The position numbers were made by a program, and so were the translations under genes. The notes under the pieces are model-generated. The model saw only the letters and a program-made list of their open reading frames with translations. It was not told the origin of the DNA and did not search any database. This document shows positions 1 through 64,000 of a DNA stretch of 64,000 nucleotides, piece by piece. Within the stretch, counting starts at the first letter, position 1, and every line of letters begins with the position of its first letter. This DNA is from Candidatus Shapirobacteria bacterium. GTDB taxonomy: Bacteria; Patescibacteriota; Microgenomatia; UBA12405. The stretch is from assembly GCA_003542615.1 (NCBI GenBank), contig DPKG01000014.1, positions 8,521 through 72,520 of the forward strand, given 5' to 3'.

Positions 1-17
1 AAGGTTAATAAATTAAC

Positions 18-1292
18 ATGAATAAAAAGAAAAAAATGATAAATCTAAAAAAATTTGAGAAAGAATTAGTGGAAGCAGCTCGATTTCAGGATAATTATGA
101 TTTTCAAACAATAAACTTAATTGCGCCAGCTAGCCCAACTCCTTTAAAATATTTAAATACGACATTAAGGCATAATGCAATTGCAGAAGGCTTGTTGGGT
201 CATAGACCTTACGCTGGAGCGGAAGGATTTAATCGAATTGAAGAAATAGCCTGCAGGTTGGCTTGTCAACAGTTTGGAGCTGACCATGCTAATGTACAAC
301 CTCACTCGGTAAGCCAGGCAAATCAAGCTGTTTATCAAGCATTACTATTAAATGGTGACAAAGTTTTAGCTATGAAATTTAGCGACGGAGGACACTTGAC
401 TCATGGTCTAAAAATAAATTTTTCTGGAAGATTTTTTAATTTTAACTTTTACGGTACGGGAAAAGATGGAAGACTTGATTACAAAGCAATCGAAAAACAA
501 GCAGTTGAATTTAAACCAAAACTAATTGTATGTGGTGCTTCTTCGTACCCAAGAGAAATTGATTTTAAAAAACTAAAGAAAATTGCAGCAAAAGTAGGGG
601 CTTATTTAATGGCGGATTTGTCACATCCTGCTGGATTAGTGGTTGCCAATAAGTTTCCCCAGCCTTTTCCCTCCTGTGACGTAGTAACTTTGACTTTAGA
701 TAAAACTATGTTGGGACCTCATGGTGGAATTATTTTGTGTAAAAAAGAACTTGAGCAAACAATAGATAAAGCTGTTCATCCAGGAACACAGTCAAGCGTA
801 CCTTTGAGACGAATATTTGAAATGGCTCAATGCTTATTAGACACAGCTAAACCATGGTTTTTAAAATACATAGACCGACTTCTGATAAATATGAAAGTTT
901 TTGAAGAAGTATTTAACAAACTCCCCGGGTTAATGGTGACGGGAGGGAGTGACACTCATTTAATGGTCTTGAATACTTATAATGTTTTGGGACTAACAGG
1001 AAAAGATTCAGAGGAAATACTAGAGAAAATTGGTATATTAACTAATAGACAAGTAGTACCAGGCGACACATTGAAGCCATATGTTGCCAGTGGAATCAGA
1101 TTGGGAGCAACTTGGATTACAGCAAGAGGTTATCGGCCCGAAGAGGTAAATCTTATCGGTAAAATAATTCTAAAGAATTTAACAAACCCGAATGATAAAA
1201 AAATTCAAAAAGAATCGAAAGCAAAATTGGAAAATCTATTATGGGTTAAAAGAAAAAATGATGTTTGGAAAGATGAAACCACCACGATATAG
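18..1292 (+). CDS. glyA: serine hydroxymethyltransferase
   Basis: 424 aa; SHMT-like conservation along the whole length, including the PLP-region 'FSDGGHLTHG', at the expected size. Confidence 0.9.
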   Translation: MNKKKKMINLKKFEKELVEAARFQDNYDFQTINLIAPASPTPLKYLNTTLRHNAIAEGLLGHRPYAGAEGFNRIEEIACRLACQQFGADHANVQPHSVSQANQAVYQALLLNGDKVLAMKFSDGGHLTHGLKINFSGRFFNFNFYGTGKDGRLDYKAIEKQAVEFKPKLIVCGASSYPREIDFKKLKKIAAKVGAYLMADLSHPAGLVVANKFPQPFPSCDVVTLTLDKTMLGPHGGIILCKKELEQTIDKAVHPGTQSSVPLRRIFEMAQCLLDTAKPWFLKYIDRLLINMKVFEEVFNKLPGLMVTGGSDTHLMVLNTYNVLGLTGKDSEEILEKIGILTNRQVVPGDTLKPYVASGIRLGATWITARGYRPEEVNLIGKIILKNLTNPNDKKIQKESKAKLENLLWVKRKNDVWKDETTTI

Positions 1293-1950
1293 ATTTAAGT
1301 TCCCAAATACAGTTTTATTTATTAGCGGAATTCCACTTTCTGGGAAATCGACAGTAACTCCGTTAGTTGCAACAGACATTGAAGGTTGTGCTACTCAATC
1401 AATGGATATTTTCAGACTACTCTCGCAGGAATTTGAAAACAGAAAAAAGTTGTCCGACCGGAACCCATTTGTTAAGTTTGGTTCGTGCGATAGCTATCAA
1501 AATATTGGTAAAGGTGAATATACGCCAAAAAATCTAGTTATAGGATTCAACAAGTATGCCGAGGCAGTAAGTTCTTTATTACCTCTTGTATTACCAAAGT
1601 TAGAAGCGCAAGGAGTACGGGACATAATTTTTGAGGGAGTACAATTAACTCCATTGATCGTTGAACCATATCTAAGAAATAGAAACAAATTAATTATTTT
1701 AACTACAAAAGAAGAAAGATTAAATCTTAACCGAACTAAGATATTCGGAAATGATAAACAATTGTTAGAAAGATATTCTACTGACAAACTGTTTATATTG
1801 CAAAACGAGTTAATAAAACAGTCAAAACAGATTAATAATAGTTCTTTTACATTGGTTGAAAATATTGATGACTATCATATAACAGCAAATATAATTATTG
1901 ATTTTTTGGAGAAGGCAGATGTTATAGAGACGTTGACAGACAATAAATGA
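1258..1950 (+). CDS. P-loop NTPase/kinase-like protein (hypothetical)
   Basis: Walker A-like 'GIPLSGKST'. The track ORF starts at 1192 but overlaps the glyA end; an internal Met at about 1258/1261 is the more likely start. Family not resolved. Confidence 0.4.
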   Translation: MMFGKMKPPRYRFKFPNTVLFISGIPLSGKSTVTPLVATDIEGCATQSMDIFRLLSQEFENRKKLSDRNPFVKFGSCDSYQNIGKGEYTPKNLVIGFNKYAEAVSSLLPLVLPKLEAQGVRDIIFEGVQLTPLIVEPYLRNRNKLIILTTKEERLNLNRTKIFGNDKQLLERYSTDKLFILQNELIKQSKQINNSSFTLVENIDDYHITANIIIDFLEKADVIETLTDNK

Positions 1951-1952
1951 TG

Positions 1953-2631
1953 GAAAAATTAATTAAACAAATTAATGGAGACAGGGCAGAAAAGAGATAT
2001 TTTAATGAGGTATTCTTTAACCAGCTATTTTCTGCAATTTCAGTTCCATTACTTGGAATTAACCCACAATTAAAGCAAATCACTTTATAAAATATACAAA
2101 GAATCTTTCAGTAACTCAGATTTGAAGATTATAGGAGGACATTTAGCATTAATACACAGGAAATGTCAGAAATATTCTAATGTTTGGCCACTAGGAATTT
2201 TAGAGAGATACAATATCATAGAAAAGTATTCAGAATTAATAACTAGTTCTAAAGAGAGAATCGCAAGTCCCAAGATTGGATTGACGCATGGTGATTACAG
2301 ACTTAGAAATATATTGAAAGATGAAGAAAAGATTTATATTTCAGATTGGGAGTTTGGTGGACTCAATTTTATTTATTGATATTTGGCTATATTTTGGGCA
2401 GATTTTCTTCACAATCAATTCCGTAATAATTATGGCCGTCTATATTTAATAAATTTTATTGAAGGTTATATGGGTAAGAATTATTTATCTGACGATAAGC
2501 TAAATTTTTCTCTTACATTGGGGGGAGTCGATGTAGTTTTTGATCATATTAGTCCAAGAGTTGGTGAAAAAAACCTGAGTCAAATATATTGTTTGAAAAT
2601 ATTACAAAGAAAGAGATTGACTTCTTATTAG
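1953..2631 (+). pseudogene. disrupted aminoglycoside/choline-kinase family phosphotransferase (APH fold)
   Basis: Fragments carry the Brenner-like motif 'LTHGDYRLRNIL' and 'SDWEFGG' (compare APH 'HGDLHPGNIL' and 'DWEFAG'). The N-terminal piece 1953-2090 ends in TAA. Pieces 2122-2379 and 2383-2631 share a frame and are separated by a single TGA. Multiple disruptions, so a pseudogene. Confidence 0.5.
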
Positions 2632-2658
2632 ATATAAGCTCAACGAACTTGAAATGAT

Positions 2659-3723
2659 TTATAAATTACCAATGGCTATTGCCAATTGACGAACTTCTTC
2701 ATTATTTAATCGGCTAAACGGTTTACTCAAAATTTCCATTGGTAGACCGATTCTGGCAACTAAAGTACCAATTTCCCCAGTTAATTCGTTGTTCACACTT
2801 CTATGACCTACTGGTAATTTATTTAAATCAATAGCCATTCTTTTTAACTCAACATTTATTTGTCTCCTTTCATATCGGTGCGACAAGTCTTTCCTTAATT
2901 GTTTTCCCATCTCCGAACCCGAAGAAAATCCATTTAACACTTTGGCTAGGGTTAGACTTTCTTTTTGGCTTAAAATTATTCTCTTTCTCAATTGAAATCC
3001 GTACATTTTTCCATCTTCCGGATATTCTTTCGGTGACAATGAAATAACATCAGCGTCTGTTCTTGGTACCGGCCAAAAACTAGTTCGGGGAACATGAACA
3101 GTTCGATTGACATCAAATATTCCACAGATAAATGACAATCTAGTATATCGATCATCGTTTGGATTTCTCATGGTCATAATCGACGCCATATTGTCACCTA
3201 CTAATAATGTTATTCTTTCAATCTTATCGGATACGACAGACAAGGTTGTTAATAATGGTTCAGATATATTAAAAGGGATGTTTCCTATCACCTGATGTCT
3301 TGCTTCTCTGTCAATATTTAACCATTTTTTAAAATCAAAATTAAGGGCGTTCTGATTAACAATCTTAACATTATCAATACCTTTTAATATTTTTTCTTGT
3401 GCTTCAGCAAAATCAGGAAATATTTCCAATCCTATAACACTGCTAGCTCTTTTGGCAATTCCTTTAGTTATATTTCCAGGACCACACCCAATTTCCACCA
3501 CATCCGCACCCTCAATTGTTAAAGAGGCTACTGCTTTCACCATTGCCGGATCAACTAAAAAGTTTTGACCCAACTTTTCCACCGGTTCAAAATTCAACTC
3601 GTCTTTTAGTTGTTTTTCGCTTATAGGACTAAACGAATCTTCCTTTCTCATGACTCCCATTGTATAATAATATAGGTCATTTGTAAATACACAATTATTG
3701 AAAAATAGTTTATAATAAGCCAT
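2659..3723 (-). CDS. rRNA adenine N6,N6-dimethyltransferase family (KsgA/Dim1 or Erm-like)
   Basis: 'QNFLVD' motif, SAM motif I 'VVEIGCGPGNITK', 'NIPFNISEPLL'. About 50 aa longer than typical KsgA at the C-terminus. The annotated start codon overlaps the start of the divergent 3722 gene (CATG), so the true start is probably an internal Met near 3660. Confidence 0.75.
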   Translation of the reverse strand: MAYYKLFFNNCVFTNDLYYYTMGVMRKEDSFSPISEKQLKDELNFEPVEKLGQNFLVDPAMVKAVASLTIEGADVVEIGCGPGNITKGIAKRASSVIGLEIFPDFAEAQEKILKGIDNVKIVNQNALNFDFKKWLNIDREARHQVIGNIPFNISEPLLTTLSVVSDKIERITLLVGDNMASIMTMRNPNDDRYTRLSFICGIFDVNRTVHVPRTSFWPVPRTDADVISLSPKEYPEDGKMYGFQLRKRIILSQKESLTLAKVLNGFSSGSEMGKQLRKDLSHRYERRQINVELKRMAIDLNKLPVGHRSVNNELTGEIGTLVARIGLPMEILSKPFSRLNNEEVRQLAIAIGNL

Positions 3724-4672
3724 GATTCAAAGTGAATTGTCTTCAAAAGTTGAAAATATCGCCCAAAAATTAGAATTACGCCAATTAGTCGTTATTCAAT
3801 TTTTAGTGTTGATTTCTTCGAAACTTAGATACACTAGCAGGGGCTTGACAAGAAAATTAGGACTACCACAGGTACATCTTTATAGACTAATTCATGAATT
3901 TTCGGATATTTTAGAACCCAAAGATGTGAACATTGAAACCAAAAAAGATTTGACTGGAGAAATTGCTAATTATGCAAAAAAAATGTTATTAGGAATCAAA
4001 ATTAACCAAAATGCCATTAAAGAAATGATAAATAAATATCAAAAAAATAGACCAAAACCAGACCGCAATTTAGATCAATTCAACGCCACCATGGCAACAA
4101 CGGTTAAAAGAGTTACTAAGTTAGCCAGTAACGGAGACTTAGTCGGCAAAGAAATTGCTTTTTTAGGAGACGATGATTTGGTTTCAATCGGGGTGGCCCT
4201 AACCCATCAATGTAAAAAAATAACAGTTTTCGAAATTGACGACCGATTAAATAATCTTATAATACAAATATCTCAAGAAAATAACTTAAATATTGAAGTG
4301 GTTAAACAGGATCTTCGTCAGCTTATAGATAAAAGTCACTTTGGTAAATACGATCTCGTTTTTACTGATCCTCCTTATACCAAAGGGGGAATTAATTTAT
4401 TTTTAAATCAAGCGATAAAATTAATCAAGAAAAACTTTTTAGGTCGAATTTATCTTTGCTATGGAAATAGTGATCGAGCCAGAGAAAGAGAAGTAGAAAT
4501 TCAAAAACTGATACTTGATCACAATTTAATTATTAAAACAAAACTTAATCAATTTAACAAATATTATGGGGCGGAAAGTATCGGGTCGCAAAGCTCGTTG
4601 TACATTTTAGATTGGACACCGAGTACCAAAACTGTCGAATTAAATTTTAAAAAAGTTTATACAAATGACTAA
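3722..4672 (+). CDS. DUF43/BpsA-like aminopropyltransferase (putative branched-chain polyamine synthase)
   Basis: 'FLGDDDLVSIGVAL' and 'LVFTDPPYTKGG' motifs, N-terminal winged-helix-like extension. The 3' end overlaps an AdoMet decarboxylase gene. Family assignment is from memory of the BpsA motifs and not verified. Confidence 0.45.
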   Translation: MIQSELSSKVENIAQKLELRQLVVIQFLVLISSKLRYTSRGLTRKLGLPQVHLYRLIHEFSDILEPKDVNIETKKDLTGEIANYAKKMLLGIKINQNAIKEMINKYQKNRPKPDRNLDQFNATMATTVKRVTKLASNGDLVGKEIAFLGDDDLVSIGVALTHQCKKITVFEIDDRLNNLIIQISQENNLNIEVVKQDLRQLIDKSHFGKYDLVFTDPPYTKGGINLFLNQAIKLIKKNFLGRIYLCYGNSDRAREREVEIQKLILDHNLIIKTKLNQFNKYYGAESIGSQSSLYILDWTPSTKTVELNFKKVYTND

Positions 4673-5006
4673 TTTCCCTTTTTTTCAACACTATGTTGCC
4701 AAATTAATTTTCACCAAAGAGGTGGAAATTAATGAAAAATTAACTGATCAAATTGCTAATTCATTGATTAAAAACCTTAGATTAAATGTGGTTAAACAAG
4801 GAAAACATCAGTTTACAAATAATGGTTTAACCAAATTTTGGATTTTATCCCAATCACATTTAGTTATCCACTCTTGGCCAGAAAATAACGCTCTTCACGT
4901 CGACTTAATGACCTGTAGTCCAATAGTCATTACTTCAAAAATTATTAAAGACTGTCTTTCTATATTTCCAATAAATGACATCTCTGTGACAAAGCTGAAA
5001 TATTAA
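4665..5006 (+). CDS. speH: S-adenosylmethionine decarboxylase proenzyme, small SpeH class
   Basis: 113 aa; 'SHLVIHSWPENNALHVDLMTCS' matches the AdoMetDC self-processing/active-site region (ESH...TWPE...D.FTC). Confidence 0.7.
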   Translation: MTNFPFFQHYVAKLIFTKEVEINEKLTDQIANSLIKNLRLNVVKQGKHQFTNNGLTKFWILSQSHLVIHSWPENNALHVDLMTCSPIVITSKIIKDCLSIFPINDISVTKLKY

Positions 5007-5048
5007 TCTTTTTTTATACAGTCTCATCAAATCTCATCAACAAACGGT

Positions 5049-5088
5049 GTTATAAGGATAGAAAGGTTCCAGACCCTAATGCTCCGCC
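5049..5088. repeat. conserved ~40-nt intergenic motif, copy 1 (GTTATAAGGATAGAAAGGTTCCAGACCC...CTCCGCC)
   Basis: About 30/38 identity to the copies at 9054 and 16131. Lies between the speH 3' end and a truncated HD-domain ORF. Confidence 0.6.
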
Positions 5089-5094
5089 AAAGGG

Positions 5095-5340
5095 TCAAAG
5101 TTCTATGCGGCCCACTTGGTGGCCAAGCATTGTCCTAACCTGTTGGTGTTTATTCCCTAATTTCAACATTTTTCGATTTAACGGCCTGTGATAGGTGAAT
5201 TTAGCAATTTTTTGGCAATAACTCATTACCCGTATTCCATGGTTTAATCGAAAGCCGTAGCCACCACCAAATTCCCAAACGTTTTGAAAAAGTTGTTTGT
5301 ATTCTGCTTTTAATTTACTTAATAATTCGGTATTTTCCAT
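5095..5340 (-). pseudogene. truncated HD-domain phosphohydrolase (N-terminal ~80 aa only)
   Basis: 'FRLNHGIRVMSYCQKIAK' resembles the first His region of HD domains. The ORF stops before the HD dyad; downstream sequence runs directly into motif copy 1. Confidence 0.4.
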
Positions 5341-5356
5341 ATGTTAAGATCATATC

Positions 5357-5971
5357 ATGAAAGTCTATTTTGTCCGCCATGGTTCCACCGATTCTTTGGA
5401 AAAGAAAATCAGTCAACCGAATGATGAGCCACTAAATCAAAAAGGTCTTAATCAAGCGAAAGGGCTGGCAGAAAGATTTGCAAAAACACAATTAGACTTG
5501 ATTGTTTCGAGTTCTCATCTTCGGGCAGTTCAAACAGCCAAAGCCATAAATGAGGAAATCCAGATTAGTGAATTATTCGTCGAAGTACGAAAACCTAGTG
5601 AGGTAATCGGTCGATCAAAAGAGGATGGAGAAATAAAAGTAATTCTTCAAAGGATAAGTGAAATGTACACCAAAAATCCTAATTGGCATTATTCGGATGA
5701 AGAGAATTTTGAAGATTTGAAAAAGCGGGGAATGCAGGCTTTGGAGTTTTTGAAATCACAGAACAAAGAAAATATTTTAGTAGTTTCTCATGGTCACTTT
5801 GTGGCCTTATTATTAGGGCTGATGTTATTTGGGAAAGAATTTCCGGTTGAGGCAGCTTTACTATTCAGAAATTTTTTTAGATTTGGCAATACCGGAGTGT
5901 CTATTTGTAAATATGAGGATAATAAATGGAAACTGCAGTGTTGGAATGACACATCACACTTACTGGAGTAA
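5357..5971 (+). CDS. histidine phosphatase superfamily protein (phosphoglycerate-mutase-like)
   Basis: N-terminal 'VYFVRHGST' (RHG catalytic motif); C-terminal 'VVSHGHF' second His motif. Confidence 0.7.
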   Translation: MKVYFVRHGSTDSLEKKISQPNDEPLNQKGLNQAKGLAERFAKTQLDLIVSSSHLRAVQTAKAINEEIQISELFVEVRKPSEVIGRSKEDGEIKVILQRISEMYTKNPNWHYSDEENFEDLKKRGMQALEFLKSQNKENILVVSHGHFVALLLGLMLFGKEFPVEAALLFRNFFRFGNTGVSICKYEDNKWKLQCWNDTSHLLE

Positions 5972-5975
5972 GGAT

Positions 5976-6497
5976 TCAAAAAAAATCTTTGGCATGTTTC
6001 GTTAATTGTTCAAAGTCGTCATAGTCATGAGTATTATTACCGGTATTTTTTATCAGATGATAATCAGCTGGGTTATTTTCTTTAAGGACCTTTACGAGAT
6101 CAGCAAAACTAAATAAAAAATCAAACTCATTTTGAATAAACATGGCGGGAATAGTCAATGACTTTAAATAATCATTGATGGGGAAGTTCATTTCTTTGGC
6201 TAAATTATATGGATGGCCGCAAATTATTATCTTTTTGGGACTAATTATTTTTTCATAAATACTTTTTAGAGCCAGAACTGAACCGATGGACTTGGCAAAG
6301 ACAAAATAATCTCTTTTGTCTTTAAGCAACTCTGTTAATTTTTCCGATTCTTTTTGAAGATTTATCCATTTGTCTCCGGTTTGCCAGTGATCGTAATACA
6401 GAATTTGACCGTCTGAAAATTTATCAAATTCTGCTTTAACTTCTTCAATCCAGATTTTATTATTTAGGCTATTACCGGCGAGATAAATGATGTGCAT
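5976..6497 (-). CDS. alpha/beta-hydrolase-like protein (YqiA/esterase-like), hypothetical
   Basis: 173 aa; 'IIYLAGNS' N-terminus and 'AKSIGS' near-nucleophile-elbow. Weak. Confidence 0.3.
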   Translation of the reverse strand: MHIIYLAGNSLNNKIWIEEVKAEFDKFSDGQILYYDHWQTGDKWINLQKESEKLTELLKDKRDYFVFAKSIGSVLALKSIYEKIISPKKIIICGHPYNLAKEMNFPINDYLKSLTIPAMFIQNEFDFLFSFADLVKVLKENNPADYHLIKNTGNNTHDYDDFEQLTKHAKDFF

Positions 6498-6633
6498 TTA
6501 TAGGGTAATTATATACTAGATTCGGTAAAGTATAGTTTGAGTAACAAACTTGTTTAATTTAGATCATCGTTTTAATACACTCCTTTAAACGGTGTTATAA
6601 AACCATCAAACTTCCACCTACAAGTTCAAGTTT

Positions 6634-6789
6634 TTAGTAGTCGGTACCGGTAAAAGGACATTCCCCATATTGATTGGATGGACCGGTAGAATTTTCACCC
6701 ACTAACTGATCCCCGCCTGCAAGTACGGACTGGGCAGAAAAAATAAAAACAACTGAAAATATGAACAAGGACAATATAATTTTTTTCAT
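6634..6789 (-). CDS. small secreted peptide precursor (51 aa), not in ORF track
   Basis: Manual translation gives MKKIILSLFIFSVVFIFSAQSVLA|GGDQLVGENSTGPSNQYGECPFTGTDY: a signal peptide followed by a 27-aa Gly/Thr-rich peptide. Sits in an otherwise unexplained 430-nt intergenic gap. Confidence 0.3.
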   Translation of the reverse strand: MKKIILSLFIFSVVFIFSAQSVLAGGDQLVGENSTGPSNQYGECPFTGTDY

Positions 6790-6927
6790 AAAATAAAAAT
6801 TAATAAGCTACTATTAATACGAAAAGGTAAAGGTTTTATTACAAATAGAAAATTGACTGGAAAAATTGCTTTAGGAGAAAGTTGATTTATTCGTATGGTA
6901 TTGTAACAATAGTTTACAATACCTAAT

Positions 6928-7557
6928 ATGGCTATAAGAAAAAAACTAATCAAAAGACTTAAAAGAATACAGGAGGAATTGAATATTCCCCATATTCCAA
7001 TTACGAGACTGGAAAATCTCAGTATTGAAACCAGAAAAGCCTTTGATGAATCAATCAAATACTTGATGGTTAAGCGCGGTTTGTTTAAAAAAGTTAAGGT
7101 AAGACGGGATTATTTGAAACTATGGCGTCACAGAGAGAATCAGATAGTTTTGCCGATTAACTGGCGATATATTTTGAGCATACCCTTTATTTATGGGATG
7201 ATTGTGCCGGCAATTGTGTGGAATTTAGGACTGGAAATTTATCATCAAATTTGTTTCCGGCTTTATGGAATTCCACTGGTTGATGCGGAAAAATACTTTA
7301 TTTATGACCGACAATTAATGTCATATTTAAACTGGTGGGAAAAAATAAATTGTTATTATTGTTCGTATGTAAACAACCTGATTAGTTACAGTTCTGAAAT
7401 TGGCGGAAGAACCGAGCGTTATTGGTGTCCGATTAAATATTTCAGACGGGTAAATAATGCCCATTCTCAATATCCGAAATTTATTGACGGGAAAAACAAA
7501 GATGAGATTTATGAAAAGTGGGGTTTGCTTCGTAATTTTTCTGATATTGATAAATAG
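6928..7557 (+). CDS. hypothetical membrane protein
   Basis: 209 aa, two predicted TM segments, Cys cluster 'CYYCSY...C'. No family recognised. Confidence 0.4.
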   Translation: MAIRKKLIKRLKRIQEELNIPHIPITRLENLSIETRKAFDESIKYLMVKRGLFKKVKVRRDYLKLWRHRENQIVLPINWRYILSIPFIYGMIVPAIVWNLGLEIYHQICFRLYGIPLVDAEKYFIYDRQLMSYLNWWEKINCYYCSYVNNLISYSSEIGGRTERYWCPIKYFRRVNNAHSQYPKFIDGKNKDEIYEKWGLLRNFSDIDK

Positions 7558-7591
7558 AGAGACGGTGACAGTGGATTAAAATATTGATAAG

Positions 7592-8155
7592 ATGATAGTA
7601 ATGAATGATGAGGAGAAAAAAGTAAATCCAACAGAAGAAATAACCGATGACGGGATGGAGGAAAAAGTATTAATGGTTTGGGAAGCGGCTGAGAGAGCGT
7701 TTAAGAGAAGGGATAGGGATTTTTGGATAACGGCTATTGCGATATTGGTATTAGTGGGAGTGATATTTTTTATGATTGGAGAATTTTTTCTGGTGATTGC
7801 ACTGGCATCGATTTTATTTTTGGCATATGTACTTTCGACGGTACCTCCGGAGAATGTGGTCTGTAAAATTACAAATAGGGGGATATATTTCGGAGATTCG
7901 CATTATGGTTGGGACTTGTTGGAAAGGTTTTGGTTTAAAAAATCTTTGGATAGTGACGCGGTATTTTTTGAGACTAGGTTGAGATTTCCCAGACAGGTAT
8001 CGATGATAATCGATAAGTCAAGTGAAGAGAAAATTAAAGAAATTGTTATAAAGAGAATTCCGATGATGGAAAGTTCACCTTCAACAGTTGATAAGCTGAC
8101 CAATTGGTTTGCCCAAAGATTGCCTTTGGAGGATAGAAAGGAAAAATCCGAATAA
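7592..8155 (+). CDS. hypothetical membrane protein
   Basis: 187 aa with a central double-TM hairpin. Confidence 0.4.
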   Translation: MIVMNDEEKKVNPTEEITDDGMEEKVLMVWEAAERAFKRRDRDFWITAIAILVLVGVIFFMIGEFFLVIALASILFLAYVLSTVPPENVVCKITNRGIYFGDSHYGWDLLERFWFKKSLDSDAVFFETRLRFPRQVSMIIDKSSEEKIKEIVIKRIPMMESSPSTVDKLTNWFAQRLPLEDRKEKSE

Positions 8156-8197
8156 AGAAGAAATTGAAGGATTTTTGAGGTATAATTCAACATTATT

Positions 8198-8269
8198 GCG
8201 CCCATAGTTTAATGGATAGAATAGCGGTTTGCGGAACCGTTGATCCGGGTTCGATTCCTGGTGGGCGCA
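8198..8269 (+). tRNA. tRNA-Arg (anticodon read as GCG; anticodon assignment uncertain)
   Basis: 72 nt cloverleaf: acceptor GCGCCCA/TGGGCGC, T-arm CCGGGTTCGATTCCTGG. The D-arm is nearly identical to the tRNA-Arg(CCG) at 13100. Anticodon loop TTGCGGA. A TATAAT box lies at about 8181. Confidence 0.65.
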
Positions 8270-8299
8270 CATATTAAAGCCATTGTTTTGGTGAATTTT

Positions 8300-8383
8300 G
8301 GAGGGTTGGCCGAGTGGTTTATGGCGCACGCTTCGAAAGCGTGTGGGCGAAAGCCCGCAGAGGTTCAAATCCTCTACCCTCCG
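8300..8383 (+). tRNA. tRNA-Ser (anticodon CGA)
   Basis: Acceptor GGAGGGT/ACCCTCC, anticodon loop TTCGAAA, long variable arm TGGGCGAAAGCCCGC, T-arm GAGGTTCAAATCCTC. No encoded CCA. Confidence 0.8.
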
Positions 8384-8388
8384 CTAAA

Positions 8389-9060
8389 ATGATAAATCTA
8401 AAAGATAAACTTTCCCACATCATTACTTCAAGGCCAGATGTAATTCAGTTTGCCAAAGACAGGAAGTATGAAGAGGCATGGATTATTAAATTAAGTGACA
8501 AAAAGCCAACTGAAGTAGACATTGAAAGATATTTAAAAAAAGACAAGTTTGAAACGATAATTGTTGAATATATTTGGAATTCCCAAGACGATAATAATCG
8601 GTTTGTTTTGACTTTGTTTCTTGACAAAAAATGTAAACTTCAGGACCCAAAGAAATTTATCGAGATATCGTTAGATCTTTTCTATACTTATTCTAATTTC
8701 GAGGATTTTTTGAACATTATTGATAATCAGATTATTGGATCGGAATATTTACTGTTAAATCAAACTGACTCGATAAATTTAGGTGTTTTTAATTATTGGC
8801 TGTCGGTAGGACCAGTTGATCTATGGAGTAAAAAAGAAATATATGACTTTGAAAAAATTAAATCAAAAATAAAAACACGACCGGAAATTGAAAGAACAGA
8901 TCTAAACTATCAAGGATTGTTGTTTAGGTTTAACGTAAGTGGAATTCTTGATGGTCCTTATTATGGAATTAAAACCCCGTGTTGTAACAAAATTGGAAAT
9001 GATTGGGTGATAGACTTTGATAAAGTTGAATATTGGACTAAATTGATGTTAGGGATATAA
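8389..9060 (+). CDS. hypothetical protein (224 aa) directly abutting tRNA-Ser(CGA)
   Basis: The track ORF 8314-9060 has a false N-terminus that translates the tRNA. The first ATG is 5 nt after the tRNA 3' end. No recognisable domain. Confidence 0.45.
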   Translation: MINLKDKLSHIITSRPDVIQFAKDRKYEEAWIIKLSDKKPTEVDIERYLKKDKFETIIVEYIWNSQDDNNRFVLTLFLDKKCKLQDPKKFIEISLDLFYTYSNFEDFLNIIDNQIIGSEYLLLNQTDSINLGVFNYWLSVGPVDLWSKKEIYDFEKIKSKIKTRPEIERTDLNYQGLLFRFNVSGILDGPYYGIKTPCCNKIGNDWVIDFDKVEYWTKLMLGI

Positions 9061-9092
9061 GGATAGAAAAGTTCCAAACTCATCTACTCCGC
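9054..9092. repeat. conserved ~40-nt motif, copy 2
   Basis: GATATAAGGATAGAAAAGTTCCAAACTCATCTACTCCGC; overlaps the stop codon of the 8389-9060 gene. Confidence 0.6.
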
Positions 9093-9123
9093 AATAATTT
9101 ATAAAATAAATATAAAAGTATAT

Positions 9124-10407
9124 ATGCAGAAGAAAAAGGGTAATTTCATTATTATGGTATTGGTAATTTTAACTTTGAGTTTGTATTTATTGTCGAAAGC
9201 TGATTTGAAAATATTGTGGAGATATCCCTGGTTGAGCGTAAGTCAGATGATGTCTTTGGTGGGAGTGGTGTTGCTGTCTTTTACTTTTGTATTGGGGAGT
9301 AGGTCGAAGTTTTTGGAAAATTGGTTTGGAGGTTTGGATGAGGTAAATAAAAAACACCAGAGACTTGGTAAAATTTCATATTTTTTATTGTTACTTCATC
9401 CATTATTGCTGGCAGTAAACGTATTACCAAATGTTAAGGCGGCAACTAATTTTTTATATTTATCCCAAAATAACGTATATAACTTTGGAGTATTGGCTTT
9501 ATATTTGATGACAGCAGTGTTGTTTTTGACATTGGTGACAAATTTGCCTTATCACATCTGGATAGTGAGTCATGATTTTATGGGTTTGGTGCTACTTTTG
9601 GGAATTTTTCATGTGTTTTTGGTTGAAAGTGATGTGTCTCATTATTTACCTTTAAGGGGGTGGATACTTTTTATGTTGGGAACGGGGTTTTATTTTTATA
9701 TTTATAAAGTATTTTTATATAAATGGTTGGGGCCAAAACATGAATATTTGGTTAAAAGAGTAAAAAAAATCGGGGATATTTTGGAGATATATTTGGAGGC
9801 AAAATCAAAACCGATAGCTTTTTTCCCCGGTCAATTTGTCTATTTGAGTTTTGATGATCCGGAATTAAGAGAGGCGCATCCTTTTACTTTTTCTTCGTCG
9901 CCTGATAATAAAATCGTGCGTTTTTCCGTGAAAATATTGGGTGATTATACTTCGAAATTGAAAAAATTGGTGCCGGGAACAAAAGCAGTAATTTGGGGAG
10001 CGCATGGAAGGATGTATCAGGGGTTTTATGCAAATAAGGAGGTGGTGTGTATTGCCGGAGGAATAGGGATTACACCATTTTTGAGTTTGTTGGAATACGA
10101 AATAAACCATCCAAAAAAGAGAAAGATTGATTTGTTTTATAGTGTAAAATCAAAAAACGAGGCGGTATATGACCGGGAATTAGAGGAATGGGAAAATAGA
10201 TTGGAGAGATTTATTTATCATCCAAATTTTGGTGATTCAAAACCAAGATTAACTATGGCAAAAATTAAAAAGACTATCGGATCGGTAGAAAATAAACGGT
10301 TTTACCTGTGCGGTCCGACATCAATGATGAAGAGTATGATAAAACAATTAAAAAATATTGGGGTAAAGAATAATTCGATAATATTTGAGGATTTCAATTT
10401 TAAATAA
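9124..10407 (+). CDS. NOX/ferric-reductase family flavocytochrome (bacterial NADPH-oxidase homolog)
   Basis: N-terminal polytopic TM domain with conserved His-containing helices, FAD-binding 'HPFTFSSSP', NAD(P)-binding 'CIAGGIGITPFLSLL'. 427 aa, typical size for bacterial NOX. Confidence 0.7.
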   Translation: MQKKKGNFIIMVLVILTLSLYLLSKADLKILWRYPWLSVSQMMSLVGVVLLSFTFVLGSRSKFLENWFGGLDEVNKKHQRLGKISYFLLLLHPLLLAVNVLPNVKAATNFLYLSQNNVYNFGVLALYLMTAVLFLTLVTNLPYHIWIVSHDFMGLVLLLGIFHVFLVESDVSHYLPLRGWILFMLGTGFYFYIYKVFLYKWLGPKHEYLVKRVKKIGDILEIYLEAKSKPIAFFPGQFVYLSFDDPELREAHPFTFSSSPDNKIVRFSVKILGDYTSKLKKLVPGTKAVIWGAHGRMYQGFYANKEVVCIAGGIGITPFLSLLEYEINHPKKRKIDLFYSVKSKNEAVYDRELEEWENRLERFIYHPNFGDSKPRLTMAKIKKTIGSVENKRFYLCGPTSMMKSMIKQLKNIGVKNNSIIFEDFNFK

Positions 10408-10447
10408 TTAGCAGTAGTTGACATAGACTGCTAATAATACTAAAATA

Positions 10448-13048
10448 ATGAGTATGCAGCAACCTCAGTTTACCCAACTGGCCAGTGAAACTATTCAGAG
10501 GGCAATAGATTTGGCCAGCAAAAACAAAAATCCAAGTACGGAGGAAATTCATCTATTGAAGGCTTTGGCGGATATAGACGGAGTTTCCCGGGAAATTATT
10601 AAAAAAATCAGTGATAGCGTAGAAAATGTGGAAAAAGATTTGGAAGCAAGAATAGACCAATTACCGATAGTCGAGGGCAGTAACGAAAGCGTGTCGATAT
10701 CGGTCCAATTGCAGAGGATTATGCAAAAAGTAGTGGAAGAAAGTCAGAAGTTGGGTGATTCGTATATTTCGCAGGAAATGCTGTTGTGGAGTCTGGCAGA
10801 AAACGGAAGTGATGAAATAAAAAATATTTTAAAACAAAATAAATTGGAGAGTTCCATTATTAAAAAAGAAATATTAGAATTAAGAGGAGGTAAAAAAGTG
10901 GATTCGGAAAGTAAAGAAAATACCTATAAATCGCTGGATAAATATACAACCGACCTGACAGCGTTGGCTGAGATGGGTAAATTGGATCCGGTAATTGGCA
11001 GGGAAGAGGAAATCAGAAGGGTAATGCAGGTATTGTCGAGAAGAACGAAAAATAATCCGGTTTTGGTGGGAGATCCGGGGGTAGGAAAAACAGCAATTGC
11101 GGAAGGATTGGCCAACAGAATAATGAGCGGAGATGTACCGGAATCATTAAAGAATAAAAAACTATTATCTTTGGAAATATCGTCACTTTTGGCAGGAGCC
11201 AAATTTAGGGGAGAGTTTGAAGAAAGGTTAAAGACAGTGATTGATGAAGTAGTAAAGGCGGAAGGTAAGGTAATTTTGTTTATTGATGAACTGCATACTA
11301 TTGTGGGAGCCGGCGGAGCGGAAGGATCGGTGGATGCCAGCAATATGCTTAAACCCGGGTTGGCCAGAGGAACACTGAGAGTGATTGGAGCAACAACTAT
11401 GGGTGAATACCGAAAATATGTGGAAAAAGATCCGGCTTTGGAAAGAAGATTTCAACCAATAATGGTAGATGAGCCAAGTGTAGATAGCACAATTTCAATA
11501 TTGAGAGGCTTGAAGGAAAAATATGAGGTACATCATGGGATAAAAATTACTGATACGGCATTGGTGGCAGCGGCAAAATTATCGAATAGATATATAAGAG
11601 ATCGGTATTTACCCGATAAAGCCATCGATTTGGTCGATGAAGCGGCTTCGGGATTACGGATACAGATGGAATCCAGTCCTTCCGAAATTGATATTTTGGA
11701 AAGAAAAACCAGACAATTGGAAATAGAGGAAAAGGCTTTGAAGAAAGAAGGGACTGCGGCAACTAAAGACAGATTGAAGGAAGTTGAGGCAGAACTAGCT
11801 TTTCAAAAGGAAAAATTGAAAGGAGAAAAAAGTAAGTGGCAAAAACAAAAAAAGTTGTTAAATAATGTTCAGGAATTTAGAAGTGAGGTAGACAAACTAA
11901 AACTGGAGTTAGAAAAGGTGGAAAGAGAGGTAAAACTGGATAGGGCGGCGGAAATAAAATACGGAAAGTTACCGGAAGTGATGAAAAAACTGGAAGAGGC
12001 GGAAAAAGTGTGGAATGAAATCCCTGAGGATGAAAAATTGGTCAGACAGGAGGTAGGCGAAAGCGATATCGCGGCGGTGGTGTCAAAATGGACAGGGATA
12101 CCGGTCAATAGATTGCTAAAAGCTGAGACAGCAAAATTAAAAACCTTGGAGGAATTTATCGGCAGAAGAGTTATCGGACAGGATGAAGTAGTTAGGGCAG
12201 TAGCAAACGCGATTAGAAGGTCAAGACTGCATTTGAGTGAAACTGGCAGACCAGTAGCGGTATTTATGTTTTTGGGACCGACAGGTGTGGGTAAAACTGA
12301 AACGGCTAAGGCCTTGGCGGAACAGCTTTTTAGTGATGAAAAGGCGATGATAAGAATTGATATGTCGGAATATACGGAAGCCCATACTGTGGCCAGATTG
12401 ATAGGATCGCCCCCGGGATATGTTGGTTATGATGAAGGAGGGCAATTGACCGAATCGGTAAGAAGAAAACCATATTCGGTGATTCTTTTGGATGAAATTG
12501 AAAAAGCTCATCCGCAAATATTTGGGGTGTTTTTACAGGTATTTGATGAAGGAAGATTGACCGATGGTAAGGGCAGAACGGTGGATTTTACCAATACGGT
12601 AATAATTATGACTTCGAATATCGGCGCAGAAATTATCCAATTATATGCGGGTGATAAGAAAAAAGAATCCAAAAAAATGGAAACGGAAGTATTTGATTTG
12701 GTCAGATCAACCTTTAAGCCGGAGTTTTTGAACAGAATTGATCAAATAATTTTGTTTGAATCATTAAGTAAGGAGCAGTTGGAAAAAATTGTGGATAATC
12801 AGCTTCAAAGAGTGATTGAAAGATTAAAGGAACAAGAAGTTATTTTGACAGTAACGGAAAAAGCGAAGAAGTATTTGGCGGAAAAAGGTTTTGATCCAAT
12901 TTTTGGAGCCAGACCATTGCAAAGATTGATACAGAGTGAAGTATTAGATAAAATCGCGATGTTGTTGTTGGATAAAGAAGAGACTGAGGAGGCAGCAATT
13001 ATTGTGGATTTACGGGGAAATGAGTTGGTGGCGAGTTTGATGAACTAG
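10448..13048 (+). CDS. clpB: ATP-dependent chaperone ClpB
   Basis: 866 aa: Clp N-domain; NBD1 Walker A 'GDPGVGKTAIAEG'; long coiled-coil middle domain; NBD2 'GPTGVGKTETAKALA'; sensor-2 region. Confidence 0.95.
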   Translation: MSMQQPQFTQLASETIQRAIDLASKNKNPSTEEIHLLKALADIDGVSREIIKKISDSVENVEKDLEARIDQLPIVEGSNESVSISVQLQRIMQKVVEESQKLGDSYISQEMLLWSLAENGSDEIKNILKQNKLESSIIKKEILELRGGKKVDSESKENTYKSLDKYTTDLTALAEMGKLDPVIGREEEIRRVMQVLSRRTKNNPVLVGDPGVGKTAIAEGLANRIMSGDVPESLKNKKLLSLEISSLLAGAKFRGEFEERLKTVIDEVVKAEGKVILFIDELHTIVGAGGAEGSVDASNMLKPGLARGTLRVIGATTMGEYRKYVEKDPALERRFQPIMVDEPSVDSTISILRGLKEKYEVHHGIKITDTALVAAAKLSNRYIRDRYLPDKAIDLVDEAASGLRIQMESSPSEIDILERKTRQLEIEEKALKKEGTAATKDRLKEVEAELAFQKEKLKGEKSKWQKQKKLLNNVQEFRSEVDKLKLELEKVEREVKLDRAAEIKYGKLPEVMKKLEEAEKVWNEIPEDEKLVRQEVGESDIAAVVSKWTGIPVNRLLKAETAKLKTLEEFIGRRVIGQDEVVRAVANAIRRSRLHLSETGRPVAVFMFLGPTGVGKTETAKALAEQLFSDEKAMIRIDMSEYTEAHTVARLIGSPPGYVGYDEGGQLTESVRRKPYSVILLDEIEKAHPQIFGVFLQVFDEGRLTDGKGRTVDFTNTVIIMTSNIGAEIIQLYAGDKKKESKKMETEVFDLVRSTFKPEFLNRIDQIILFESLSKEQLEKIVDNQLQRVIERLKEQEVILTVTEKAKKYLAEKGFDPIFGARPLQRLIQSEVLDKIAMLLLDKEETEEAAIIVDLRGNELVASLMN

Positions 13049-13099
13049 GGTTTTGTAGGGAACTTATGTTGATATTTTAAGGTAAAATAGAGCAATCCT

Positions 13100-13171
13100 G
13101 TGCCCGTAGTTAAATGGATAGAATTCTCCCCTCCGAAGGGAGTGATGTGGGTTCAAGTCCCACCGGGCATA
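13100..13171 (+). tRNA. tRNA-Arg (anticodon CCG)
   Basis: Acceptor GTGCCCG/CGGGCAT, anticodon stem CTCCC/GGGAG with loop CTCCGAA, T-arm GTGGGTTCAAGTCCCAC. Confidence 0.8.
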
Positions 13172-13209
13172 CTTTTTTCAGTTTTGTTTTAAAATTTAAA
13201 ATAAAAATT

Positions 13210-14226
13210 ATGGGAAGTAATAAAAGTGCAGCAATAAATACAGGAGAAGATTTTAAAAAAGTAAAGGATTTGAGAGGACGGGAGAAAAATATTATTGACG
13301 ATATTTACAGGGAAACAGGATTTGAGATTGGTGAATTGATATGGAGTTCGGATTATTTTGGATCCGGGGTAGTTGGGGCTGTGACTTATAGGGGAAAATA
13401 TAAGAATAAAAAAGCAGTACTAAAAATCCAAGGAGCAAAGCCGGCAATATCGGAGGTGGAGATGATTGAAAGTTTCGAAAAACAGAATAAAAGCAAATTA
13501 ATTAGGACACCGAAAATATTTTGGCGAAAAAAGTGGAATGACAAAAGTCAATATGAGGCCATAATTATGGAGGAAATATGGGGGAACAAAATTGTAGAGG
13601 AAGGAAAGATAAGCGGAAAAGAAAATATAAAAGAATTTTTTGATATTTATCGTGAGTATAGGGATAAATGTATAAGAAAACCGTGGTTGGGAAAAGAGAA
13701 AAACAAAGAAAAGATTGGAGAGATGATAGAAAAAGCTTGGCAGTTAAGTTTGAAGATAAAACCGGAATCCCCTTTTCGTAGAGGTAGTAATAAAGAATTG
13801 GCATCTACAGCGGCAAGTTTGCTGGAAAAAACTTGGGGAGAGACAGAAAAAGAATTTGTGCACGGTCATTTGTCGGTGAATGATATAAAAAAGCAAGGAA
13901 GTGAGGTAATTATTTTTTCGAATTTGTTTTGGAAGTGGAAATATCCTTTTTATGATGCGGTATTTGGCTATCATTGGCAAATTTATTCTCTACATAAAAT
14001 TGCAGGGATTGGTCCGGAATTAATTGAAGAACAAAGAAATTTGTGGCTGGAAGAAATTTATAAGTTGGGAGATAGAAAATTAATCGGTGCGGCCTTGCTG
14101 GAAAGAGCAATAGCCGGTTTATTGCTGGATAGTTTTGCCTATATTGACAGTAATAATCCGGTGGCAGGATATTTGGTGGAGGCGACTAGAGCTGAAGTTA
14201 AAAGATTGATTAAAGAATTAGAGTAA
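13210..14226 (+). CDS. hypothetical protein, possibly kinase-like fold
   Basis: The track ORF 13114-14226 starts inside the tRNA; internal Met 'MGSNKS' at 13210 is used. 'FVHGHLSVNDI' weakly resembles an APH/protein-kinase catalytic loop. Unverified. Confidence 0.35.
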   Translation: MGSNKSAAINTGEDFKKVKDLRGREKNIIDDIYRETGFEIGELIWSSDYFGSGVVGAVTYRGKYKNKKAVLKIQGAKPAISEVEMIESFEKQNKSKLIRTPKIFWRKKWNDKSQYEAIIMEEIWGNKIVEEGKISGKENIKEFFDIYREYRDKCIRKPWLGKEKNKEKIGEMIEKAWQLSLKIKPESPFRRGSNKELASTAASLLEKTWGETEKEFVHGHLSVNDIKKQGSEVIIFSNLFWKWKYPFYDAVFGYHWQIYSLHKIAGIGPELIEEQRNLWLEEIYKLGDRKLIGAALLERAIAGLLLDSFAYIDSNNPVAGYLVEATRAEVKRLIKELE

Positions 14227-14233
14227 AAAATTG

Positions 14234-14827
14234 TTATTCTGTGGGAGCAAACTGTTTTAGCATTTCCTGATAATTTGGTGTTTCTTGGGAAAGATCAATA
14301 AAATTGATACCGGAAGGCGGCAGGAAATCGGAGTCTGAAACAGTGACCGGAGTACAGTTGTAATTATATTTCTGCTCAAAATCAAGCTTGGGGGTATCGG
14401 TATCGGGTGATGATTGATCATCTTCTACATCCGGACTTTCTTGAGATTGAGTCTTGGCAAGACTCATTTTAAAACCAGTATCGGGAACCTGGTCGTTCCA
14501 GGTATAGACTAATTCGCCGTCACTGACAGAGCGGAATACCATGGATTCTTCCGAGGTTTTAGAGTTTACAGTTTGGGAGAATTTTTGGCCGTCGATTAAC
14601 ATTTCACCTGAAGTACTATTCCCCTGTTCATCGGTATAACTCCAGGTACATTTTTGGGCTGATCCGAGACCCATAAGGTCTTTGAGAGATCGGGCAACTG
14701 ATTCTGATTGGGAGGGAGTTTGGTTTTGACTGGTGGTATCAGAATTATCGGGTTGAGCGGTCGGATTTAGGCTACAGGCAGATAAAAGTAAGGTGGCAGA
14801 AAGAAGGGTGAGGATTTGTTTTTTCAT
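14234..14827 (-). CDS. lipoprotein, hypothetical
   Basis: Signal peptide with lipobox 'LLLSAC', then a Ser/Thr/Gln-rich low-complexity linker. Confidence 0.5.
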   Translation of the reverse strand: MKKQILTLLSATLLLSACSLNPTAQPDNSDTTSQNQTPSQSESVARSLKDLMGLGSAQKCTWSYTDEQGNSTSGEMLIDGQKFSQTVNSKTSEESMVFRSVSDGELVYTWNDQVPDTGFKMSLAKTQSQESPDVEDDQSSPDTDTPKLDFEQKYNYNCTPVTVSDSDFLPPSGINFIDLSQETPNYQEMLKQFAPTE

Positions 14828-14915
14828 TGAGTGAGTAAGATTTATAACTATAATAGTTTAACATTTTTGGAAAACCAATAAAAAGAGAGCGGATTTTAAA
14901 GGTATAATATGTAAG

Positions 14916-15398
14916 ATGACAAGAGGAACAAAAATTAGTGAAGAATTATATTACGACGAGAGATCGGCGGGAGGTTTGGTGTTTCGTAGAGACGAAGGTA
15001 AGATTAAATGGATGGTGATTCAAACTATGAGCCGAAAGAATCCTAAAAAAACTTTTTTTAAATTCCCAAAAGGTCACCTGAAAGAAAGAGAATTTTTAAA
15101 ACAGGCGGCGCTAAGAGAAGTGGAAGAAGAGGCAAAAATAAAGGCAAGAATTATGGCTAAATTGGGATCGTGGAATTATGTGATGTGGGACAAATTGACC
15201 AAGAAAAAAACGATTAAGAAAGTAACGTTTTTTTTGATGGAATATAGGGAGGAAAGTAACTTGAAATATTTTGATCAAGAGAGAGTGGTGGGAAGAGGGT
15301 GGTTTGATTTTGAAGAAGCCTTGGGAAAACTGGCTTATGACTCGGAAAAGATACTTTTGAAAAAGGCTAAAAATAAACTAGAATCGATGGTAAAATAA
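14916..15398 (+). CDS. NUDIX hydrolase
   Basis: Nudix box 'KGHLKEREFLKQAALREVEEEAKI' (GX5EX7REUXEEXGU pattern). Confidence 0.75.
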   Translation: MTRGTKISEELYYDERSAGGLVFRRDEGKIKWMVIQTMSRKNPKKTFFKFPKGHLKEREFLKQAALREVEEEAKIKARIMAKLGSWNYVMWDKLTKKKTIKKVTFFLMEYREESNLKYFDQERVVGRGWFDFEEALGKLAYDSEKILLKKAKNKLESMVK

Positions 15399-15405
15399 GA
15401 CACTT

Positions 15406-15492
15406 AGGAGGGGTCGGATAGTGGTTCATTCCACACGCTTGGAAAGCGTGCGCTGTAAAAAGCTCGCGGGTTCGAATCCCGCCCCCTCCGCC
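15406..15492 (+). tRNA. tRNA-Ser (anticodon GGA), CCA encoded
   Basis: Acceptor GGAGGGG/CCCCTCC, anticodon loop CTTGGAA, long variable arm, T-arm GCGGGTTCGAATCCCGC, 3' GCCA. Confidence 0.8.
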
Positions 15493-16131
15493 ATGCCAAA
15501 TAAAGATGTCTGGGAAATTACAAGTGCAATAATTCTTTCCTTTGGTGGCTCCAGCGTAATCTTGATTGGGTTAAGCACTTGGTTGGGTAAAGTGTGGGCA
15601 AACAGATTACTCGAAAAAGACAGGCTCAAATACAATTCTGAACTTGAAACAACAAAGGCAAAATATGAAAAACAGTTGGAAACATACAAACTCCAGCTTG
15701 AGAAATCCAAATCTTTGTTCTTTAGGTATTCTGAACATCAGTTCACCCTCTATAACGAATTATGGAGGCTTCTTTATAAGTTGAAGTTATTAGTAAATGA
15801 ATTGTGGGACCAGGCAAATTTTAAAAATTTAAGAGCATTTGCTCTTCACTTTGAAAAGACTATCGACTCTGTTGAAAAGCACAGCTTACTAATTGAGGAT
15901 AAACATCACGATAAGTTAAATGCAATTTTTAACACTCTCAACAAATTTAAAGTCAATAAAGAAACTATTGTTAAACTAAAAGATATAAAGGAAGAGGATA
16001 TCAAGCCAGACCACAATTCAGACACTATTCCTCGTTATGTTGCACAAAATAATGAATCAAAAAAACAGTTTGAAGCTCTACTTAAAATACTCGAGAGAGA
16101 TTTTAAGAAGCAAATTCGAGTGACTGGGTAG
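15493..16131 (+). CDS. hypothetical membrane-anchored coiled-coil protein directly abutting tRNA-Ser(GGA)
   Basis: The track ORF 15421-16131 has a false N-terminus covering the tRNA. The ATG overlaps the encoded CCA end of the tRNA (start within ~1 nt of 15492). N-terminal TM helix then a Lys/Glu-rich helical region. Confidence 0.45.
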   Translation: MPNKDVWEITSAIILSFGGSSVILIGLSTWLGKVWANRLLEKDRLKYNSELETTKAKYEKQLETYKLQLEKSKSLFFRYSEHQFTLYNELWRLLYKLKLLVNELWDQANFKNLRAFALHFEKTIDSVEKHSLLIEDKHHDKLNAIFNTLNKFKVNKETIVKLKDIKEEDIKPDHNSDTIPRYVAQNNESKKQFEALLKILERDFKKQIRVTG

Positions 16132-16170
16132 TTATAAGGGTAGAAAGGATCCAGACCCACCTACCCCGCC
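16131..16170. repeat. conserved ~40-nt motif, copy 3
   Basis: GTTATAAGGGTAGAAAGGATCCAGACCCACCTACCCCGCC; contains the inverted repeat GGGTAG...CTACCC; overlaps the stop codon of the preceding gene. Confidence 0.6.
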
Positions 16171-16196
16171 CGTGTAGTAACAATATATAATCAGAT

Positions 16197-16709
16197 ATGG
16201 TGGAAACCCATCCTTTTGGAAATTTTGTCCCAGACAATTGTAAATATTTATTTTTAGGAACTTTTACCGGAAAAATAACTGACCCTTCATATGACTGGTT
16301 TTTTGGAACCAAAAGAAATCAATTTTGGCCAATGTTAGAGAGTGTTTTTGGGGTTGACCTAAAAACAAAAATCAATAAACAAGAACTATTTTCTAAGTTA
16401 CAGATGGCGATAGCTGACATTATTCTCCAATGCGAACGAAGTGAGAACTCAAATGCTGACAATAACTTAATTAATATTGTTTACAACACTAATGCAATTG
16501 GAAAAATAATTGAGAAAAATAAAATTAATGCGATTTTCTTTTCCAGTCGAATGGCAGAGAAATTATTCAAGAGAAATTTCAAAGAATTAACATCAAAATA
16601 TCCCGAAATTAATTTAGTGACATTACCTTCACCCTCTCCTAGATATGCAACAATAACAAAACTAGAGAAAATTATTCGTTACAAAGAATTATTGCCGAAG
16701 TTGAGTTAA
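16197..16709 (+). CDS. Mug/TDG-like DNA glycosylase (UDG superfamily), divergent
   Basis: 'FGTKRNQFWPML' aligns with E. coli Mug 'FAHPANRFWKVI' and 'VTLPSPSP' with Mug 'VLPNPSG'. The catalytic GINPG position reads 'GTFTG'. Confidence 0.5.
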   Translation: MVETHPFGNFVPDNCKYLFLGTFTGKITDPSYDWFFGTKRNQFWPMLESVFGVDLKTKINKQELFSKLQMAIADIILQCERSENSNADNNLINIVYNTNAIGKIIEKNKINAIFFSSRMAEKLFKRNFKELTSKYPEINLVTLPSPSPRYATITKLEKIIRYKELLPKLS

Positions 16710-16818
16710 TAAAATAGGTTTTAACTGCGTATTTCGACAAGCTCAATATAAATTAATGGTTCACCGGTAGTTGATACTTAGTAATTTGTGACTACTTCCA
16801 ATAAAACCTTATATCCGA

Positions 16819-17307
16819 CTAAAAAAGTGAACCGATCAGAAGACCTATCAGGACAGTTATTCCTCCAACAATTAACATTTCAATGGATCCATGGTTTGAT
16901 TTTTTAATAAAAAGCTTATCTTTTAAGTATCCCAGGATGAATAATCCAGCAAAAGAACTAATAACCGATAGTACCGGAGTCCAGGTTGAGAAAGAAAACA
17001 AAAAAGGAATAACAGGGATGATACCGCCAATTATGTATGATAAAAACATTAGGATGCTACCAATAAAAAGGTCGTCTTGATGGTTACTTTTGGGAAGGTC
17101 GTGGACAGATTTTTCGCTTAGGTATTGACCGGCGGCCATAGAAAGAGCTTCGATAATTATGGTTACTGCTGCTGTTAATAAGATGTAATTACGATTGTTT
17201 ACGGCAGCACTAATACCAACTACAATGCCGGTTGTAGATACCAGTGCATCTTGAAATCCAAAAACAATACTTCGGACATAATCTTGATTGATTGATTTGG
17301 TAAACAT
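16819..17307 (-). CDS. VIT1/CCC1 family membrane protein (iron/manganese transporter-like), short form
   Basis: 'GFQDALVSTTGIVVGISAA' matches the VIT family signature; 162 aa membrane core only. Confidence 0.55.
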   Translation of the reverse strand: MFTKSINQDYVRSIVFGFQDALVSTTGIVVGISAAVNNRNYILLTAAVTIIIEALSMAAGQYLSEKSVHDLPKSNHQDDLFIGSILMFLSYIIGGIIPVIPFLFSFSTWTPVLSVISSFAGLFILGYLKDKLFIKKSNHGSIEMLIVGGITVLIGLLIGSLF

Positions 17308-17370
17308 AGTTAATATTAACAGCGAATGTAAAATTTAAAATAATATTTTTTGAAAAAGTTGTTTTACTAA

Positions 17371-18456
17371 TTATTTACGGTATTGGTGTGAGGCGATAAA
17401 GGTGGTTACGGGGACGGCTAAAATTAATCCGATACTACCAATTAAAGTCCGGACAATTTCTTCGGCAATCATTTCATAATTTATAATTTGACCAAAGGGA
17501 TGGGGATTGTTGATAAATATAAGAAGTAAAGGAAGAGAGGCTCCGGCATAAGCCAAAACCAAGGTGTTGACCATGGAAGTAATATGATCTTTACCGATTA
17601 CCATTGAACGGGAGTAGAGATCTTTGGGTTTGGTCAATTTGGCGGTAGTAGCCAGTTCGTCAACTATGGCTGATTGCGAAATGGTTATATCATCGAGTAC
17701 GCCCAGGGCACCGACGACGATACCGGCTAGCAAAATTCCTTTCATGTTTAAAGAATCTTTGGCAAGAGATAACATTCCGGCTTCTTCGGATGATAAACCG
17801 GTTAAATAACTTAGTTTTATGAAAATTGAGCCAAGAATTACGGTAATTATTAAAGTTATGGTTGAGCCGATGATGGCGAGAGTGGTTTTTTTGTTGAAAC
17901 CGTGAGCTAAATAAAATGAGACAGGAATGATAATTAGGGAACCAAAAATGGCAATAAATACAGGATTATCGCCGGCTGAAATTCTGGGTAAGATAAACAA
18001 AAAAACAACAATAAAAGTGAATACCATACCTAAAATTGAAAAAAATCCTTTCCATTTGGCTACGACAATCAATAAAAATATAAAAATTGCTGAAAGCAAA
18101 ATTAAGCTATCTTTGCGAATAAAATCTATAATTACGTATTCACTTTTGCCGTCGGGAGAGGTGGCAAGATTTAGCAAAACACGGTCATTGACCGAATATT
18201 TGACAAGATTGGCGAGGGGTTGGTTGCCATTTTCAATAATTATTTTTTTATTGTCCTGAGTGGATAATTCCAATTCGAGTTTTTGATAAAGTTGATTTCT
18301 GCCCATTACTTCGATTTGATATTCTTCTTCGATTTTGACTACAGTAGCTTCAACGGATTGGGTGTTGTCTTCAATTGCATTGATTTGTCGGGGAAAAATA
18401 GTAAATGGTAAAAATAAGGTTAATAAAAAAAGGAAATTGAATTTATTAATTGGCAT
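17371..18456 (-). CDS. polytopic membrane protein with N-terminal extracellular domain (YibE/F-like?)
   Basis: Signal/anchor, ~110 aa extracellular domain, then about 8 TM helices including 'GVLDDITISQSAIVDEL'. Family uncertain. Confidence 0.35.
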   Translation of the reverse strand: MPINKFNFLFLLTLFLPFTIFPRQINAIEDNTQSVEATVVKIEEEYQIEVMGRNQLYQKLELELSTQDNKKIIIENGNQPLANLVKYSVNDRVLLNLATSPDGKSEYVIIDFIRKDSLILLSAIFIFLLIVVAKWKGFFSILGMVFTFIVVFLFILPRISAGDNPVFIAIFGSLIIIPVSFYLAHGFNKKTTLAIIGSTITLIITVILGSIFIKLSYLTGLSSEEAGMLSLAKDSLNMKGILLAGIVVGALGVLDDITISQSAIVDELATTAKLTKPKDLYSRSMVIGKDHITSMVNTLVLAYAGASLPLLLIFINNPHPFGQIINYEMIAEEIVRTLIGSIGLILAVPVTTFIASHQYRK

Positions 18457-18492
18457 ATATAATTTTACTTTAAATTAAGAAAGGCGGATTTT

Positions 18493-18864
18493 TTAGGCAA
18501 ACAGAGAATTATAAAAATAGTGAATCAGGATGGCAAGTATAAGGGTAAGGTAGGAAGCGGAAGTTTTGCGGGTGTAATATTGGAGATAAAAAAGTGAAAC
18601 ATGAAGTAGGGTAGTGGTGACAAGGCGAAGAGGAAGGTCGGAAAAGTTTCCCAGGGCAAAAAAATTGACAAGATAAAGTACTGTTTCGGACAGGGAAAAG
18701 GTAATTCCCAATAATAAAGGAAATATCCATGAATTTTTGGAGGGGGTAAATTTAACCAGGAAAAATTTGAATAATTCTTCGACGAGATGAGGATAGGGAA
18801 TTAGGGTCTCAATTAACCAAAGAGGAAAAGGGGCAAAGAGGCAGAAAATAATTGGAATAGTCAT
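18493..18864 (-). CDS. small hypothetical membrane protein
   Basis: 123 aa, 4 predicted TM. Confidence 0.35.
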   Translation of the reverse strand: MTIPIIFCLFAPFPLWLIETLIPYPHLVEELFKFFLVKFTPSKNSWIFPLLLGITFSLSETVLYLVNFFALGNFSDLPLRLVTTTLLHVSLFYLQYYTRKTSASYLTLILAILIHYFYNSLFA

Positions 18865-21657
18865 TTAGGGTAAATTCCGTTCAATAAAATCCTGACTGAT
18901 CCAGCCTTCAACATTGATTCTGGTGAGAATCACTTTGACCCAACGTTTGGTCTCAACTAAAATTTCAGCCGTTTGATCTTGAGTTAGTTTGTGGGTGACA
19001 CTGGAATTAAAGGAAGGTTTGGAATAAAGATAGACAGTGTCGTAACTGGGAACACGGATATTAATTTTTGAAAGAGGGGCACTGGAGCTGGAGGGAGCGG
19101 GAGATTGAATTTCCTGGACCAGGAGGCTGAGTATCCAGCCCTGAGTTGAATCATAAGAAGTCTGTAGCCATTTTTCGCCTAAATCGTTGTATTTTTCGGA
19201 ATAAATAGGAATTTCTATGCCGGAGGGAATGGTGGTAATTAAAACGGAATTGCTGTCGGGTTGACTGCGAAGGTTGATTTTATTACCGTTGGTAGGGGCA
19301 ATAATGACTTTTTTAAGAATAGAAAGGGTGGGAGTCGGAGTTTGGGTGGGGGTAATTTGAGGAGTATTGGTGGGTTCTTGCGGGGGTTTTGTGGGAGATG
19401 GTTCGGTTTTCTGTGAAGGGGTGGGGGTAGCATCTGTAGTGGCAGAAAGGACAGAAGGGAGAATGGCAGATTTTTGGGGTCGGCTTTGAAAAATTTGGTA
19501 AGTAACAGAAGAAGATAAACCAAAAGAAAGCCCTACTATGGCGGCAATAGTAATTCCTCGATGAATTTTGGGAGAAGCACGGGGTTTGGTGGGAGGGGGA
19601 ATACCATTGTCTTGGGGTTGGCTTGGGGGAGCTTGAGAAGTGGAATAAACGGGAGGAGTAATGAGAGAAGGTGGGGTGGGTTTGGGGGGGGTGAGAGATC
19701 TAATGTAAATTGCCAGGAAAGCAAAGCCGGCCACAAGTACTATAATAATACCCCAAACCGATATGGCCTGAACTCCCCCGATGAAGCCGGAAAGGGTACC
19801 GATGGATCCGGCGGATGAAACTATGGTTTTTAGGCTCTCGAGATTGCGGTTGACTGAATCAAGTTCAATTTTGGTTTCATAATAGCCTATGATTTTGTCT
19901 TCCGGGAGTTTGGCTTGTTTTTGGAGAATTGTTATTTTGTCAAGGGAGGCAAGGATATTTGAGTGGAGGGTGGTACCTTGGGCAAAATATGAGGTATTTT
20001 TGAGGGGAGCAAAAAGTTCATCAGCCTGTTTTTTGAGGGAGTCAATTTTTTCTTGAGGAATAGTCCAAATATCTTCAACTTGAACTTCAAGAATGATGGT
20101 TCCTCCCGGTTTTAGGGTGATATCTGCAGAGGCATAATAGACAGATTTGGTGGCGTCAAATTTTATTTCTAATTCAGGAGATTTTTTAATAATATTTTCC
20201 TGTTTTACTTCTGAGGGGAAATAATAAAGATAAGGAACTGTTTGAGTGGAAGTTTTAGAAGGATTGGTAATTAAACTTTTGAAGATGATACTGCCTTCTT
20301 CAAGCCAGGAGGTGATGATGGGTTTACTGACAACTGTTTCGAGTAGGGTGCGGTTGGTACTAAGGAGTGCCTTCATAGCCAAAACCTGGTTCATAAGTTC
20401 AGAAAGATCGGTATTTTGGGTAATATTGTTGTTGGTAATGTTTTCGACATTGGAAACAGAGTTAATGGCAGCGATATCGGTAGAGAGATCTTTGACCTTG
20501 TCGTAAATATCGGTAGCAGAAAGACTCCCCCATTTTTCAAGTAAATCATTAAGGTCGAGAGTACTATTGTCGATGGCTTCGATGGCTTCTTTGACCTGTT
20601 GGATACGGCCAAAAATTGAAGCAGTGTTTGAGGTGTCGGAGGTAGAACCGATTGAATTTTCAATGGAGTCTACATAAGCCTTGAGAGTGATGATTTCATC
20701 GTAGGCGGTAGTTGATTTGCCATTGAAATTTAACTCGGAACGGAGGGCGGTAGCAGTGGTGTAAGCGCCATTGGCGGCATTGTAGATGGTAGAGGCAGAA
20801 TTGGTGCCCCATTTATCGATAAGACACTGGACCTGACCAAAAACAGAGTCGTCGGTGCAGGTTTGGGTATTGTTGCCTAATTCTGATTCAAGAGAGTCAA
20901 TATAATTTAAAATATCGGTAACACTATAAGTACTCCATTTGGCTAGAATATTGTCGGTGTTGGTCTGAATGGTGGTGACTGAAGTTTGGAGAGAATCGAC
21001 TTTGGAATCGATGGTGACGAGATCATTTTGAACTGAGGTAAGCTGAAGAGAGATATCGGAAAGACTGGTGCCGACGGAATTGACGGTGTCGGTGGTGGCA
21101 AGGGTGGCACCGTTGTCGAGAGTTGGAGAAGAGAGGGTTTTGGAGGTGTGTCCCCAGATATCACTAACCAAAGTACCAAATCCAGAGAGAGAACGATCAG
21201 AATAAGTCCAGATTTCCTGGACAATATTTCCAAAGGAACTGATAGTGCGGTTATCGTAACTCCAAACTGATTCGGCGGTATCTTGGGTAATAGTAAAGCT
21301 TTTGTCCAGACACATATAGCCATCAATGGTAGTACAACAAATTTGGCTACGGTATAAACCAAGTGGTTGACCGGAGGTGCCGATATCGTAGGAATACCAA
21401 CCGTCAGCGGAGGGGGGAAGTGTAGCGGAATTAATAAATACGGTACCATCCGGATAACGAGCGGTAAGAGTACAGTCAGCATCGGCTACGGGAACATATT
21501 CATCGTTGAAAAGAAATTCACCAACGATACAATCAGCAGTATTGGTACATTGCTGATATTCTCCGGGGGCGGCAGATACGGGAAAGGCCGGGACCAAAAA
21601 AAAGATCCCGGCTAAAAGAATTTTTAGCCATTTGCAATATTTTGTTACCGTCTTCAT
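18865..21657 (-). CDS. large surface protein: signal peptide, Cys-rich N-domain, helical region, TM anchor, Pro/Thr-rich linker, two C-terminal SH3b-like domains
   Basis: 930 aa; N-terminal 'LVPAFPVSAAP' signal; TM 'WGIIIVLVAGFAFLAIYI'; 'PTPTPSQKTEPSPTKPPQEPTNTPQITPTQTPTPT' linker; two ~60-aa SH3b-like repeats ending in W-rich motifs. Confidence 0.6.
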   Translation of the reverse strand: MKTVTKYCKWLKILLAGIFFLVPAFPVSAAPGEYQQCTNTADCIVGEFLFNDEYVPVADADCTLTARYPDGTVFINSATLPPSADGWYSYDIGTSGQPLGLYRSQICCTTIDGYMCLDKSFTITQDTAESVWSYDNRTISSFGNIVQEIWTYSDRSLSGFGTLVSDIWGHTSKTLSSPTLDNGATLATTDTVNSVGTSLSDISLQLTSVQNDLVTIDSKVDSLQTSVTTIQTNTDNILAKWSTYSVTDILNYIDSLESELGNNTQTCTDDSVFGQVQCLIDKWGTNSASTIYNAANGAYTTATALRSELNFNGKSTTAYDEIITLKAYVDSIENSIGSTSDTSNTASIFGRIQQVKEAIEAIDNSTLDLNDLLEKWGSLSATDIYDKVKDLSTDIAAINSVSNVENITNNNITQNTDLSELMNQVLAMKALLSTNRTLLETVVSKPIITSWLEEGSIIFKSLITNPSKTSTQTVPYLYYFPSEVKQENIIKKSPELEIKFDATKSVYYASADITLKPGGTIILEVQVEDIWTIPQEKIDSLKKQADELFAPLKNTSYFAQGTTLHSNILASLDKITILQKQAKLPEDKIIGYYETKIELDSVNRNLESLKTIVSSAGSIGTLSGFIGGVQAISVWGIIIVLVAGFAFLAIYIRSLTPPKPTPPSLITPPVYSTSQAPPSQPQDNGIPPPTKPRASPKIHRGITIAAIVGLSFGLSSSVTYQIFQSRPQKSAILPSVLSATTDATPTPSQKTEPSPTKPPQEPTNTPQITPTQTPTPTLSILKKVIIAPTNGNKINLRSQPDSNSVLITTIPSGIEIPIYSEKYNDLGEKWLQTSYDSTQGWILSLLVQEIQSPAPSSSSAPLSKINIRVPSYDTVYLYSKPSFNSSVTHKLTQDQTAEILVETKRWVKVILTRINVEGWISQDFIERNLP

Positions 21658-21754
21658 TACTTTTTAATAGTGATACTACTAACATGATAGCGTAATTTTA
21701 GAGACAGGTGAAATAGCTAAAAATCGTTGTTAATATATCAAAATATAGAAGACG

Positions 21755-21787
21755 CAAAAAAAGGGAATCGATGATTCCCTTTTTTTA
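21755..21787 (-). terminator. bidirectional intrinsic terminator hairpin
   Basis: AAAAAAAGGGAATCGATGATTCCCTTTTTTT: an 8-bp perfect stem with A/T runs on both sides. Lies between tatA copy A and the 930-aa gene. Confidence 0.5.
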
Positions 21788-21810
21788 AATAAATACCTAT
21801 GAAATAAGGT

Positions 21811-21969
21811 TTATTTTTTATTTTCTTCTTTGCCGGAAAAAGCTTTACGGAATTCTTTAATGGCATCACCAATTCCACGACCTAATTCAGGTAATTTTTT
21901 ACCGCCGAAAAGGAAGAGCAAGACGACGGCAATGATTATGAGCTCAGTTGAGCCAATATTTCTAAACAT
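21811..21969 (-). CDS. tatA: TatA/E family protein, copy A (52 aa), not in ORF track
   Basis: Manual translation MFRNIGSTELIIIAVVLLFLFGGKKLPELGRGIGDAIKEFRKAF...: N-terminal TM helix plus the 'FGxKKLPE' TatA signature and an amphipathic helix. Confidence 0.65.
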   Translation of the reverse strand: MFRNIGSTELIIIAVVLLFLFGGKKLPELGRGIGDAIKEFRKAFSGKEENKK

Positions 21970-22011
21970 TGGTGCCTCCTAGTTAATTAATAAAGAGTTT
22001 GATAGTGTTTG

Positions 22012-22146
22012 TTAGCTTTTTAGAGACTTTTTGATCTCTTTGATGGCTTCAGCAATACCCTTTGAAAGTTCCGGCAACTTACTTCCACCGAAAAGGAAGA
22101 GGAGTATAACTCCAGCTAGTATTAATTCGGGTGTTCCTATATTCAT
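22012..22146 (-). CDS. tatA: TatA/E family protein, copy B (44 aa), not in ORF track
   Basis: MNIGTPELILAGVILLFLFGGSKLPELSKGIAEAIKEIKKSLKS. Confidence 0.6.
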   Translation of the reverse strand: MNIGTPELILAGVILLFLFGGSKLPELSKGIAEAIKEIKKSLKS

Positions 22147-22164
22147 AATTGTTGTTTTGCCTCC

Positions 22165-22896
22165 TTAACTTATCTTAATTGAGTTTTTTAGATTTGCAAT
22201 AGGATAAAGACTTTTTTGAGGATTAAAAAGTAAGGTCCCTTCAAACAATAAAGCCAAGGGAACAAAGATTAGAGACATGGATAAAATATCGGTGGGAGGT
22301 AAAAGAATATCAAAAATTAAAAGACCGGCATATACGTATTTACGTTGAGCAGTGAGAATATTTCTGTCAATAACACCGAGACGAAGTAAAATTGTTAAAA
22401 AGATGGGAAGTTCGAAAACAATTGCCATACAGGTACCCATGACTACAACCTGGGTCAAAAAAGCTTCAATGTCCCAAAAATTACCGATATTAAATTTCTG
22501 ACTGGTATTGACGTAGATGTCGATGACAAACTGGAGGATACGAACACCAAAAATAAAACCGGCAATAAAAAGAATTATACTGATAGGTAGAAGTTTGGTA
22601 ATAAGACGAAATTCATGAGGACGAAGAGCGGGTTTGATAAATCCCAGAAGTTCATAAATTAAAAGCGGTCCGGCAAAAATAATGCCGGAAAGAATACTAA
22701 TGCTAATAGCCAGATTGATGAATTGGTAGGGCGAAACCAGGACGATATTAATATTTTCGAGGTTAAAAATAGAAATAAGACTTGTGATTATCCAACGATT
22801 TTTGACAGCACCAAAAATAACACCAATAACAAAGGCAAGAGCGACCTTAAAAACTTTTGACCGGATCTCGTTTAGATAATGGTCGAATTGGGGCAC
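22165..22896 (-). CDS. tatC: Sec-independent protein translocase TatC
   Basis: 243 aa, 6 TM; N-terminal 'HYLNEIRSKV' (TatC LxEHLxELR region), 'FELPIF', 'LLPPTDILSMS' (TatC LLTPPD motif). GTG start. Confidence 0.7.
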   Translation of the reverse strand: MPQFDHYLNEIRSKVFKVALAFVIGVIFGAVKNRWIITSLISIFNLENINIVLVSPYQFINLAISISILSGIIFAGPLLIYELLGFIKPALRPHEFRLITKLLPISIILFIAGFIFGVRILQFVIDIYVNTSQKFNIGNFWDIEAFLTQVVVMGTCMAIVFELPIFLTILLRLGVIDRNILTAQRKYVYAGLLIFDILLPPTDILSMSLIFVPLALLFEGTLLFNPQKSLYPIANLKNSIKIS

Positions 22897-22898
22897 AT

Positions 22899-23054
22899 TT
22901 ATTTCTTGTTACCCTGATCTTCGAAGCCTTTACGAAATTCTTTGACTGCGTCACCAATTCCACGGCTTAATTCGGGTAATTTTTTACCGCCGAAAAGAAG
23001 GAGCAGGATAAGACCTAATATGATTAATTCTGTGGTTCCGATGTTGCTGAACAT
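22899..23054 (-). CDS. tatA: TatA/E family protein, copy C (51 aa), not in ORF track
   Basis: MFSNIGTTELIILGLILLLLFGGKKLPELSRGIGDAVKEFRKGF... Confidence 0.65.
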   Translation of the reverse strand: MFSNIGTTELIILGLILLLLFGGKKLPELSRGIGDAVKEFRKGFEDQGNKK

Positions 23055-23070
23055 AAATTTGAATTAAATT

Positions 23071-23205
23071 TTAATTTTTGAGAGCTTTTTTAAATTCTTT
23101 TATGGATTGAACAATGCCACGGGTAAGTTCAGGAAGTTTTCGGTCGCCGAAAAGGATGAGTAAGATTATACCTAATAAAATTAATTCGTTGGTACCGATT
23201 CTCAT
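23071..23205 (-). CDS. tatA: TatA/E family protein, copy D (44 aa), not in ORF track
   Basis: MRIGTNELILLGIILLILFGDRKLPELTRGIVQSIKEFKKALKN; ATGA overlap with copy E. Confidence 0.6.
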   Translation of the reverse strand: MRIGTNELILLGIILLILFGDRKLPELTRGIVQSIKEFKKALKN

Positions 23206-23384
23206 GATTCGTCCTCTTTGTTGATGTCTTTTTTAACGTCTTTAAGTTCTTTATTGATGTTTTTGAGTTCTTTTCCGGCTTGACCGGCACCTTTGGCTAA
23301 TTCACTGACTTTTTTACCACCAAAAAGAAGAAGTAAAATAAGGAGAAAAATAAGAATTTCGGTAAGGCCAATATTATTGAACAT
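23202..23384 (-). CDS. tatA: TatA/E family protein, copy E (60 aa)
   Basis: The track ORF 23202-23420 is trimmed to the internal Met 'MFNNIGLTEILIFLLILLLLFGGKKVSELAKGAG', which gives the TatA signature. Confidence 0.6.
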   Translation of the reverse strand: MFNNIGLTEILIFLLILLLLFGGKKVSELAKGAGQAGKELKNINKELKDVKKDINKEDES

Positions 23385-23428
23385 ATAAGGAATCTTAAAT
23401 ATAAAACGACAAAAGTTCAAGTAGCAAA

Positions 23429-23938
23429 TTATTTGAGGGAAGCCAGGGTGGCTTTGGATTTGGTGTCTTTGAGAGTTTTACCGGTGCTTCCAGGAATAGT
23501 ATGTGAACTGACGAGCTCATCCCAGACTGCGTCGGCAATGGCATTGATATCTTCGACAGTGACAGTTGAAGTTGCGGCTACCAAACCAGCAGAATTTGAT
23601 GATCTGACTGAAACTTGGTTGACGTTGGTACGGTCACTGACGTTACTGTTGGCGTTGACAAGATTAACGGCATACTGACCATCTTCAAAGGTAATAGTAT
23701 AGGGTGGTAATATCTCGATAACTCGGGCAAAAGTAAGACTTCCTAGGGTGACTTCAGTGTTGTGGTTGTGGGTCTTTAACAAGTAGATTCCATACACGGC
23801 GGCTTCGTAGGCTTTTAAGGCTAATCTAAACCAATTAAGGTCCAGTTCTCTGATTTCCGTGGGAATACTTTGAATTAAAGTCATGTCTTCCCTAGGGATG
23901 AGAATGACAAAGGTAAGGGGGTCTATAGAAATGGCCAT
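23429..23938 (-). CDS. hypothetical protein (169 aa), last gene of the virion-like operon
   Basis: No signal peptide; Ser/Thr/Val-rich C-terminal half. No family recognised. Confidence 0.4.
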   Translation of the reverse strand: MAISIDPLTFVILIPREDMTLIQSIPTEIRELDLNWFRLALKAYEAAVYGIYLLKTHNHNTEVTLGSLTFARVIEILPPYTITFEDGQYAVNLVNANSNVSDRTNVNQVSVRSSNSAGLVAATSTVTVEDINAIADAVWDELVSSHTIPGSTGKTLKDTKSKATLASLK

Positions 23939-24162
23939 TAGCTACCTCCAGCATAGACTCGAGTTTGGATAGCAACTAACTGTTTATTGATGTTTTCAAA
24001 CTTAGAGTCGTACTGTCTGATAATACCATCCAAATCTTTGACTTGCTTTTGTAATTTCTTGACTAATTCTTCGGTTAATTGGTTGTAGACAATAATTGCC
24101 TTGATATTGTTGATGGTGTTTTTTTCAAAAATCTCTCGTAGTTGTTGTTCGCCGGCATCCAT
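23938..24162 (-). CDS. hypothetical coiled-coil protein (74 aa)
   Basis: Heptad-rich, Lys/Gln/Glu-rich; start/stop overlap with the 23429 gene. Confidence 0.35.
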   Translation of the reverse strand: MDAGEQQLREIFEKNTINNIKAIIVYNQLTEELVKKLQKQVKDLDGIIRQYDSKFENINKQLVAIQTRVYAGGS

Positions 24163-24220
24163 ATTTGTATTCTAATGATACGACAAGTGACTGATATGTT
24201 CAATGATCGGAGAATTATTC

Positions 24221-24514
24221 TTACTTCTTAAAAAAACTTTTCTTGGTTTTTGGGGTTTCAGATTCATCGCTTTCATCAACGGCTGATTCGTTATCTTTGG
24301 TTGGATTTTCCATATATTTTTCAATTTCTTTGCGGATTTGATAAGGATCATATCCCGATGTCAGGTACAAATGATATCTATTTTCAAAAAATATAACAAC
24401 ATTTTTCTGAAGTGATTTTTCTTGAGCTTCCTCTTTGATTTTGAGTGCTTCACTGCGGGATTTGACCTTAGTGAATACTATGTGTTTATTTAAATCTTCA
24501 AATGTTTGTGGCAT
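24221..24514 (-). CDS. hypothetical protein (97 aa), acidic C-tail
   Basis: No family recognised. Confidence 0.35.
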   Translation of the reverse strand: MPQTFEDLNKHIVFTKVKSRSEALKIKEEAQEKSLQKNVVIFFENRYHLYLTSGYDPYQIRKEIEKYMENPTKDNESAVDESDESETPKTKKSFFKK

Positions 24515-24534
24515 AAATACTTTTAATTAATATT

Positions 24535-26304
24535 TTAGGTATCACTTGTACGGATGGCGGTAGCGGTGTTGTTGGAGTTAGTTTGTGACCAGGGAGCGAT
24601 ATATTGTTTGATGGGGGTATTGTTAACTTCACCTCCATCTCTAACTATAATAACTAAGCTTAAAGCAGTAACATCGCTATGAACACTAGTAAAAGAGAGG
24701 GAGCCCGGCGCACCGGCCAGGTCATCTATATAGGAAATATAAACACCATTGCTGATACTGGCATTAACTGTTAAAAAATCTGCTACATTAGGGACGTCAG
24801 CTTCGGAAGCTGCTGGGTCAATAGTAAATGTTTTACTAGTCGTATTAACAGCAGTATATATTAGTCGTCTTTCAAAGCCATCATTGTCGATAACCCTAAT
24901 AGTTCCACTTGCCGGAGTATAGTCGGGGACAGCATTGACTACGACTGAAGTAATATTGTCAGCAGCTAAAGCAGTAGAAAGTGTCATTTGGGTCTTGTTG
25001 ATGGCCGGATCGTTATTGCTATCGACACCAAAACGAGGGGCAACTAATACCCGATCTTCGCCATCTACCAGGCCAGCCAAGGTGTTGGTAACATAGTTTG
25101 GCGGAGATTTTGGAGCATCACCTTCCAAATCGGAAAGAGAATCGCTTGATGATAAATCGGTTGGTTCAATACCTAATCCATAAGCACCGATGATAGCTGA
25201 ACCGGTAGAAGCACCACAGAAAGGTTTAGAAACGGTACGCTCAAGGTAAGACGTTACCGAGGCCACTCCGGTGGCACCAGTGATAGAACCGTTGGGGGCA
25301 GCTCCAGTTAGAAGCTGAATATATAAATGGGTGGCTGATGTAGTGCTATTGGCGGCGAAAAGCTGACCAGTGCCAAGGGTAGCGCCAGCACCCCAAGTTA
25401 ATAACTCAGGTTCGACAAAAGTTCCAGTTGATTGGACGACTGTTATGTCGTGGGTGATGCCACGGAATAATTCACCGCTGATACCATATAAAGTAGTTGC
25501 AGATGAACCATCACGGGAAAGATATTTAGTGTATTCATAGAAATCGTTGATGGTAGTATGGGTACCGGAAATGTTCCAATCGGAATAATAATGTTCATCC
25601 TCAAGATTGTTGTCTATGTCCAATGCAGCGTAACCTTCGGTATTAGTGTAGTCAGTACTCCAACCGGAGACCGTGCCGGAATCCGTTTGGTTGTTAAGGT
25701 CGGTGGAATCAGTCAAAGCCAAAACGTTGTTACCCCGGGCGGTAGCATTGATGGTAAACTCCGAGTAAGTATAGCCGAAACGGCGGCAGGTACCGATAAG
25801 TTTTCTGCCATCAATGGGGTTTCCGCCGGATACGGTTTTGATCATAAAACGGTGAGAGATACCGGAGGTGGCGTCGGCATTTAGACCAGCATTGTTATAA
25901 TTCCAGAAACTTAAGGCACTGCTTATAACAGCGCCATTTTGGATGATTCTGATTTGGACGTCAGCATTACCGAAGTTAACGATACCGTCGTAGATGTCGT
26001 CACCATCATTTTGGATGATAGAACCATCGTATAGATGTTCGGCGGCGGTGGCATCGATATTGTAATTATTTATTAGGGTAATAATGTTATCGGTGGACCT
26101 GGCAGAAGGATTAAGACTGGTAATATCGAGTTCGTCGTCTCCAGCAGCAACAGCATCGTCGGCTAACCCCTGGAGCCAACGGTGAAATTCAATGACAGTA
26201 GCATAAGACGGAGTACCACCGGTGCCGTCGTGATCGCCACCGACATATCTAATATCGTTGGCTACTCCACGGGTAATTGTCCAGTCAGTTGCAACTAGTG
26301 CCAT
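24535..26304 (-). CDS. phage virion-like fibre/receptor-binding-like protein, paralog 1 (589 aa)
   Basis: No signal peptide; Gly/Thr/Ser/Asn-rich; shares 'LTDSTDLNNQTD' and 'INDFYEYTKY' blocks with the 27118 gene. Local GC is clearly above the window average. Confidence 0.5.
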   Translation of the reverse strand: MALVATDWTITRGVANDIRYVGGDHDGTGGTPSYATVIEFHRWLQGLADDAVAAGDDELDITSLNPSARSTDNIITLINNYNIDATAAEHLYDGSIIQNDGDDIYDGIVNFGNADVQIRIIQNGAVISSALSFWNYNNAGLNADATSGISHRFMIKTVSGGNPIDGRKLIGTCRRFGYTYSEFTINATARGNNVLALTDSTDLNNQTDSGTVSGWSTDYTNTEGYAALDIDNNLEDEHYYSDWNISGTHTTINDFYEYTKYLSRDGSSATTLYGISGELFRGITHDITVVQSTGTFVEPELLTWGAGATLGTGQLFAANSTTSATHLYIQLLTGAAPNGSITGATGVASVTSYLERTVSKPFCGASTGSAIIGAYGLGIEPTDLSSSDSLSDLEGDAPKSPPNYVTNTLAGLVDGEDRVLVAPRFGVDSNNDPAINKTQMTLSTALAADNITSVVVNAVPDYTPASGTIRVIDNDGFERRLIYTAVNTTSKTFTIDPAASEADVPNVADFLTVNASISNGVYISYIDDLAGAPGSLSFTSVHSDVTALSLVIIVRDGGEVNNTPIKQYIAPWSQTNSNNTATAIRTSDT

Positions 26305-26403
26305 ATTATTTTAAAAATTATTTTAGAGGTAAATTTATAAATTAGTTAATGAAGTTATATTGTTTATAGCTTTTTAAAATTTGGATGTCAATGACAGGTT
26401 ACC

Positions 26404-26916
26404 CTAAGCCTTTTTGAAGCGGTCGGAAATGTAGAAATTGGTAATATTGTCGCTTTTTCCATCAATAAAATCGTTTAGAGTTTTTTGTCCTAAAGCTATA
26501 ATTTCTTGAAGATTGCTGTTGGTATTGTTGGTAGAAATATAGTTTAAAAATTCACTAAAGGTGACATCGGGAACAGCGGCCATTAAGCTGATAAAACTAT
26601 TAAAAACAGAATCCTTGGAGGCTTCAAATTTGACAAAATCTTGATTGACCAAATCACCGACCTTGGTATCTTTGTCTAAAGTTTTTAAAATATCCATTAA
26701 AACCAAAGATTTAACCAATAAAAAGTTTAGATTCATTAAAATATTACAAGTGGCTAATTGTTTTTTGGTGTAAAGTTTTGGTTTATTGTCAGTATCGGTC
26801 CAATAACTTAGTTTTTGAGGAGAATTGTTACTCCCCTTTTTAAGCATGGTATTGGGAGGTCTTACCCAGTTTCGATTCTTTTGGAGAATTTTTGATTTTT
26901 TGGAAGGATTAATCAT
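26404..26916 (-). CDS. hypothetical protein (170 aa)
   Basis: Basic N-terminus; no family recognised. 4-nt overlap with the upstream gene suggests coupling. Confidence 0.4.
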   Translation of the reverse strand: MINPSKKSKILQKNRNWVRPPNTMLKKGSNNSPQKLSYWTDTDNKPKLYTKKQLATCNILMNLNFLLVKSLVLMDILKTLDKDTKVGDLVNQDFVKFEASKDSVFNSFISLMAAVPDVTFSEFLNYISTNNTNSNLQEIIALGQKTLNDFIDGKSDNITNFYISDRFKKA

Positions 26917-27125
26917 CTTTGGGAGCCTTTGGAATAAATTAAGGCTAACATTTCAAGCATTTGTTTTTGTAATTTGGCAAATTTGTGTTGATAATTATTA
27001 ATTATATCCTGTTTGTTTAGAATATCTTTCTCCAGATGTCGAAGAAGTTTTCGGATTCGTTTGGCTTTTAAAACAGCTTCTTGGAGTTTTTGGGAGGAGG
27101 AATTTTCAAATTCTTCTCTATTCAT
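26913..27125 (-). CDS. hypothetical small helical protein (70 aa)
   Basis: Coiled-coil-like; overlaps both neighbours. Confidence 0.35.
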   Translation of the reverse strand: MNREEFENSSSQKLQEAVLKAKRIRKLLRHLEKDILNKQDIINNYQHKFAKLQKQMLEMLALIYSKGSQR

Positions 27126-29046
27126 CTTTGGCTAATTGAATAATGACTGATAGACCGGTACTGGTATTGACAGTACCACTGATAGCTCCCTGTTGATAGT
27201 AAGGAGTACCGGATGATTTCCGGACCCAACCGGCGACCGGTTGGTTGGCGGTAAGACTTCGGGTATCGCTAATTTCCCCAATGGAGTTAGTGGCACCGTT
27301 GATAATGGCAAAGGTAGCGGTAATACTAGTACCGGTAGCCGGTGATAAATCGAGAGTTTCAGTGGCAGTATAGGTATATTGATTTTCGTTGGTGACAGTA
27401 ACTTCAAAGGCGCCGTTGTAATCGTCGTCATTGGTAACACCTTTAATAATGACGTAATCTCCACTAGTTAGTCCGTGGGCAGTGTGACTGACGGTGGCGG
27501 TGGTACCGGAACCGGTAATAGAGACAGGAGCTTGGTAAAAATAGTTAGCGTTATCGGTAACCCAAACCAGGACGTTGGCAAATTCGATGACCGAAGCAGT
27601 AGCTAAATCCTGAACGGTAATAGTGGTGGCAACGGTACTGGGCGGAGTTTGGATGGTATCAGTAGAATCGGTGAGCTGATAATTGTTGGAGTCGGCACCG
27701 GCCATGTTGTAAACATAAACGCCACGAGCCCCATAAAATTTACCTCCGGCAAAAGTACCGAAAGGAGCGATTTTTACTTCAATTAATGTTTCCGGAGTGC
27801 CGTTAACGAGAGCGGCACCAGTAGAAGAATCGGTGATGGCTTGATTGTCGGTAAAAGTTCCCCTGACGGTATGGAGAGTCAAAATACCAGTGTTGTCACC
27901 ATTGTAATGGTCGGCGGTGATGATAGCAGTACCGGTAGCGGTAGAAACAGCCAGACCTTGGGTGAAAGCAGCGGTGCGGGTGTCATAAGAGAGACGAAGA
28001 GTACCGACTCCGGTATACTGTTCGCCGTTTAAACCATTTAGAGAAGTGGTAGAGGTGCGACGGGTGACGTATTTGGTGTATTCGTAAAAATTTTTGATGG
28101 TATTGCCGCCACAGTTTATAACTACATCGTAAGGTTGCAGGCCATTGCCATTACTTAGATCTTTGGTGTCGGCGCCAAAGGTAAAAGTGATACCAGAAAG
28201 AGCGGCAATGGTACTGATGTCGGTGGTGTTATTTAAGTCGGTACTGGTAGCCAGAGGGATAGGAGAGCGACCACCGGTGGTCATGATAGTTTGATAATGA
28301 TCGTATAATTTACCGTATTCTCGGGCAAAGATAGTGATTACACCGCTATCATTAAGGGTGCCCTGAATGACAATTCTTTGTAAAATGTCAATGTGACCTG
28401 AAGGCCACCAGGCGGTGATTTTGGTACCAGCTTGGATAATATAAATTTCGGTACCTGAGGCAAGAGTACCGATGGTATAGATATTAGCCCAGGTGGTACC
28501 CCCGGTGGCGGCGGCTAATATTTGGGTATCGATGTGAAAATTACAGGTGACATCGCCGGAAGTAGAATCCCAATTGTCGGTAGCGGCATTGCTGGCAGGA
28601 CGAATGACAAGATACTCACCACTGACAAAGAGAAGGGTACCGGAATCACCATCGGCGTGAGTAATAGTGTTGCCAATATCTCCGGAGACGATATTGGTGC
28701 CGGAACGTTTGATGACAACTATACCGGTACGAACAGTGGCAACGCGGGGATAATCTTTGCTAATTAATCCCCCACCATACAAATGTTGAGTAGTAGTTCC
28801 GTCTATATACCAAGGGTCCTGCTGGTCGTCCAAATCGATAAGGCCAATTTGATATTCCGTGGGGGTAATGGCATTAATAGGAATACCGTCATCCATTTGG
28901 GTGGGTTCATCAAACAGGTCTTGAAGAGCAATGTAAAGTTCTCTGACAGAATAAGTACCGGTAGTACCAGACCAGACAATTCTTTTTTGACGGGTTTCTG
29001 ATAGATAGTAAACGGTAAAATCTCCCGATAGAACAGTGCTTGACAT
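27118..29046 (-). CDS. phage virion-like fibre/receptor-binding-like protein, paralog 2 (642 aa)
   Basis: Same motif blocks as the 24535 gene ('LATSTDLNNTTD', 'IKNFYEYTKY') plus similar N-termini. No signal peptide; G/T/S-rich. Confidence 0.5.
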   Translation of the reverse strand: MSSTVLSGDFTVYYLSETRQKRIVWSGTTGTYSVRELYIALQDLFDEPTQMDDGIPINAITPTEYQIGLIDLDDQQDPWYIDGTTTQHLYGGGLISKDYPRVATVRTGIVVIKRSGTNIVSGDIGNTITHADGDSGTLLFVSGEYLVIRPASNAATDNWDSTSGDVTCNFHIDTQILAAATGGTTWANIYTIGTLASGTEIYIIQAGTKITAWWPSGHIDILQRIVIQGTLNDSGVITIFAREYGKLYDHYQTIMTTGGRSPIPLATSTDLNNTTDISTIAALSGITFTFGADTKDLSNGNGLQPYDVVINCGGNTIKNFYEYTKYVTRRTSTTSLNGLNGEQYTGVGTLRLSYDTRTAAFTQGLAVSTATGTAIITADHYNGDNTGILTLHTVRGTFTDNQAITDSSTGAALVNGTPETLIEVKIAPFGTFAGGKFYGARGVYVYNMAGADSNNYQLTDSTDTIQTPPSTVATTITVQDLATASVIEFANVLVWVTDNANYFYQAPVSITGSGTTATVSHTAHGLTSGDYVIIKGVTNDDDYNGAFEVTVTNENQYTYTATETLDLSPATGTSITATFAIINGATNSIGEISDTRSLTANQPVAGWVRKSSGTPYYQQGAISGTVNTSTGLSVIIQLAKDE

Positions 29047-29073
29047 TTTCTTATTTTACAATTTTTGAATTGA

Positions 29074-30678
29074 CTATGTAGAGGCAGTGATATCTTCGAT
29101 TAGAGTAATGGTGGCTGAATAGCCAGTACCAGTAATAGTACCCGATGAGCTGACGGGAATATATTTGGTGTCCCCAGTTGAAGATTTTCTAACACGAACG
29201 TAAATGGCGGCGGGAGTGGTGCCGCCATAACCAAAAGAAACTTCACCATTAATATCCGTATCGGTATTTAATAACACGGAATCATCACTGGAAAGACAGA
29301 CAGCGACTTGGGCTGTTTGTATGGGATCGTTGGTGACATCAACAACGGTGACAGAAACGGGGACAGAAGAAACAACACTGGTGGTGGAACCAGCACTGTT
29401 TTGGACGGATATGGTACCGGTAATACCGGAAGCATTGAGAGTAACCGCTCCGCCGGAATTATTATAAATTACTTCATTTCCGGTAGTACCATCGGTAGTG
29501 GCATAGCCGGTAAAAGTATGACCAGAAAGACTATAAGAATTACCGGCACAAGAGGTATCAAGTTCGATGGCATGACTGGTACCATCGGAGACAAAAGTGC
29601 AGGCGGTAATAACTGAGGGATTAGTAGCTAAAATTGATGAGGCAGCAGTGGTATTGGTAAAAGTACAGTCGGTGAAAGTTCCACCACCCTGGGTAACTAG
29701 AGCACATCTTCTAAAAGTGGCGGAAATGACGGTGCTATTTGATTGAAAGATAAAAGTGTTCATGTCGGTAAAGGAGCTGTTGTTGATATTGACATCGGCA
29801 TTAGCAACAACTTCAAAATCACCTTTAGATAATTGGGTGGACAAAAGGGCGGTAAAGTTGACGTTGTCCCAGGTGACGACCGAACTGGTATTTTTTATTT
29901 CAATCTTATTAAAGGTGGCAAAGGTAGCGGGGGTGTCGTCTATGGTAATGTTGATATTTGAGTCGACAAAGTAACAGGCTGCTGTCTCCCCAAAACTCAT
30001 GAGACCTTTCCAGAGATAACCGGTACCTTCTTTTTGAAATAGACCCCATCTGGCTGTTTGCGCATCGTTGACGGCAGCCATGGCAGCAAAATTGCCGTAA
30101 CCACCGCCGATGTTATCTCCGTTGTCGAAAAGTATCTGGCCACGGCCATAATACATAGCATCAAAACCATGCATGGTTCCCTTGGAAATATTAGAAATAA
30201 CATCAGCGGCGGCACCAAAAAAACGATAGGTACCACCATGGCCGGTACCGACAGTATAATCGGCAGTTTTGGCAGGATTAACAGCATAACATTGCCAGCC
30301 ACCATAGGGATTGCGACCTTTATCACTACCACCAACTCTCCATGCGGAGAAGTTTAAAACATCGGCACCAACGATGGCTCTTAAACCTCCGGAAGCGTAG
30401 TTGCTCATAGCGTTAGCTGGTAAAAGAACGTGCCACATAAAAACGCAGGTGTAGTTAGCAGTAAATGAAGCAGATAAAGAAGAGCCATAATCAAAACAAC
30501 CGGAACAGAGTCCGGTTTTATTATTGGTGTCGGATGAACGACAACCTGAACCTTCAATGTAATAATCACCTTCTCCCAGTGGAGCATCTCCAACAGCCCA
30601 AGCCGTCATTTCCACCCAGGTGCCGCTTTCAGCATTAGTGAGAGGGGTTAGATCAGAATTATATGTGGGTACGGCCAT
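29074..30678 (-). CDS. right-handed beta-helix (pectate-lyase-fold) tailspike-like protein with C-terminal beta-sandwich domain (534 aa)
   Basis: Repeats of the type 'TFRRCALVTQGGGTFTDCTFTNTTAASSILATNPSVITACTFVSDGTSHAIEL'. C-terminal 'VTVVDV...GEVSF' carboxypeptidase-regulatory-like region. No signal peptide. Confidence 0.5.
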   Translation of the reverse strand: MAVPTYNSDLTPLTNAESGTWVEMTAWAVGDAPLGEGDYYIEGSGCRSSDTNNKTGLCSGCFDYGSSLSASFTANYTCVFMWHVLLPANAMSNYASGGLRAIVGADVLNFSAWRVGGSDKGRNPYGGWQCYAVNPAKTADYTVGTGHGGTYRFFGAAADVISNISKGTMHGFDAMYYGRGQILFDNGDNIGGGYGNFAAMAAVNDAQTARWGLFQKEGTGYLWKGLMSFGETAACYFVDSNINITIDDTPATFATFNKIEIKNTSSVVTWDNVNFTALLSTQLSKGDFEVVANADVNINNSSFTDMNTFIFQSNSTVISATFRRCALVTQGGGTFTDCTFTNTTAASSILATNPSVITACTFVSDGTSHAIELDTSCAGNSYSLSGHTFTGYATTDGTTGNEVIYNNSGGAVTLNASGITGTISVQNSAGSTTSVVSSVPVSVTVVDVTNDPIQTAQVAVCLSSDDSVLLNTDTDINGEVSFGYGGTTPAAIYVRVRKSSTGDTKYIPVSSSGTITGTGYSATITLIEDITAST

Positions 30679-31117
30679 ATTTTTCGATTAAAAAGTTATT
30701 AAACTCATTTTTAACATCTTGGGCATTATCTCCTTTTTTGAGATAAATTTTGTTAATTCCATTAGTATTGATAATCACTGAATAACCTTGATTCCCAAAA
30801 TTTTTAATCTGTTGTTTGGCAATTTCGGTCATCTCGAAACGGTGGTCTTGGGTGCCAAAAAAAATATTATCATTAACTTTTTCAAATATCATTTTACAGT
30901 GATCTGGCCTTAATTTGATAGAGACTTTTTCCATTTGATGATAGGCACAACGAAATCCGGCACAGGCTTTTGGGCGATCTTTGTAGATTAGACAGCCTTT
31001 TTTAAGAACACAATGTTTACAAAGTTGATTGGCTGGTTTATTAAGACTGCGTACAGGTAATAGATAGCAACACAGGGTACATTGGCCACAGCGATTTTGG
31101 TTTTCAATATTTGCCAT
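30659..31117 (-). CDS. YkgJ/UPF0153-like Cys-rich (putative Zn/Fe-chelating) protein; first gene of the operon
   Basis: 'CGQCTLCC' (CxxCxxCC) plus further Cys pairs 'CKHC', 'CAGFRC'. Confidence 0.45.
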   Translation of the reverse strand: MANIENQNRCGQCTLCCYLLPVRSLNKPANQLCKHCVLKKGCLIYKDRPKACAGFRCAYHQMEKVSIKLRPDHCKMIFEKVNDNIFFGTQDHRFEMTEIAKQQIKNFGNQGYSVIINTNGINKIYLKKGDNAQDVKNEFNNFLIEKYGRTHI

Positions 31118-31241
31118 AAGCTATTATACATTTGAGCTAAACTTTTTTTAATCTATGCTTAACTTAATTAAAAGTTTTGATCATGATAGTTATAAAAGGG
31201 AGAAATTATTTTTAGTTTCGGTGGAGGAAACAGCAGGTCGT

Positions 31242-31709
31242 TTAATCGACTGATGGTTCATCAGTTTTTGGCTGGGAATTGAGGATGTAATTTTTCTTGT
31301 CGGAAAAAGGGTGAATTATACCCGTTATCAAGTAGTAGATTAGAGGAATAAGGAGAAGGGTACTGGCAAAAGCGATAGAAATAGTCCACTGGACGGTGGT
31401 GATTTTCATGCCGGTGGCTAGTTGTTGGATGGCATAAAGATTGCTGAGGATAAAAATAACAAAGAGGGAAATGGCTTTTTGAAAATTAAAGCCACTAATA
31501 AAGGATAATACGAGCCAAACTAGGAGAAAAAGTCCGATGGTTCTGGAAAAAATACCAAAGGTAGTCAGAGGATATTGAGACATCAGAGGAGAATTCAAAA
31601 ATTGGTAAGGATTTTTGACGGTGAGGGCAATTGGTCCGGATATTGAGTCGATGGCGTGGGCTAAGACGATAAGGGCAAAGGTAAAGATAAAGAGATATTC
31701 TTTTTTCAC
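31242..31709 (-). CDS. hypothetical polytopic membrane protein (155 aa)
   Basis: 4 predicted TM; 4-nt overlap with the upstream gene. Confidence 0.4.
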   Translation of the reverse strand: MKKEYLFIFTFALIVLAHAIDSISGPIALTVKNPYQFLNSPLMSQYPLTTFGIFSRTIGLFLLVWLVLSFISGFNFQKAISLFVIFILSNLYAIQQLATGMKITTVQWTISIAFASTLLLIPLIYYLITGIIHPFSDKKNYILNSQPKTDEPSVD

Positions 31710-32692
31710 CTTTTTTGTAAAAAACGATTATAAATAAATAGACTTAAAGCTATACTAGAGAAATAAGTGAATATAAGTAGGATAACATTTCGCAACACGA
31801 AAGGGGAAATAAATATCAAGGCGTCATCAATCGGAGTTGTAATGGCCAATATCCATTTGGTAGAAGAATTAAGTTTGACAGGTGATGAAGCGATTAAAGT
31901 TCTGGTAAGCTTACCTGTAGAGAAATCGGGGATGACAATATCAAGCTTGGATTCTTGATTAGAGGTCAGTTTTTGACGTATTAGTGGCATAACAATTTTG
32001 TCACCAAGAAAAGGATGTTCGTCGACGATATGAAAAATGTTTTGGTTTACTACTTCTTGTGTAGTACCATTGAAGACATCTCCGTTGGAATTAAATAGAT
32101 AAATACCGGTACGTGGGGAGATTTTTAGAGGTTCAAGATATTTTTCAGTCAAGGAAGGGATAGAAATAGAAACCGTGAGAACCCCAATGAATTTATTGTT
32201 GGAATAAAGGGGAGTGGCGACGGGAATTTTAAAAGTTTGGCCGGCACCAGGTACCCGGGAGACAAATGGCTTGCCAAAAGAAATTGTACCAGGAGGTGAA
32301 CCTGAAGCTGCGATAAAATAATCACGATCTGAGACATTGCCTCCAAGAGAAAGTTTTTCGGCATTACTGGCGGTTAATTTTATTTGACCTTGGATATCGG
32401 TGAGAATGATACCGACAACGGGAGTGTCGGACCAATTATCGACAAAGTCTTGGAGAATTTTAGGAGTGATAATATTATTGCTGGAAAGAATAAGTAAGGA
32501 CCTGGAGGTTAAGTCAATAAAACTACTGATAGAAGATGCTCCAGAACGAACAATAACCTGTTCGCGATGGAGCATTTGCTCAACCAAAGATTTGATACTA
32601 CTGGCTCCGGTAATCTGATATAAGGTAAACGAAAGAGCAAAAAAAATAACAAAAGAAATTGTTGAAATCAGATAAAAAAATTTTTTAGTCAT
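31706..32692 (-). CDS. membrane protein with large extracytoplasmic sensor-like (Cache-like?) domain and no output domain
   Basis: N-terminal TM, ~250 aa periplasmic domain, C-terminal TM, ends immediately. Domain assignment tentative. Confidence 0.35.
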   Translation of the reverse strand: MTKKFFYLISTISFVIFFALSFTLYQITGASSIKSLVEQMLHREQVIVRSGASSISSFIDLTSRSLLILSSNNIITPKILQDFVDNWSDTPVVGIILTDIQGQIKLTASNAEKLSLGGNVSDRDYFIAASGSPPGTISFGKPFVSRVPGAGQTFKIPVATPLYSNNKFIGVLTVSISIPSLTEKYLEPLKISPRTGIYLFNSNGDVFNGTTQEVVNQNIFHIVDEHPFLGDKIVMPLIRQKLTSNQESKLDIVIPDFSTGKLTRTLIASSPVKLNSSTKWILAITTPIDDALIFISPFVLRNVILLIFTYFSSIALSLFIYNRFLQKR

Positions 32693-32744
32693 AATTGCTT
32701 ATGATATAACACGGTATTGCTTTTTGTAATGTCAAAAGATGATA

Positions 32745-33605
32745 TCAAAAAATTGTATCAAACGATTCGTAAGTTTGATTTTCTTTGTCGTTCCAGGCGG
32801 TGGTGAAATCAGACACACCATTACAATAAAGGAAGTCTCCTTCTCCTACCCCACTGGTAGTTTCCCGTTGGATGTACCACTGGCCACTTTGGTCGACAAA
32901 ACCATAATAAGAATAGGTGTCGCTGCTGGTGTCATCCATCTTGCTAATCTTGTAACCATCGGTGGGCTGTTTGGCGGCGGGGTCGATTTTGTTGCCACCG
33001 GTATCTTTAATTGAAATGGTGCCGGGGCCGGGGACAGAACCGAAAAAGGAAGCAGAGGCTTTTTTGGGATTGACCAAAGTGAGGGCGGCAAGACCAAGAC
33101 CGGCAGAACCGGCCATTTTGAGAAATTGGCGGCGGCTTTGGTCGGAGATCTGAACCTGAGTTAAATCTTTTTCGGGTGGCGGAGGGGTGGGTTTGGGGGG
33201 AAGGCGAAAATTAAGATGAGAAATTAAATTTTTGATTTGATTGACCAATTCGAGTCCAAAAAAGAAAACTAAGGGAGTAAAAGTAAGACCAAGAATAAGT
33301 TGAAGAGTAGATTGAGCCACCAAAAGATTCATTAGCCAGATAACGGCGACCAAAAGATAACAAAATAAATTTAATATGGAAAAAATAAATCGGGAGATTT
33401 TGCCGGAAATAAATTTTTTGAAAATCAGATAGATTAATACCAAAGTAAAGGCGATCAGAGCAAGGGGATTATTTTTCCAAACGCCAAAAACAAAACCGAG
33501 AACAAGATTTAAAAAGACAAAAAGGAGAGAGTACCAAAAAAGAATGTGATTAAGAGTTATTTTGATTTTCATGGAAATTCCTTTAGAAATTGGGACTGGA
33601 CCCAA
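32745..33605 (-). CDS. membrane protein with internal twin-arginine signal-like segment
   Basis: ~130-aa N-terminal 4-TM domain, 'PPKPTPPPP' linker, then 'SRRQFLKMAGSAGLGLAALTLVNPKKASA' (consensus Tat motif, h-region, AxA) followed by a ~110-aa Gly/Thr-rich domain. Confidence 0.45.
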   Translation of the reverse strand: MGPVPISKGISMKIKITLNHILFWYSLLFVFLNLVLGFVFGVWKNNPLALIAFTLVLIYLIFKKFISGKISRFIFSILNLFCYLLVAVIWLMNLLVAQSTLQLILGLTFTPLVFFFGLELVNQIKNLISHLNFRLPPKPTPPPPEKDLTQVQISDQSRRQFLKMAGSAGLGLAALTLVNPKKASASFFGSVPGPGTISIKDTGGNKIDPAAKQPTDGYKISKMDDTSSDTYSYYGFVDQSGQWYIQRETTSGVGEGDFLYCNGVSDFTTAWNDKENQTYESFDTIF

Positions 33606-34057
33606 CCAAGTTGGTTGCCGTCCAGATCAAGTTGATACCAACCGTCCTGTTTTAGGCGATAAAAATAAATAGTATCGTAAAAAATATTATTGATGATTTT
33701 ACTTGAAGCCAGAGGTTTTTCGTAGACATCAATTTTTTGCCATTGAGGTGAATTAATTTTAACCATGCCACCAAGAAGAGAGGAACTAAGGGTCGGAGTG
33801 GGAGAACCGTTGGAATTGGCGGAAGTATTTGGGTTATTTAGACTGGAAGCCATGTCTTTTCGAAGGTTAATCAGTTCCCGAAGAATAATTTCAGTTTGGG
33901 AATTAGCATTTAGAGGAGTGGGGGTAATAAGTTCTGACGGAGGAGGTGTTATGTTGGTGGAAGGAGGAAGTGGTTGATTGTGGTCGATGAGAAACTTGTC
34001 GGTAAGAATGGTGGTTAAAACCACAAGGGCGATGGTTTGGAGTTTGGAAAGTTCCAT
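33569..34057 (-). CDS. secreted/anchored protein with Pro/Thr linker and C-terminal SH3b-like domain
   Basis: N-terminal hydrophobic segment, 'PPSTNITPPPSELITPTP', and a C-terminal ~60 aa domain similar to the C-terminal repeats of the 930-aa protein. Confidence 0.4.
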   Translation of the reverse strand: MELSKLQTIALVVLTTILTDKFLIDHNQPLPPSTNITPPPSELITPTPLNANSQTEIILRELINLRKDMASSLNNPNTSANSNGSPTPTLSSSLLGGMVKINSPQWQKIDVYEKPLASSKIINNIFYDTIYFYRLKQDGWYQLDLDGNQLGWVQSQFLKEFP

Positions 34058-34098
34058 AGTTAAATTTTACGGTTTTATATTGGCTTGTCAAAAGTAAG

Positions 34099-35313
34099 TT
34101 GTCGAATATAATTCTAGATGTGGAATTTTGGAAATTTGGAAAGAAAAAAATACAAATAACCGAAGGGGGAGTAATTTTGGAGAAAATAAGAAAATTGGCT
34201 TTTGGGCCGGGATCTGAGCTGAGCGGAACATTTTTCCCAAAAAAGGAAACATGGGAGGCGGTACAGGTGTTAAAAAAAATGGGTAAGTGGAGAGGTGGAA
34301 GTGAAAATGATTGGATAAAACAGCAAAAAATTATAGAGGAGAACCTGTCGACTTTGGCTGAGGCGGGGTTTAAAAGTTTGAGGTTGGTATTGATGCCTGA
34401 TGAACTGATTGGGGAAGGAGGGGTTTATAACTGGAAACCGGTAGAAAAAATTCTGGATTTGATGGTCAAATATAGAATCAGGGCGGATTGGTGTACCGGA
34501 CCGATTGATTATCCCTACAATCCAGGAATAAGATTGCCAAAAGAAGTGAAAAATATATTAAGTCAGGAAATAAAAGAGACAGGAAGAAATCAAATTAAGA
34601 TTTCGATGGGAATAGACCGATGGATGCCGAAATCAAGTGAGGCCATCAGAGAATTCGGATTAAATTTTTTTGAGGCGTTTTTGAAAAGGTACGGAAAGGA
34701 CAAACGGATTGGGAAATTTTACATCGGTAATGAATGGCCGGATCTGCACGGAATTGAGGGGACGAAGGTGATGGCAAATATTTCAAAAGATTTTATGGAG
34801 GAGTTAATTAAAAGAGGACAAAAATTGACGGACAAAAAAATTGCCTTGAATACCAATATTCATCCCAGCAACTTGAGACGTTTAAGAAAAACTTTCAATC
34901 CCCTGTTTGAAATTCTAAGAGATCAGGGAGTATTGGGGATTGATACTTATCCGACAAGAGAAGGGAAAATAAGAGAAATGATTTATAAAAGAAGTGTAAA
35001 GAGAGTAAAAAGAGAGTTTTGGAAACAAGAGATAGAATTAACGGAGTATCAGGCAGAATTGTATGATGATGATATTTCGGGAAAGTCGTGGGCTGAGATA
35101 ATGGAAAAATATAAAAAAAGAGTGGTGGAATTTTATCAGGAGGTGTTTTTTAAAAAGTTGGAGACTTATGCGGTGGCGGGACAAATTAAAAGAGTGGGAA
35201 TGTGGGGAATACCGCTTTTATTGACAGCAAAAAGAATGGGGTATGATTTTCCCTTGGAGATGATGAAAACAATAAGCGAGACAATGGCAAAAAGAGGCGG
35301 AAAGGATAAGTAA
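34099..35313 (+). CDS. hypothetical protein, possibly TIM-barrel glycoside hydrolase (clan GH-A-like)
   Basis: 'YIGNEWPD' resembles the conserved NE(P) acid/base motif of clan GH-A. Otherwise unassigned. Confidence 0.3.
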   Translation: MSNIILDVEFWKFGKKKIQITEGGVILEKIRKLAFGPGSELSGTFFPKKETWEAVQVLKKMGKWRGGSENDWIKQQKIIEENLSTLAEAGFKSLRLVLMPDELIGEGGVYNWKPVEKILDLMVKYRIRADWCTGPIDYPYNPGIRLPKEVKNILSQEIKETGRNQIKISMGIDRWMPKSSEAIREFGLNFFEAFLKRYGKDKRIGKFYIGNEWPDLHGIEGTKVMANISKDFMEELIKRGQKLTDKKIALNTNIHPSNLRRLRKTFNPLFEILRDQGVLGIDTYPTREGKIREMIYKRSVKRVKREFWKQEIELTEYQAELYDDDISGKSWAEIMEKYKKRVVEFYQEVFFKKLETYAVAGQIKRVGMWGIPLLLTAKRMGYDFPLEMMKTISETMAKRGGKDK

Positions 35314-35322
35314 AATTATTTT

Positions 35323-36306
35323 TTATATGTCTATGTGGGAACGGAAAAATTCCAGATCGCGGTTTAAGGCTTGGCTCCAGTGGCGGGAAAGATTGTGGTC
35401 GTCGTTTTGATAAGTATAAAAAATGACGAATTTGTTTTGGTCTTTGAGTTTTTGAACTAAATCCTGACCCCAGGAATAAGGAACGGATTCGTCAGTTGGA
35501 CTATGGTGGATAATCAGGGGAATATTAATCTTATCTAAATGATCAATGGCGGCAAAATCAGAGGCGGGATATTGGCTTAATAGTTGATTTAGAGAGGATT
35601 GAAAATCGGGTTGATCGGTGGGAACGGGTAGGCGGCGATTTCGAAAATAAGTGACATTTTTGGGAAAATCTGTAACGGCAGGTGCCCAAAGAGAAATAGC
35701 CTTAATTTGGGGTGAATTTTGAGTTACTAAAAGACTGACTTCAGCTCCCATGGAGTGGCCATACATAAAAATGTTTCTGATATCGGATTGCGGTAGAGTG
35801 CCGAGGCCGGCGATAAGATTGAGGACATCAATGGCATAGTTTGAACGGGAGAGAAATCTGTCGGCTTCTCCCTGGGAATTGGCATGGCCACGAAAATCAG
35901 GTTTGAGAACTAGAAATCCGGAGGAAGCATAATAGGCGGAGGTGTTGACATAAGATCGACTGGTGGAAAATTGTGATGGGGGAATATAGCCGTGGTTGAC
36001 AATGATAATAGGAAAACCTGAGGGAGGGGGATTGTCGGTAGGAAGATTCATGAGAGCATAAAGCTTTAAATTTTGAGAATAATAGGAAACCAGATAGGAG
36101 GTATATCGTGAATGACGGGAAAGAATTTTTTCGGTAGTGATGATGGTATTTGGGTCAATAAAGGAAGAAAGGTTGGAAACAGCGAGAGGGTGGAGAGCGG
36201 GGGTGGGAGTGGGGAGGGCTAATTGTTGGAGAGAAGGTGAAAATTTTTTAAAAATGAAAAAAAGAATAAGGGCGGTGATTAAAATTAAAGGAAACAGTTT
36301 TTTCAT
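35323..36306 (-). CDS. secreted alpha/beta hydrolase (S9/dienelactone-hydrolase-like esterase or peptidase)
   Basis: Signal peptide; nucleophile elbow 'GHSMGA'; downstream Asp and 'DDHN' His candidates. Confidence 0.55.
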   Translation of the reverse strand: MKKLFPLILITALILFFIFKKFSPSLQQLALPTPTPALHPLAVSNLSSFIDPNTIITTEKILSRHSRYTSYLVSYYSQNLKLYALMNLPTDNPPPSGFPIIIVNHGYIPPSQFSTSRSYVNTSAYYASSGFLVLKPDFRGHANSQGEADRFLSRSNYAIDVLNLIAGLGTLPQSDIRNIFMYGHSMGAEVSLLVTQNSPQIKAISLWAPAVTDFPKNVTYFRNRRLPVPTDQPDFQSSLNQLLSQYPASDFAAIDHLDKINIPLIIHHSPTDESVPYSWGQDLVQKLKDQNKFVIFYTYQNDDHNLSRHWSQALNRDLEFFRSHIDI

Positions 36307-36371
36307 AACGAATATTATATTTTAGTATATTATTGTGTTGTTTTTGGTAATAATGCTAGAATAAGTTAATT

Positions 36372-36833
36372 ATGAAAAAAGAAAAAACTCAAATCCCCTC
36401 TTCCTTGGATGAATTAGAAGGTTTGTTAAATGAATATTTTGGTATAAAGGCACCACAATTGCCGGAAAATGTAAAAGAGATTTTGGTGAAATTCGGACCT
36501 TATATTACTTTGGCTATTTTGTTTTTTAGTCTTCCTTTTATTTTGGGAGTGTTGGGATTGGGAGCGGTGATGTCACCATTTGCAATGATGGGTGGAGCAA
36601 GATTAGGGGCAGGATATATGCTTGGAATTTTGGTAGCGGTGGTGAGTTTGGTGTTGGAAATTGTGGCTTTACCGGGATTATTTAAAAGAGAGATAAAAAG
36701 CTGGAGAATGTTGTTTTGGGTATCGTTGGTGACAGCGGTCGGGGCGATATTCAGATTTGATTTGGGAGCTTTGGTGGTGGGTTCGATAGTGTCTTGGTAC
36801 TTTTTGTTTCAAATCAGATCTTACTATAAATAG
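36372..36833 (+). CDS. hypothetical membrane protein (153 aa)
   Basis: 3-4 TM helices. Confidence 0.4.
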   Translation: MKKEKTQIPSSLDELEGLLNEYFGIKAPQLPENVKEILVKFGPYITLAILFFSLPFILGVLGLGAVMSPFAMMGGARLGAGYMLGILVAVVSLVLEIVALPGLFKREIKSWRMLFWVSLVTAVGAIFRFDLGALVVGSIVSWYFLFQIRSYYK

Positions 36834-36847
36834 AGTTATAATGGTGG

Positions 36848-37651
36848 ATGTCAGAAAAAGTCAGGTATTTTGAGGGATATTTGAGTCCGGTGGAGGAAGA
36901 ATTGGCGTTTGTGGAGAGATGCCGAGTTAATGGGGTCAAGCAAATTATTTTGGACTGGGACGATACAATTGGGAAGACAGTAGGAATTTTTAAAAAGCAG
37001 ATGGATAGATGTTATGATTTTTTGGCTGAAAGAGCGCCAATTTTGAGTAGAGAAGAATGGAGGGAGAGAATAGTATTTCATAATAATAATTCTTTTGAAA
37101 CCCATGGAGTAAATCCAATAAGGTGGTCAGTAGTAATGGATTTAGTGCAGAGAGAAACAGGATTGGATAAAAAAAATACCAGGGGTGCAGTAAAAATTTT
37201 GGGGCATATTTATAAAACCAGACAGGAATTTTTACCGGGAGCAGAGGAGGGGTTGCAGTTTTTGGTGAAAACAGGAATGCCAATCGGTATTGGTACACAC
37301 GCGAATTGGGATTGGACAAGATTTAAATATAATTGTTTAAAGATGCACAGATATGTACCTTGGGATGATGTTTATATATTTGATGAAAATGGGCATAAAA
37401 CTCCGAAAGAATGGGATAAAGGAATTAGGAAATATTTTAAGGTAAGACCAGAAAGATGTATGCTGGTTGGAGACAGTCCAAGGTCAGATATTAATCCGGC
37501 TATCGAAATCGGGGTCAGGGCGGAGAACTGTGTGTGGATTACCGGAAACGGAACGGAATTGTGGTCGATACATCAACAGGCGGTACCAGCGGAAGTGAGA
37601 AGGATGTCAAATATAAACGGACTGCGAAATTTGGGAAGAGAAGTAATTTAG
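36848..37651 (+). CDS. HAD-superfamily hydrolase
   Basis: Motif I 'ILDWDDTIG' (DxDxT) and motif IV 'VGDSPRSDI'. Confidence 0.55.
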   Translation: MSEKVRYFEGYLSPVEEELAFVERCRVNGVKQIILDWDDTIGKTVGIFKKQMDRCYDFLAERAPILSREEWRERIVFHNNNSFETHGVNPIRWSVVMDLVQRETGLDKKNTRGAVKILGHIYKTRQEFLPGAEEGLQFLVKTGMPIGIGTHANWDWTRFKYNCLKMHRYVPWDDVYIFDENGHKTPKEWDKGIRKYFKVRPERCMLVGDSPRSDINPAIEIGVRAENCVWITGNGTELWSIHQQAVPAEVRRMSNINGLRNLGREVI

Positions 37652-37654
37652 CAT

Positions 37655-37691
37655 AAAAATAGCCCCGATATAAAACCGGAGCTATTTTTTT
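37655..37691. terminator. putative bidirectional terminator between convergent genes
   Basis: AAAAATAGC-(17 nt)-GCTATTTTTTT: a 9-bp A/T-rich stem flanked by A and T runs. Confidence 0.35.
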
Positions 37692-37703
37692 AGAAGCTAA
37701 AGT

Positions 37704-38072
37704 TTAGTTGGAAGAACGGTAACCCATTCCCCGACCCTGACCTTTGCCCTGACCCTGACCCATGCCATACTTAGTTTTGAATTCATTAAGTTTGGTATAG
37801 TCCCCTTTTTCGGCGTCCAAATGAGCGGCGGCGAATTCGGAGAAGTTGTCGGCATTAACAAAACGAGTAGCACCACGACCATCCATGAGATCTGCCCATG
37901 ATTGATAGTTTTTATTTTGAAAAGCTTGCAACATTGAATCATGGCGTTCTTCAGTGTAGTTGGGACCCTTGACAGCCGGGTCGCCCTGATAGGCAAGAAC
38001 AGGAGTAAATGATTTAACAGCAACTAAGCCTAGAGTAAGGGCGGCTAACCCTAAAACGATATTGGTTTTCAT
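37704..38072 (-). CDS. small secreted protein (122 aa)
   Basis: Signal peptide 'GLAALTLGLVAVKS'; Gly-rich C-tail 'GQGQGKGQGRGMGY'. Confidence 0.4.
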   Translation of the reverse strand: MKTNIVLGLAALTLGLVAVKSFTPVLAYQGDPAVKGPNYTEERHDSMLQAFQNKNYQSWADLMDGRGATRFVNADNFSEFAAAHLDAEKGDYTKLNEFKTKYGMGQGQGKGQGRGMGYRSSN

Positions 38073-38155
38073 ATTTTTTTTAATTATTAATTTGTAGATA
38101 GTTTCCGGATGAGCTATCTAGTATTAATACAGCGGCAAGATACCATTTCTTTCAT

Positions 38156-38806
38156 TTATCTAAAACCCCAGGGTCGGATTTCATTTACTTTGAAACTATC
38201 GGAGGATAATTGCTGACCAATCAATTTAATTTCAAGACCGACAGTGAGGGAAGCCCAACCACGAATAAGAGGTTGGTCGTGGGTGATAGTCCAGGTTTTG
38301 CCGTTAAAATCGAGGAGAGTAAATTGATTTGCGGTGTCGAGGCTGATAATTTTGCCGGAAAGATAGCCTGATGAGGGATCTGACCAAACCTGCTGTTTGA
38401 GAGGGGCCAGAGAGCGATATATTTTGAAACGATGAGCCAGATAATTATCGGTGAGAGGAGCGGCATTGAGCTGGTGAAAAATCAGACCAATAGTTGCACC
38501 AAAAAATAAAATTGAAATAATTAGAATTTTGGGGTCAAGGCGGTAAGATTTTTTGGTATGACGAAGAAAGTAAGTGGTAACTAATACAAAGAAAAAGGCA
38601 GTAATAGACCAAAAGTAAGGGGTAAATTCGGGATTCTGAATCATATAAACTGAAAGTGAGAGACCGAGGGCGAAAACCAGAAGTGAAAGGAGGGCAAGGG
38701 TCCAAAAAAAGATATTCCGACTCAAAAAGTGCCAACGGGGAGTTGGTTTGAGGTGTTGTTGCTGAATGGTTTTTAGCGCTTTTTGGCTAATACTGGTTTT
38801 GGTCAT
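38156..38806 (-). CDS. putative anti-sigma factor (membrane protein encoded downstream of the ECF sigma)
   Basis: Overlaps the sigma gene 3' end; 2-3 TM then an extracytoplasmic C-domain. Assignment by context only. Confidence 0.35.
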   Translation of the reverse strand: MTKTSISQKALKTIQQQHLKPTPRWHFLSRNIFFWTLALLSLLVFALGLSLSVYMIQNPEFTPYFWSITAFFFVLVTTYFLRHTKKSYRLDPKILIISILFFGATIGLIFHQLNAAPLTDNYLAHRFKIYRSLAPLKQQVWSDPSSGYLSGKIISLDTANQFTLLDFNGKTWTITHDQPLIRGWASLTVGLEIKLIGQQLSSDSFKVNEIRPWGFR

Positions 38807-39365
38807 AGATTGTTTTAAATTGTTTTTTGGCCCGATTAATAAGGGTAGCGACGGTACCCATGGGCTTTTGTAAAATGTGACTAATTTCTTTATAATCTTT
38901 GTCCTGTAAGAATTTTAAGACAAGAACCTGTTGATATTCCGGTTTAAGTTGAGCTAAGATCAACCGGATGTAGTCCTGAAATTGGGAATCCTGAGTTTGT
39001 TTTTCGATGTCGGTGTCACTAACTAACCAATTGGTAATTTCACTATAATCATCATCGATGTTTAAGGTCTGGGTCTTTTTTGATTTTTTGAGGAAGTTGA
39101 CGGATTGATTGTGGACGATACGATATATCCAGGAAGAAAATTTAAAGTCAAAATCAAAATCATTTAGGTTTTGATAAGCCTTGACAAAAGAATTTTGAAT
39201 AATATCGTCGATATCTGATTGAGATAAAAAAGTCAGATGGTGGACATAGGCGGCCAGTTGTTTTTCGTAACGTGACATAAGGCAATAATAATAATTACTG
39301 TCGTCAAGAGAAAGACGGACCAATTGATGATCGTCTAGAGATTGACAAAGTTTTGGATCAAACAT
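38787..39365 (-). CDS. RNA polymerase ECF-type sigma-70 factor
   Basis: Region 2 'IIQNSFVKAYQNLNDF' and region 4 HTH 'YKEISHILQKPMGTVATLINRAKKQF'. Confidence 0.7.
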   Translation of the reverse strand: MFDPKLCQSLDDHQLVRLSLDDSNYYYCLMSRYEKQLAAYVHHLTFLSQSDIDDIIQNSFVKAYQNLNDFDFDFKFSSWIYRIVHNQSVNFLKKSKKTQTLNIDDDYSEITNWLVSDTDIEKQTQDSQFQDYIRLILAQLKPEYQQVLVLKFLQDKDYKEISHILQKPMGTVATLINRAKKQFKTIYDQNQY

Positions 39366-39430
39366 AGAGAGATATCTTTAATTATTACAAAAATTTCGGC
39401 AATTTTCTTTCAGTTTGATAGAATAGCGGC

Positions 39431-39949
39431 ATGAAATTGTTGATTCACGCTTGTTGTGCGGATTGTGTGTTGAAATTTTTGGAATCAAAAAGTGAGAAAA
39501 AATGGGAGGAGATGGCGGTGTATTATTACAATCCAAACATTCAGCCCCGATCGGAATATTTGAGCAGACTAAAGGCAATACAAAAAGTTTTGGAAAATAA
39601 AGAGGTGAAATTGATTATTCCGGATTGGAGTCCAAGAGAATATTTTGAGGTGGTTAAAACAGAAAAAGGGAGATGTGTAAAGTGTTGGAATTTGAGGTTG
39701 GGAAAAACGGCAGAATATGCAAAAAAGAACGGGTTTGAATATTTTTCGTCGACTTTGGTGACTTCACAATATCAAAATAGAAAAATGATAGAGGTGATTG
39801 CCGATAAGTTGGCAGCAGAAAAGGAAGTGAAGTTTTTTGTACCAAAAAAAGTATGTTGTGATCTTAAAACGGCAGGTTTTTATAAACAATTTTATTGCGG
39901 GTGTGTGTATTCGCTGAGGGAGCGGTTTGAGGAAAAATATAAAAAATAA
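39431..39949 (+). CDS. queH: epoxyqueuosine reductase QueH (DUF208)
   Basis: N-terminal 'LLIHACCADC', mid 'CVKCWNLRL', C-terminal 'CGCVYS' Cys ligands; 172 aa. Confidence 0.6.
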   Translation: MKLLIHACCADCVLKFLESKSEKKWEEMAVYYYNPNIQPRSEYLSRLKAIQKVLENKEVKLIIPDWSPREYFEVVKTEKGRCVKCWNLRLGKTAEYAKKNGFEYFSSTLVTSQYQNRKMIEVIADKLAAEKEVKFFVPKKVCCDLKTAGFYKQFYCGCVYSLRERFEEKYKK

Positions 39950-39951
39950 GT

Positions 39952-40893
39952 TCAGTTTGGGGGGTTGGCTACCTGATTGAGACGCTCTTCTATAGCCGGA
40001 TCGAGCTTGGCATAATGCAACTCTTTGGCTTCGTACATATTTTTGTCGGCACGGGTGAAAGTGTCCCAAAGATCTCTGTCTTTGGACGGATCGTAAAGGG
40101 CAAAACCAAGAGAAATACTAACTTCGGGAAGATTGGGGTTTTCCAGATTGTTTTGGTCAATGGCTTCCTGAAGACGTTTTTTGACAATATCCATATTTTC
40201 GGGAAGAATTTCGAGCAGGGCAGTAAATTCATCACCGCCGATACGGGAAGGGATATCCTCTTCTCTTAAGACTTTTTTTAAAATCTCGGCGACTCTTTTG
40301 AGGTGAATATCGCCTTTAGCATGGCCTATTTCATTGCCATTTTCGTCGACCTCGTCATTAATAACTTTTAGTCCGTCAACATCTAAATAGACGGCGGTCA
40401 GAGGAGGGATTGTTTGCTCGGGATGGGATCGGGATAAACGATTGTGCTGAGCCAAACGAAGGGATATTTGTTCCATAAAATAGGCGCGATTGTGAAGTCC
40501 AGTAAGAGGGTCTTTGTTTTGCTGAGTGGTGTCGAATTCCTGACAGGTATAGCCGAGACAATTTCCCTGGGGGTCAAAAACGGCTTTGATATTTCGGGTA
40601 TACCAAATTAAGTTTTCATTATCGTCGGGCTTTTCGGAATGGTCGTGTTGAATAATGGGGTTGTCGGGGGTTAATTGAGTGTAAACATTTTTGAGATCTT
40701 TTGGATCGTATGGACCGTGGATATTGAAGATATTAGGTTTTGTAAAAATTTCTTGAAAACCATCGTTTTTTGATAAAATATTGCCTTTTGGGTCGGCAAA
40801 ACAAGTCGGGTACGGAAGCATGTTGAGGATTTCTTTCGTGAGTAAGGGCGTTTTTTGGATTTCGATTGGAGGGGTTTCAAGAAAAGCATCCAT
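39952..40893 (-). CDS. diguanylate cyclase (GGDEF) with N-terminal PAS-like sensor
   Basis: 'LTGLHNRAYF', 'YLDVDGLKVINDE', 'RIGGDEFTALLE'. Confidence 0.8.
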   Translation of the reverse strand: MDAFLETPPIEIQKTPLLTKEILNMLPYPTCFADPKGNILSKNDGFQEIFTKPNIFNIHGPYDPKDLKNVYTQLTPDNPIIQHDHSEKPDDNENLIWYTRNIKAVFDPQGNCLGYTCQEFDTTQQNKDPLTGLHNRAYFMEQISLRLAQHNRLSRSHPEQTIPPLTAVYLDVDGLKVINDEVDENGNEIGHAKGDIHLKRVAEILKKVLREEDIPSRIGGDEFTALLEILPENMDIVKKRLQEAIDQNNLENPNLPEVSISLGFALYDPSKDRDLWDTFTRADKNMYEAKELHYAKLDPAIEERLNQVANPPN

Positions 40894-40985
40894 AGATAAG
40901 TATGATTATATAGGAAAATTATATCTAGAAAAACATGTAAGAATTTTAAGCTGATTACTACACAAATAGTAGATGGAGGTATATA

Positions 40986-41174
40986 GTGATAGGTCATATG
41001 AATAAAAACCAAATATTTTTGGTGATTGGCGGAGTATTTTTAATATCTTTGATATGGTCAAGAGAAATAGTTTTAAATTACACCGGTGATTTGAGTAAAA
41101 TTTTAGGGTTGGGGGCTTTGGTAATAGGATATTTTTTGAAGCGAGTGACCGATCGGGTTTTTATAAATAAATGA
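40986..41174 (+). CDS. small membrane protein (62 aa)
   Basis: Two TM helices; uncertain. Confidence 0.3.
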   Translation: MIGHMNKNQIFLVIGGVFLISLIWSREIVLNYTGDLSKILGLGALVIGYFLKRVTDRVFINK

Positions 41175-41187
41175 GGTAAAATAAATT

Positions 41188-41427
41188 ATGACAACAAAAA
41201 AAGACACTTTTGAAGTAAAAGGGGAAGATTTAATCGCCAAGGTAAAGGAACTGATAAATGAAGGAAATGTCCGCCAGATTTCGATTATCGATAAAAACGG
41301 AAAAACAATAGTGATATTACCTTTGACTTTGGGAGTGGTGGGGGCAGTGTTGGTGCCGGTATTGGCGGCAGTGGGGGCGATAGCGGCTTTGGTAACGGAA
41401 TGCACCATAAAAGTTGAGAGAAAATAA
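41188..41427 (+). CDS. DUF4342 family protein
   Basis: 'ELINEGNVRQISIIDKNGKTIVILPLTLGVVGAVLVPVLAAVGAIAALVTECTIKVER' matches the conserved DUF4342 core. Confidence 0.55.
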   Translation: MTTKKDTFEVKGEDLIAKVKELINEGNVRQISIIDKNGKTIVILPLTLGVVGAVLVPVLAAVGAIAALVTECTIKVERK

Positions 41428-41447
41428 TAAAAATATGGAAGGATGAA

Positions 41448-41789
41448 ATGATTAATTTAATTGAAAAAGGGAAATATAAATTAATTGAAACGAAAGGGCA
41501 AGTGAAGATTTTGTATCTGGGGAAAAAACAATTTGCCTGGGTGTGGGTGGAGGAGATTGGAGAAATATTGGTGAGTTCGTATACAGAGCATGAAACCGAT
41601 CAATTGTTGGCGGTGGGAAAATATGAAATATATGAGGTAGAAAATGAGCCTAAGCTAGCGGATTTAATGCATTTAGAATTGGAGGTGGGGGAAGGATTAC
41701 GACAGGGATATTTATTGCTGACCGGGTTGCCGGATGAGGAAAAGAAAAGAGCCAGAATAATTCCGACGAAAGAATTGGTGATCAGGTAG
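41448..41789 (+). CDS. hypothetical protein (113 aa)
   Basis: No family recognised. Confidence 0.35.
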   Translation: MINLIEKGKYKLIETKGQVKILYLGKKQFAWVWVEEIGEILVSSYTEHETDQLLAVGKYEIYEVENEPKLADLMHLELEVGEGLRQGYLLLTGLPDEEKKRARIIPTKELVIR

Positions 41790-41791
41790 AA

Positions 41792-42961
41792 TTGGGAGTG
41801 ATGGAATTATCAACAGATCAAAAGAAAGCGCTGGATACTTTGATGGGGTGGAGTAAAAAAATGGGAGAAAATCAGTTTTTGACTTTGGGTGGTTATGCAG
41901 GAACGGGAAAAACAACCTTGATTTCGGTGTACAGAAAAAAAATCAGAGAAGAAAACAAAAAAATAAGAGTGGCTTTTGCCAGTTTTACGGGTAAGGCAAC
42001 GAGAGTGTTGAGAGGGAAATTGGCGGAAATGGAAACGGTATACAAAGAAGACAGTATCGGAACGATACATTCATTGATTTATAGCCCAATAGTCGATACT
42101 AAAAAAAATATTGTGGGGTGGAAAAAAAAAGATGAGATTGAGGCGGATTTGATTGTGATTGATGAAGGATCGATGGTTGACGGAACAATTTGGGGGGATT
42201 TGGTCAGTTATGGGTTGCCGATTGTGGTGGTGGGAGATCATGGTCAATTACCACCGATAAGAGGAGACTTTAATTTGATGGAGAGGCCAATGGTAAAACT
42301 GGAAAAAATCCATCGACAGGCGGAAAAAAATCCGATAATAAAGGTATCGATGTTGGCCAGAGAGGAAGGAAAAATCCCTTTTGAGAAATTTGGAAACGGA
42401 GTGGAAAAAATGAATAAAAGAGAAATGGATTGTCAGGAAAGAGTGGAGGAATTATTGGGAAACTTTACGACAGATTTGTTGGTATTGTGCGGATACAATA
42501 ATACCAGGGTAAAACTGAATAAATTTATTCGGGAAGGGATGCAATTTGAATCGGCCGAACCGACAGTGAATGACAGAGTAATATGTTTGAGAAATAATCA
42601 TAAGGTAGGAATTTATAACGGAATGTTGGGGATAATTGAAGGTTTGAAAAGCAAGGATGATCAATGGTTTAAGGCTGAAATTAAAATGGACGGAGAACAA
42701 GATAGTTACGAAGGGTTGATTTTGAAATCACAATTTAACAGTCAGGAAGCAATGAACTTTAGTAAAAACCGATATTTGACCATAAAAGGAGACTTGTTTG
42801 ATTTTGGTTATGCCCTGACGGTACATAAGGCTCAGGGCAGTCAGGCAAAGAGGGTGGTACTGTTTGAGGAGAGATTTTCACAGATGGATGAGAATATGTG
42901 GAGAAGATGGTTGTATACAGCAGTCACCAGAGCCGAGGAAGAACTATTTATTGTGGGTTGA
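41792..42961 (+). CDS. SF1B DNA helicase, Dda/RecD-like (AAA_30 + UvrD_C_2)
   Basis: Walker A 'GYAGTGKTT', Walker B 'LIVIDEGSMV', motif VI 'ALTVHKAQGSQ'; 389 aa like phage Dda. Confidence 0.7.
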   Translation: MGVMELSTDQKKALDTLMGWSKKMGENQFLTLGGYAGTGKTTLISVYRKKIREENKKIRVAFASFTGKATRVLRGKLAEMETVYKEDSIGTIHSLIYSPIVDTKKNIVGWKKKDEIEADLIVIDEGSMVDGTIWGDLVSYGLPIVVVGDHGQLPPIRGDFNLMERPMVKLEKIHRQAEKNPIIKVSMLAREEGKIPFEKFGNGVEKMNKREMDCQERVEELLGNFTTDLLVLCGYNNTRVKLNKFIREGMQFESAEPTVNDRVICLRNNHKVGIYNGMLGIIEGLKSKDDQWFKAEIKMDGEQDSYEGLILKSQFNSQEAMNFSKNRYLTIKGDLFDFGYALTVHKAQGSQAKRVVLFEERFSQMDENMWRRWLYTAVTRAEEELFIVG

Positions 42962-44089
42962 TGATGGCAGGAAACTCAAAAAGAAAGCTCCCAAGCCAAG
43001 AAAAAATGAGACCATGGCTATAAACCAACCAACAAAGGGAATATTAAATATCAGCCAAAGTACGGGAAGACCAATGAGGAGGTAGTAAGTCGGCTGAAAA
43101 TACTTGTCGGAAAGGTTGAAGCGGTGAACGAGCATCTGACCAAAACTTAGGGAGCTGTAAACGGTGGCGGTGATAATGGCGATAATATAGACAAAAAGAA
43201 TTAAAAAAGCCAGCGGAATACCAATGACAGTAATAAGTAAAATAATAAAGGCAAAGGGGGTAAGAATTAGGACGGCGAAACCTACCAAAAAAGCAACGAG
43301 ACTACGGGTATTGATGATGGATATAATAGATAGTGTCCTTTTTGGATTTAGACTAAGAAGAACCAGACCAATAATCAAAAAGGAAATAATGGAATAAATT
43401 ACATGGACAAAATTGGCAACGGGAGTAATGATTGGTTGTTTTGGAGTGGTCGGGGTGTCAAGACGGTGAGCCGAAATAGTGCCAGCCACAAGTTCTTTGT
43501 TGAGATTGACTTGAATGTCTTGGGGAATATAATAGTCTAAATTTCCAGCAATACTTGATTCAGGCTGGAGATTAATATTTTGGCCATAGAAATAGACATG
43601 GCGGACAACGGCGGTGTTGAGGGTGAAATTTTCACCGGCGACGGTTAGATCGCGGCCAAAGGTACCGGATAAATTTATATCCTGTCCGGCCAGGATGGCA
43701 TCTTGAGAAATATTGGCGGCGGGTTGGACGGTAAGGCTTTGACCAAGGGTGGTTAAATTGGAAACGCTGGCATCGGTAATAATATTTTGACCGGCGGCAA
43801 AGAGATTATTTTGGATAATACCACTAATTTTAATATTCTGACCAACACAAAAAATACTACCGTTGACTTGGGCATTGATGAGAATGTCACGGCCGGCACA
43901 ATATAAATCTCCATTTATAGTGGAGTTTATGGTAATTTGGCTCCCTGCTATCAGGACGGATTCGTCGTAAACTTGGTCCGAGGGGAGGTTAATGTTTTCC
44001 CCGCTTTGAAAGAACATGGCCCGAGCCGGGTTGGCAGAAATTAAAAATAAAATTAAAGTAAAAACTAGATTTTTGATGATATTTTTCAT
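42944..44089 (-). CDS. secreted beta-helical repeat (bactofilin/DUF583-like) domain fused to C-terminal polytopic membrane domain
   Basis: Signal peptide; tandem ~18-aa repeats 'INGDLYCAGRDILINAQVNGSIFCVGQNIKISG...'; about 5 C-terminal TM helices. Confidence 0.4.
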   Translation of the reverse strand: MKNIIKNLVFTLILFLISANPARAMFFQSGENINLPSDQVYDESVLIAGSQITINSTINGDLYCAGRDILINAQVNGSIFCVGQNIKISGIIQNNLFAAGQNIITDASVSNLTTLGQSLTVQPAANISQDAILAGQDINLSGTFGRDLTVAGENFTLNTAVVRHVYFYGQNINLQPESSIAGNLDYYIPQDIQVNLNKELVAGTISAHRLDTPTTPKQPIITPVANFVHVIYSIISFLIIGLVLLSLNPKRTLSIISIINTRSLVAFLVGFAVLILTPFAFIILLITVIGIPLAFLILFVYIIAIITATVYSSLSFGQMLVHRFNLSDKYFQPTYYLLIGLPVLWLIFNIPFVGWFIAMVSFFLGLGAFFLSFLPSSTHNK

Positions 44090-44205
44090 ATTTTAATAAT
44101 AATATGGAAATTTTCGGATTTCAAGATTTTTAATTAATTTAATAAAATACACAAATATTTTGCGACGTTGGATTTTTAAGATAGGGGATGGGGTAAGATT
44201 TTTTT

Positions 44206-44709
44206 TTGAGGTCGTGTAATAATATAAGTATGAAAAATGTAAAGTTGGTAGGATTTTCAATAATTGTTATTTTGTTGGGAACAATAGTCTTGATGATATT
44301 TGACGATGGGGGTACAAAAAATAAATTATTAAATACTTTGGCTGATAATAAGGAAGAAGTTAAGGTCTTAAAAGCTATAAATCCAAATGTGGTGGGAGGA
44401 GAGTTAAGTAATACAGTCGAGGAAGGAGAAGTAGTGCCAACTTCTAAGGTAGCCTTGGATGCAAGAGATGCTGATTTTAGTGAGGAAGGAAATTTGGTGG
44501 GAGATGAGTTGGTGTATGAAAAACCGGGACGGCCGGCAATAAGGGTAAAATTAGTTTTTAATTCGACCAGTTGGTGTGAGAATAAACCGTGTTTAATGGG
44601 GGCTAATCCTTCAATGGTAGGAAAATATGAAGACGGAACCAGGGTAAAAATTAGCGGGGAAAAAGAAGGAGAAGCGGTAAAAGTGTATGTGTTGAATGTT
44701 GTTGACTGA
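44206..44709 (+). CDS. hypothetical membrane-anchored protein (167 aa)
   Basis: N-terminal TM; no family recognised. Confidence 0.35.
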   Translation: MRSCNNISMKNVKLVGFSIIVILLGTIVLMIFDDGGTKNKLLNTLADNKEEVKVLKAINPNVVGGELSNTVEEGEVVPTSKVALDARDADFSEEGNLVGDELVYEKPGRPAIRVKLVFNSTSWCENKPCLMGANPSMVGKYEDGTRVKISGEKEGEAVKVYVLNVVD

Positions 44710-47569
44710 AGTGAAAATAAATAAAATCAGTTTGTGGATATGGAGTTTGGCAGGAGTGGTAGCGATAGGTTTGTTTTTCCGGTTTTTGAATTATAATAAT
44801 CGCTGGATTTTTAATCAGGATCAGGCCAGAGATGCGATTATTGCCTGGTACGGATTGAGCAATGGAGTATGGCCGGAAATCGGGTCCCCTTCTTCGGCGG
44901 GACCATTTAATTTTGGACCTTGGTATTTTTGGATAATAATGATGATGGAGAAAATAAGTTTTGGTTGGTTATTGGGCCCGTGGGTGGGATTTACGATTTT
45001 GTCGGTAAGTACGGTAATCCCCTATTATCTGATAGGGAGAAAGATTGGAGGGTCGGGATTGGGTTTTATTATGGGGATAATCGCGGCAGTAGCAACGGGA
45101 GGAGTAGAAAATGCACCGGATATGTTAAATACAGTGATTGTTGGATGGTCAACAGCCTGGGGAATGTATTTTTTGGTGAAAATGATTGAGGATAGAATAA
45201 TATTTTGGGGAATTTTGGGGGGATTTTTTATAGGATTGTCGATGAATTTTCATTTTCAGGCGTTGGGGTTGGGGGCGCTTTTGGCAATGGCAATTTTGAT
45301 AAATAATTTTAAATTGGCAGATAAATTTAGGGTAGGGATATTGACAGGGACGGGGTGGTTTTTGAGTTTTGTACCTTTGATAATTTTTGACATAAATAAT
45401 AATTGGGTGTGGATAAAAAGTGTGATTGAGTACTATACGGAGGGGGTGAAAAAATTTTATGTACCAGTACGATGGCTGACGGAGCTGAGAGATTTTTGGC
45501 CGCAGTTGTTTGGAAAAGTAATTGCCGGAGAGGCAAATTTGGGGTATTTAATTTTAATTTTGGGATTGATAGCAGTAATTTTATCCAGGAAAAAATTATT
45601 TAAATTACCAAAGTCGTGGTGGGTAATAGTAATTTCTTTGATGATTTCGGTGTTACTGATGAGGTTTTATAAAGGAGTAAGGTCGAGAGAATATTTGATT
45701 GCATTTCATGGGTATATTATTTTTTTGACAGCTTGGGTGGTGGGAGTGATTTGGGAGTGGAAAAAATTGGCGGGAGGAATGGTATTGGGATTAATTTTGG
45801 TTTGGGCAACGATAAATAATTGGCAAGTAATTTGGAGGGAGCCGAGCCAAGCAAATGAAATGATGGAAATTAAGGCGGAATTGGATAAGAGAATTGAAGG
45901 AGGGGTGGAGATATTTCACTATATGAGTTCGGATATGGTGTCGCTACCAATATTTTATTTGTATTACCGGGAAAATAGGATTGGCGAGGGAGAGGCAGTT
46001 AGTTTTTGTGACGGCAATAAATATGATTGCCCAAGCGGAGAGATAATAAATAGAAATAATTACCGGGTGTATAGGGGCAGAGTTAATGAGGGATGGTATC
46101 GGCTGACTGACAAAAATATTTATGAAAGACTGATGGTGAATTATGGAGAAAAGCAAGCAGGTTCTTTTCAAAAACTGGTGACGATAGTTAATCCGGTAAG
46201 GAGCAGAGAATTGTGGAAGGATAAAAGTCTGGAGCCGATAAAAAATCAATACAAAATAATTTCTGAGCTGGACCTGAAAGCAACTTGGTTGATACAAAAT
46301 GATGTGCTTGATGACGAGGAACTGGTGGAAGAAATAAAAAAATTTGATAACAAACAGGAACTGGGGATATTTTTGGAGGTAAGTGAAAAGCTGGCAAAAA
46401 AGGCCAGAGTTTATTATCCGATAAACCGGCCATGGTATAGCCCGGAGGCAGTGTTTTTGTCGGGATATGAAATATCAGAAAGAAAACTGCTAATTGATAC
46501 GATGATGAAAAATTTTAAAAATGAGTTGGGCTATTACCCTAAATCGGTAGGGGCATGGTGGATAGACAGTTGGAGTCTTTTATATTTGGAAAAAAAATAT
46601 GGAATAAAAACGGCGATGATAGTGACCGATCAAAAGACAACAGATAATTACGGGGTGTGGGGGCAATGGTGGGGAGTCCCCTATTATCCGGATAAAGTGA
46701 ATATATTGGCTCCGGGAGACTTGGAAGTTTTGATATTGCAGTGGGCGTTGAGGGATCCGGTGAAGGCATATGAAGGAGAGGGACCGCGGTTTTCTAATTT
46801 TTCGATGCAGGCCAATGATTATATAAGCCAAGGATTGGATATTTTGTATTTTGAAAAACTGGCAAATATTTATTTTGATGAAAGAAACAAAATCGGCCAA
46901 ATTACGGTGGGACTGGAAACAGGAATTGAAAGTGTAGGATTTTTGGATGAATATAAAAGACAGCTGGAGTGGATCAAAAACGAGGGAGTGGTTGATGTAA
47001 GTATGTCGGAAATGGAGGAAAAATACAAAATGGCTTATGGTGGTAAAAATCCGGATGAAGTAAGAATTGATGATTGGTTGATGACTCCTGATTTTAGGGA
47101 AAATAAAAAACTAGGAGAAAAAACTGAATACATAAAAGGGATGGCGTTTGGGGATTATTTTGAAAAAGATTCCAAAACTTTTTTGAACCGAATTTACAAA
47201 AGTGAAAATCTGGTAAAGGGGTGGCGATTCCCCTATTTATGGTTGGGTATGGCAGGGATGATCGGGTTGGTAATTTTGTTAAAAATTAAAATATTTCCGA
47301 TAGCAGCGGGATGGTTGGGATTGAAAATTATGGAACATTTAAGATATTCGGTGGTGGAGGAAGAAAGAATGTTGGGAATTTTGGTGGATAATTTTAGATT
47401 TATTGGAGTTACGGATAAAATAAGATTTTTAAATGAGGATCTGTCGAATTTGGTGGCTCAAACAATGTTAAAAATTGAAATTAAAGAAATTTATTACTTA
47501 GTCTGGATTTTGGGGATAATACTGGTAAAATTGATTAGTGACGAATACCAAAAGAGAAGAAAAAATTAA
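44696..47569 (+). CDS. large polytopic membrane protein, GT-C-fold glycosyltransferase-like (ArnT/PMT-like N-domain) with large C-terminal soluble domain
   Basis: 957 aa; ~12 TM N-terminal half with 'NQDQARDA' loop motif near TM1; hydrophilic C-terminal 450 aa; terminal TM. Family tentative. Confidence 0.4.
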   Translation: MLLTEVKINKISLWIWSLAGVVAIGLFFRFLNYNNRWIFNQDQARDAIIAWYGLSNGVWPEIGSPSSAGPFNFGPWYFWIIMMMEKISFGWLLGPWVGFTILSVSTVIPYYLIGRKIGGSGLGFIMGIIAAVATGGVENAPDMLNTVIVGWSTAWGMYFLVKMIEDRIIFWGILGGFFIGLSMNFHFQALGLGALLAMAILINNFKLADKFRVGILTGTGWFLSFVPLIIFDINNNWVWIKSVIEYYTEGVKKFYVPVRWLTELRDFWPQLFGKVIAGEANLGYLILILGLIAVILSRKKLFKLPKSWWVIVISLMISVLLMRFYKGVRSREYLIAFHGYIIFLTAWVVGVIWEWKKLAGGMVLGLILVWATINNWQVIWREPSQANEMMEIKAELDKRIEGGVEIFHYMSSDMVSLPIFYLYYRENRIGEGEAVSFCDGNKYDCPSGEIINRNNYRVYRGRVNEGWYRLTDKNIYERLMVNYGEKQAGSFQKLVTIVNPVRSRELWKDKSLEPIKNQYKIISELDLKATWLIQNDVLDDEELVEEIKKFDNKQELGIFLEVSEKLAKKARVYYPINRPWYSPEAVFLSGYEISERKLLIDTMMKNFKNELGYYPKSVGAWWIDSWSLLYLEKKYGIKTAMIVTDQKTTDNYGVWGQWWGVPYYPDKVNILAPGDLEVLILQWALRDPVKAYEGEGPRFSNFSMQANDYISQGLDILYFEKLANIYFDERNKIGQITVGLETGIESVGFLDEYKRQLEWIKNEGVVDVSMSEMEEKYKMAYGGKNPDEVRIDDWLMTPDFRENKKLGEKTEYIKGMAFGDYFEKDSKTFLNRIYKSENLVKGWRFPYLWLGMAGMIGLVILLKIKIFPIAAGWLGLKIMEHLRYSVVEEERMLGILVDNFRFIGVTDKIRFLNEDLSNLVAQTMLKIEIKEIYYLVWILGIILVKLISDEYQKRRKN

Positions 47570-48071
47570 AAAGGTAATAAGTAAGCGACAGGAAGGAATA
47601 ATTGTTTTTGAAGATATTCATGATTTGCATAATGTGGCGGCGAGTTGCCGATCGGCGGACGGATTTGGTTTTCAAAAAATTTATTTGATATTTGAAAATG
47701 AGAAAAGTTTTAATCCGAAAAAGACGGGAAAAACGAGTTCCGGTTCGGCTAACAAATGGTTGGACTTTAAAATTTTTAAATCGACAAAAGAATGCCTGGA
47801 GGAATTAAAAAAAGATGGTTTTGAGATTTGGGCGACAGTGTTGGACGAAAAGGCAGTCAAAATTTCAAAGGCGGATTTTACAAAAGAGAAAATTGCGGTA
47901 ATGTTTGGTAATGAACATCGGGGTTTGTCAAAAGAAGCGATAAGGGGGACGGATAAAAAAGTTTATATACCAATGAAGGGAATGGTGCAAAGTTTTAACT
48001 TGTCGGTGTCGGCGGCAATAGTTATGTATGAAATAAACAGGCAAAGAGAAGCGGCAAGAGGAGTAAAATAG
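47538..48071 (+). CDS. SpoU/TrmH-family RNA 2'-O-methyltransferase
   Basis: 'IVFEDIHDLHNVAASCRSADGFG' and 'VMFGNEHRGLS...IPMKGMVQSFNLSVSAAIVMYE' SPOUT motifs. Confidence 0.7.
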   Translation: MTNTKREEKIKKVISKRQEGIIVFEDIHDLHNVAASCRSADGFGFQKIYLIFENEKSFNPKKTGKTSSGSANKWLDFKIFKSTKECLEELKKDGFEIWATVLDEKAVKISKADFTKEKIAVMFGNEHRGLSKEAIRGTDKKVYIPMKGMVQSFNLSVSAAIVMYEINRQREAARGVK

Positions 48072-48076
48072 GATAG

Positions 48077-49870
48077 ATGGCAAAAAAAACAATTAAAGAA
48101 AAATTGAGTTGGAACTTGGATGAGATATTGAAGGCGAAAGATTTTGAGAAATTATATAAAGAGATAGAGAAAGAAATGGGGCAAATTGAGGGGTGGGTAA
48201 AGAAATTAAAGCCAGAAATGAAGGAAGAAACTTTTCGGGGGATTATGGATTTTGAAGAGGAATTGGGTAAAAAGATTACTCGATTAGAATACATGCCATA
48301 CTTATGGGAGCAGGTGGATCAAAAAAATCAGGAGGCAAAAAAATTAAAAGGGAGGGCGGATGATTTGGGGGTGAGACTGGCCCAGAAATCGAGAGTGATA
48401 AGTCATTGGTTGATAGGAAAAGAAATGGAGGGACTAAAAAGACTGGATGATAAAAATGCCAAAAGGTTGTTTGCAACGATTCCGGATTTGGAATACGGAT
48501 TGAATTATGACAGAACGGCGGCCAAATATACCCTAAAAAAAGATGAGGAGGATATTATCAGTCATAAGGACGTCAACGGAGCCAACCAATTGATAAATTT
48601 GAGAGAAATTATTGAAACGGAATTTGAATTTGATTTGAAAATTAAAGGAAAAAAGACAAAAAAAATCAGAACTTTGTCGGAATTGTTGTCGCTGGTACAT
48701 TCGCCAAAAAAGACAGAAAGAAAAGCGGCATACAGAGCGATGTTGTTTAAATATTGGCAAAATATTGATAAGTTTTTTTTGGTATACAGCGCAATAGTTA
48801 AAGACTGGGATTACGAGGCAAAACTGCGGGGATACAAATCCCCTATAACGGTCAGGAATTTTGGGAATCATGTACCGGATGAGGCAGTGGAGACATTATT
48901 GAAAGTTTGTCGAAATAATAGGGAGATTTTTCAGAATTATTTTAAATATAAAGCCAAGAGATTGGGAATGAAAAGATTGGAGAGATGGGATATATATGCC
49001 CCGCTGGAAAAAAAGACAAAAAAAATTAATTTTGAGGAGGCAAAGGAATTGGTGTTGGAGACTTTTGAGAATTTTTTGCCAAAATTTGCTAAGTTAGCGA
49101 AAAGAATTTTTGAAGATCAGCATGTTGATTCGCATCCGAGTTCGGTAAAGCGAAGCGGAGCCTTTTGCGCGACGGTAATGCCGGAAATTAGCCCTTATAT
49201 AATGCTTAATCATGATAATCAAATGAGAGATGTATTTACGATGGCCCATGAATTGGGACACGGGATACATTCTCTTTATGCGGCACATCACAGGATGGGG
49301 AGTCAACACGCCAATTTGCCGCTTTCAGAGACAGCCTCGACATTTGGAGAGATGGTACTGTTTGAAAGAATATTTTCTGCCGAGCAGAATATAGATATAA
49401 AAAGATCGATGCTGTCGGAAAAAATGGCGGATTCTTTTGCGTCCATTCTCCGGCAAAATTATTTTGTAATTTTTGAAAAGAGAGCCCATGAAGCAATCCA
49501 AAAAGGGATTACGGCAGAGGAGTTGTCGGAAATGTGGCTTTCGACTTTGAAGGAACAGTTTGGAAATAGTGTAAAGATAGACAAAATTTTTAAATATGAA
49601 TGGTGTGTAATACCGCATATTGTCAACTCCCCTTTTTATTGTTATGCCTATAATTTTGGAGAATTGTTGTCTTTTGCTTTGTTTGCCAGATATAAAAAAG
49701 AAGGAAAAAGTTTTATTGCTAAAATTGAGAAAATATTGGCGGCGGGAGGAAGCGAGGATCCGGATAAGATTTTGAAAAAGGTGGGAGTGGATATGAGATC
49801 GGAGAAATTTTGGCAAGGAAGTTTTGAAATAATCAAGGAATGGCAAAAAGAGTTGGAGAATTTGGGATAA
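48077..49870 (+). CDS. pepF: oligoendopeptidase F (M3B)
   Basis: 597 aa; zinc motif 'HELGHGIH' plus downstream Glu; typical PepF length. Confidence 0.85.
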   Translation: MAKKTIKEKLSWNLDEILKAKDFEKLYKEIEKEMGQIEGWVKKLKPEMKEETFRGIMDFEEELGKKITRLEYMPYLWEQVDQKNQEAKKLKGRADDLGVRLAQKSRVISHWLIGKEMEGLKRLDDKNAKRLFATIPDLEYGLNYDRTAAKYTLKKDEEDIISHKDVNGANQLINLREIIETEFEFDLKIKGKKTKKIRTLSELLSLVHSPKKTERKAAYRAMLFKYWQNIDKFFLVYSAIVKDWDYEAKLRGYKSPITVRNFGNHVPDEAVETLLKVCRNNREIFQNYFKYKAKRLGMKRLERWDIYAPLEKKTKKINFEEAKELVLETFENFLPKFAKLAKRIFEDQHVDSHPSSVKRSGAFCATVMPEISPYIMLNHDNQMRDVFTMAHELGHGIHSLYAAHHRMGSQHANLPLSETASTFGEMVLFERIFSAEQNIDIKRSMLSEKMADSFASILRQNYFVIFEKRAHEAIQKGITAEELSEMWLSTLKEQFGNSVKIDKIFKYEWCVIPHIVNSPFYCYAYNFGELLSFALFARYKKEGKSFIAKIEKILAAGGSEDPDKILKKVGVDMRSEKFWQGSFEIIKEWQKELENLG

Positions 49871-51687
49871 ATATTTTGGTAAGATATGTTATGAAAAGAA
49901 TATTGGTGATGTTGGTAGCGATGGTATTTTTGGCAACGGCAAAAAATGTAAACGGGCAGAGCAGTACATATGTGATTGAGAGTTTTGAGAGCAGAATTGT
50001 TTTGAACCAGGATACGAGTCTATCGGTTGAAGAAAAAATTGAGGTAAATTTTTTGGTGGAATCACATGGAATTATTCGGGTAATCCCCTATTCTTATGTG
50101 GCAAAAGGGAAGACTTTGAACACGGAAGTGAAAATTTTGGGAGTAAAGGATGAGAATGGTAATCCGATAACTTATACGACGCAAAATTTTAAACAAAGCA
50201 AAAAAATAAAAATCGGTGATGCTGATAAAACAATCAGAGGCGAAAAAAAATATGTAATTAAATATGAGGTAAGAGATGCGGTAATGGATTATGATCAGGG
50301 GCCGGAAATTTATTGGAATGTGGCGGGGGCGGAGTGGGATGCAGCTATAGAAAAGACATCGGCAGAAGTGATTTCAGAGTGGGCGGAGATTGTAAAAATA
50401 GATTGTTTTAGCGGAATTGTAGGGACAAGTGAAAAGGATTGTAATATGAGTCAGGAAAAAACTCAGGCTACGTTTTTGGCAAATAATAGTTTAGGCCAAG
50501 GGAGGGATTTGACGGTAGTAGTGGGATTAGATAAGACAAATAAACTGGTATTTCCAAGCTCGACCGAGCGAATAGTAAAAACTATCTGGGATAATTGGGG
50601 TTATTTATTGGCAATAATGCCACTGCTGTTCATGATTTGGGCGTGGTTACGTTGGGGACGGGATAAAAGATTTAAGAGTGCTAATGTATTTTATAAACCC
50701 GAGGGAAAATCGGAAAGAAAGGTAGGATTGTTTGAAAGACCTCATTTGCCGATGGTGTATGGTCCAATAAATGGTTTAAGTCCGGTGGAGGTGGGAGTGA
50801 TGGTAGATGAAAAACTAGATATTGAGGATGTGGTGGCGGAAATTGTGGAGATGGCAAGGCTTGGATATTTCAAAATTGAGAAAATTGAAAAGAAGGGATT
50901 TTTGGGGATAAAAAGTACGGATTATGAGCTGATCAGGTCAGAGAAAGGGTTGGGGGAATTAAGAGATTATCAAAAATTCTTGGTGGAGAAATTGTTTGGG
51001 GAGAAAAAGGAAGTGAAAATTTCGGAGTTGAAAAATAAATTTTATAAACATTTGGCAGATTTGAGAAGTAAAATTTTGGATTATTTAACGATAACGCAAA
51101 AAGCGCTGACGGGAAATATTGATAAGGTCAGGGGGAAGTGGGTAGGAATTGGATTGATGGCGGGAGGATTGGCAGCGGTGGGGTTGGTGGCTAGCGGGAC
51201 GACAGAGTTTAATCCCGGCCCGTTGATATTGTTGGGAGTATTGAGTGTGCCGGTGTTGATTTTGGCTTATTACATGCCGGCTAAGACGGCCTGGGGATAT
51301 AGTTTACATAGACAGGCGGTAGGGTTGAGATGGTATTTGAAAAAAGGAAAGTGGCGGGAAGAAATTATGGAAAAGAATTTGTTTTTGGAGGAAATGCTGC
51401 CATTGGCAATTTCTTTGGGGGTGGTAGATAAATTGGCTAAAGATATGGCAGATATTGGTGTAGAACCGCCGAAATATTTTGGAAACACTACGGGTAGCGT
51501 ATTTGCCCATGATTTGGGCTTGTTTTCGAGTTCAATGAAATCGGGAATTATTAGCGCGCCTTCGGGACAGTCGAGATCGGGAGGGTGGAGTTATACGGGG
51601 AGATCGAGTTGGTCGGGAGGGTCGGGATTTTCAGGAGGAGGGAGTAGCGGCGGAGGTTTTGGAGGCGGGGGCGGAGGAAGCTGGTAA
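49840..51687 (+). CDS. DUF2207 family membrane protein
   Basis: Signal peptide, ~230 aa extracellular domain, TM helices, C-terminal Gly-rich tail 'GGGSSGGGFGGGGGGSW' characteristic of DUF2207. Confidence 0.6.
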   Translation: MAKRVGEFGINILVRYVMKRILVMLVAMVFLATAKNVNGQSSTYVIESFESRIVLNQDTSLSVEEKIEVNFLVESHGIIRVIPYSYVAKGKTLNTEVKILGVKDENGNPITYTTQNFKQSKKIKIGDADKTIRGEKKYVIKYEVRDAVMDYDQGPEIYWNVAGAEWDAAIEKTSAEVISEWAEIVKIDCFSGIVGTSEKDCNMSQEKTQATFLANNSLGQGRDLTVVVGLDKTNKLVFPSSTERIVKTIWDNWGYLLAIMPLLFMIWAWLRWGRDKRFKSANVFYKPEGKSERKVGLFERPHLPMVYGPINGLSPVEVGVMVDEKLDIEDVVAEIVEMARLGYFKIEKIEKKGFLGIKSTDYELIRSEKGLGELRDYQKFLVEKLFGEKKEVKISELKNKFYKHLADLRSKILDYLTITQKALTGNIDKVRGKWVGIGLMAGGLAAVGLVASGTTEFNPGPLILLGVLSVPVLILAYYMPAKTAWGYSLHRQAVGLRWYLKKGKWREEIMEKNLFLEEMLPLAISLGVVDKLAKDMADIGVEPPKYFGNTTGSVFAHDLGLFSSSMKSGIISAPSGQSRSGGWSYTGRSSWSGGSGFSGGGSSGGGFGGGGGGSW

Positions 51688-51753
51688 AAAACATTTTCTG
51701 TTTTCTTACATAATTGTGACTATTCAGAGGCAAAAAATGATATAATATATGGT

Positions 51754-51960
51754 ATGACTAGTATGAGTCCAGAGTTAAAATTGGCATTACGCTATGACAG
51801 GGAAAACCCAGTTGGAGTGGAAGTGGTACACGATGAGGAAGCTAATAAGTCGATTGGATTTATTGGAGTTAGGTCCGATAAAAAGATAAAAGATCAGTCT
51901 GCAGAACTATTTGTAGTAAGGGCTGGAAAGGTTCAAATTAAAGAGATAAGACTTCCCTAG
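51754..51960 (+). CDS. small hypothetical protein (68 aa)
   Basis: ORF only; low confidence. Confidence 0.25.
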   Translation: MTSMSPELKLALRYDRENPVGVEVVHDEEANKSIGFIGVRSDKKIKDQSAELFVVRAGKVQIKEIRLP

Positions 51961-51963
51961 ATT

Positions 51964-52530
51964 TTATTCCCGGCAACAATCTAGAATTTTACCGATGACA
52001 CCGCTTATTTTGCCCATGAAATCAGATTTTTCGTAGGAGATGGGGGTTTCCAAATCCCTCTCGGCTTCGCCGGAACTCAATCCCTCTAAATCTCCCTTTG
52101 ACAATGGAGACTTGAGCATGCCGAGATTGAGAGCCCAGAAAAGATTGTAAAGATCGTAAGATTTTTTGAAAAAATTGTAAGCCAGTTTGTCGTCGCCTTT
52201 GGTTTGGGCTTTGGTACCGACTTCCATAAGACGCATGGAGGCGGCGAGAAGATGTTTGGAGGTACACCAGACTTCACCTTCGTAATCTTTGATAATCATT
52301 TTTAATAATTCCTTTCTCATTTCCCGGGCTTGGTGGAGGAGACTAAAATATTTAGTCTTTCCGGTTTTGTTGCCGGTAAAAAAGAGGTGTTCTTCGATGG
52401 AAATTAAATTCATGATGGCAATGGAAAGATCTTCGTCACTGGAGAGGTCGAGAAGGTTGCCTTTTTCGGCGGACTTGATTTTGTCCATAAATTTTTGGAG
52501 ATCGATTTCAGGTTTTATTTTTTTGGCCAT
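51964..52530 (-). CDS. hypothetical protein (188 aa)
   Basis: Soluble, helical; no family recognised. Confidence 0.4.
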   Translation of the reverse strand: MAKKIKPEIDLQKFMDKIKSAEKGNLLDLSSDEDLSIAIMNLISIEEHLFFTGNKTGKTKYFSLLHQAREMRKELLKMIIKDYEGEVWCTSKHLLAASMRLMEVGTKAQTKGDDKLAYNFFKKSYDLYNLFWALNLGMLKSPLSKGDLEGLSSGEAERDLETPISYEKSDFMGKISGVIGKILDCCRE

Positions 52531-52532
52531 TT

Positions 52533-53060
52533 TTATAAATTAAAAGAAAATTTAAAAATTAAGGTAATTAATAATACCATACCTACAGGAAAAACTACCT
52601 TGGAATAGGGAAAAAGAGCTTTGTTACCGTTTTTGGTTTTGAAGTAAGAATAAAGATAGTTACCGGCAAACATGGTCAAAAGACCGATGGTTTGGCCTAG
52701 AAATATTTTATCGAAGCCTAATAATTTATTGGTAGAGACACCTAATTGATTGGTAAATTGGAAATAGAGAATGGTGGTGAGGTAAAGAAGAATTGAAAGA
52801 ATCCAGGGATTGGCGAATATTTGTAGAATTTTATTCCGGCGGACACCGGAATTAATTTTTGGGGCAAGGTAAAAGGCAATAGCGGTATTGAGGGCGGAGA
52901 TCCAGATAGAAACTAAAAGATCATCGATACCAAGTCTTTGGGCCAGGAACATTCCCCCACCGACAGTGACGATACAAACGGGACATTGAGCAGCTACGGG
53001 AGCAGTAGAAACAAATAAAAGGAAAGCAGAAATAAGAATAAAAAAGACGACAATAATCAT
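52533..53060 (-). CDS. hypothetical polytopic membrane protein (175 aa)
   Basis: 5 TM; 'CPVC' near the N-terminus. Confidence 0.4.
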   Translation of the reverse strand: MIIVVFFILISAFLLFVSTAPVAAQCPVCIVTVGGGMFLAQRLGIDDLLVSIWISALNTAIAFYLAPKINSGVRRNKILQIFANPWILSILLYLTTILYFQFTNQLGVSTNKLLGFDKIFLGQTIGLLTMFAGNYLYSYFKTKNGNKALFPYSKVVFPVGMVLLITLIFKFSFNL

Positions 53061-53174
53061 AAGATATTTTGAACTATTAGTCTAATACTACGAGTGTAGT
53101 AAGGTAAGGGGGGTGTGTCAAGAGTTAGTTTTGATAGATTGACTAATAATTTTGATTGTGGTCAGATAAGGTAA

Positions 53175-53468
53175 TTGAATTATGTAAAAGGAAGGGTGCT
53201 ATCAAAAGAAGCTGAAGAATACAAAGTAACACTTAGCGACTTAAAAAAAAGACAAATTGAATTAGGATTGGAAAAAAAACCACCAATGGAAGTAATACAA
53301 ATCGGAAACGGAATGGGAAGGGAGGGAAAACCTGAGGGGGCATTTTTGCCGGTATATCGAAAAGAAGAATGTGGAGAAAGTGGGGAAAGGATGGCCAAAA
53401 CATTGTTTAACTTGGATTCGTTGTTGGGATTTGTTCCGGAAAGATTTAGTAAAAGAATGAGAAGATAG
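53175..53468 (+). CDS. hypothetical protein (97 aa)
   Basis: ORF only. Confidence 0.3.
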   Translation: MNYVKGRVLSKEAEEYKVTLSDLKKRQIELGLEKKPPMEVIQIGNGMGREGKPEGAFLPVYRKEECGESGERMAKTLFNLDSLLGFVPERFSKRMRR

Positions 53469-53479
53469 GTGGAATTTGG

Positions 53480-53998
53480 CTATTTTTGGGGAAATTTGAG
53501 GGTGGAAAGAATTTGACGAAATTGCCTGGACCAGACGGGGTCGTAGTTTGGACCGTGGTGGACGATGATATAAATACAATTTTTTAAGTAAGGGATTTGG
53601 ACACCATCGGCGGTCTCCCCTTCCAGGGAATGGTGATAAAGCAGACCTTTTTGACCATCAACGGGGATACTTTCAATTTTGGAAAGAGAAGAGGAAGAGG
53701 TGAGATCGCCACATTGGCCGTTTATCCGGTAAATTGAATAACTTATGCCGCTAAGGACAATACGTTTTGAATTGGTTTCTTTGACTAAGTAATCGGGAGA
53801 TTTGAAGGTGTCGACCTGATCATTTTCGTAGGGATTGAAGGGGAGAAATTCAAAATCCAGAGGGTATTGAAGGGAAAAGTTTAATTCCGGATTGACGTAG
53901 GTTTGCCAATTTAAAGGGGTCGGTTTGGGGGTGGGGTCATTAAAAATAAGGTAGGTAAAGACAATGATTAGGGCAGAGGCGGCAATAATGAATTTCAC
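53480..53998 (-). CDS. secreted hypothetical protein (172 aa)
   Basis: N-terminal signal/anchor. Confidence 0.4.
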   Translation of the reverse strand: MKFIIAASALIIVFTYLIFNDPTPKPTPLNWQTYVNPELNFSLQYPLDFEFLPFNPYENDQVDTFKSPDYLVKETNSKRIVLSGISYSIYRINGQCGDLTSSSSLSKIESIPVDGQKGLLYHHSLEGETADGVQIPYLKNCIYIIVHHGPNYDPVWSRQFRQILSTLKFPQK

Positions 53999-54054
53999 AG
54001 TTAATGATGGCAGAAAGGCAGAAGTTTGGCAATATAAAGGGTGGAGGTGGTGAT

Positions 54055-54753
54055 TTAAAAACCGGGGATTTTGATTTTGATGGTGGGGATTTTGAACATG
54101 ATGAGGGTGGGAGTCGGAGTGGGAGTGGAAGTGGGCATTTTGATGATCAGATTCGGATTAATTTGAAAGACGGAAGGATTGACAAGAGAGGTGGGTTTGG
54201 GGGTGGGAGTCGGAGGGGAGGCGGTGGGATTCTGGGTGGGAGAGGCGGTGTCGTACCAGTCGTGAGGGAGAATGTCGTCTTGAACGGAGTTGGCGGTGAC
54301 CAGGACCGGGATTTTGGCGTGGGAAGGACAGGAATATTGCAGACCGCAGGTGACGAATTCAGTGTAATAGGCTTTTTGATCGTCAAGATAGGAATAAACA
54401 TAGTATTCCCCGGGGTCGAGTTCCATTTGATAGCCGACACCGTTTTTAAATTTTTGGTCTTTAATTTGAGGAGTACAAACGACATTTTGAAGATCGCTAA
54501 TTTTTTGGGCACAGACTCCAAGGCCAGGGGGGATAAATGAAGAAGGGTAAATAAGATAGCCGCTGATGGTACCCTGATCGGAGGCGGAAGTTGGAGATAT
54601 ATTGGAAGGTGTGGGGGTAACTGAGGTAGAGTTGGAGTTGTCTGAAGGAGGTTTTTTGAGTTTGATAGCAATAAGAGTGCCGGCGGAGAGAAAAAGAAAA
54701 GTTATGAGTAGGATCAGGGGAAGGGTGATGCCTTTTTGAAAAAAAGGTTTCAT
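54055..54753 (-). CDS. secreted protein with Pro/Thr-rich segments (232 aa)
   Basis: Signal peptide; 'TPTPSNISPTSAS' and 'PTPTPKPTS...TPTPTPT' tracts. Confidence 0.45.
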   Translation of the reverse strand: MKPFFQKGITLPLILLITFLFLSAGTLIAIKLKKPPSDNSNSTSVTPTPSNISPTSASDQGTISGYLIYPSSFIPPGLGVCAQKISDLQNVVCTPQIKDQKFKNGVGYQMELDPGEYYVYSYLDDQKAYYTEFVTCGLQYSCPSHAKIPVLVTANSVQDDILPHDWYDTASPTQNPTASPPTPTPKPTSLVNPSVFQINPNLIIKMPTSTPTPTPTLIMFKIPTIKIKIPGF

Positions 54754-54794
54754 TACTGTATTAAATCACTTTTTGAAAAGAAATACCAGGAAAA

Positions 54795-55208
54795 TTATTT
54801 TAGAGTTTTAAACTCTTCATAATATTGAGCAACGATTTTTTTCCATTTGATAGTTTCGTTTGGCGGTCCGATGTTGTTTTTTGAATAAACTAAAAGAATT
54901 TTTACTATTTTATTGACAGTATCTACGGCGGCAATAATACGATTACCTGAAGATTTTGGGGAAGTATGAGTACCAGCCACCGCAAAATCTAGTTTAACTA
55001 TGATGTATTGCCCACAAGGACAAATAATGTCTAATTTTGAATCAGTCGGTTTATTGTTTGGGGCATAGTTGTCACATCTTTCAAATATTGACTTGACTGC
55101 AGAAATTGTAATATCCCACTGTTTACCTTTATATTTCTTAATAAAACCTTTTATATAATGCCTCTGTGCAAAATCCTCGATTAAAACGACATATCCATCA
55201 GTAGACAT
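54795..55208 (-). CDS. candidate toxin, RelE/ParE-like C-terminal region (137 aa)
   Basis: 'GNRIIAAVDTVNKIVKILLVYSK' resembles the RelE/ParE C-terminal beta-strands 'RIIYxVDxxxxxVxILRIxHRK'. 11-nt overlap with the upstream antitoxin-like gene. Confidence 0.4.
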   Translation of the reverse strand: MSTDGYVVLIEDFAQRHYIKGFIKKYKGKQWDITISAVKSIFERCDNYAPNNKPTDSKLDIICPCGQYIIVKLDFAVAGTHTSPKSSGNRIIAAVDTVNKIVKILLVYSKNNIGPPNETIKWKKIVAQYYEEFKTLK

Positions 55209-55878
55209 ATTCCGGATCTTGCTGAGTAATCAATTCGTAGGGAATTACCTCACCATCACGGCAAATTTTGTAGGGTAGTTGCTCGTGGGTAAATTTGACA
55301 ATCTCTTCAGTTCTCTTGCCCTGCCATTTTTGGGAAATGTTTTTGATTAATTTTTTTTCTTCAGTTTTTAATAGATTCGGTTTTAACATTTGCCCAGCCC
55401 GGGACAAACTAATCATTTGACTACCGTCTTTTTTAATTTCCAAATTGAGAACTCCTTCATTGATAAGCTCCTCTACCTTGGAAAAATATATGTTTGGGAC
55501 CGGACCTAGTTTTAGCCGGCGATATTTGGCACCGGTCATTGATTCAAGATGTTGGTAATACCAGGCAAAATCGTTTAAATAAATCAATTTAGCTAATTTT
55601 GTTTTGGTAATTTTACCGTCGGTAGCGGCACCATAACGGATAGTTTCCAGCAACACTTCACGGTATTTTTCCTCATCAACAATATCTTCGGATAAAATAT
55701 CTTGAGACTCGCAACCAAGCTTGTCGGCCAGCTTTTTAATCTGGTCAAGAGTAGGCGAACCAATCCCCTTCTCGAGAGCAATAAAAGTAGGTCGGGAAAC
55801 ACCGATTATTTTGGCCATATCTTCTTGAGTCCAATTGTTTTTCCGACGAATGCGGGAAAGAAAATCTTGATTAATCAT
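55198..55878 (-). CDS. XRE-family HTH fused to Panacea (DUF4065/SocA-like) domain; candidate PanA antitoxin
   Basis: N-terminal 'WTQEDMAKIIGVSRPTFIALEKG' HTH; C-terminal 'KTKLAKLIYLNDFAWYYQHLESMTGAKYRRLKLGPVP' matches the DUF4065 core (KLxKLLY...W...G..Y....GPV). Confidence 0.55.
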   Translation of the reverse strand: MINQDFLSRIRRKNNWTQEDMAKIIGVSRPTFIALEKGIGSPTLDQIKKLADKLGCESQDILSEDIVDEEKYREVLLETIRYGAATDGKITKTKLAKLIYLNDFAWYYQHLESMTGAKYRRLKLGPVPNIYFSKVEELINEGVLNLEIKKDGSQMISLSRAGQMLKPNLLKTEEKKLIKNISQKWQGKRTEEIVKFTHEQLPYKICRDGEVIPYELITQQDPEYVY

Positions 55879-55908
55879 ATATATAAATAGTAGACTATTG
55901 TAGCACTG

Positions 55909-56682
55909 GTGTCAATTGTATTGACATGGTGGTGTAAAAAAATTTTATTCATCCTCATATTTATATTGCCAGCCGGGTATGTTTTACATAAAACTAAATA
56001 CTTGATTGTTGATTATTTTAGTCCTATAATACATATGAAATTTAAACTTTATATGCTTAAAGAAGGATATTTTATTCCAAGGCATGATAAATATGGTCAA
56101 ACACTAAGATCTCGAGGTTTCGTCGGGGTAGAATCTTGGATAACTGCTAACTTGCAACGGCTAACGTTGGGTTCTAATGGGCCATTATTGCGGGATGAAC
56201 TGAATCGGTCAAACAGAGAGCTTAGAGACGTCTTGTCTTTTGGTGGAATTGTGACCTATGACGGAGATATCTTGGCTATTGGATTGGAAAATGTGGTTGA
56301 TGAGGAATTTATGTCGATTTTGCGTGAAAAAGGAGTAATAAAATGCACCGTTTTGAAAACCGAAAAATTACTTGGGGCTGACTTTAATGCTAATGTTCCA
56401 ATAAGACGTCAAACAAAAATAAACTTCTACGCTCCTCAATTGGATAGCCGCTTGTCATACTCAACAAGCAAGGGAAATTCATTCTTTTTTTGCCTTGATC
56501 GCGAAAAGTCTCTCCATCATGAATTTATCCCTTTTGAAAAACATATCGGTGGGGCGATATATGGAATTAAACTTCCGAAAGATATCTCAATCTCAACAGG
56601 TACCTTTTTAAGTCAAGTGCTTGCTGAGGCTTGTATGGAAAAAGGTTTTGGGTATGTACCACAGCATTGTGTCAAAAGATGA
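55909..56682 (+). CDS. hypothetical protein, divergent from the HTH gene (start possibly at 56035 'MKFKLYML')
   Basis: No family recognised. The first 40 aa of the track ORF are hydrophobic and may be a 5' extension. Confidence 0.35.
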   Translation: MSIVLTWWCKKILFILIFILPAGYVLHKTKYLIVDYFSPIIHMKFKLYMLKEGYFIPRHDKYGQTLRSRGFVGVESWITANLQRLTLGSNGPLLRDELNRSNRELRDVLSFGGIVTYDGDILAIGLENVVDEEFMSILREKGVIKCTVLKTEKLLGADFNANVPIRRQTKINFYAPQLDSRLSYSTSKGNSFFFCLDREKSLHHEFIPFEKHIGGAIYGIKLPKDISISTGTFLSQVLAEACMEKGFGYVPQHCVKR

Positions 56683-56697
56683 ATTCAAACTAATAAT

Positions 56698-57432
56698 TTA
56701 ATCGAACTTATGGCTGGCATGACGATAATTGCAAAATTCACAGTCGGGATTTGAATTGGGGATGGTTTCACTATTTAAACATTCGTGGGCCTTTAGGATA
56801 GTATCTTCAACCCAGGAATCATCACCAGTGTGCTCGACGATAGTCATTTTGAAATTTAGTTTGCCATCAAAGGCGGGTAGGTTTTTGTCGGCGTTGGCAA
56901 AAACAAAAAATCCCCTATTACTGACCTTAAACCCATTTTGCCTAAATAACCATTGATAAAAGTCCATTTGTCTTTTGTATCCTTGCTTATACTGATCCTC
57001 GAGTGATATTTCTTTTTGGGTACTAGTCGATTTGTAATCGACGATATAAAACTCCCCTGCCGGATTTATCCAAACATCATCGACAGCTCCAAAGACATGA
57101 AATTTAGTAGGTTCGTGGTCAACACTTATACCGGTAAAATTGGCTCTCCAGGTATCCATTCGATCGTCTTGATATGGTATGGCGTCAATACCGTATTGCT
57201 CCATCAACTCATGTGTCTGGCCGTTCTTGCGAAGTAAGTCGAATTCTTTTTTCAATAATTCGTCTACTGCTGAATTGAGGGTGTATCCGGGCATAGAAGG
57301 TCTCCCCACTCCTAGGCGTCGGTCCAAATAAAAACATTTGGGGCATTTGACAAAATCTTCAATTTTGCTGCGGCTGATTTGATAAAATTTCGATTCTTCT
57401 GGTTTGTACACTCCTTTATATGATGGGTGCAT
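56698..57432 (-). CDS. PD-(D/E)xK nuclease, Cas4/RecB-like, with Cys cluster
   Basis: 'VDDVWINPAGEFYIVDYKS' (D...E.K core), 'QMDFYQ' (QxxxY motif). N-terminal 'CPKC' and C-terminal 'C-x12-C-x2-C' as in Fe-S RecB-family nucleases. Confidence 0.55.
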   Translation of the reverse strand: MHPSYKGVYKPEESKFYQISRSKIEDFVKCPKCFYLDRRLGVGRPSMPGYTLNSAVDELLKKEFDLLRKNGQTHELMEQYGIDAIPYQDDRMDTWRANFTGISVDHEPTKFHVFGAVDDVWINPAGEFYIVDYKSTSTQKEISLEDQYKQGYKRQMDFYQWLFRQNGFKVSNRGFFVFANADKNLPAFDGKLNFKMTIVEHTGDDSWVEDTILKAHECLNSETIPNSNPDCEFCNYRHASHKFD

Positions 57433-57435
57433 GGG

Positions 57436-60141
57436 TTATTTTAAAATTTGTTTCTCAAACACTTCTTCAAATTTTTCACGCAATGCGCTGTTTACCTGTC
57501 CTTCGTTAAAGAAAGGCAAACCAATCAAACGAAAATCCTTATTTTCTATCTTCAAATCAACAGTGTGATTTTTTTCAATTTCAATCAATAGTTTCTGCTT
57601 CCATCCTTCTTTCGATTGCTCAAAAGTATTTTGCGCGTCTAAAAATTGATCGCCCTTTGGCTCAACAAAAATTTGGTACATAACTTCTTGCTTTGTCTTC
57701 TTCTCTGTCAAAAACAAAACGAAATCCGGATAAAACGGCTCGCCGTTTTCAAAGCAGTAAATTTTGAAAAATTGCTCGTTGCGAAGCAATGCAATGTTTT
57801 GATATTTTTTCTTTAACTTTATTATTGCCTCATCAATAAATCGCAAAAATGATTCTTCTTCACTCGTTCCCCAGATTTCGTTTTGAGCAAACCAGTCGCG
57901 AGTTCCAAAATCAAAATCCCTCATATTTTGCGCTCGCGGACTTTCGCTATCAAGTTGCAATACCTTGTCATTTTCAAATATTTTTTGGATCAAGTGTGCT
58001 TTGAATTCCTTTGTTCCATAATATTCCTTTTTCTCTTTGCCGGCGATTTCTAGCACTTTATCAATCACAAATTCGGCAATACTCAATTTTTCAATCTGCA
58101 AAAGATTTTCTACTTGCTCACTTGTGCCTTTCACCTTAATTTTTATTCTGCCAAGATATTTTTCGTTGGAAATAAAATCCTTTGCGGATTCTATATTGCC
58201 GAATATCTTTTTTAGCTCATAAAATCGACCGGCAGGTATTTTTGCCAAAGCGGTGCGGACAATATGCGTTCCCAAATCAGCAATTTTATAATCCATAGTT
58301 TCTATTTTTGCCTTTACTCCAGCGCCAGCCCCCGCCACAAACAAATCTTTTTCTATTGCTTCTCGTGTGGGTAGTTGAAAAATGTTTATTTCAGCATTGT
58401 GGTCAAATTCCGCTTTAGCGTCCGAGAGCGCAAAAACATCCTTACCCAAATTCTCCTTGCGAGAATTTAAGAAAATATAACCTTTCTTCCAAAAATCGCT
58501 GTTCTTAAAATTACTTTTGATCTTAATCTCTTTTTGCACTGTGCGTGACGGCATAATACCTTCACGAACCAAAACACTTTCCAATTCTTGGATATAACGG
58601 GGGTTCGTTACGCTGTGATAATAAAGCTGTTCCAAAATCCGTAGTTCGTTTTGTGTGTCGGTATCAAATTTTCGTCTATATGCGTCCGTAAAATCGCCGA
58701 GCGTAAATGGATAATATCTCGCGCCTCGTCCGATAAGCTGTGCCTCTTGTACTGTTGTTTTACCCGGCGTGTTGCTTTTGGCATCACGGCTATTATAGAG
58801 CCGGACAATATCAAAAAGATTCAAAACATCCCAACCCTCATTCAATTTTTCTGTCGCAAAAATAGCGCGAATTTCATTGCTTTGATCTTCCAAAGAATTA
58901 AGTAAAATTTGCTTTTGCTCTAAATCTTTATCTTCATCAACCGTCAAGCATTTTTCCGGCGCAAAATCACTTTTAATTTCTAACACTAAATCCGCCAAGG
59001 ATATTTTTTGCTCATTGAAAAATTGAAATGCTTTTTGCAATGTTGCGTCTTTAATGGCTGTTTGTTGTTTTAGATGTTTTTCGCCGAGTTCAGAAATAAG
59101 TTTATGAAAAGAATTTTTGAAAATGCTCGAAACGACAATTTGCGGATTATGTTCTTTTGATATTCCTTCTTTGGGGATACTTACTCTATTAGCTTTAAAC
59201 ATCACCACCGGCTTCAATGCGATTTTGTACTTTTCTGCCACTTTACGACGATATTGCGAAATAATCACCGCCGAAAGCGCGCGTTCCATAATCGGCGCGT
59301 TAATTTGCAAAGTTCGCACATCTTTTGAAAATCCGTCCAAGCGATATTCTTTCAGATCATAACGATAAATCGCTTTGTCTTTGTATTTTTCCAAAATTTC
59401 AGGATATTCCTGCTCGAGCCGAGCCGTTGCTGTAAATTCCAAAAGTATATTGTCTTTTTGACTGTTTGCGTTCAAAATTTGCACCACTGTATTTTCCCAG
59501 TTTCGGCGGTCTTCTTCTTCGGTTTTACTTATTTTATTATTTGTTTCCGCAGATAGATTGTGCGCTTCATCGGCAATCAAAACAATTTTTTTGTCCGCAA
59601 AATCTTCGTAAGTCAAAACATTTTCGCGAGCGAAATTAAAGCGAGAATGCAAAAGCGCGGTGGTAGAAAAAATAATGTTTATGTCAGCATTATTTACGCC
59701 TTCAAAATTATCTACTTCTTTAATTTTTATTTCCTGTCCGCCAAGCGTGATTTTGTCGGCAAACAAATACTTTTTGGAATTCGGATCAAGAAAATTGGCT
59801 TTGGTCTTTTGGATAATGTTGCCAAGGCGAGTAAAAAAAATGAAATTGCGGTAGCCTTTTTGATAAAAATACAAAAGATTGGCGGCCATGACGAGCGTCT
59901 TGCCCGAGCCGGTCGCCATATTAAACATCAAATGAATCGGCTTTTGTTTTTGGTGATATTCTTCAACATAATAATAAAATCGTCCCAGCGCTTCTTTCTG
60001 ATATTCGCGCGCTGGAAAAGCCGGATTAAGATTTTTCAAAATATCCGTTTTTTCTGTCGCCTTGTTTTTGAAAACATCAGCGCCAGCAAAGTTTTTATAT
60101 GAGTTAAATTCGTCGTAAAGCATTTTATTTAACAAAACCAA
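57436..60141 (-). CDS. res: Type III restriction enzyme Res subunit (SF2 helicase + C-terminal PD-ExK nuclease)
   Basis: 'MATGSGKT' Walker A, 'LIADEAHN' DEAH box, helicase C motifs, C-terminal 'YPDFVLF...IFVEPKG'. Confidence 0.8.
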   Translation of the reverse strand: MVLLNKMLYDEFNSYKNFAGADVFKNKATEKTDILKNLNPAFPAREYQKEALGRFYYYVEEYHQKQKPIHLMFNMATGSGKTLVMAANLLYFYQKGYRNFIFFTRLGNIIQKTKANFLDPNSKKYLFADKITLGGQEIKIKEVDNFEGVNNADINIIFSTTALLHSRFNFARENVLTYEDFADKKIVLIADEAHNLSAETNNKISKTEEEDRRNWENTVVQILNANSQKDNILLEFTATARLEQEYPEILEKYKDKAIYRYDLKEYRLDGFSKDVRTLQINAPIMERALSAVIISQYRRKVAEKYKIALKPVVMFKANRVSIPKEGISKEHNPQIVVSSIFKNSFHKLISELGEKHLKQQTAIKDATLQKAFQFFNEQKISLADLVLEIKSDFAPEKCLTVDEDKDLEQKQILLNSLEDQSNEIRAIFATEKLNEGWDVLNLFDIVRLYNSRDAKSNTPGKTTVQEAQLIGRGARYYPFTLGDFTDAYRRKFDTDTQNELRILEQLYYHSVTNPRYIQELESVLVREGIMPSRTVQKEIKIKSNFKNSDFWKKGYIFLNSRKENLGKDVFALSDAKAEFDHNAEINIFQLPTREAIEKDLFVAGAGAGVKAKIETMDYKIADLGTHIVRTALAKIPAGRFYELKKIFGNIESAKDFISNEKYLGRIKIKVKGTSEQVENLLQIEKLSIAEFVIDKVLEIAGKEKKEYYGTKEFKAHLIQKIFENDKVLQLDSESPRAQNMRDFDFGTRDWFAQNEIWGTSEEESFLRFIDEAIIKLKKKYQNIALLRNEQFFKIYCFENGEPFYPDFVLFLTEKKTKQEVMYQIFVEPKGDQFLDAQNTFEQSKEGWKQKLLIEIEKNHTVDLKIENKDFRLIGLPFFNEGQVNSALREKFEEVFEKQILK

Positions 60142-60853
60142 TAAACCTTAAAAGTTTTTCTCCTTTGTCTGTAATAGAAAAAGCTCCGCCGGTAACCCCA
60201 TTGATCATTCCATTTTGCTGTAAAACGTTGAATACTGTCGCTCTCTGACCTGGATCTATAATAAATGACTGCCACGCAATATTATATGAGTCGTAGGTAA
60301 TAATACTTTTATCTTTTAAATCAAAAAACCATTTTAGAACCCGCTTCGTTGTGTCCACAAAAAATAAAGCGAGGTAACTAAATTCATATATCTCTAAAAG
60401 TGCTTGCTGGGCCATTAGTTGTTCTTCAGTTTGGGCTTTTTCTTGTTTGTTCTTATCCAGTAGTTTTTTGAGCTCATCTACTTTCGCCATTTGCTCTGGA
60501 TTATCAACTGGGAGTTCTTTATTTTTCCCATCAATTTTTACGTTTTCAACTTTGGGCTCTTGCTGTCTTTCATCTGTACCAGGAACTTTTGGTTTATGGT
60601 TTTCCAAAAATATTTCTATTGAGTTATGAAATTTTCTCATAAAAACAAAAAAACCTAAAACTCCTAACGTTGGCCAAGAAAGTAAAATCTGTAGTAAATC
60701 CGTTGTCTGTTTTGCACTGTTTTCATTGTATTTGGGAACGATAAAAATAATTAATGCAACCAATCCAATTACAATAAAAAAAAACAAAACTATGCCTAGC
60801 AAATAAGGCAATTCTTGTTTCCCCCATTCATATATTTTTTTAAAATTACCCAT
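60125..60853 (-). CDS. hypothetical membrane + coiled-coil protein inserted between mod and res
   Basis: 242 aa; two N-terminal TM helices, Lys/Glu/Gln-rich coiled coil, C-terminal globular part. Overlaps the mod stop and the res start. Confidence 0.4.
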   Translation of the reverse strand: MGNFKKIYEWGKQELPYLLGIVLFFFIVIGLVALIIFIVPKYNENSAKQTTDLLQILLSWPTLGVLGFFVFMRKFHNSIEIFLENHKPKVPGTDERQQEPKVENVKIDGKNKELPVDNPEQMAKVDELKKLLDKNKQEKAQTEEQLMAQQALLEIYEFSYLALFFVDTTKRVLKWFFDLKDKSIITYDSYNIAWQSFIIDPGQRATVFNVLQQNGMINGVTGGAFSITDKGEKLLRFIGFVK

Positions 60854-62723
60854 AAAATTCTTTGTTTAATTTAATATCTTCCTTACTTACACCATACTCC
60901 TTATCCTCAATCTCGCTCAAATTGACATAAAGCTGGTTTTTATCCAAACACTCAACTAAAAATCTCTTTTGATCAGCAACACTCAAGTCGGCAAAACCTT
61001 TTGCGTTCGCGTCAACCGATTTGGGATCTACTTTATAGCTCAAAAAGGCTGTTTCTTCCATTTCGTTCCAAAGTTTGGAAAGTTCTTTTCCGGTTTTTGC
61101 TTTTTCAATTTTTTCTATCCATTCCTCGTTCCATTTAGCAAGTTCCATATACACAAAATCACCGCCACCTTGCCAATTTACAGCTTTTGAAATTCCACCC
61201 TGTTCACCAGCGATAACTTTTTTGAGTCGTGCTTCTGGTAAATCGTGAATATAATCCATTTGCTCAACACCAATATATTGTCGCCCCATTTTATGTGCCA
61301 CCGCCAAAGTCGTTCCGCTCCCAGCAAAAAAATCTAAAACGAGATCATCCTTTTTACTTCCAATTTCTAAAATTCTATGTAAAAGTTTTTCCGGTTTTGG
61401 TGTAGAGAAATCAGCATTATCGAATAATTCTTTTATTTCTTTTCTAGCATCTTGATTGTGTCCAACATCTTCATAAGACCAAATTGTTTGCGGGGTTACG
61501 CCATCTCTAACTTCAGATAAAAATCTTTTAAGCGATGGCACGCTTTCTCCGTTGGCTCCAAACCAAATTCGATTATCCTCCACAAGCTCATCAAACTTTT
61601 GCTTAGACATTCTCCAGCATCTACTTTTTGGCGGATTCACAATGCGTCCACTTGGCGTAGTAATTGGATAATCGTAACTTACAGAATAAGTTTTGACAGA
61701 TAAATCACTGGATTTCCAAACCCCTCTTGGATCATTGTCAGTATTTTCATATCTTGCATTCATTTCATCAGTTCTTTGAAGTAAGTTAATCTTCCAATCG
61801 TTTTTATTTTTAGCAAAAACTAAAATATGATCATGCATATCTGAAAAATATCTCGCATCATTCTGTGGGGAGTATTTTTTCTGCCAAATAATATTTGCCA
61901 CAAAATTATCCCTTCCAAAAATACCATCTGAAATAACTTTTAAATAATGGGATTCATCATCGTCAATATTGATCCAAATAGATCCCTCTTCGCTCAATAA
62001 TGTTTTCGCGATATCCAAACGATTTTTTATAAAAGTTAACCAAGAAGAATGATTAAAACTATCGTTATAACCAAAAGAATCTTTTCCAGTATTATACGGT
62101 GGATCAATATAAATTAATTTTACTTTTCCGGCGAATTCTTTTTTGAGCGATGCGAGCGCGAGCAGGTTATTGCCTTTGATAATCAAATTATCTTTAATCG
62201 TGCCTTTTACATCTCTGTTGAAGCCGTCCAGTTTGTGTTCGCCTTTTTTGTCTATCCGCTTAAAATTGGTAAAAACTTTGGCGTCTAGCAAGCGATTGAT
62301 GTCGTCCGGCGCCAATGTTTCGTTATAAAAAATCTCGTTTCTTTTTTGGTCCTCTTTGGTCATTCCACCTTCCAAAATACAATCTTTGTATGGCCATGCC
62401 AAAACCACTTCTTTGTTTTCGCCCACATATTCATCACTAGTAGTTAAACCGATTTTATTTTTGAAAGCTGTATAAGAATCCGGTAAAAATTGTTTATTGG
62501 AAACAAAACGGATAAATTTCTCTTTATCAAAAATCAGCGTCTTTTCTACTTCAAAAAAGAAGTGTTGCTTTGTCGCTTTGTCGGAAAGCAAAAGTATGAT
62601 AAGTTCAGGATCATTTTTTCGAGCTAATTCCTGTGTTTGGTTTTTCAAAAGTACGCCATCTTGCGAAGCAAGGCGCTCATCTTTTTTTAATAAATCTGTC
62701 AGTTGTTCAAAGATATTTTTCAT
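60846..62723 (-). CDS. mod: Type III R-M Mod subunit (N6-adenine DNA methyltransferase, beta class)
   Basis: Motif IV 'LIYIDPPYNTG' precedes motif I 'DFFAGSGTTLAVA' (beta-class order); 625 aa. Confidence 0.85.
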   Translation of the reverse strand: MKNIFEQLTDLLKKDERLASQDGVLLKNQTQELARKNDPELIILLLSDKATKQHFFFEVEKTLIFDKEKFIRFVSNKQFLPDSYTAFKNKIGLTTSDEYVGENKEVVLAWPYKDCILEGGMTKEDQKRNEIFYNETLAPDDINRLLDAKVFTNFKRIDKKGEHKLDGFNRDVKGTIKDNLIIKGNNLLALASLKKEFAGKVKLIYIDPPYNTGKDSFGYNDSFNHSSWLTFIKNRLDIAKTLLSEEGSIWINIDDDESHYLKVISDGIFGRDNFVANIIWQKKYSPQNDARYFSDMHDHILVFAKNKNDWKINLLQRTDEMNARYENTDNDPRGVWKSSDLSVKTYSVSYDYPITTPSGRIVNPPKSRCWRMSKQKFDELVEDNRIWFGANGESVPSLKRFLSEVRDGVTPQTIWSYEDVGHNQDARKEIKELFDNADFSTPKPEKLLHRILEIGSKKDDLVLDFFAGSGTTLAVAHKMGRQYIGVEQMDYIHDLPEARLKKVIAGEQGGISKAVNWQGGGDFVYMELAKWNEEWIEKIEKAKTGKELSKLWNEMEETAFLSYKVDPKSVDANAKGFADLSVADQKRFLVECLDKNQLYVNLSEIEDKEYGVSKEDIKLNKEFYG

Positions 62724-63012
62724 ATGTTTTGATTATACCGCTTGGGGGCTAAAAGCCGGAATTTAAAAACAATTTTTGGTTTGAGAGTATTGAAAGAATT
62801 GATAAGGATATAAATTTAGCGAGGGGGAAAGGTCATAATTAAGCCAAATGGTGGATTTAAAATGGTAAAATAGGGTATGTTTGGTTCTCCAGAATTAAAA
62901 AAAATCCGGATATAGCTTGGGTGAGACGAAACAGTGAAAATTCCAAAGAAGGATTTCATCGGTTTTTTATTTTGAGAGCAGTAAAGGGAGTGAGAATTAT
63001 AGTGACGAAAGA

Positions 63013-63255
63013 TTAGGCTTTGATTAGGGCTAGTTTTTGGAGACGGGAGAGTTTTTTGATTTGAGATTCGGCAATAAGGGCGGAGGAGCGGTCGGGAAAG
63101 GAGGCGGAATAGACTAATTTGACCGGACGGCGGGCGCGGGTGTATTTTGCCCCTATTTTGGGGGAATTATGTTCTTTAAGACGGCGGGGCAGATTGGTGG
63201 TGATGCCGGTATAGAGAGTGTTGTCGGCACAGAGAAGGATGTAGAGGAAGTACAT
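63013..63255 (-). CDS. GIY-YIG nuclease domain protein (UPF0213-like)
   Basis: 'YFLYILLCADNTLYTGITTNLPRRLKEH' carries GIY...YIG plus the conserved Arg/Glu. Confidence 0.7.
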   Translation of the reverse strand: MYFLYILLCADNTLYTGITTNLPRRLKEHNSPKIGAKYTRARRPVKLVYSASFPDRSSALIAESQIKKLSRLQKLALIKA

Positions 63256-63267
63256 GAAGAAAAAAGA

Positions 63268-63987
63268 CTATTGGATACAGGCGCCGTCGGTGGAGCCTTC
63301 GAGAGGATAGCTGACGACTCCGGTAGAGGGATCGAAAAGTGAATAAGGATTCCCGTTGTAGCAATAGGTGTCAAAAGTACAGAAAGGATCGCTAGTGGAG
63401 GGAAAATAAAGAGAGGTGTGAGATAAAATAGTTTCGCCAATGATTGAACCGTTTTCATCAAAAATATATTGATAATTGTCCAAAATAAGCGGTTGGTTTG
63501 TCGGTAAAACGTGGTAAATTAGACTAGGTTGACCGTCTTGGGAGGGTGGAAGAAAATTAGAAATTATCATTGTAGAGGTATCAGGACCGATACGATAATT
63601 GATCGTATCCAGAGTGGGATTTTCGAGTCGAATTAGAACAACATCTGCGTTGGGTTGACATTGGGGAGTGATAGTGAAAAGACTTACAGAGGGAGGTTCG
63701 ACGGAAGGAGAATGGCCAAGACACCAGTCAGTGGAGATATCTTTGAGTAAATTACCTTCGGCGTCGGTGTCACCATTATAATCAAAATCACCATGGTCGA
63801 GGTGAGAAGAAAGACTGTTTGATGAGACGCTGATGGCAACCCAGTGATTTTGGAGACCTTTGGTACGATGACAAACTAAAACCTTATCTGATTGGGATTT
63901 GACGGTGGGGACAAAGAAAATTGATAAAGTCAAAATTAAAAAAAGAGATATAAGAAGATTGAAAAAAAGAGGATATGATTTGTTCAT
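63268..63987 (-). CDS. secreted hypothetical protein (239 aa)
   Basis: Signal peptide; no family recognised. Confidence 0.4.
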   Translation of the reverse strand: MNKSYPLFFNLLISLFLILTLSIFFVPTVKSQSDKVLVCHRTKGLQNHWVAISVSSNSLSSHLDHGDFDYNGDTDAEGNLLKDISTDWCLGHSPSVEPPSVSLFTITPQCQPNADVVLIRLENPTLDTINYRIGPDTSTMIISNFLPPSQDGQPSLIYHVLPTNQPLILDNYQYIFDENGSIIGETILSHTSLYFPSTSDPFCTFDTYCYNGNPYSLFDPSTGVVSYPLEGSTDGACIQ

Positions 63988-64000
63988 GACTATAATGTTA

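Follow-up and report, generated by a model that had tools for sequence, protein, structure and literature searches.

A locus in a small-genomed, Rifle-type groundwater Microgenomates (Shapirobacteria-related) CPR bacterium very probably encodes, judging from its sequence, a working two-component translocase of the Gram-positive-like TatA plus TatC type. Tat is one of two general routes of protein export. Within the window, by which we mean the whole stretch of DNA analysed (64,000 nucleotides, 64 kb), five tandem TatA-family genes surround one tatC on the minus strand, and the ORF listing and sequence give the transcription order tatA-E, tatA-D, tatA-C, tatC, tatA-B, tatA-A, followed by an intrinsic terminator (Table 1). 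A sequence-only reading had proposed this cluster, and its gene order and coordinates are exact, with all six products matching Tat profiles. Five profile-significant TatA genes in the 1.6 kb surrounding a TatC gene far exceed what chance would give. An HMM made from these copies revealed no sixth tatA in the 64-kb window, and no second tatC is present elsewhere in it.

Table 1. Features of the tat locus and of the candidate cargo gene, in window coordinates.
Feature	Coordinates	Strand	Length	Remarks	Pfam score
Candidate Tat cargo, membrane protein	32745..33572	-	275 aa	Only strict RR motif in 64 kb
Sigma-70-like promoter match, weak	23398..23427	-		In the 44-nt gap ahead of tatA-E
tatA-E	23202..23384	-	60 aa	Heads the array; sole class II copy	PF02416, 43.4 bits
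tatA-D	23071..23205	-	44 aa	Short class I, without C-terminal tail	PF02416, 45.0 bits
tatA-C	22899..23054	-	51 aa	Canonical class I TatA	PF02416, 50.3 bits
tatC	22165..22896	-	243 aa	GTG start; predicted single receptor subunit of the locus	PF00902, 132.1 bits
tatA-B	22012..22146	-	44 aa	Short class I	PF02416, 34.4 bits
tatA-A	21811..21969	-	52 aa	Most canonical and most conserved copy	PF02416, 62.8 bits
Terminator-like hairpin and T-run	21755..21787	-		24 nt past the tatA-A stop; predicted end of the transcription unit

The tatA-D start overlaps the tatA-E stop by 4 nt (ATGA) with a Shine-Dalgarno-like GAGGA upstream, the tatC start lies 2 nt after the tatA-C stop, and strong Shine-Dalgarno sequences precede both tatA-B (AAGGAGG) and tatA-A (TAGGAGG), the final gene before the terminator hairpin (15-pair stem, 3-nt loop, TAAAAAAAGGGAATCATCGATTCCCTTTTTTTG). 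This tight spacing, the overlap, the Shine-Dalgarno sequences and the terminator together indicate a single operon. The ATG of tatA-E is at 23384, and its mechanical ORF extends to a TTG at 23420. The promoter candidate ahead of it (TTGCTA-18-TATATT) has 9 of 12 matches, a level at which matches in the region are not more frequent than in shuffles. No terminator was found separating tatA-E from the 169-aa gene that precedes it, and read-through from upstream is therefore as possible as a promoter of the operon's own.

The assignment of the small ORFs and the 243-aa protein to Tat held against Pfam, with all six products above the TatA_B_E and TatC cut-offs. The five small proteins clear the PF02416 (TatA_B_E) cut-off of 21 bits by 13–42 bits, with B scoring lowest and A highest, and the best NCBIfam match of each is the TatA/E model. 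The TIGR01411 (tatAE) cut-off of 53.9 bits is passed by A (62.0 bits) and C (57.4) and missed by E (40.8), D (45.5) and B (41.4). That some copies might be TatB-like had been raised in the sequence-only reading, and we reject it: the highest TIGR01410 (TatB) score, that of A, is 33.7 bits where the cut-off is 56.5, TatA/E outscores TatB for each of the five by a similar margin, and the hinges are all 'FG' and none the TatB-type 'GP'. The described TatA pattern is present ('NIGxxEL...LFGGKKLPEL'), as is the TatC motif 'LLPPTD'. Each copy, at 44–60 aa, has a polar Glu, 12 hydrophobic residues, an F-G hinge and then a basic amphipathic stretch, matching the short-helix design that is a trait of TatA and TatB (PMC9424591).

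Most of the differences among the copies are in the amphipathic helix and tail, and the sequences divide deeply into two classes. The canonical hinge and amphipathic helix, 'FGGKKLPEL...KEF(R/K)KA', mark class I (A, B, C and D); in class II, represented by E, the helix is extended ('GQAGKELK...') and the conserved Phe is missing. With profiles built without the sequences of the window and of L026, a relative whose TatC is 71% identical, tatA-E scores 79.8 bits on class II and 62.4 on class I, and class-specific HMMs part E from A–D by 11–20 bits, as does a tree of about 50 aligned residues without support values. The amphipathic helix of tatA-E reads GQAGKELKNINKELK, with 'KVSEL' replacing 'KLPEL'. 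At the position equivalent to Phe39, a residue whose mutation inactivates E. coli TatA (F39A, cited in PMC6525301), the window copies A, C and D have Phe, B has Ile and E has Leu; the corresponding residues in L026 are Phe, Phe, Val, Ile and Leu. Lacking this Phe, B and E could be poor pore-formers or have some other role.

The match of TatC to PF00902 (cut-off 25.1 bits) covers profile positions 2–208 of 208. Its 118.1 bits on the NCBIfam equivalog TIGR00945 fall under the 132.7-bit cut-off, which fits a divergent CPR orthologue. It aligns with E. coli TatC 9dzz (residues 62–224) and with Aquifex TatC 4b4a (residues 4–223). Glu95 lines up with a Glu of the E. coli chain (that in 'PALYKHERRL') which we take to be Glu103, and Glu10 with the N-terminal Glu of the Aquifex chain; both are invariant or nearly so in 29 relatives. 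In E. coli TatC, Glu15 and Glu103 take part in binding of the signal peptide and its RR motif. The 'LLPPTD' sequence aligns with the TM5 'LLTPPD'-type motif. A crude Kyte-Doolittle scan gives seven hydrophobic peaks, one of them probably the first periplasmic loop, and co-linearity with the Aquifex and E. coli chains supports a prediction of six TM helices.

We searched genome contigs for relatives with a pattern derived from an 11-sequence TatC alignment; a contig search with a single TatC protein as query had returned 218 pattern matches, none of them confirmed. At least 24 contigs, assembled independently and from independent samples, carry the same locus, which is thus not an assembly artefact. 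Twenty-one relatives have two to five tatA genes near tatC, so that five copies mark the upper end of what the lineage shows. The tatA genes flank tatC in every relative examined, and the two classes coexist in most of them, recurring where TatC is only 42–52% identical. The genomes of these relatives are roughly 0.8–1 Mb and otherwise streamlined. The description of the array as an unusual expansion therefore stands in comparison with model organisms and with haloarchaea, where one or two TatA are present even though almost the whole haloarchaeal secretome goes via Tat (PMC6525301), but not within the clade, where arrays of three to five tatA genes are the norm. Similarly, four copies are indeed shorter than 60 aa, but the expectation that routine annotation would miss them was too strong: on most contigs the public gene calls include every one of the five, and relative to the HMM scan they omit C on contig L002 and B on contig L005. 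The presence of Tat, also singled out as notable, is confirmed here, but TatA and TatC in Microgenomatia have already been published (PMC9166423). We found no description of TatA arrays in CPR/Microgenomates in the literature. The expansion is real and, in a machine as well known as this, only a moderate surprise.

The term amplification, used in the sequence-only reading, does not suit these genes. The five copies share 45–73% amino-acid identity (73% between tatA-A and tatA-C) and only 61–76% nucleotide identity, and we reject recent tandem duplication on that ground. L026 has kept all five tatA genes in identical order. Given this divergence and an orthologue of each copy in L026, the copies are, on sequence comparison, ancient paralogs, each evidently kept by purifying selection. 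Between the window and L026, pN is 0.05–0.22 and pS 0.56–0.83 overall. The closest pair is tatA-A (49 of 52 residues identical, dN/dS 0.03), and dN/dS is 0.075 for tatA-C and 0.10 for tatC; tatA-B has 39/44 identical residues (pN 0.07, pS 0.83), tatA-D has pN 0.22 and pS 0.75, and tatA-E shares 41 of 60 residues (pN 0.19, pS 0.56). In the tree tatA-D and tatA-B are sisters, a pair found only in the window and L026. Duplication of a gene pair (D-C versus B-A) is only partly supported, since C and A are not sisters.

A candidate cargo is encoded about 9.4 kb upstream. Its product has four N-terminal TM helices, a Pro-rich linker, an internal 'SRRQFLK', a Gly/Ala-rich helix, the sequence 'NPKKASA|S' and then a conserved C-terminal domain of about 100 aa. 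We reject an N-terminal Tat signal of the ordinary kind, because no start codon lies between TM4 and the RR motif (the 'V' there is GTT), and the N-terminal helices are kept in orthologues. RRxFLK is found in 115 of the 120 family members and KR in the other five; two or four TM segments precede the motif in 98/115 RR-bearing homologues, a dibasic pair follows the post-RR TMD in 82/120, and AxA-[AST]FFG occurs in 108/120, a conserved site that suggests cleavage. Hydropathy of the post-RR TMD is 1.51 in the window protein, against 2.26–2.60 for the upstream TMDs, and 2.02 against 2.22 family-wide. Dual Sec/Tat substrates are described as having an even TMD count ahead of the RR motif, then a lone TMD of low hydrophobicity, and positively charged residues beyond that TMD (PMC5449189), and by sequence the window protein shows all three features. 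The gene lies less than 10 kb from tatC in the window and in L026, L008, L029 and L030. This large internal-RR family, repeatedly linked to tat genes, is a candidate dual Sec/Tat substrate. AlphaFold models the C-terminal domain as a small four-stranded beta domain (pLDDT 77 overall, about 90 or more for residues 70–132), for which Foldseek gave no PDB match below E = 0.45, and a search of the domain for a cofactor motif and a Pfam match found neither.

In the arrangement that we favour, the single TatC would act as the signal-peptide receptor, with five diverged TatA-family subunits co-transcribed with it. The paralogs may divide among themselves the roles held in E. coli by TatA, TatB and TatE; as no copy is TatB-like by profile, this division is drawn by analogy only. 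E, the tail-less 44-aa copies, or both, would sit constitutively on TatC in a resting receptor complex, and the canonical A and C would form the bulk subunit recruited to build the translocation site, A especially in view of its strong ribosome-binding site and its conservation. The internal-RRxFLK membrane protein is a likely cargo; Sec/YidC would presumably insert its N-terminal helices, and Tat its last helix and C-terminal domain.

It is possible, although we are doubtful, that all five TatA proteins do the same job and simply supply the large molar excess over TatC that translocation requires, with no division of labour. The common core of Glu, 12 hydrophobic residues, FG hinge and amphipathic helix and the close similarity of A and C are compatible with pure dosage, and TatE can replace TatA in E. 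coli, but the same study finds that TatE does more than stand in for TatA (PMC5777986). Redundancy should also have led to loss or homogenisation of copies, particularly in otherwise streamlined genomes of about 1 Mb; instead each copy has its own orthologue in L026, the peculiarities of individual copies (44-aa length, Ile, Val or Leu at the Phe position, the class II helix) are conserved there, and both classes recur in genomes with strongly diverged TatC proteins.

We consider it unlikely that the five are cargo-specific subunits sharing one TatC and serving different substrates or conditions, in the manner of B. subtilis TatAd-Cd and TatAy-Cy. Bacillus does offer a precedent for substrate-specialised TatA-TatC pairs, and the concentration of differences in helix and tail would suit such a scheme. 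Isoform tat operons are discussed in PMC3827258. Here, however, there is one tatC, all copies lie in one operon with no separate regulation seen, and one RR-motif protein is encoded in the 64 kb.

A broader proposal, to which we give little weight, is that Microgenomates Tat is not a general housekeeping exporter but lies at the heart of a conserved locus dedicated to envelope assembly. Its members would be a small SH3 protein, the internal-RR membrane protein, a 155-aa protein with four TM segments, an extracytoplasmic sensor-domain protein, a 930-aa SH3 surface protein, the multi-TatA/TatC operon, and large signal-less fibre- or beta-helix-like proteins of 534, 589 and 642 aa accompanied by small coiled-coil and 169-aa partners. 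The differentiated TatA set would let very large folded cargo out, and the signal-less fibre proteins would 'hitch-hike' on the RR-bearing membrane protein. Against PDB sequences the 534-aa and 589-aa neighbours gave no match at E ≤ 1. In tblastn against phages the 642-aa protein matched Syn5 gp53 (E = 1e-6, 22% of its length) and the 534-aa protein gave a weak partial match (E = 2e-4), and the 589-aa and 169-aa proteins gave no match.

The remaining suggestion, that the small ORFs are not Tat genes at all but holin-like or other single-pass peptides, pseudogenes, or products of recent duplication or misassembly, draws on their very short length, the low Pfam score of B and the faint phage-structural similarity of the upstream neighbours, and it is effectively refuted by the profile scores, by the flanking of tatC by small ORFs in every relative, by pN far below pS, by the independent contigs and by the low DNA identity among copies. 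A prophage or holin origin is likewise rejected, since the window is chromosomal (ClpB, tRNAs, peptidase M3 and a type III R-M system are present) and a PHROGs search of the neighbours gave nothing except two families of unknown function.

Among known systems, the B. subtilis TatAC translocases (TatAd-TatCd, TatAy-TatCy and TatAc) resemble the operon in lacking a TatB by profile, in their short FG-hinge TatA, in having tatA adjoining tatC and in the several TatA paralogs per genome; the nearest solved chains to tatA-A are TatA 9e07_F and B. subtilis TatAd (2l16). In Bacillus the three TatA and two TatC are arranged as separate pairs, whereas the operon described here has one TatC with five TatA around it. 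In the alignment, the TM helix carries Glu in all five copies where TatAd has Gly-Pro-Gly, and two copies are only 44 aa and lack a tail, natural variants that may come near the minimal functional unit of TatA.

E. coli, with TatA, TatB and TatE, also combines one TatC with several TatA-family paralogs, and the helix design is the same and the TatC Glu positions are kept. However, the 'GP' hinge, long tail and profile of TatB are found in none of the five copies, there are five paralogs rather than three, and the division into class I and class II does not map onto TatA and TatB. E. coli TatE is partly TatB-like (PMC5777986), TatA and TatB both sit on TatC in the core complex (PMC13323110), and the division of roles among TatA-family subunits is still being worked out (PMC5777986, PMC13323110).

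The candidate cargo resembles the dual Sec/Tat proteins, namely the Streptomyces Rieske protein Sco2149, Sco3746, the polyferredoxins and the YkuE family (PMC3471235, PMC5449189), in having two or four TM segments, an RR motif, a weakly hydrophobic helix, Lys-Lys and a globular C-terminal domain. The C-terminal domain of the known families binds a cofactor, whereas here it is a beta domain of about 100 aa without a cofactor motif, and the conserved AxA site suggests cleavage, a trait that the Rieske case lacks. Dual insertion, if it occurs, would extend to a family with no obvious cofactor, and the family is a concrete, testable cargo candidate in bacteria whose surface biology is almost unknown.

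Desulfitobacterium hafniense DCB-2, a dehalogenating and metal-reducing bacterium with a large genome, has four tatA genes at different loci and one tatC (PMC3306737), and so shares with this locus a single TatC, four or more TatA and no TatB. Its copies are dispersed, whereas those described here are in tandem, in a CPR genome of the fermentative type with relatives of roughly 0.8–1 Mb. These observations leave the general picture of Tat unchanged and add a lineage-specific elaboration to it: set against the one or two TatA of haloarchaea, a streamlined lineage of about 1 Mb with two to five differentiated TatA would amount to a natural experiment in subunit specialisation.

The listed ORFs and the sequence of the reverse strand bear out every coordinate that the sequence-only reading gave for the cluster of tatC and the five small genes flanking it (tatA-A to tatA-E, hereafter A to E), and show that the six tat genes are organised as an operon. 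Strong Shine-Dalgarno sequences precede tatA-B (AAGGAGG) and tatA-A (TAGGAGG), with GAGGA before tatA-D and no obvious one upstream of tatA-E, tatA-C or tatC. There is a single, weak promoter-like match upstream of tatA-E, and no terminator was found between tatA-E and the gene upstream.

Features from 34057 down to 16819, in transcription order; all genes in this run are on the minus strand
Feature	Coordinates	Strand	Description
SH3 protein		minus	first in run 34057-16819, before RR protein
RR protein	32745-33572	minus	275 aa, membrane; four TM helices, then internal Tat motif
dCache_1 sensor-domain protein	31706-32692	minus	328 aa; TM-flanked, without output domain; between RR protein and 155-aa TM protein
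155-aa TM protein		minus	between dCache protein and Cys-rich protein
Cys-rich protein	30659-31117	minus	152 aa; several CxxC-type pairs; sole match PHROG 9155 (function unknown), E 7e-7
Block of eight co-directional genes	23429-31117	minus	without Pfam match
534-, 642-, 70-, 170-, 589-, 97-, 74-, 169-aa proteins, in order		minus	without Pfam matches; then tat operon
tatA-E	23202-23384	minus	60 aa, first in transcription order; ORF list and reverse-strand sequence
tatA-D	23071-23205	minus	44 aa; ATGA overlap with E
tatA-C	22899-23054	minus	51 aa
tatC	22165-22896	minus	243 aa; GTG start, 2 nt past C stop
tatA-B	22012-22146	minus	44 aa
tatA-A	21811-21969	minus	52 aa, last in transcription order
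Hairpin and T-run	21755-21787		15 pairs; 3' of tatA-A
930-aa SH3 protein	18865-21657	minus	directly downstream of tat terminator
123-aa protein, then YibE/F, then VIT1		minus	after 930-aa protein, end of run

The assignments made in that reading also hold, as all five small proteins match Pfam TatA_B_E with 34.4-62.8 bits (cut-off 21) and the 243-aa protein matches Pfam TatC over the entire profile with 132.1 bits. NCBIfam TatA/E models are the top match for all five copies, with the cut-off passed by A and C and missed by E, D and B; TatC narrowly misses its equivalog cut-off. No copy is TatB-like by profile (best TatB-model score 33.7 bits against a cut-off of 56.5), a question the sequence-only reading had raised, and an HMM made from the five copies found no sixth in the 64-kb window. 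In each copy a Glu is followed by 12 hydrophobic residues and the F-G hinge, after which comes an amphipathic helix of basic character, the equivalent of E. coli Phe39 being Phe in A, C and D, Ile in B and Leu in E; among solved chains, the closest to tatA-A are TatA and B. subtilis TatAd. TatC, which contains the 'LLPPTD' motif, can be aligned over residues 4-223 with the TatC chain solved for Aquifex and over residues 62-224 with E. coli TatC, Glu10 lying opposite the N-terminal Glu of the Aquifex protein and Glu95 opposite the Glu of 'PALYKHERRL' in the E. coli protein, which we take to be Glu103. At the level of sequence comparison, the locus has the components of a TatAC translocase, with the critical residues in place.

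The copies show no sign of recent duplication at the nucleotide level: long exact repeats are absent, and identities among the five are 61-76% for DNA and 45-73% for protein. The same five tatA genes, unchanged in order and lengths, are present in a relative (L026, an 836-kb contig) whose TatC is 71% identical. Compared with their L026 orthologues, the window genes have a pN of 0.05-0.22 and a pS of 0.56-0.83, which puts synonymous sites close to saturation; all five have therefore been kept as coding genes, with the strongest constraint on A (dN/dS 0.03).

In a neighbour-joining tree, 80 TatA sequences fall into two groups, class I with the pattern '...KLPEL..G(I/L)..(A/S)IKEF(R/K)KA' and class II with 'G(Q/E)(A/S)G(K/R)ELKxAKxEL...' or, in a related form, 'FGAKFLPKMGK'; because the tree has about 50 columns and no support values, we limit the claim to this broad split. 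Most genomes have both classes together. With class HMMs built from sequences other than those of the window and L026, tatA-E scores 79.8 bits on class II versus 62.4 on class I, and A-D score 11-20 bits higher on class I than on class II. The 44-aa copies, D and B, are sisters in the tree, and this pair, observed in the window and L026 alone, accounts for there being five copies instead of three or four.

In the E. coli resting complex TatB, and even TatE, occupies TatC, and large amounts of TatA are then recruited (PMC5777986, PMC13323110). By analogy, the class II copy (E) and/or the tail-less 44-aa copies (D and B) may have a constitutive TatC-bound role, and the translocation site would be built from A and C. 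We consider it rather unlikely that the five copies simply raise TatA dosage. TatA subunits specific for particular cargoes are less likely, since there is only one tatC and one operon.

Five paralogs had been taken as an unusual expansion. Five is the upper end of the range, but a TatA HMM run over 21 related loci indicates a lineage-wide habit rather than a one-off, and the counts place five at its top: five copies in L026 and L024, four in L011 and L016-L022 (among them the complete Beckwithbacteria genome CP011210), three in L007, L009, L010, L012-L015 and L027, two in L008, and one and none respectively in L023 and L025, both of which stop shortly past tatC. Public gene calls beyond these 21 loci give three copies each in L029 (Daviesbacteria) and L030. 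The expectation that annotation would miss the short genes was borne out for C on contig L002 and B on contig L005; most contigs have them called. The exact window TatC is present on at least 24 contigs, Rifle groundwater assemblies (PRJNA268031) among them, and the closest named genomes are Candidatus Shapirobacteria, Beckwithbacteria and 'Microgenomates group'. The window is chromosomal, with genes for ClpB, peptidase M3, helicases and a type III R-M system besides four tRNAs. TPA records titled 'uncultured Pseudomonadales' or 'Gammaproteobacteria' (L008, L011, L014, L015, L018, L019, L022-L025) have TatC 42-47% identical to that of the window, the range of named Microgenomates records, and similar tatA arrays occur in most of these metagenome-assembled genomes; their TatC groups with Microgenomates records and the titles are probably mislabelled.

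A strict RR-motif scan of six frames across the 64 kb gave a single match, 'SRRQFLKMAGSAGLGLAALTLVNPKKASA|S', within the gene for the RR protein, a candidate Tat cargo. After TM helix 4 this protein continues with a classic Tat motif, made up of SRRQFLK, a weak helix and KKASA|S, and scores 19.1 bits with Pfam TAT_signal, under the 22.7 cut-off. No start codon was found between TM helix 4 and the motif, and the orthologues in L026 and L008 retain both parts. At E <= 1e-5 the family comprises 394 proteins, each annotated as 'hypothetical' and none with a Pfam domain. Among the best 120 of the 394, 115 have RRxFLK and the remaining five KR; two or four TM segments lie ahead of the motif in 98 of the 115, and AxA-[AST]FFG lies downstream in 108 of the 120. 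Such features have been published as hallmarks of membrane proteins with dual Sec/Tat insertion (PMC5449189, PMC3471235), and the family that shares them is a candidate new family of this kind. The RR gene is <10 kb from tatC in the window, L026, L008, L029 and L030 and not in L028, these being kindred genomes and hence no independent trials. The modelled C-terminal domain is a small beta domain, for which no fold match was found.

Much of the minus-strand run is found again in L026, L008, L029 and L030, and in L030 a CHASE-domain protein takes the position of the dCache_1 protein. In the 930-aa protein a Sec-type signal peptide is joined by a long Ser/Thr/Asn region of low complexity, a TM segment, a Pro/Thr-rich linker and, at the C-terminus, two SH3_3 domains; the tat array also has a large protein beside it in L026 (939 aa, weak SH3_3), L029 (1017 aa, SH3_3) and L027 (823 aa, no Pfam match). 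The eight-gene block, syntenic in L026 and partially in L008 and L029, looks like a duplicated module. Its 642-aa and 589-aa proteins have the motifs 'NFYEYTKYVTRR' and 'DFYEYTKYLSRD' in common, each is followed by a coiled-coil protein (70 or 74 aa) and a 170- or 169-aa protein, and the 534-aa protein ahead of them has a beta-helix-like repeat region. No signal peptide was found on any protein of the block. Weak, partial similarity links the 642-aa protein to gp53, a structural protein of cyanophage Syn5 (E 1e-6, 22% coverage), and the 534-aa protein has a weak match to Virus Rctr197k (E 2e-4). In L029, the RR protein and the fibre-like protein block are immediately followed by genes for a type IV pilus (17165-20840), namely the T2SSE ATPase, the T2SSF platform and N_methyl pilins. 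G+C is 0.41-0.44 at 24001-30000, coinciding with the unknown fibre-like proteins, compared with 0.37 for the tat genes and 0.32-0.34 towards the left end of the window. Nearly all 2-kb bins of 1-56000 have a positive GC skew (maximum +0.52) regardless of gene strand, and the skew becomes negative at about 56-62 kb, at the type III restriction-modification genes.

Our literature search found no paper on tandem TatA arrays or on an internal-RR family in CPR. E. coli and B. subtilis have three TatA-family paralogs each. There are four, dispersed, in D. hafniense (PMC3306737) and one or two TatA in haloarchaea (PMC6525301), and TatA with TatC has already been reported in Microgenomatia (PMC9166423). 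Several paralogs per genome are already known; the TatA paralog count here is unusually high, and is so lineage-wide.

Follow-up and report, generated by a model that had tools for sequence, protein, structure and literature searches.

Several known systems have kept phage structural genes for the cell's own use, among them R- and F-type tailocins, T6SS, eCIS/PLTS and gene transfer agents (GTAs), all of which have preserved either a capsid or a tube, the latter accompanied by a baseplate and by a sheath or tape measure. For individual proteins of the kind considered here, a close viral parallel is the cyanophage Syn5, a podovirus, whose gp53 and gp54 genes are adjacent and both annotated as structural; their products are reportedly 'horn' proteins. 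On the export side, the Tat pathway also carries "hitch-hiker" cargo, that is, signal-less subunits exported with a signal-bearing partner, such as the E. coli hydrogenase large subunits and DmsB. We found no description of a Tat-linked fibre module in the literature searched.

The window analyzed here, a 64,000-nt stretch from Candidatus Shapirobacteria bacterium, a Microgenomates lineage of Patescibacteria/CPR (assembly GCA_003542615.1, contig DPKG01000014.1, positions 8,521-72,520 of the forward strand), carries nine intact co-directional ORFs on the minus strand, running from 31117 to 23429 and followed by three tatA genes, tatC and two further tatA genes (Table 1). An earlier note on this DNA had described nine co-directional genes with overlapping stops and starts, and the ORFs and their junctions bear this out: g1/g2 overlap by 20 nt, g3/g4 by 8 nt, g4/g5 by 4 nt and g8/g9 by 1 nt, and the remaining gaps measure 20-99 nt. 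The range it gave (24221-31117) takes in only seven of the nine genes, the true operon end being at 23429, and the operon does end directly upstream of tat, with ~47 nt between g9 and the first tatA. The main points of that note all held when re-examined, with four corrections.

Table 1 Features of the fibre module and its surroundings (positions in the window).
Feature	Position	Strand	Description
up286	32745-33572	-	Polytopic membrane protein, internal consensus Tat signal (SRRQFLKMAGSAGLGLAALTL...ASA|SFFG)
g1	30659-31117	-	152-aa Cys-rich protein, CxxCxxCC (YkgJ-like) motif CGQCTLCC
g2	29074-30678	-	534-aa tailspike/depolymerase-like protein
g3	27118-29046	-	642 aa, N-terminal body homologous to Syn5 structural protein gp53
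g4	26913-27125	-	70-aa predicted coiled-coil protein, paralog of g8
g5	26404-26916	-	170 aa, host-typical GC
g6	24535-26304	-	589-aa g3 paralog, second gp53-like protein
g7	24221-24514	-	97-aa acidic small protein
g8	23938-24162	-	74-aa coiled-coil protein, directly before g9 as in viral copies
g9	23429-23938	-	169 aa, N-terminal fibre-anchor domain (1-~124) and C-terminal tail
g9 C-terminal tail	23432-23539	-	Residues 134-169, ADAVWDELVSSHTIPGSTGKTLKDTKSKATLASLK; tblastn and ORF extension
tat cluster	21811-23381	-	Five tatA paralogs flanking tatC
tatA1	23202-23381	-	Small ORF
tatA2	23071-23205	-	Small ORF
tatA3	22899-23054	-	Small ORF
tatC	22165-22896	-	Pfam TatC
tatA4	22012-22146	-	Small ORF
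tatA5	21811-21969	-	Small ORF
Terminator-like hairpin	21755-21787	-	15-bp stem, intergenic, after last tatA
930-aa envelope protein	18865-21657	-	Directly after tat; Pfam SH3_3 1.5e-16

The three large G/T/S/N-rich proteins singled out earlier (589, 642 and 534 aa) are g6, g3 and g2. Their genes have a GC content of 0.45-0.46, compared with 0.377 ± 0.037 in the other ORFs, and the small genes g1 and g5 show ordinary values (0.32-0.34). The excess falls on second codon positions (0.48-0.52 vs 0.33 ± 0.04) because G, T, S, N and A make up 47-51% of the residues, compared with 28% elsewhere, and GC3 is host-like (0.385-0.428 vs 0.363 ± 0.058). Hence, the distinct composition is real and reflects amino-acid content, not foreign DNA; the higher GC seen before stands, but the foreign origin that it seemed to imply does not. 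As also stated before, signal peptides are absent from the large proteins: the N-termini of g2, g3 and g6 lack a hydrophobic h-region, and no family match to cellular S-layer proteins or adhesins bearing a cleavable signal emerged. A motif check of the module proteins detected a twin-arginine motif in none of them.

The predicted right-handed β-helix protein with a C-terminal β-sandwich is g2, in which an N-terminal β-sandwich, the β-helix, whose fold was borne out, and a C-terminal transthyretin/Ig-like domain could be distinguished. Among strains with 94% identical DNA, identity drops to 37% in g2 compared with 92-100% in the module's other genes, and the breakpoint lies at ~29190. It behaves like a specificity cassette that is exchanged; the left flank of the module also varies even between strains. 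The g1 protein matches phrog_9155 (7e-7) and, by tblastn, hypothetical proteins of Rhizobium phage RHph_Y1_11 (4e-12) and Synechococcus phage S-SRM01. Its earlier designation as a YkgJ-type protein agrees with the cysteine motif but not with Pfam, where no model matched at E≤1. It is an accessory gene outside the conserved cellular core, missing from the close relatives L001, L164 and L165; in viral contigs it occurs directly upstream of g2 homologs, in 3 of 80 loci of a first set and 8 of 80 of a second.

The N-terminal body of g3 aligns with Syn5 gp53 at an hhalign probability of 97.5% and has no fold match among solved structures, while its C-terminal domain is transthyretin/CnaB-like; the putative "fibre" label for this protein rests on the gp53 homology and on gene context. 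The g6 protein aligns along the g3 family (BLASTP E 5e-12 between the two). Of the small genes, g4 is related to g8 (BLASTP E 8e-9) and kept in L001, L164, L165 and L249; g5, with no Pfam or PHROG match, is 60-94% identical in close relatives (dN/dS 0.12-0.14); g7, whose sole match is phrog_1523 (3.8e-4), is likewise kept there (dN/dS 0.17-0.20); and g8 is 66-100% identical in relatives, with a dN/dS of 0.03 vs L165 and tblastn matches directly before the g9 homolog in the viral loci L170 and L171.

Conservation within the module is highest for g9, which is 88% identical in L001, where TatC is 71% identical. Its N-terminal domain, with an invariant T56-H57-x-H59, has no PDB, Pfam or PHROG match, but 974 homologs were collected and a profile search returned 2,878 cluster representatives. 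Among the 150 matches listed, the domain lies at the N-terminus or at most ~20 residues from it, in proteins of 151-1,502 aa, and homologs occur in 314 viral contigs with up to 71% identity. A shared domain at the head of thousands of viral proteins that vary in length is how fibre or receptor-binding proteins are typically built. The C-terminal tail terminates the final protein of the module in about 45 loci, irrespective of the domain before it. This protein almost always ends in the pattern …AVWDE…KATLASLK just before tatA; where the match was confined to the tail, identity was 51-94%. Where tatA was matched, its start follows the tail stop by 12-70 nt in 13 loci and by up to 1.8 kb elsewhere. 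The tails of related viral proteins end ...KKLLTVAKFLGLK. With tail-like endings found in viral proteins as well, the tail may simply serve trimerisation or docking instead of signalling export.

A contiguous gene set of the form g3/g6-like–g1–g2–g8–g9 was found in hundreds of IMG/VR viral contigs, including T4-like myoviruses, which makes the module a genuine viral fibre module. In the first set of viral loci, g2 adjoins g3 in 61 of 80; in the second, the order is g3/g6-like, g1, g2, g8, g9, and 63 of 80 loci have a g6-like gene ahead of g1/g2. Locus L085 belongs to a myovirus with terminase, sheath, tube and portal genes and a collagen-like fibre gene adjoining the module, and the T4-like L170 encodes UvsX, a gp41-type helicase and a primase. 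By g3 similarity, the cellular and viral copies form largely separate groups: for 35 of 36 cellular g3 homologs, the closest sequence is itself cellular or genomic.

The cellular module is under purifying selection (dN/dS of its genes 0.03-0.3) and diverges in step with the surrounding host genes, its identity being equal to or above theirs. TatC lies downstream on the same strand within 12 kb (median 6.1 kb) in 39 of 51 informative species-level GTDB loci and in none of the 160 viral loci. The Tat-linked genomes mostly belong to named Microgenomates lineages of Patescibacteria, the named ones spanning at least nine candidate lineages, with taxon labels that are uninformative or wrong for many of these loci. 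In a converse search that started from TatC, 14 of the 19 loci offering 6 kb or more of upstream sequence had the module. Across 43 loci, the core comprises large fibre proteins (43/43), the tail-bearing terminal protein (42/43) and tatA (42/43), and giant fused fibre proteins of 2,800-3,700 aa occur in relatives. This conserved same-strand linkage, which had been recorded only as a boundary, is the most unusual feature of the locus. However, roughly one in four related TatC loci is without the module, and tat is missing at some of the loci that have it, so the coupling is not obligatory and could be inherited synteny.

Pfam confirmed the tat cluster (TatA_B_E 3.6e-11, TatC 3.1e-38), in which the tatA paralogs form a five-copy DNA repeat family and whose layout is identical in L001, L164 and L165. 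When positions 18000-34500 were searched, no terminator-like site was found between g9 and tatA; the only strong hairpin, with the longest stem (15 pairs), follows the last tatA and could possibly end a long transcription unit from g1/g2 to tatA5. The genes flanking the module are cellular, in a neighbourhood rich in envelope functions (SH3-domain proteins, the up155 membrane protein, a dCache sensor). The 930-aa protein, a syntenic neighbour at 39 of the 83 loci, carries a Sec-type signal, and its extracellular part bears (V/I)WxYxxR(T/S)L repeats, a motif shared by 44 of 54 homologs. Besides hydrophobic segments it has two SH3 domains at the C-terminus, and it possibly anchors the fibres. 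The up286 protein, whose Tat motif 13 of 23 homologs retain when a strict pattern is applied, is the sole RR-motif family across 43 loci besides TatC's own TM1 and the only candidate for a canonical Tat substrate in the neighbourhood; its presence means that the tat genes could be explained without any link to the module.

At somewhat better than an even chance, we consider the locus a domesticated viral adhesion/depolymerase fibre system, that is, a chromosomal, vertically inherited viral host-recognition module exported by Tat, as in the host-encoded fibre system built from virion-like parts that the earlier note had listed, a reading favoured by the contiguous viral module and the largely separate cellular and viral copies. 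The fibre proteins would fold and oligomerise in the cytoplasm, like phage fibres, and leave the cell already folded through the co-transcribed Tat translocase, either by hitch-hiking or via the conserved tail of the last protein. They would then sit on the cell surface, possibly attached to the neighbouring SH3-domain protein, where they would bind or break down glycans on partner cells. On this reading, a tiny symbiotic bacterium may use viral attachment parts itself. Tat export is here something that we infer for proteins none of which carries a Tat signal; with neither a twin-arginine nor any other signal peptide in the module, it would be non-canonical.

Two of the note's readings are rejected. 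A tailocin-like fragment conflicts with the absence of sheath, tube and baseplate genes here and in relatives, and a prophage remnant with the host-like GC3, the intact ORFs, the dN/dS values, the same arrangement in 39 of 51 genomes and the lack of att-like repeats at the locus; divergence like that of the flanks or lower, as in g9 compared with TatC, also speaks against it. The note's statement that capsid, portal, terminase, sheath and tube genes are lacking in the window was corroborated among the 30 ORFs scanned with Pfam, and no virion hallmark gene was found within ±10 kb of the module in relatives with precomputed Pfam hits. A decaying prophage or tailocin remnant that happens to occupy a favoured insertion site beside tat is therefore very improbable, even if recognisable homologs outside Patescibacteria are all viral, GC exceeds that of the flanks and g1 and g2 were recently replaced, since nine intact ORFs under selection, a g9 more conserved than TatC, a core shared by 39 of 51 species-level genomes and the absence of an integrase as well as of att repeats and particle genes all oppose it. 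Fibres might instead be supplied in trans to a GTA-like or satellite-like particle encoded elsewhere, or to an infecting helper phage: the anchor of g9 is close enough to viral copies for docking on a viral baseplate, and the inspection of relatives covered ±10 kb. We regard this as quite improbable, as no particle genes were found among the ORFs of the 64 kb scanned with Pfam, genomes of ~0.7-1 Mb leave little room for a hidden particle and the Tat linkage would go unexplained.

An intracellular anti-phage role of a host-maintained module, with tat adjacency as inherited synteny devoid of functional meaning, seems unlikely. Copies of viral fibres and anchors would poison phage assembly, mask receptors or act as decoys, which fits the absence of export signals from every module protein, the AbiEii and AAA_14/DUF4143 genes that Beckwithbacteria and Woesebacteria-type loci carry inserted within or next to the module, a quick g2 turnover such as an arms race with phages would produce, and a g9 anchor as close to viral copies (up to 71%) as a dominant-negative subunit requires. 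It leaves unexplained why strand and the 12-70 nt spacing to tatA (13 loci) are kept in many lineages while the left flank varies even between strains, why the cellular-type tail ending KATLASLK is conserved and why an envelope protein with fibre-like repeats lies alongside; decoys should moreover track current phages rather than form largely separate groups, and fusions of 2,800-3,700 aa would be odd ones. Surface or released fibres might also leave the cell without Tat, through lysis of a subpopulation, another transporter, or the multiple TatA paralogs if these permeabilise the membrane with no recognition by TatC involved. The adjacency would then reflect a shared cell-envelope gene neighbourhood. 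The missing RR signal, the separate canonical candidate up286, the envelope-rich surroundings and the five tatA paralogs would agree with this, but we hold it to be doubtful: the conserved core has neither a lysis cassette nor alternative secretion genes, the spacing to tatA is tight and operon-like, and no terminator-like site separates g9 from tatA, with the one strong hairpin placed after the last tatA.

The domesticated fibre system that we favour can be set beside the systems described above. Its g2 is close to pectin-lyase-fold (right-handed β-helix) phage tailspikes and depolymerases such as CBA120 TSP1-4, HK620 and those of Acinetobacter and Klebsiella phages. With Syn5 it shares the homology of the g3 N-terminal body and of g6 to gp53, which has no atomic structure to compare, and a g2 C-terminal domain resembling that of gp54 (probability 86%), but in Syn5 the gene order is reversed (gp53, then gp54), homologs of g1, g8 and g9 are absent, and the fullest viral copies of the module occur in T4-like myoviruses rather than in a podovirus. 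Like Tat hitch-hikers, the module proteins are signal-less, presumably folded in the cytoplasm and encoded with tat genes, and the consensus-Tat-signal protein up286 is encoded ~9 kb upstream; they differ in having no signal-bearing partner within the conserved core, and the cargo would consist of large fibrous oligomers whose chains reach 3,700 aa in relatives, well above any Tat cargo known. Finally, as in tailocins, T6SS, eCIS/PLTS and GTAs, purifying selection acts in the absence of a replicating virus, but the module keeps only the fibre or host-recognition layer and is linked to Tat instead of to lysis or a membrane complex.

The block consists of nine co-directional genes, g1 to g9, four of whose junctions overlap, with gaps of 20-99 nt at the remaining ones. 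The earlier note had placed nine such genes at 24221-31117; their shared orientation stood, but the 3′ boundary did not, as it left out the last two genes and the true end is at 23429. The block does lie directly 5′ of the tat cluster, as had been proposed, with the first tatA ~47 nt past g9. Those of the remaining window ORFs that were examined encode cellular proteins: besides the type III restriction-modification pair listed below, they comprise ClpB, SHMT, a RecD-like helicase, an M3 peptidase, YibE/F, a dCache sensor and SH3-domain proteins.

Features of the fibre-gene block and of its surroundings, with positions counted on the window
Feature	Position	Strand	Description
g1-g9	31117-23429	minus	Nine co-directional ORFs of 152, 534, 642, 70, 170, 589, 97, 74 and 169 aa
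tatA×3, tatC, tatA×2	21811-23381	minus	Five tatA around a single tatC; same layout in the close cellular relatives L001, L164 and L165
Terminator-like hairpin	21787-21755	minus	15-bp stem, after the last tatA
SH3 protein	18865-21657	minus	930 aa; Sec-type signal, hydrophobic segments, two SH3 domains
up286 (polytopic membrane protein)	32745-33572	minus	N-terminal hydrophobic segments, proline-rich linker, internal consensus Tat signal, small C-terminal domain
Type III restriction-modification pair	57436-62723	minus	ResIII helicase/endonuclease of 901 aa; N6_N4_Mtase + TypeIII_RM_meth protein of 625 aa

The compositional distinctness first noticed in the block holds for the three large genes, g2, g3 and g6, whose GC is 0.45-0.46 vs 0.377 ± 0.037 elsewhere; g1 and g5, both small, do not stand out in GC. 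This surplus is found at codon position 2 only (0.48-0.52 vs 0.33 ± 0.04), because G, T, S, N and A make up 47-51% of the residues of the three large proteins, and their GC at codon position 3 (GC3, 0.385-0.428) lies less than 1 SD from that of the remaining ORFs (0.363 ± 0.058). The composition therefore reflects amino-acid content, and the suspicion of foreign DNA did not survive the codon-position test. Along the window, GC skew of the plus strand is strongly positive (0.2-0.55) from ~7 to ~55 kb, regardless of gene orientation, and turns negative at ~55-62 kb. The reversal at ~55 kb may be a replication-related strand switch; by its title, one paper (PMC7143001) reports strand composition disparity in a Microgenomates genome.

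All nine proteins were scanned against Pfam and PHROG, and g2, g3 and g6 had no significant match. PDB sequences were searched with the g2 and g3 proteins and with profiles of g3 and g9, again without a match. Three large viral protein families that match nothing in Pfam, PHROG or PDB are now defined. Structures were predicted on monomers. The right-handed parallel β-helix that the earlier note had read in one large protein is present in g2, with a pectin-lyase fold; as modelled, g2 has the fold of tailspikes and depolymerases and is a candidate depolymerase. The predicted structure of g3 (pLDDT 86.5) has structural neighbours limited to its C-terminal transthyretin/CnaB-like domain, and Foldseek of g3 against BFVD was uninformative, giving only matches of TM ≤ 0.17 to assorted virion proteins.

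More could be learned from direct comparisons. The g3 and g6 proteins are paralogous (BLASTP E 5e-12), and the conserved body at the N-terminus of g3-family proteins shares homology with gp53 of cyanophage Syn5 (tblastn 1e-6; pairwise BLASTP 2.7e-12; hhalign probability 97.5%, E 7e-12), annotated in GenBank as a ‘structural protein’. On sequence grounds, g3 and g6 are thus placed in the Syn5 gp53 family. Raytcheva et al. 2014 are said to have found that gp53 and gp54 build the Syn5 ‘horn’. Because some lengths agree (169 aa, 70 aa), g4-g9 were compared with Syn5 gp55-gp58 as possible counterparts, and this was rejected for want of any similarity. The small proteins g4 and g8 are paralogous coiled-coil proteins. 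The first protein, g1, carries a CxxCxxCC motif (CGQCTLCC) and matches phrog_9155, of unknown function, at 7e-7, with no YkgJ-type Pfam family at E ≤ 1. The most conserved gene of the block is g9, whose residues 1 to ~124 form a domain with an invariant T-H-x-H. A profile search of the full library recovered 2,878 cluster representatives of this domain; among the 150 matches listed, it starts at or within ~20 residues of the N-terminus of proteins of 151-1,502 aa. A conserved N-terminal domain with variable C-termini is the usual architecture of phage fibre and receptor-binding proteins, and in T4 fibres HxH motifs coordinate axial metal ions.

The same genes are found together in viruses. In IMG/VR, g3 has 184 relatives and g9 has 314, on contigs whose GC ranges from 0.26 to 0.69. 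In 61 of 80 g3-centred viral loci the gene immediately upstream of the g3 homolog is a g2 homolog, and the 80 loci centred on g9 have the order g3/g6-like, [g1], g2, [g8], g9 within ~5 kb (g2 in 56, g3 in 68, g6 in 63, g1 in 8 and g8 in 2). One carrier, L085, is a myovirus: it has terminase, sheath, tube and portal genes, and after its collagen-like fibre gene come g2 and g3 homologs; its g2 homolog thus sits among virion genes, whereas the g2 of the window does not. In another, the T4-like L170, the module is surrounded by genes for UvsX, a gp41-type helicase, an exonuclease and a primase. The contiguity of the gene set in viral contigs identifies g1-g9 as a viral fibre module, which confirms and sharpens the initial impression of virion-like parts; the families make up a common fibre module of uncultured T4-like viruses. 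Since g9 found no relative by tblastn in 50,697 deposited phage records, against its 314 in IMG/VR, the carriers are uncultured viruses, to which the module seems confined among viruses. Neither tatA, tatC nor the cellular neighbour genes occur in any of the 160 viral loci (80 g3-centred and 80 g9-centred). In two virus-like contigs, L139 (16-6495) and L007 (456-7668), a collagen-like fibre gene precedes a g1-g2-g3 block, and farther upstream, beyond the fibre gene, are genes for a glycosyltransferase, a PIG-L deacetylase, a hexapeptide transferase and a radical SAM protein in L007, and for an aminotransferase and a sulfotransferase in L139. These sugar-modifying genes hint that the viral fibres are glycosylated.

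Cellular copies were collected from GTDB, each species being represented by one genome, and 76 loci were obtained. The named ones belong to Gottesman-, Shapiro-, Roizman-, Beckwith-, Woese-, Levy-, Collier- and Daviesbacteria and WWE3; others are labelled ‘Microgenomates group’ or ‘Patescibacteria group’, and several Saccharibacteria. Of these, 51 loci extend far enough downstream to be informative, and in 39 of them tatC follows within 12 kb and on the same strand, at a median of 6.1 kb from the g3 start. In the reverse direction, a search of metagenomes from TatC found the module upstream in 14 of the 19 loci having at least 6 kb of upstream sequence, and the TatC loci without it have a single tatA and no SH3 neighbour. 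Close relatives carry the entire g2-g9 block, then tatA×3-tatC-tatA×2, between cellular flanks, on scaffolds that include ones of 836 kb and 865 kb. When the ORFs of 43 linked loci were clustered, the core comprised large proteins of the g2/g3/g6 type (at least one in each of the 43, up to 3,702 aa), the terminal protein (42/43), tatA (42/43, ~2.4 copies per locus) and tatC. The five tatA paralogs of the window encode 59, 44, 51, 44 and 52 aa and share 60-84% DNA identity; so many TatA copies are unusual in a genome of ~0.7-0.9 Mb.

The last protein of the module, usually a β-helix protein of ~432 aa (Pfam Beta_helix in L002) and in the window the 169-aa g9, almost always ends in the tail …IADAVWDE(V/L)I..H…G..G..LKDAK.KATLASLK-stop. 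The tatA start follows the tail stop by 12-70 nt in 13 loci; in the other loci with a tatA match the distance is greater. Some viral g9 homologs have a related ending, …AVWD..H..GSFG…KKLLTVAKFLGLK, so the tail is of viral type, with a distinct cellular form.

Several loci vary in content or in label. Giant fused ORFs of the g2/g3 type (2,800-3,700 aa) lie 5′ of the tail-bearing protein in the Tat-linked loci L017 (3,689 aa), L019 (2,813 aa), L009 (2,993 aa) and L014 (2,924 aa), two of them from named Shapirobacteria and two labelled Saccharibacteria. In L002-L006 (Woesebacteria-type and Beckwithbacteria), AAA_14/DUF4143 ATPase genes lie within or beside the module, and AbiEii genes are found within it (L004-L006) or ~5 kb past tatC (L002, L003). 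Two of these loci, L004 and L006, keep tatA but have no g3-type gene. The locus is a possible hot spot of defence-gene insertion. Many TPA-assembled MAGs labelled Gammaproteobacteria or Pseudomonadales (including L010, L013, L015, L021, L026, L031, L047, L048, L052 and L053) show the synteny of Patescibacteria, with module, tat and SH3 protein, and these labels are therefore doubtful and probably wrong. Matches in non-Patescibacteria bins lack tat genes. The loci binned to Archaeoglobales and Desulfarculales MAGs are those matching IMG/VR viral loci: the GTDB and IMG/VR members of the pairs L059/L153, L061/L155 and L062/L156 agree in locus length, match position and E-value, the contigs of L061 and L155 both being 24,094 bp long.

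The history of the cellular module was read from its closest relatives. L164 shares 94% nucleotide identity with the window from 20391 to 29190 (8.8 kb), and here the identity of g3-g9 is 92-100% and their dN/dS, wherever it could be computed, 0.05-0.18; g8 is identical at every site. Its g2 is only 37% identical. Homology ends ~116 nt within the 3′ end of g2, and everything farther left differs; ~29190 is thus a sharp recombination boundary. On the left flank of L164, unrelated sensor-kinase, response-regulator and redoxin genes replace g1, the membrane protein gene up155, the dCache gene and up286. In L165 and L001, whose TatC is 71-72% identical to that of the window, identity is 78-81% for g3, 86-88% for g9, 65-66% for g6 and 65-66% for the SH3 neighbour, and dN/dS is 0.03-0.3. 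The nearest neighbour of cellular g3 homologs is cellular or genomic in 35 of 36 cases, and that of viral homologs is viral in 69 of 82. Elsewhere, g1 accompanies viral g2 genes. These data fit an old capture followed by vertical inheritance under purifying selection, with cassette exchange at g2 along with g1.

Given its viral homologs, the block could be a prophage or the remnant of one, and we weighed this against other known classes. Scanning the module and 30 window ORFs against Pfam and PHROG brought up no capsid, portal or terminase gene or pseudogene, and no virion morphogenesis gene was among the Pfam hits precomputed for the ±10 kb on either side in L001, L002, L164 and L165. Pfam scans showed no integrase domain. 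A search of 17-36 kb of the window returned no att-like direct repeats flanking the module; repeat families of at least 30 nt are there confined to the tatA paralogs, none of the shorter matches is perfect or brackets the module, and the tRNAs, at 8-15.5 kb, are more than 8 kb away. Together with tat linkage in 39 of 51 loci, host-like GC3 and dN/dS of 0.03-0.3, the lack of scars and of virion genes led us to reject a prophage or prophage remnant, and the selection, nearest-neighbour and repeat results rule out a decaying one. An Anaerolineales locus considered as a prophage context, L040, is an isolated gene without hallmark genes.

The locus also failed every test for a contractile or tube-based system of the tailocin, eCIS or T6SS type: tube, sheath, tape measure and baseplate have no PHROG or Pfam match in the module and its flanks, and none is in the 43-locus core. 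The reported lack of capsid, portal, terminase, sheath and tube genes was accordingly borne out in the module, its flanks and the 30 window ORFs. The opposite possibility, a conserved cellular S-layer or adhesin family, finds a likeness to surface proteins (SlaB, pilins) that is limited to the generic C-terminal transthyretin/CnaB-like domain, and is not supported, as the proteins have no signal-like N-termini and belong to no Pfam family. We consider it very probable that the locus is a viral fibre module maintained by its host.

Beside the observed anatomy, viral homology, selection, Tat linkage, conserved tail and g2 exchange, a mechanism can be proposed. The module proteins would assemble as fibres in the cytoplasm, as phage fibres do; oligomeric β-helix fibres would be unlikely to cross the Sec channel unfolded and then reassemble, and Tat, the general export route for folded proteins, belongs to what looks like one transcription unit with the module. 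Once exported, the fibres may bind or degrade glycans of partner cells. Judged from gene order, the same-strand tatA/tatC genes in 39 of 51 loci would suit the linkage of Tat with its substrates. When every ORF of the 43 loci was scanned by pattern and hydrophobicity, no twin-arginine signal (S/T-R-R-x-F-L-K plus h-region) turned up in the module proteins, the motif occurring only in the up286 family and in TM1 of TatC itself. The sequence ‘ENRQKRI’ at the N-terminus of the g3 family was rejected as a cellular export signal, being equally present in viral copies.

Tat also has an ordinary candidate client, since the internal Tat signal of up286 is perfect: (D/S/N)RRxFLK, an h-region and AxA, with a mature start at FFGS, conserved in homologs (SRRQFLK…), which are found in L001, L004, L011, L013, L015, L019, L020, L028, L041, L046 and L073. 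In this, up286 resembles actinobacterial Rieske proteins, which are inserted by Sec and Tat combined. The linkage of the module to Tat is, moreover, not universal. For these reasons (signal absence, the viral ENRQKRI, the up286 client and the non-universal linkage), we rate the Tat step lower, and Tat-dependent export of the module proteins remains a tentative proposal that we hold with less than even confidence. The combined statement of a host-maintained viral fibre module with Tat-dependent export seems to us, by a narrow balance, the probable one.

The SH3 protein, encoded directly after the tat cluster, could plausibly be a surface anchor, although this is speculation. Repeats of the form (V/I)WxYxxR(T/S)L occur in 1-3 copies in 44 of 54 SH3-protein homologs; they resemble the AVWDE…/…VWSYTQ motifs of fibre tails and may be a shared fibre repeat or docking element. 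A wider and, in our estimate, unlikely scheme is that the Microgenomates Tat system, with its five TatA here, exports pre-folded, signal-less fibres via the tail or by hitch-hiking, and that the fibres dock on the SH3 protein through the related VWxYxxRTL repeats and serve as a partner-recognising attachment/depolymerase organelle of episymbionts, with g2 as an exchangeable specificity cassette. If true, Tat would have a new class of cargo, and a new kind of phage-derived, domesticated apparatus would be known that is made of fibres only, without tube or capsid.

An attached life on other cells is presumed for CPR/Patescibacteria, and to our knowledge partner recognition and binding are unexplained for most CPR lineages outside Saccharibacteria. 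A conserved, virus-derived fibre/depolymerase module that is under selection and has an exchangeable gene for specificity offers a concrete candidate for partner recognition and binding, and g2, g3 and g9 are targets for localisation, binding and host-range work. Its operon-like link to Tat raises the question of whether Tat can move large fibrous oligomers without signal peptides. Such loci also explain why CPR genome fragments can look viral to prediction tools.

We found no earlier account of the locus in the literature on CPR/Patescibacteria with Tat, tail fibres, tailspikes or CPR phages. Domesticated phage structural genes are a known kind of system, and the new part is the reading of Tat export. 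The locus can be likened to a set of phage receptor-binding proteins: in contrast to tailocins, T6SS, eCIS and GTAs, it retains the fibre layer alone, tied to tat.

Follow-up and report, generated by a model that had tools for sequence, protein, structure and literature searches.

Anciently diverged paralogues related to phage Syn5 gp53 in a Tat-adjacent, probably phage-derived cassette of Candidatus Shapirobacteria

Two long genes at positions 24535-29046 of a 64 kb stretch of Candidatus Shapirobacteria DNA, referred to as the window, encode protein A (24535..26304, minus strand; 589 aa) and protein B (27118..29046, minus strand; 642 aa). The explanation that we favour, and regard as probable though far from settled, is that A and B are ancient paralogues related to gp53 of Synechococcus phage Syn5, belonging to a phage-derived cassette that was kept in the cell of an ultra-small (CPR) bacterium and coupled to the Tat translocase.

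Results

Homology of A and B

BLASTP of A against B gave 55.5 bits (E 3e-12; 29% identity over 244 aa, A173-409 against B241-476) as well as a second, N-terminal segment (A30-100 against B27-98, E 3e-4), whereas the best of 300 residue-shuffled B sequences reached 27.3 bits. Profile–profile comparison of the A-family (53 sequences) with the B-family (43 sequences) yielded a probability of 100% (E 1.4e-43) over 533 columns, spanning almost the whole length of both proteins. A sequence-only reading had aligned the pair at the N-termini and at two internal blocks; these data confirm that homology and extend it to nearly full length. The blocks are STDLNNQTD (aa 200-208; 25681..25707) and FYEYTKY (aa 255-261; 25522..25542), family-invariant motifs of A, with their counterparts STDLNNTTD (aa 268-276; 28219..28245) and FYEYTKY (aa 320-326; 28069..28089) in B, all on the minus strand. 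As they lie on invariant A-family columns (L197, D199, D202, L203, N204, N205; N253, Y256, E257, K260), the blocks are genuine family signatures, and together with the extended A/B homology these columns rule out low-complexity coincidence.

In B, residues 1-~470 form the family core, interrupted relative to A and gp53 by an insertion of roughly 80-100 aa at about residues 98-195, and residues 472-642 constitute a β-sandwich C-terminal region that elsewhere is borne by orthologues of the neighbouring 534-aa gene. A has a closer relative on a viral contig (63% identity), as has B (~52% identity over its first 476 residues), compared with ~29% between the two, which argues against a recent local duplication. 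A-type and B-type members were also found separately in Saccharibacteria-labelled loci. On this alignment and profile evidence, A and B are true paralogues that diverged anciently.

This is a very large family. A has more than 4,172 homologues, of which the best 120 align for the most part from end to end, with about 55–75% identity, and the B profile retrieved 2,059 representatives at 50% identity. A and B nevertheless had no match in the protein-family libraries searched (Pfam, PHROG, NCBIfam, PADLOC), and the cassette proteins as a set gave no meaningful match in them either; the PADLOC defence models returned 0 matches for all 10 cluster proteins. Sequence searches of the PDB with the A- and B-family profiles and the 169-aa and 534-aa proteins yielded nothing, and Foldseek of the A model, which is of low quality over the first 200 residues (pLDDT 70.5), gave no significant match to the PDB. 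Beyond generic β-sandwiches, A and B matched no known fibre or spike family or fold by sequence or structure.

Relationship to the Syn5 head-horn protein

When GenBank phages were searched by tblastn, A and the 169-aa protein had no match and the 534-aa protein a single weak one; B alone among the queries led to Syn5, matching gene 53 with E 1e-6. Hhalign of B against gp53 gave 97.2% (E 4.7e-11; B20-333 against gp53 22-262), and broader profiles 98.3% (A-seeded, E 2e-14) and 97.4%; a narrow A-only alignment did not match gp53. A is therefore tied to gp53 both via B, through the A/B profile match, and via the A-seeded profile. The family core is homologous over about 210–230 columns (hhalign 97–98%), taking in the N-terminal helix and the WANIYTLG, TVFAR, DLNN and YEYxKY regions, although gp53 is shorter, with 446 aa. 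By these profile comparisons, Syn5 gp53 is the sole characterised relative of the A/B family. It is reportedly a structural protein and part of the head horn, which sits on the capsid vertex farthest from the tail. The outer capsid knob proteins gp55 and gp58 are added late (PMC4102127), and the horn goes on after the tail (PMC4238041). The closest characterised relative is thus a phage head-appendage protein and not a tail fibre.

For the rest of the cassette, the profile of the 169-aa protein weakly matched gp55 (hhalign 84%, E 7.5e-6), and all remaining cassette–Syn5 pairs stayed below 2% in hhalign. Between gp54, a second horn protein, and the 534-aa family there was no detectable homology (profile probability 1%), profiles detected none between gp56 and the coiled coil or between gp58 and the 169-aa protein, and nothing in the cassette matches gp58. 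Gene order and sizes are similar in Syn5, where proteins of 446, 622, 156, 70, 131 and 169 aa are followed by the terminase, the block adjoining the terminase as it does in the viral loci L081, L059 and L112. The putative correspondence therefore rests on one strong link (gp53), one weak link (gp55) and gene order. Unlike Syn5, the window offers no capsid for a horn, and its cassette lies in a chromosome, is present in duplicate and is linked to Tat genes.

Organization of the array

Two cassettes lie in tandem, one comprising the 152-aa protein, the 534-aa protein, B, a 70-aa coiled coil and a 170-aa protein, the other A, a 97-aa protein, a 74-aa coiled coil and the 169-aa protein. Both are co-directional on the minus strand with TatC and its flanking TatA genes, three before it and two after, in a single array. 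The first array gene (30659..31117) encodes a 152-aa Cys-rich protein (CGQCTLCC; phrog_9155, E 7e-7), whose homologues adjoin A in the viral loci L042, L046, L060, L064 and L076. It is followed by the 534-aa protein (w534; 29074..30678), which appears β-helix-like as read from its sequence and is the recurrent partner of the A/B family, whose regular neighbour is a protein of ~530-620 aa. Homologues of the 170-aa protein (26404..26916) occur only in L003-L006, L010, L016 and L033, window-like chromosomal loci, and none on viral contigs; the same set of loci holds for the 97-aa protein encoded after A (24221..24514).

The small coiled-coil ORFs 3′ of each long gene, of 70 aa after B (26913..27125) and of 74 aa (23938..24162), the latter a cassette member in phages and CPR loci, are homologous to each other too (E 8e-9), an observation additional to the sequence-only reading.

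The 169-aa protein (w169; 23429..23938) precedes the Tat block (21811..23420), which was recognised by Pfam TatC (3e-38), the TatA-like ORFs and a five-copy repeat family, and comprises three TatA genes (23202-23420, 23071-23205, 22899-23054), TatC (22165-22896) and two TatA genes after it (22012-22146, 21811-21969). The gaps between array genes are tight, and the entire array is enclosed by a promoter-like site just 5′ of its first gene (31123..31151, minus strand) and a terminator-like hairpin of 15 pairs in the intergenic stretch immediately 3′ of the last TatA (21755..21787, minus strand), both being consensus matches only; the hairpin has the longest stem among the terminator-like hairpins of the scanned stretch.

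Two further neighbours are encoded on the same strand. A 286-aa ORF (32745..33605) bears a twin-arginine signal, SRRQFLK, within residues 157-180 (TIGR01409, 22.9 bits against a cutoff of 16.7); its homologues were found in 24 genomic loci and adjoin A-like genes in most CPR loci. The 930-aa membrane or surface protein (18865..21657; Pfam SH3_3, 1.5e-16) displays, as read from its sequence, a signal-peptide-like hydrophobic N-terminus, a Cys-rich N-domain and VWxYxxRT-type repeats, and homologues of the N-domain occur in 22 genomic and 0 viral loci, making it a conserved cluster neighbour in CPR loci. The NCBIfam scan gave no TIGR01409 match for A and B, nor was an RR motif visible by eye at their N-termini; with the separate 286-aa ORF as the exception, no twin-arginine or other signal peptide was found in any cassette protein, leaving export of A and B unproven.

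Distribution in phages and CPR chromosomes

In phages, the cassette consists of an A/B-family member, a variable β-helix-like protein, a ~70-aa coiled coil and a gp55-like domain, and the viral relatives encode the A/B-family gene in the phage genome alongside capsid genes. Its position varies within or next to the head-gene region, regardless of which terminase or capsid type the phage has, and the sharing of A extends far beyond that of the head genes (118 loci at a median of 55% identity, against 3 for the capsid protein of L043). The w534-type gene adjoins the A-type gene in 70 of 121 loci and the B-type gene in 59 of 80 viral loci, the w169 family is present in 93 of 121 loci, and the 74-aa coiled-coil family in 43 loci, 32 of them viral. 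The gp55-like domain often bears a long variable C-terminus in phages, where it forms the head of longer proteins of up to 745 aa, whereas in many chromosomal loci it is cut down to the conserved N-domain.

The window derives from a CPR/Patescibacteria-type chromosome; in CPR chromosomes the cassette lies directly upstream of TatA/TatC and is unaccompanied by head genes. In a window-wide comparison, only 23477-31093 matched anything in the viral loci. The unannotated window ORFs tested had no head or packaging PHROG matches, and the head-gene families of the related viral contigs had no homologue in the window, a search aimed at head genes; a complete prophage was thus rejected, as head and packaging genes were not found. 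The same Tat arrangement is present in L003-L005 and in the close relative L122, and cassette–Tat linkage was seen again in loci bearing the labels Saccharibacteria, Parcubacteria and other Patescibacteria, the order next to TatA/TatC being kept at only 30–47% TatC identity. Approached from TatC, metagenomic loci with at least 4 kb of upstream sequence numbered 29, and in 16 of these the cassette was present on the strand of TatC; it is missing from about 45% of related TatC loci. Contigs bearing CPR loci reach 836–949 kb, and L021 is flanked by genes for a release factor, FtsX and a sortase. In Saccharibacteria-labelled loci we suspected a peptidoglycan hydrolase between the gp55-like gene and TatC, for which Pfam gave no support. 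A rough, distance-based NJ tree, which is weak at depth, interleaved chromosomal with viral copies, fitting repeated exchange and weakening a simple single domestication event, which we consider unsupported. In the literature on CPR Tat systems and CPR phage-like clusters, we found no description of this locus.

Selection and variability

A and B are conserved under purifying selection and are not fast-evolving receptor binders. Compared with L122, gene-wide dN/dS was 0.13 for A and 0.11 for B, and the sole variable patch was confined to residues 121-180 of B (dN 0.30). All nine cluster ORFs are intact, with dN/dS of 0.05–0.18 for those differing at all from L122 and 100% identity for the 74-aa coiled coil. 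The diversifying selection assumed by the sequence-only reading is contradicted by these values and by the full-length conservation of A among the homologues listed; its true paralogy stands, as does its doubt about a diversity-generating retroelement (DGR), while local duplication and the role as diversifying receptor binders do not. No template/variable-repeat pair was present in the window and no repeat involved A or B, nor did the Pfam scan of 30 window ORFs reveal a reverse transcriptase, and A and B were accordingly rejected as DGR targets.

Hypervariability was found instead in w534, which shares 34% identity with its L122 allele while the flanking genes are 92–100% identical. Its N-terminal ~440 aa are hypervariable and its C-terminal domain of ~95 aa is conserved. 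By this pattern it is w534, the gene upstream of B, and not A or B, whose variability is that of a specificity determinant.

Discussion

In the reading that we favour, A and B would be the conserved subunits that build the scaffold of a fibre- or spike-like appendage, whose variable specificity would come from the neighbouring 534-aa protein, swapped by recombination. The phage-derived assembly may have been kept in the CPR cell for a cellular purpose coupled to Tat, most plausibly export or cell-surface display. A more specific version, to which we give only a low chance, holds that the captured horn-type cassette is a cellular structure exported folded through Tat and displayed on the surface, with a swappable subunit setting specificity. 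It would assemble in the cytoplasm and then be exported by the dedicated multi-TatA translocase, possibly by piggy-backing on the neighbouring protein with the twin-arginine signal, and the displayed β-helix-like subunit would fix host or partner specificity for an episymbiotic lifestyle.

That A and B are instead a locally duplicated fibre or receptor-binding protein, the copies diversifying toward different receptors, draws on their homology, on the hypervariable patch of B, on the varying C-termini of B-type family members and on β-sandwich domains like those of adhesins and phage fibres. We consider it very unlikely and largely refuted by the low dN/dS and the family-wide conservation, A being conserved in full length in the best 120 of its more than 4,172 homologues; in addition, viral homologues are closer to each copy than the other copy is, both types coexist in distant lineages, and the closest characterised relative is a head-appendage protein. 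A decaying prophage remnant, functionless now and beside Tat by an accident of insertion, seems improbable as well: it would account for an appendage cassette standing alone in 64 kb without head, tail or lysis genes (the search being aimed at head and packaging genes), for a slightly higher GC content (42.2% against a window mean of 37.9%) and for the interleaving of viral and chromosomal copies, but the nine ORFs are intact and constrained, the order beside TatA/TatC persists across Patescibacteria-labelled loci at 30–47% TatC identity, more than half of the TatC-anchored loci (16 of 29) carry the cassette, and the intergenic gaps are tight with one terminator-like site after the last TatA.

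Also very unlikely is an anti-phage device, in which appendage proteins made by the cell would bind or poison the capsids of infecting phages with the same cassette. The reduction of the gp55-like protein to its N-domain in many chromosomal loci, against the long C-termini in phages, the abundance of related cassette-bearing phages and the allele replacement of the 534-aa gene, suggestive of an arms race, would fit, but no PADLOC match was obtained and the linkage to Tat, to the Tat-signal protein and to surface proteins is left unexplained; to our knowledge, such use of an appendage cassette has no precedent.

With modular tail fibres and tailspikes (T7 gp17-like, K1-5/CBA120-type branched spikes), the phage-derived assembly that we favour shares β-rich multidomain proteins, a β-helix-like partner exchanged by recombination, small coiled-coil accessory genes and mosaic C-terminal domains common to neighbouring genes. 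It differs in that the resemblance is limited to generic β-sandwiches, A is not variable, and the cassette sits in head-gene regions independent of the phage backbone; moreover, the 534-aa protein, with conservation towards the C-terminus and variability towards the N-terminus, reverses the usual fibre layout. Tailocins, gene transfer agents and phage-like translocation structures likewise comprise phage structural genes fixed in the chromosome under purifying selection without a full phage, but the part retained here resembles a head appendage rather than a tail and is linked to the Tat translocase, a linkage of which we know no report for those systems. As with Tat substrates and hitch-hiker export, the array is co-directional with TatC and five TatA and a neighbour bears a bona fide twin-arginine signal, yet A and B carry none, so that their putative export would need piggy-backing or another route.

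The gp53 link places the enigmatic horn in a wide family, with more than 4,000 A homologues and no match in the protein-family libraries searched, and suggests that uncultured phages commonly bear horn-like head appendages. Long β-rich paralogues of this type should not be labelled "tail fibres" in annotation. Among CPR, whose host-attachment machinery is largely unknown, some Saccharibacteria are now culturable and mutable. Kept beside the Tat translocase under purifying selection in several CPR lineages, the chromosomal version offers CPR bacteria a concrete candidate for a surface apparatus of phage origin.

Homology of A and B

The sequence-only reading had pointed to two long paralogues, and both open reading frames were confirmed, on the minus strand, A (589 aa) at 24535–26304 and B (642 aa) at 27118–29046. 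BLASTP aligned A with B at 29% identity across 244 residues (55.5 bits, E = 3e-12) and over an additional N-terminal segment (E = 3e-4), whereas 300 shuffled B sequences gave a top score of just 27.3 bits. Profile–profile comparison of the A-family and B-family alignments covered 533 columns, nearly end to end (probability 100%, E = 1.4e-43), and the STDLNNxTD and FYEYTKY blocks, previously noted as common to both proteins, proved to be invariant columns of the A family. Each long gene is followed by a short coiled-coil ORF, and these ORFs of 70 aa (26913–27125) and 74 aa (23938–24162) are likewise homologous (E = 8e-9), indicating that the repeated unit is larger than a single gene. In addition, the C-terminal ~170 residues of B share 67% identity with the C-terminal end of the locus L010 orthologue of the neighbouring 534-aa gene, showing that B is a mosaic protein.

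A recent local duplication of the pair was not supported. A shares 63% identity with a protein on a viral contig and residues 1–476 of B share about 52% with a protein on a different viral contig, both closer than the ~29% between A and B, and A-type and B-type members coexist in loci labelled Saccharibacteria (e.g. L017, with an A-type protein of 704 aa and a B-type protein of 2,993 aa). Giant B-type members of 2,900–4,263 aa carry the family domain C-terminally together with several repeated matched stretches (L017 12326–21307, L019 7579–16353, L026 12833–21580; P0241, 4,263 aa). The giant genes of L017, L019 and L026 directly follow an A-type gene, the metagenome-assembled genome (MAG) labels being Saccharibacteria (L017, L019) and Gammaproteobacteria (L026).

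Relationship to Synechococcus phage Syn5

Searches of Pfam, PHROGs, NCBIfam and PADLOC assigned A, B and their neighbours to no named family, and sequence searches of the PDB gave no match. The AlphaFold2 model of B was confident (pLDDT 89.5), that of A being weaker, and a Foldseek search of the PDB with the A model brought up no significant match. By tblastn against GenBank phages, B matched gene 53 of Syn5, annotated "structural protein" (E = 1e-6), and hhalign related the B family to gp53 with 97.2% probability across B residues 20–333 and gp53 residues 22–262. Wider profiles built from all fetched loci scored 98.3% (A-seeded) and 97.4% (B-seeded). The 169-aa protein at 23429–23938 matched Syn5 gp55 at 84% by profile, and all remaining pairs of cassette and Syn5 proteins stayed below 2%. 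The horn, an appendage on the Syn5 head, is reportedly composed of gp53 and gp54. Upstream of the large terminase, Syn5 encodes gp53 (446 aa), gp54 (622), gp55 (156), gp56 (70), gp57 (131) and gp58 (169), an order and a size distribution resembling those of the window cassette. The horn joins the particle later than the tail (PMC4238041), and gp55 and gp58 are late-added knob-like outer capsid proteins (Gipson et al. 2014, PMC4102127). A and B are ancient paralogues within a very large, unannotated family akin to Syn5 gp53.

A doubled cassette in cellular DNA

The window is cellular DNA of ~38% GC encoding SHMT, KsgA, ClpB, four tRNAs, YibE/F, a type III restriction-modification system and TatC. 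Close B homologues occur on contigs of 824–865 kb and a related TatC on one of 949 kb, and the few named relatives are called Patescibacteria or Candidatus Beckwithbacteria. Based on these names and contig sizes rather than on phylogeny, we take the window to be a CPR/Patescibacteria chromosome, probably of a Microgenomates-like bacterium. When every viral-locus ORF of 120 aa or longer was searched against it, matches fell at 23477–31093 and at one methylase, nowhere else, and the unannotated window ORFs tested yielded no head or packaging PHROG matches.

Along the minus strand, the array encodes in order: 152-aa Cys-rich protein, 534-aa protein, B, 70-aa coiled coil, 170-aa protein, A, 97-aa protein, 74-aa coiled coil, 169-aa gp55-like protein, three TatA, TatC and two TatA, with short gaps between genes. 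By consensus match, a promoter-like site lies at 31151–31123 (minus) and a terminator-like hairpin, the longest stem in the scanned stretch, in the intergenic region right after the last TatA (21787–21755). The same order recurs in L003–L005 and L122.

Elsewhere in the window, a 50-nt repeat (8173–8222 and 13075–13124, 78% identity) extends from the upstream region into the start of a pair of tRNA-Arg genes with anticodons GCG and CCG. The restriction-modification pair (57436–62723, minus) comprises a ResIII helicase followed by a methylase with a TypeIII_RM_meth domain, and adjoins a 244-aa protein (56698–57432, minus) matching phrog_31195 and a PHROG labelled as CRISPR/Cas system associated.

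Selection and variability

Substitution rates were measured against the closely related L122, which shares its five TatA proteins and its 74-aa protein unchanged with the window. The dN/dS was 0.13 for A (97.6% identity) and 0.11 for B (91.6%, with a single variable patch at residues 121–180). More than 4,172 homologues of A were found, and the 120 listed were mostly full-length at ~55–75% identity. These values and the full-length conservation of A among the listed matches speak against the diversifying selection suggested for A and B. The variable member of the cassette is instead the 534-aa protein, encoded directly upstream of B (29074–30678, minus), which shares 34% identity with the allele in L122 (L122 8424–9977), where the adjacent genes are 92–100% identical. 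Identity amounts to ~25% in its first ~440 residues and ~75% in its last ~95, a pattern that looks like allele swapping via recombination. Across four related genomes, identities of 98, 64, 65 and 84% for A and of 92, 85, 78 and 58% for B are discordant, indicating that the cluster has been shuffled by recombination.

The expected absence of a diversity-generating retroelement (DGR) was borne out: the only window repeats are the five TatA paralogues and the tRNA-Arg pair, with no DGR repeat pair among them, and a Pfam scan of 30 window ORFs found no reverse transcriptase. A and B were accordingly rejected as DGR targets. In the window, the cassette is present twice and intact, evolves under purifying selection and is physically linked to the Tat genes.

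The cassette in phages

At least 312 IMG/VR contigs carry A-type and at least 273 B-type genes, and several of these viral contigs encode a recognisable large terminase, a portal, a protease and a major head protein. The usual phage cassette comprises an A/B-family protein, a 534-family protein of ~500–700 aa, a coiled coil of ~70–90 aa and a gp55-like domain, either standalone or as the N-terminal head of proteins of up to 745 aa. B-type genes are accompanied by the 534-aa family in 59 of 80 loci, mostly as sole partner, and by a gp55-like gene in 8.

The cassette follows the major head gene directly in L043 and L049, sits between the portal and protease-capsid genes in L118 and L090 and between terminase and portal in L073, and lies directly upstream of terminase in L081, L059 and L112. 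A was found in 118 loci (median identity 55%), the L043 head protein in 3 and its terminase in 7, and the GC content of the loci ranges from 26% to 72%. Its varied position, the wide sharing of A and the broad GC range thus show a mobile cassette, independent of the phage backbone and resident in head-gene neighbourhoods; such a setting would be more in keeping with a head appendage than with a component of the tail. Lambda-like viral contigs encode a ~235-aa collagen-like protein with GxY repeats between the portal and the A-type gene (L118 7963–8670, L090 4376–5077, L085 145–864).

Tat linkage and CPR neighbours

Five TatA (72, 44, 51, 44 and 52 aa) surround one TatC at 21811–23420 (minus). 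Related genomes preserve this 3+1+2 layout, and five TatA are unusually many for a genome below 1 Mb. Distant loci, labelled Saccharibacteria, Parcubacteria or Patescibacteria apart from a few implausible bin names, show a simpler version with the order A-like, 534-like, coiled coil, gp55-like, one further gene, TatC and TatA, with TatC just 30–47% identical to that of the window. In L021 the flanking genes encode a release factor, FtsX and a sortase. Five loci with the CPR-type cluster of cassette, TatC and surface protein bear Gammaproteobacteria/Pseudomonadales MAG labels (L006, L010, L016, L020, L026), probably through mis-binning or mislabelling.

As an independent check anchored on TatC, we inspected 29 metagenomic loci that encode a related TatC preceded by at least 4 kb of sequence. 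In 16 of them the upstream region carries a gp55-like gene in the same orientation, usually together with a member of the A/B family; the cassette is absent from about 45%.

Three neighbours recur regularly in CPR loci only: a protein bearing a bona fide twin-arginine signal (TIGR01409; 32745–33605, minus), a large surface protein (18865–21657) represented in Saccharibacteria-labelled loci by a counterpart with MG2 and dockerin domains, and a gene that appears cohesin-like by eye, with no Pfam match. The twin-arginine signal (residues 157–180) is internal in the longest ORF, after several hydrophobic segments and a Pro-rich linker; as homologues span ~205–330 aa, the genuine start may lie further downstream. 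In Saccharibacteria-labelled loci its motif is KR, not RR. The MG2/dockerin protein by Pfam (L021 6086–8490, minus; equivalents in L017, L019 and L020) lies next to the cluster together with a membrane-anchored protein that looks cohesin-like by eye, with no Pfam match, and the two suggest a candidate cohesin–dockerin surface pair. L018–L028 also contain a conserved zinc-ribbon-like ORF of ~60–100 aa (VVKC..C....CPFC, ending KESFKIWK; e.g. L021 9766–9966) directly upstream of the A-like gene, between it and the Tat-signal protein gene.

Discussion

The cassette is common to many uncultured phages and CPR chromosomes. From the sequence-only reading, paralogy and the absence of a DGR stand, while local duplication, diversifying selection and the identity of A and B as fibre or receptor-binding proteins were not upheld. 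A and B may serve as scaffold subunits in an appendage resembling a horn or spike, an assembly that the cell would have retained for its own use. The Tat system might help to move this assembly, or some partner, out of the cytoplasm. Such a role is disfavoured by the lack of a signal peptide in A and B, by the ~45% of cassette-free TatC loci and by a rough tree in which chromosomal and viral copies are interleaved. Taken together, the result brings to light a large uncharacterised protein family in phages and CPR bacteria, with a conserved link to Tat.
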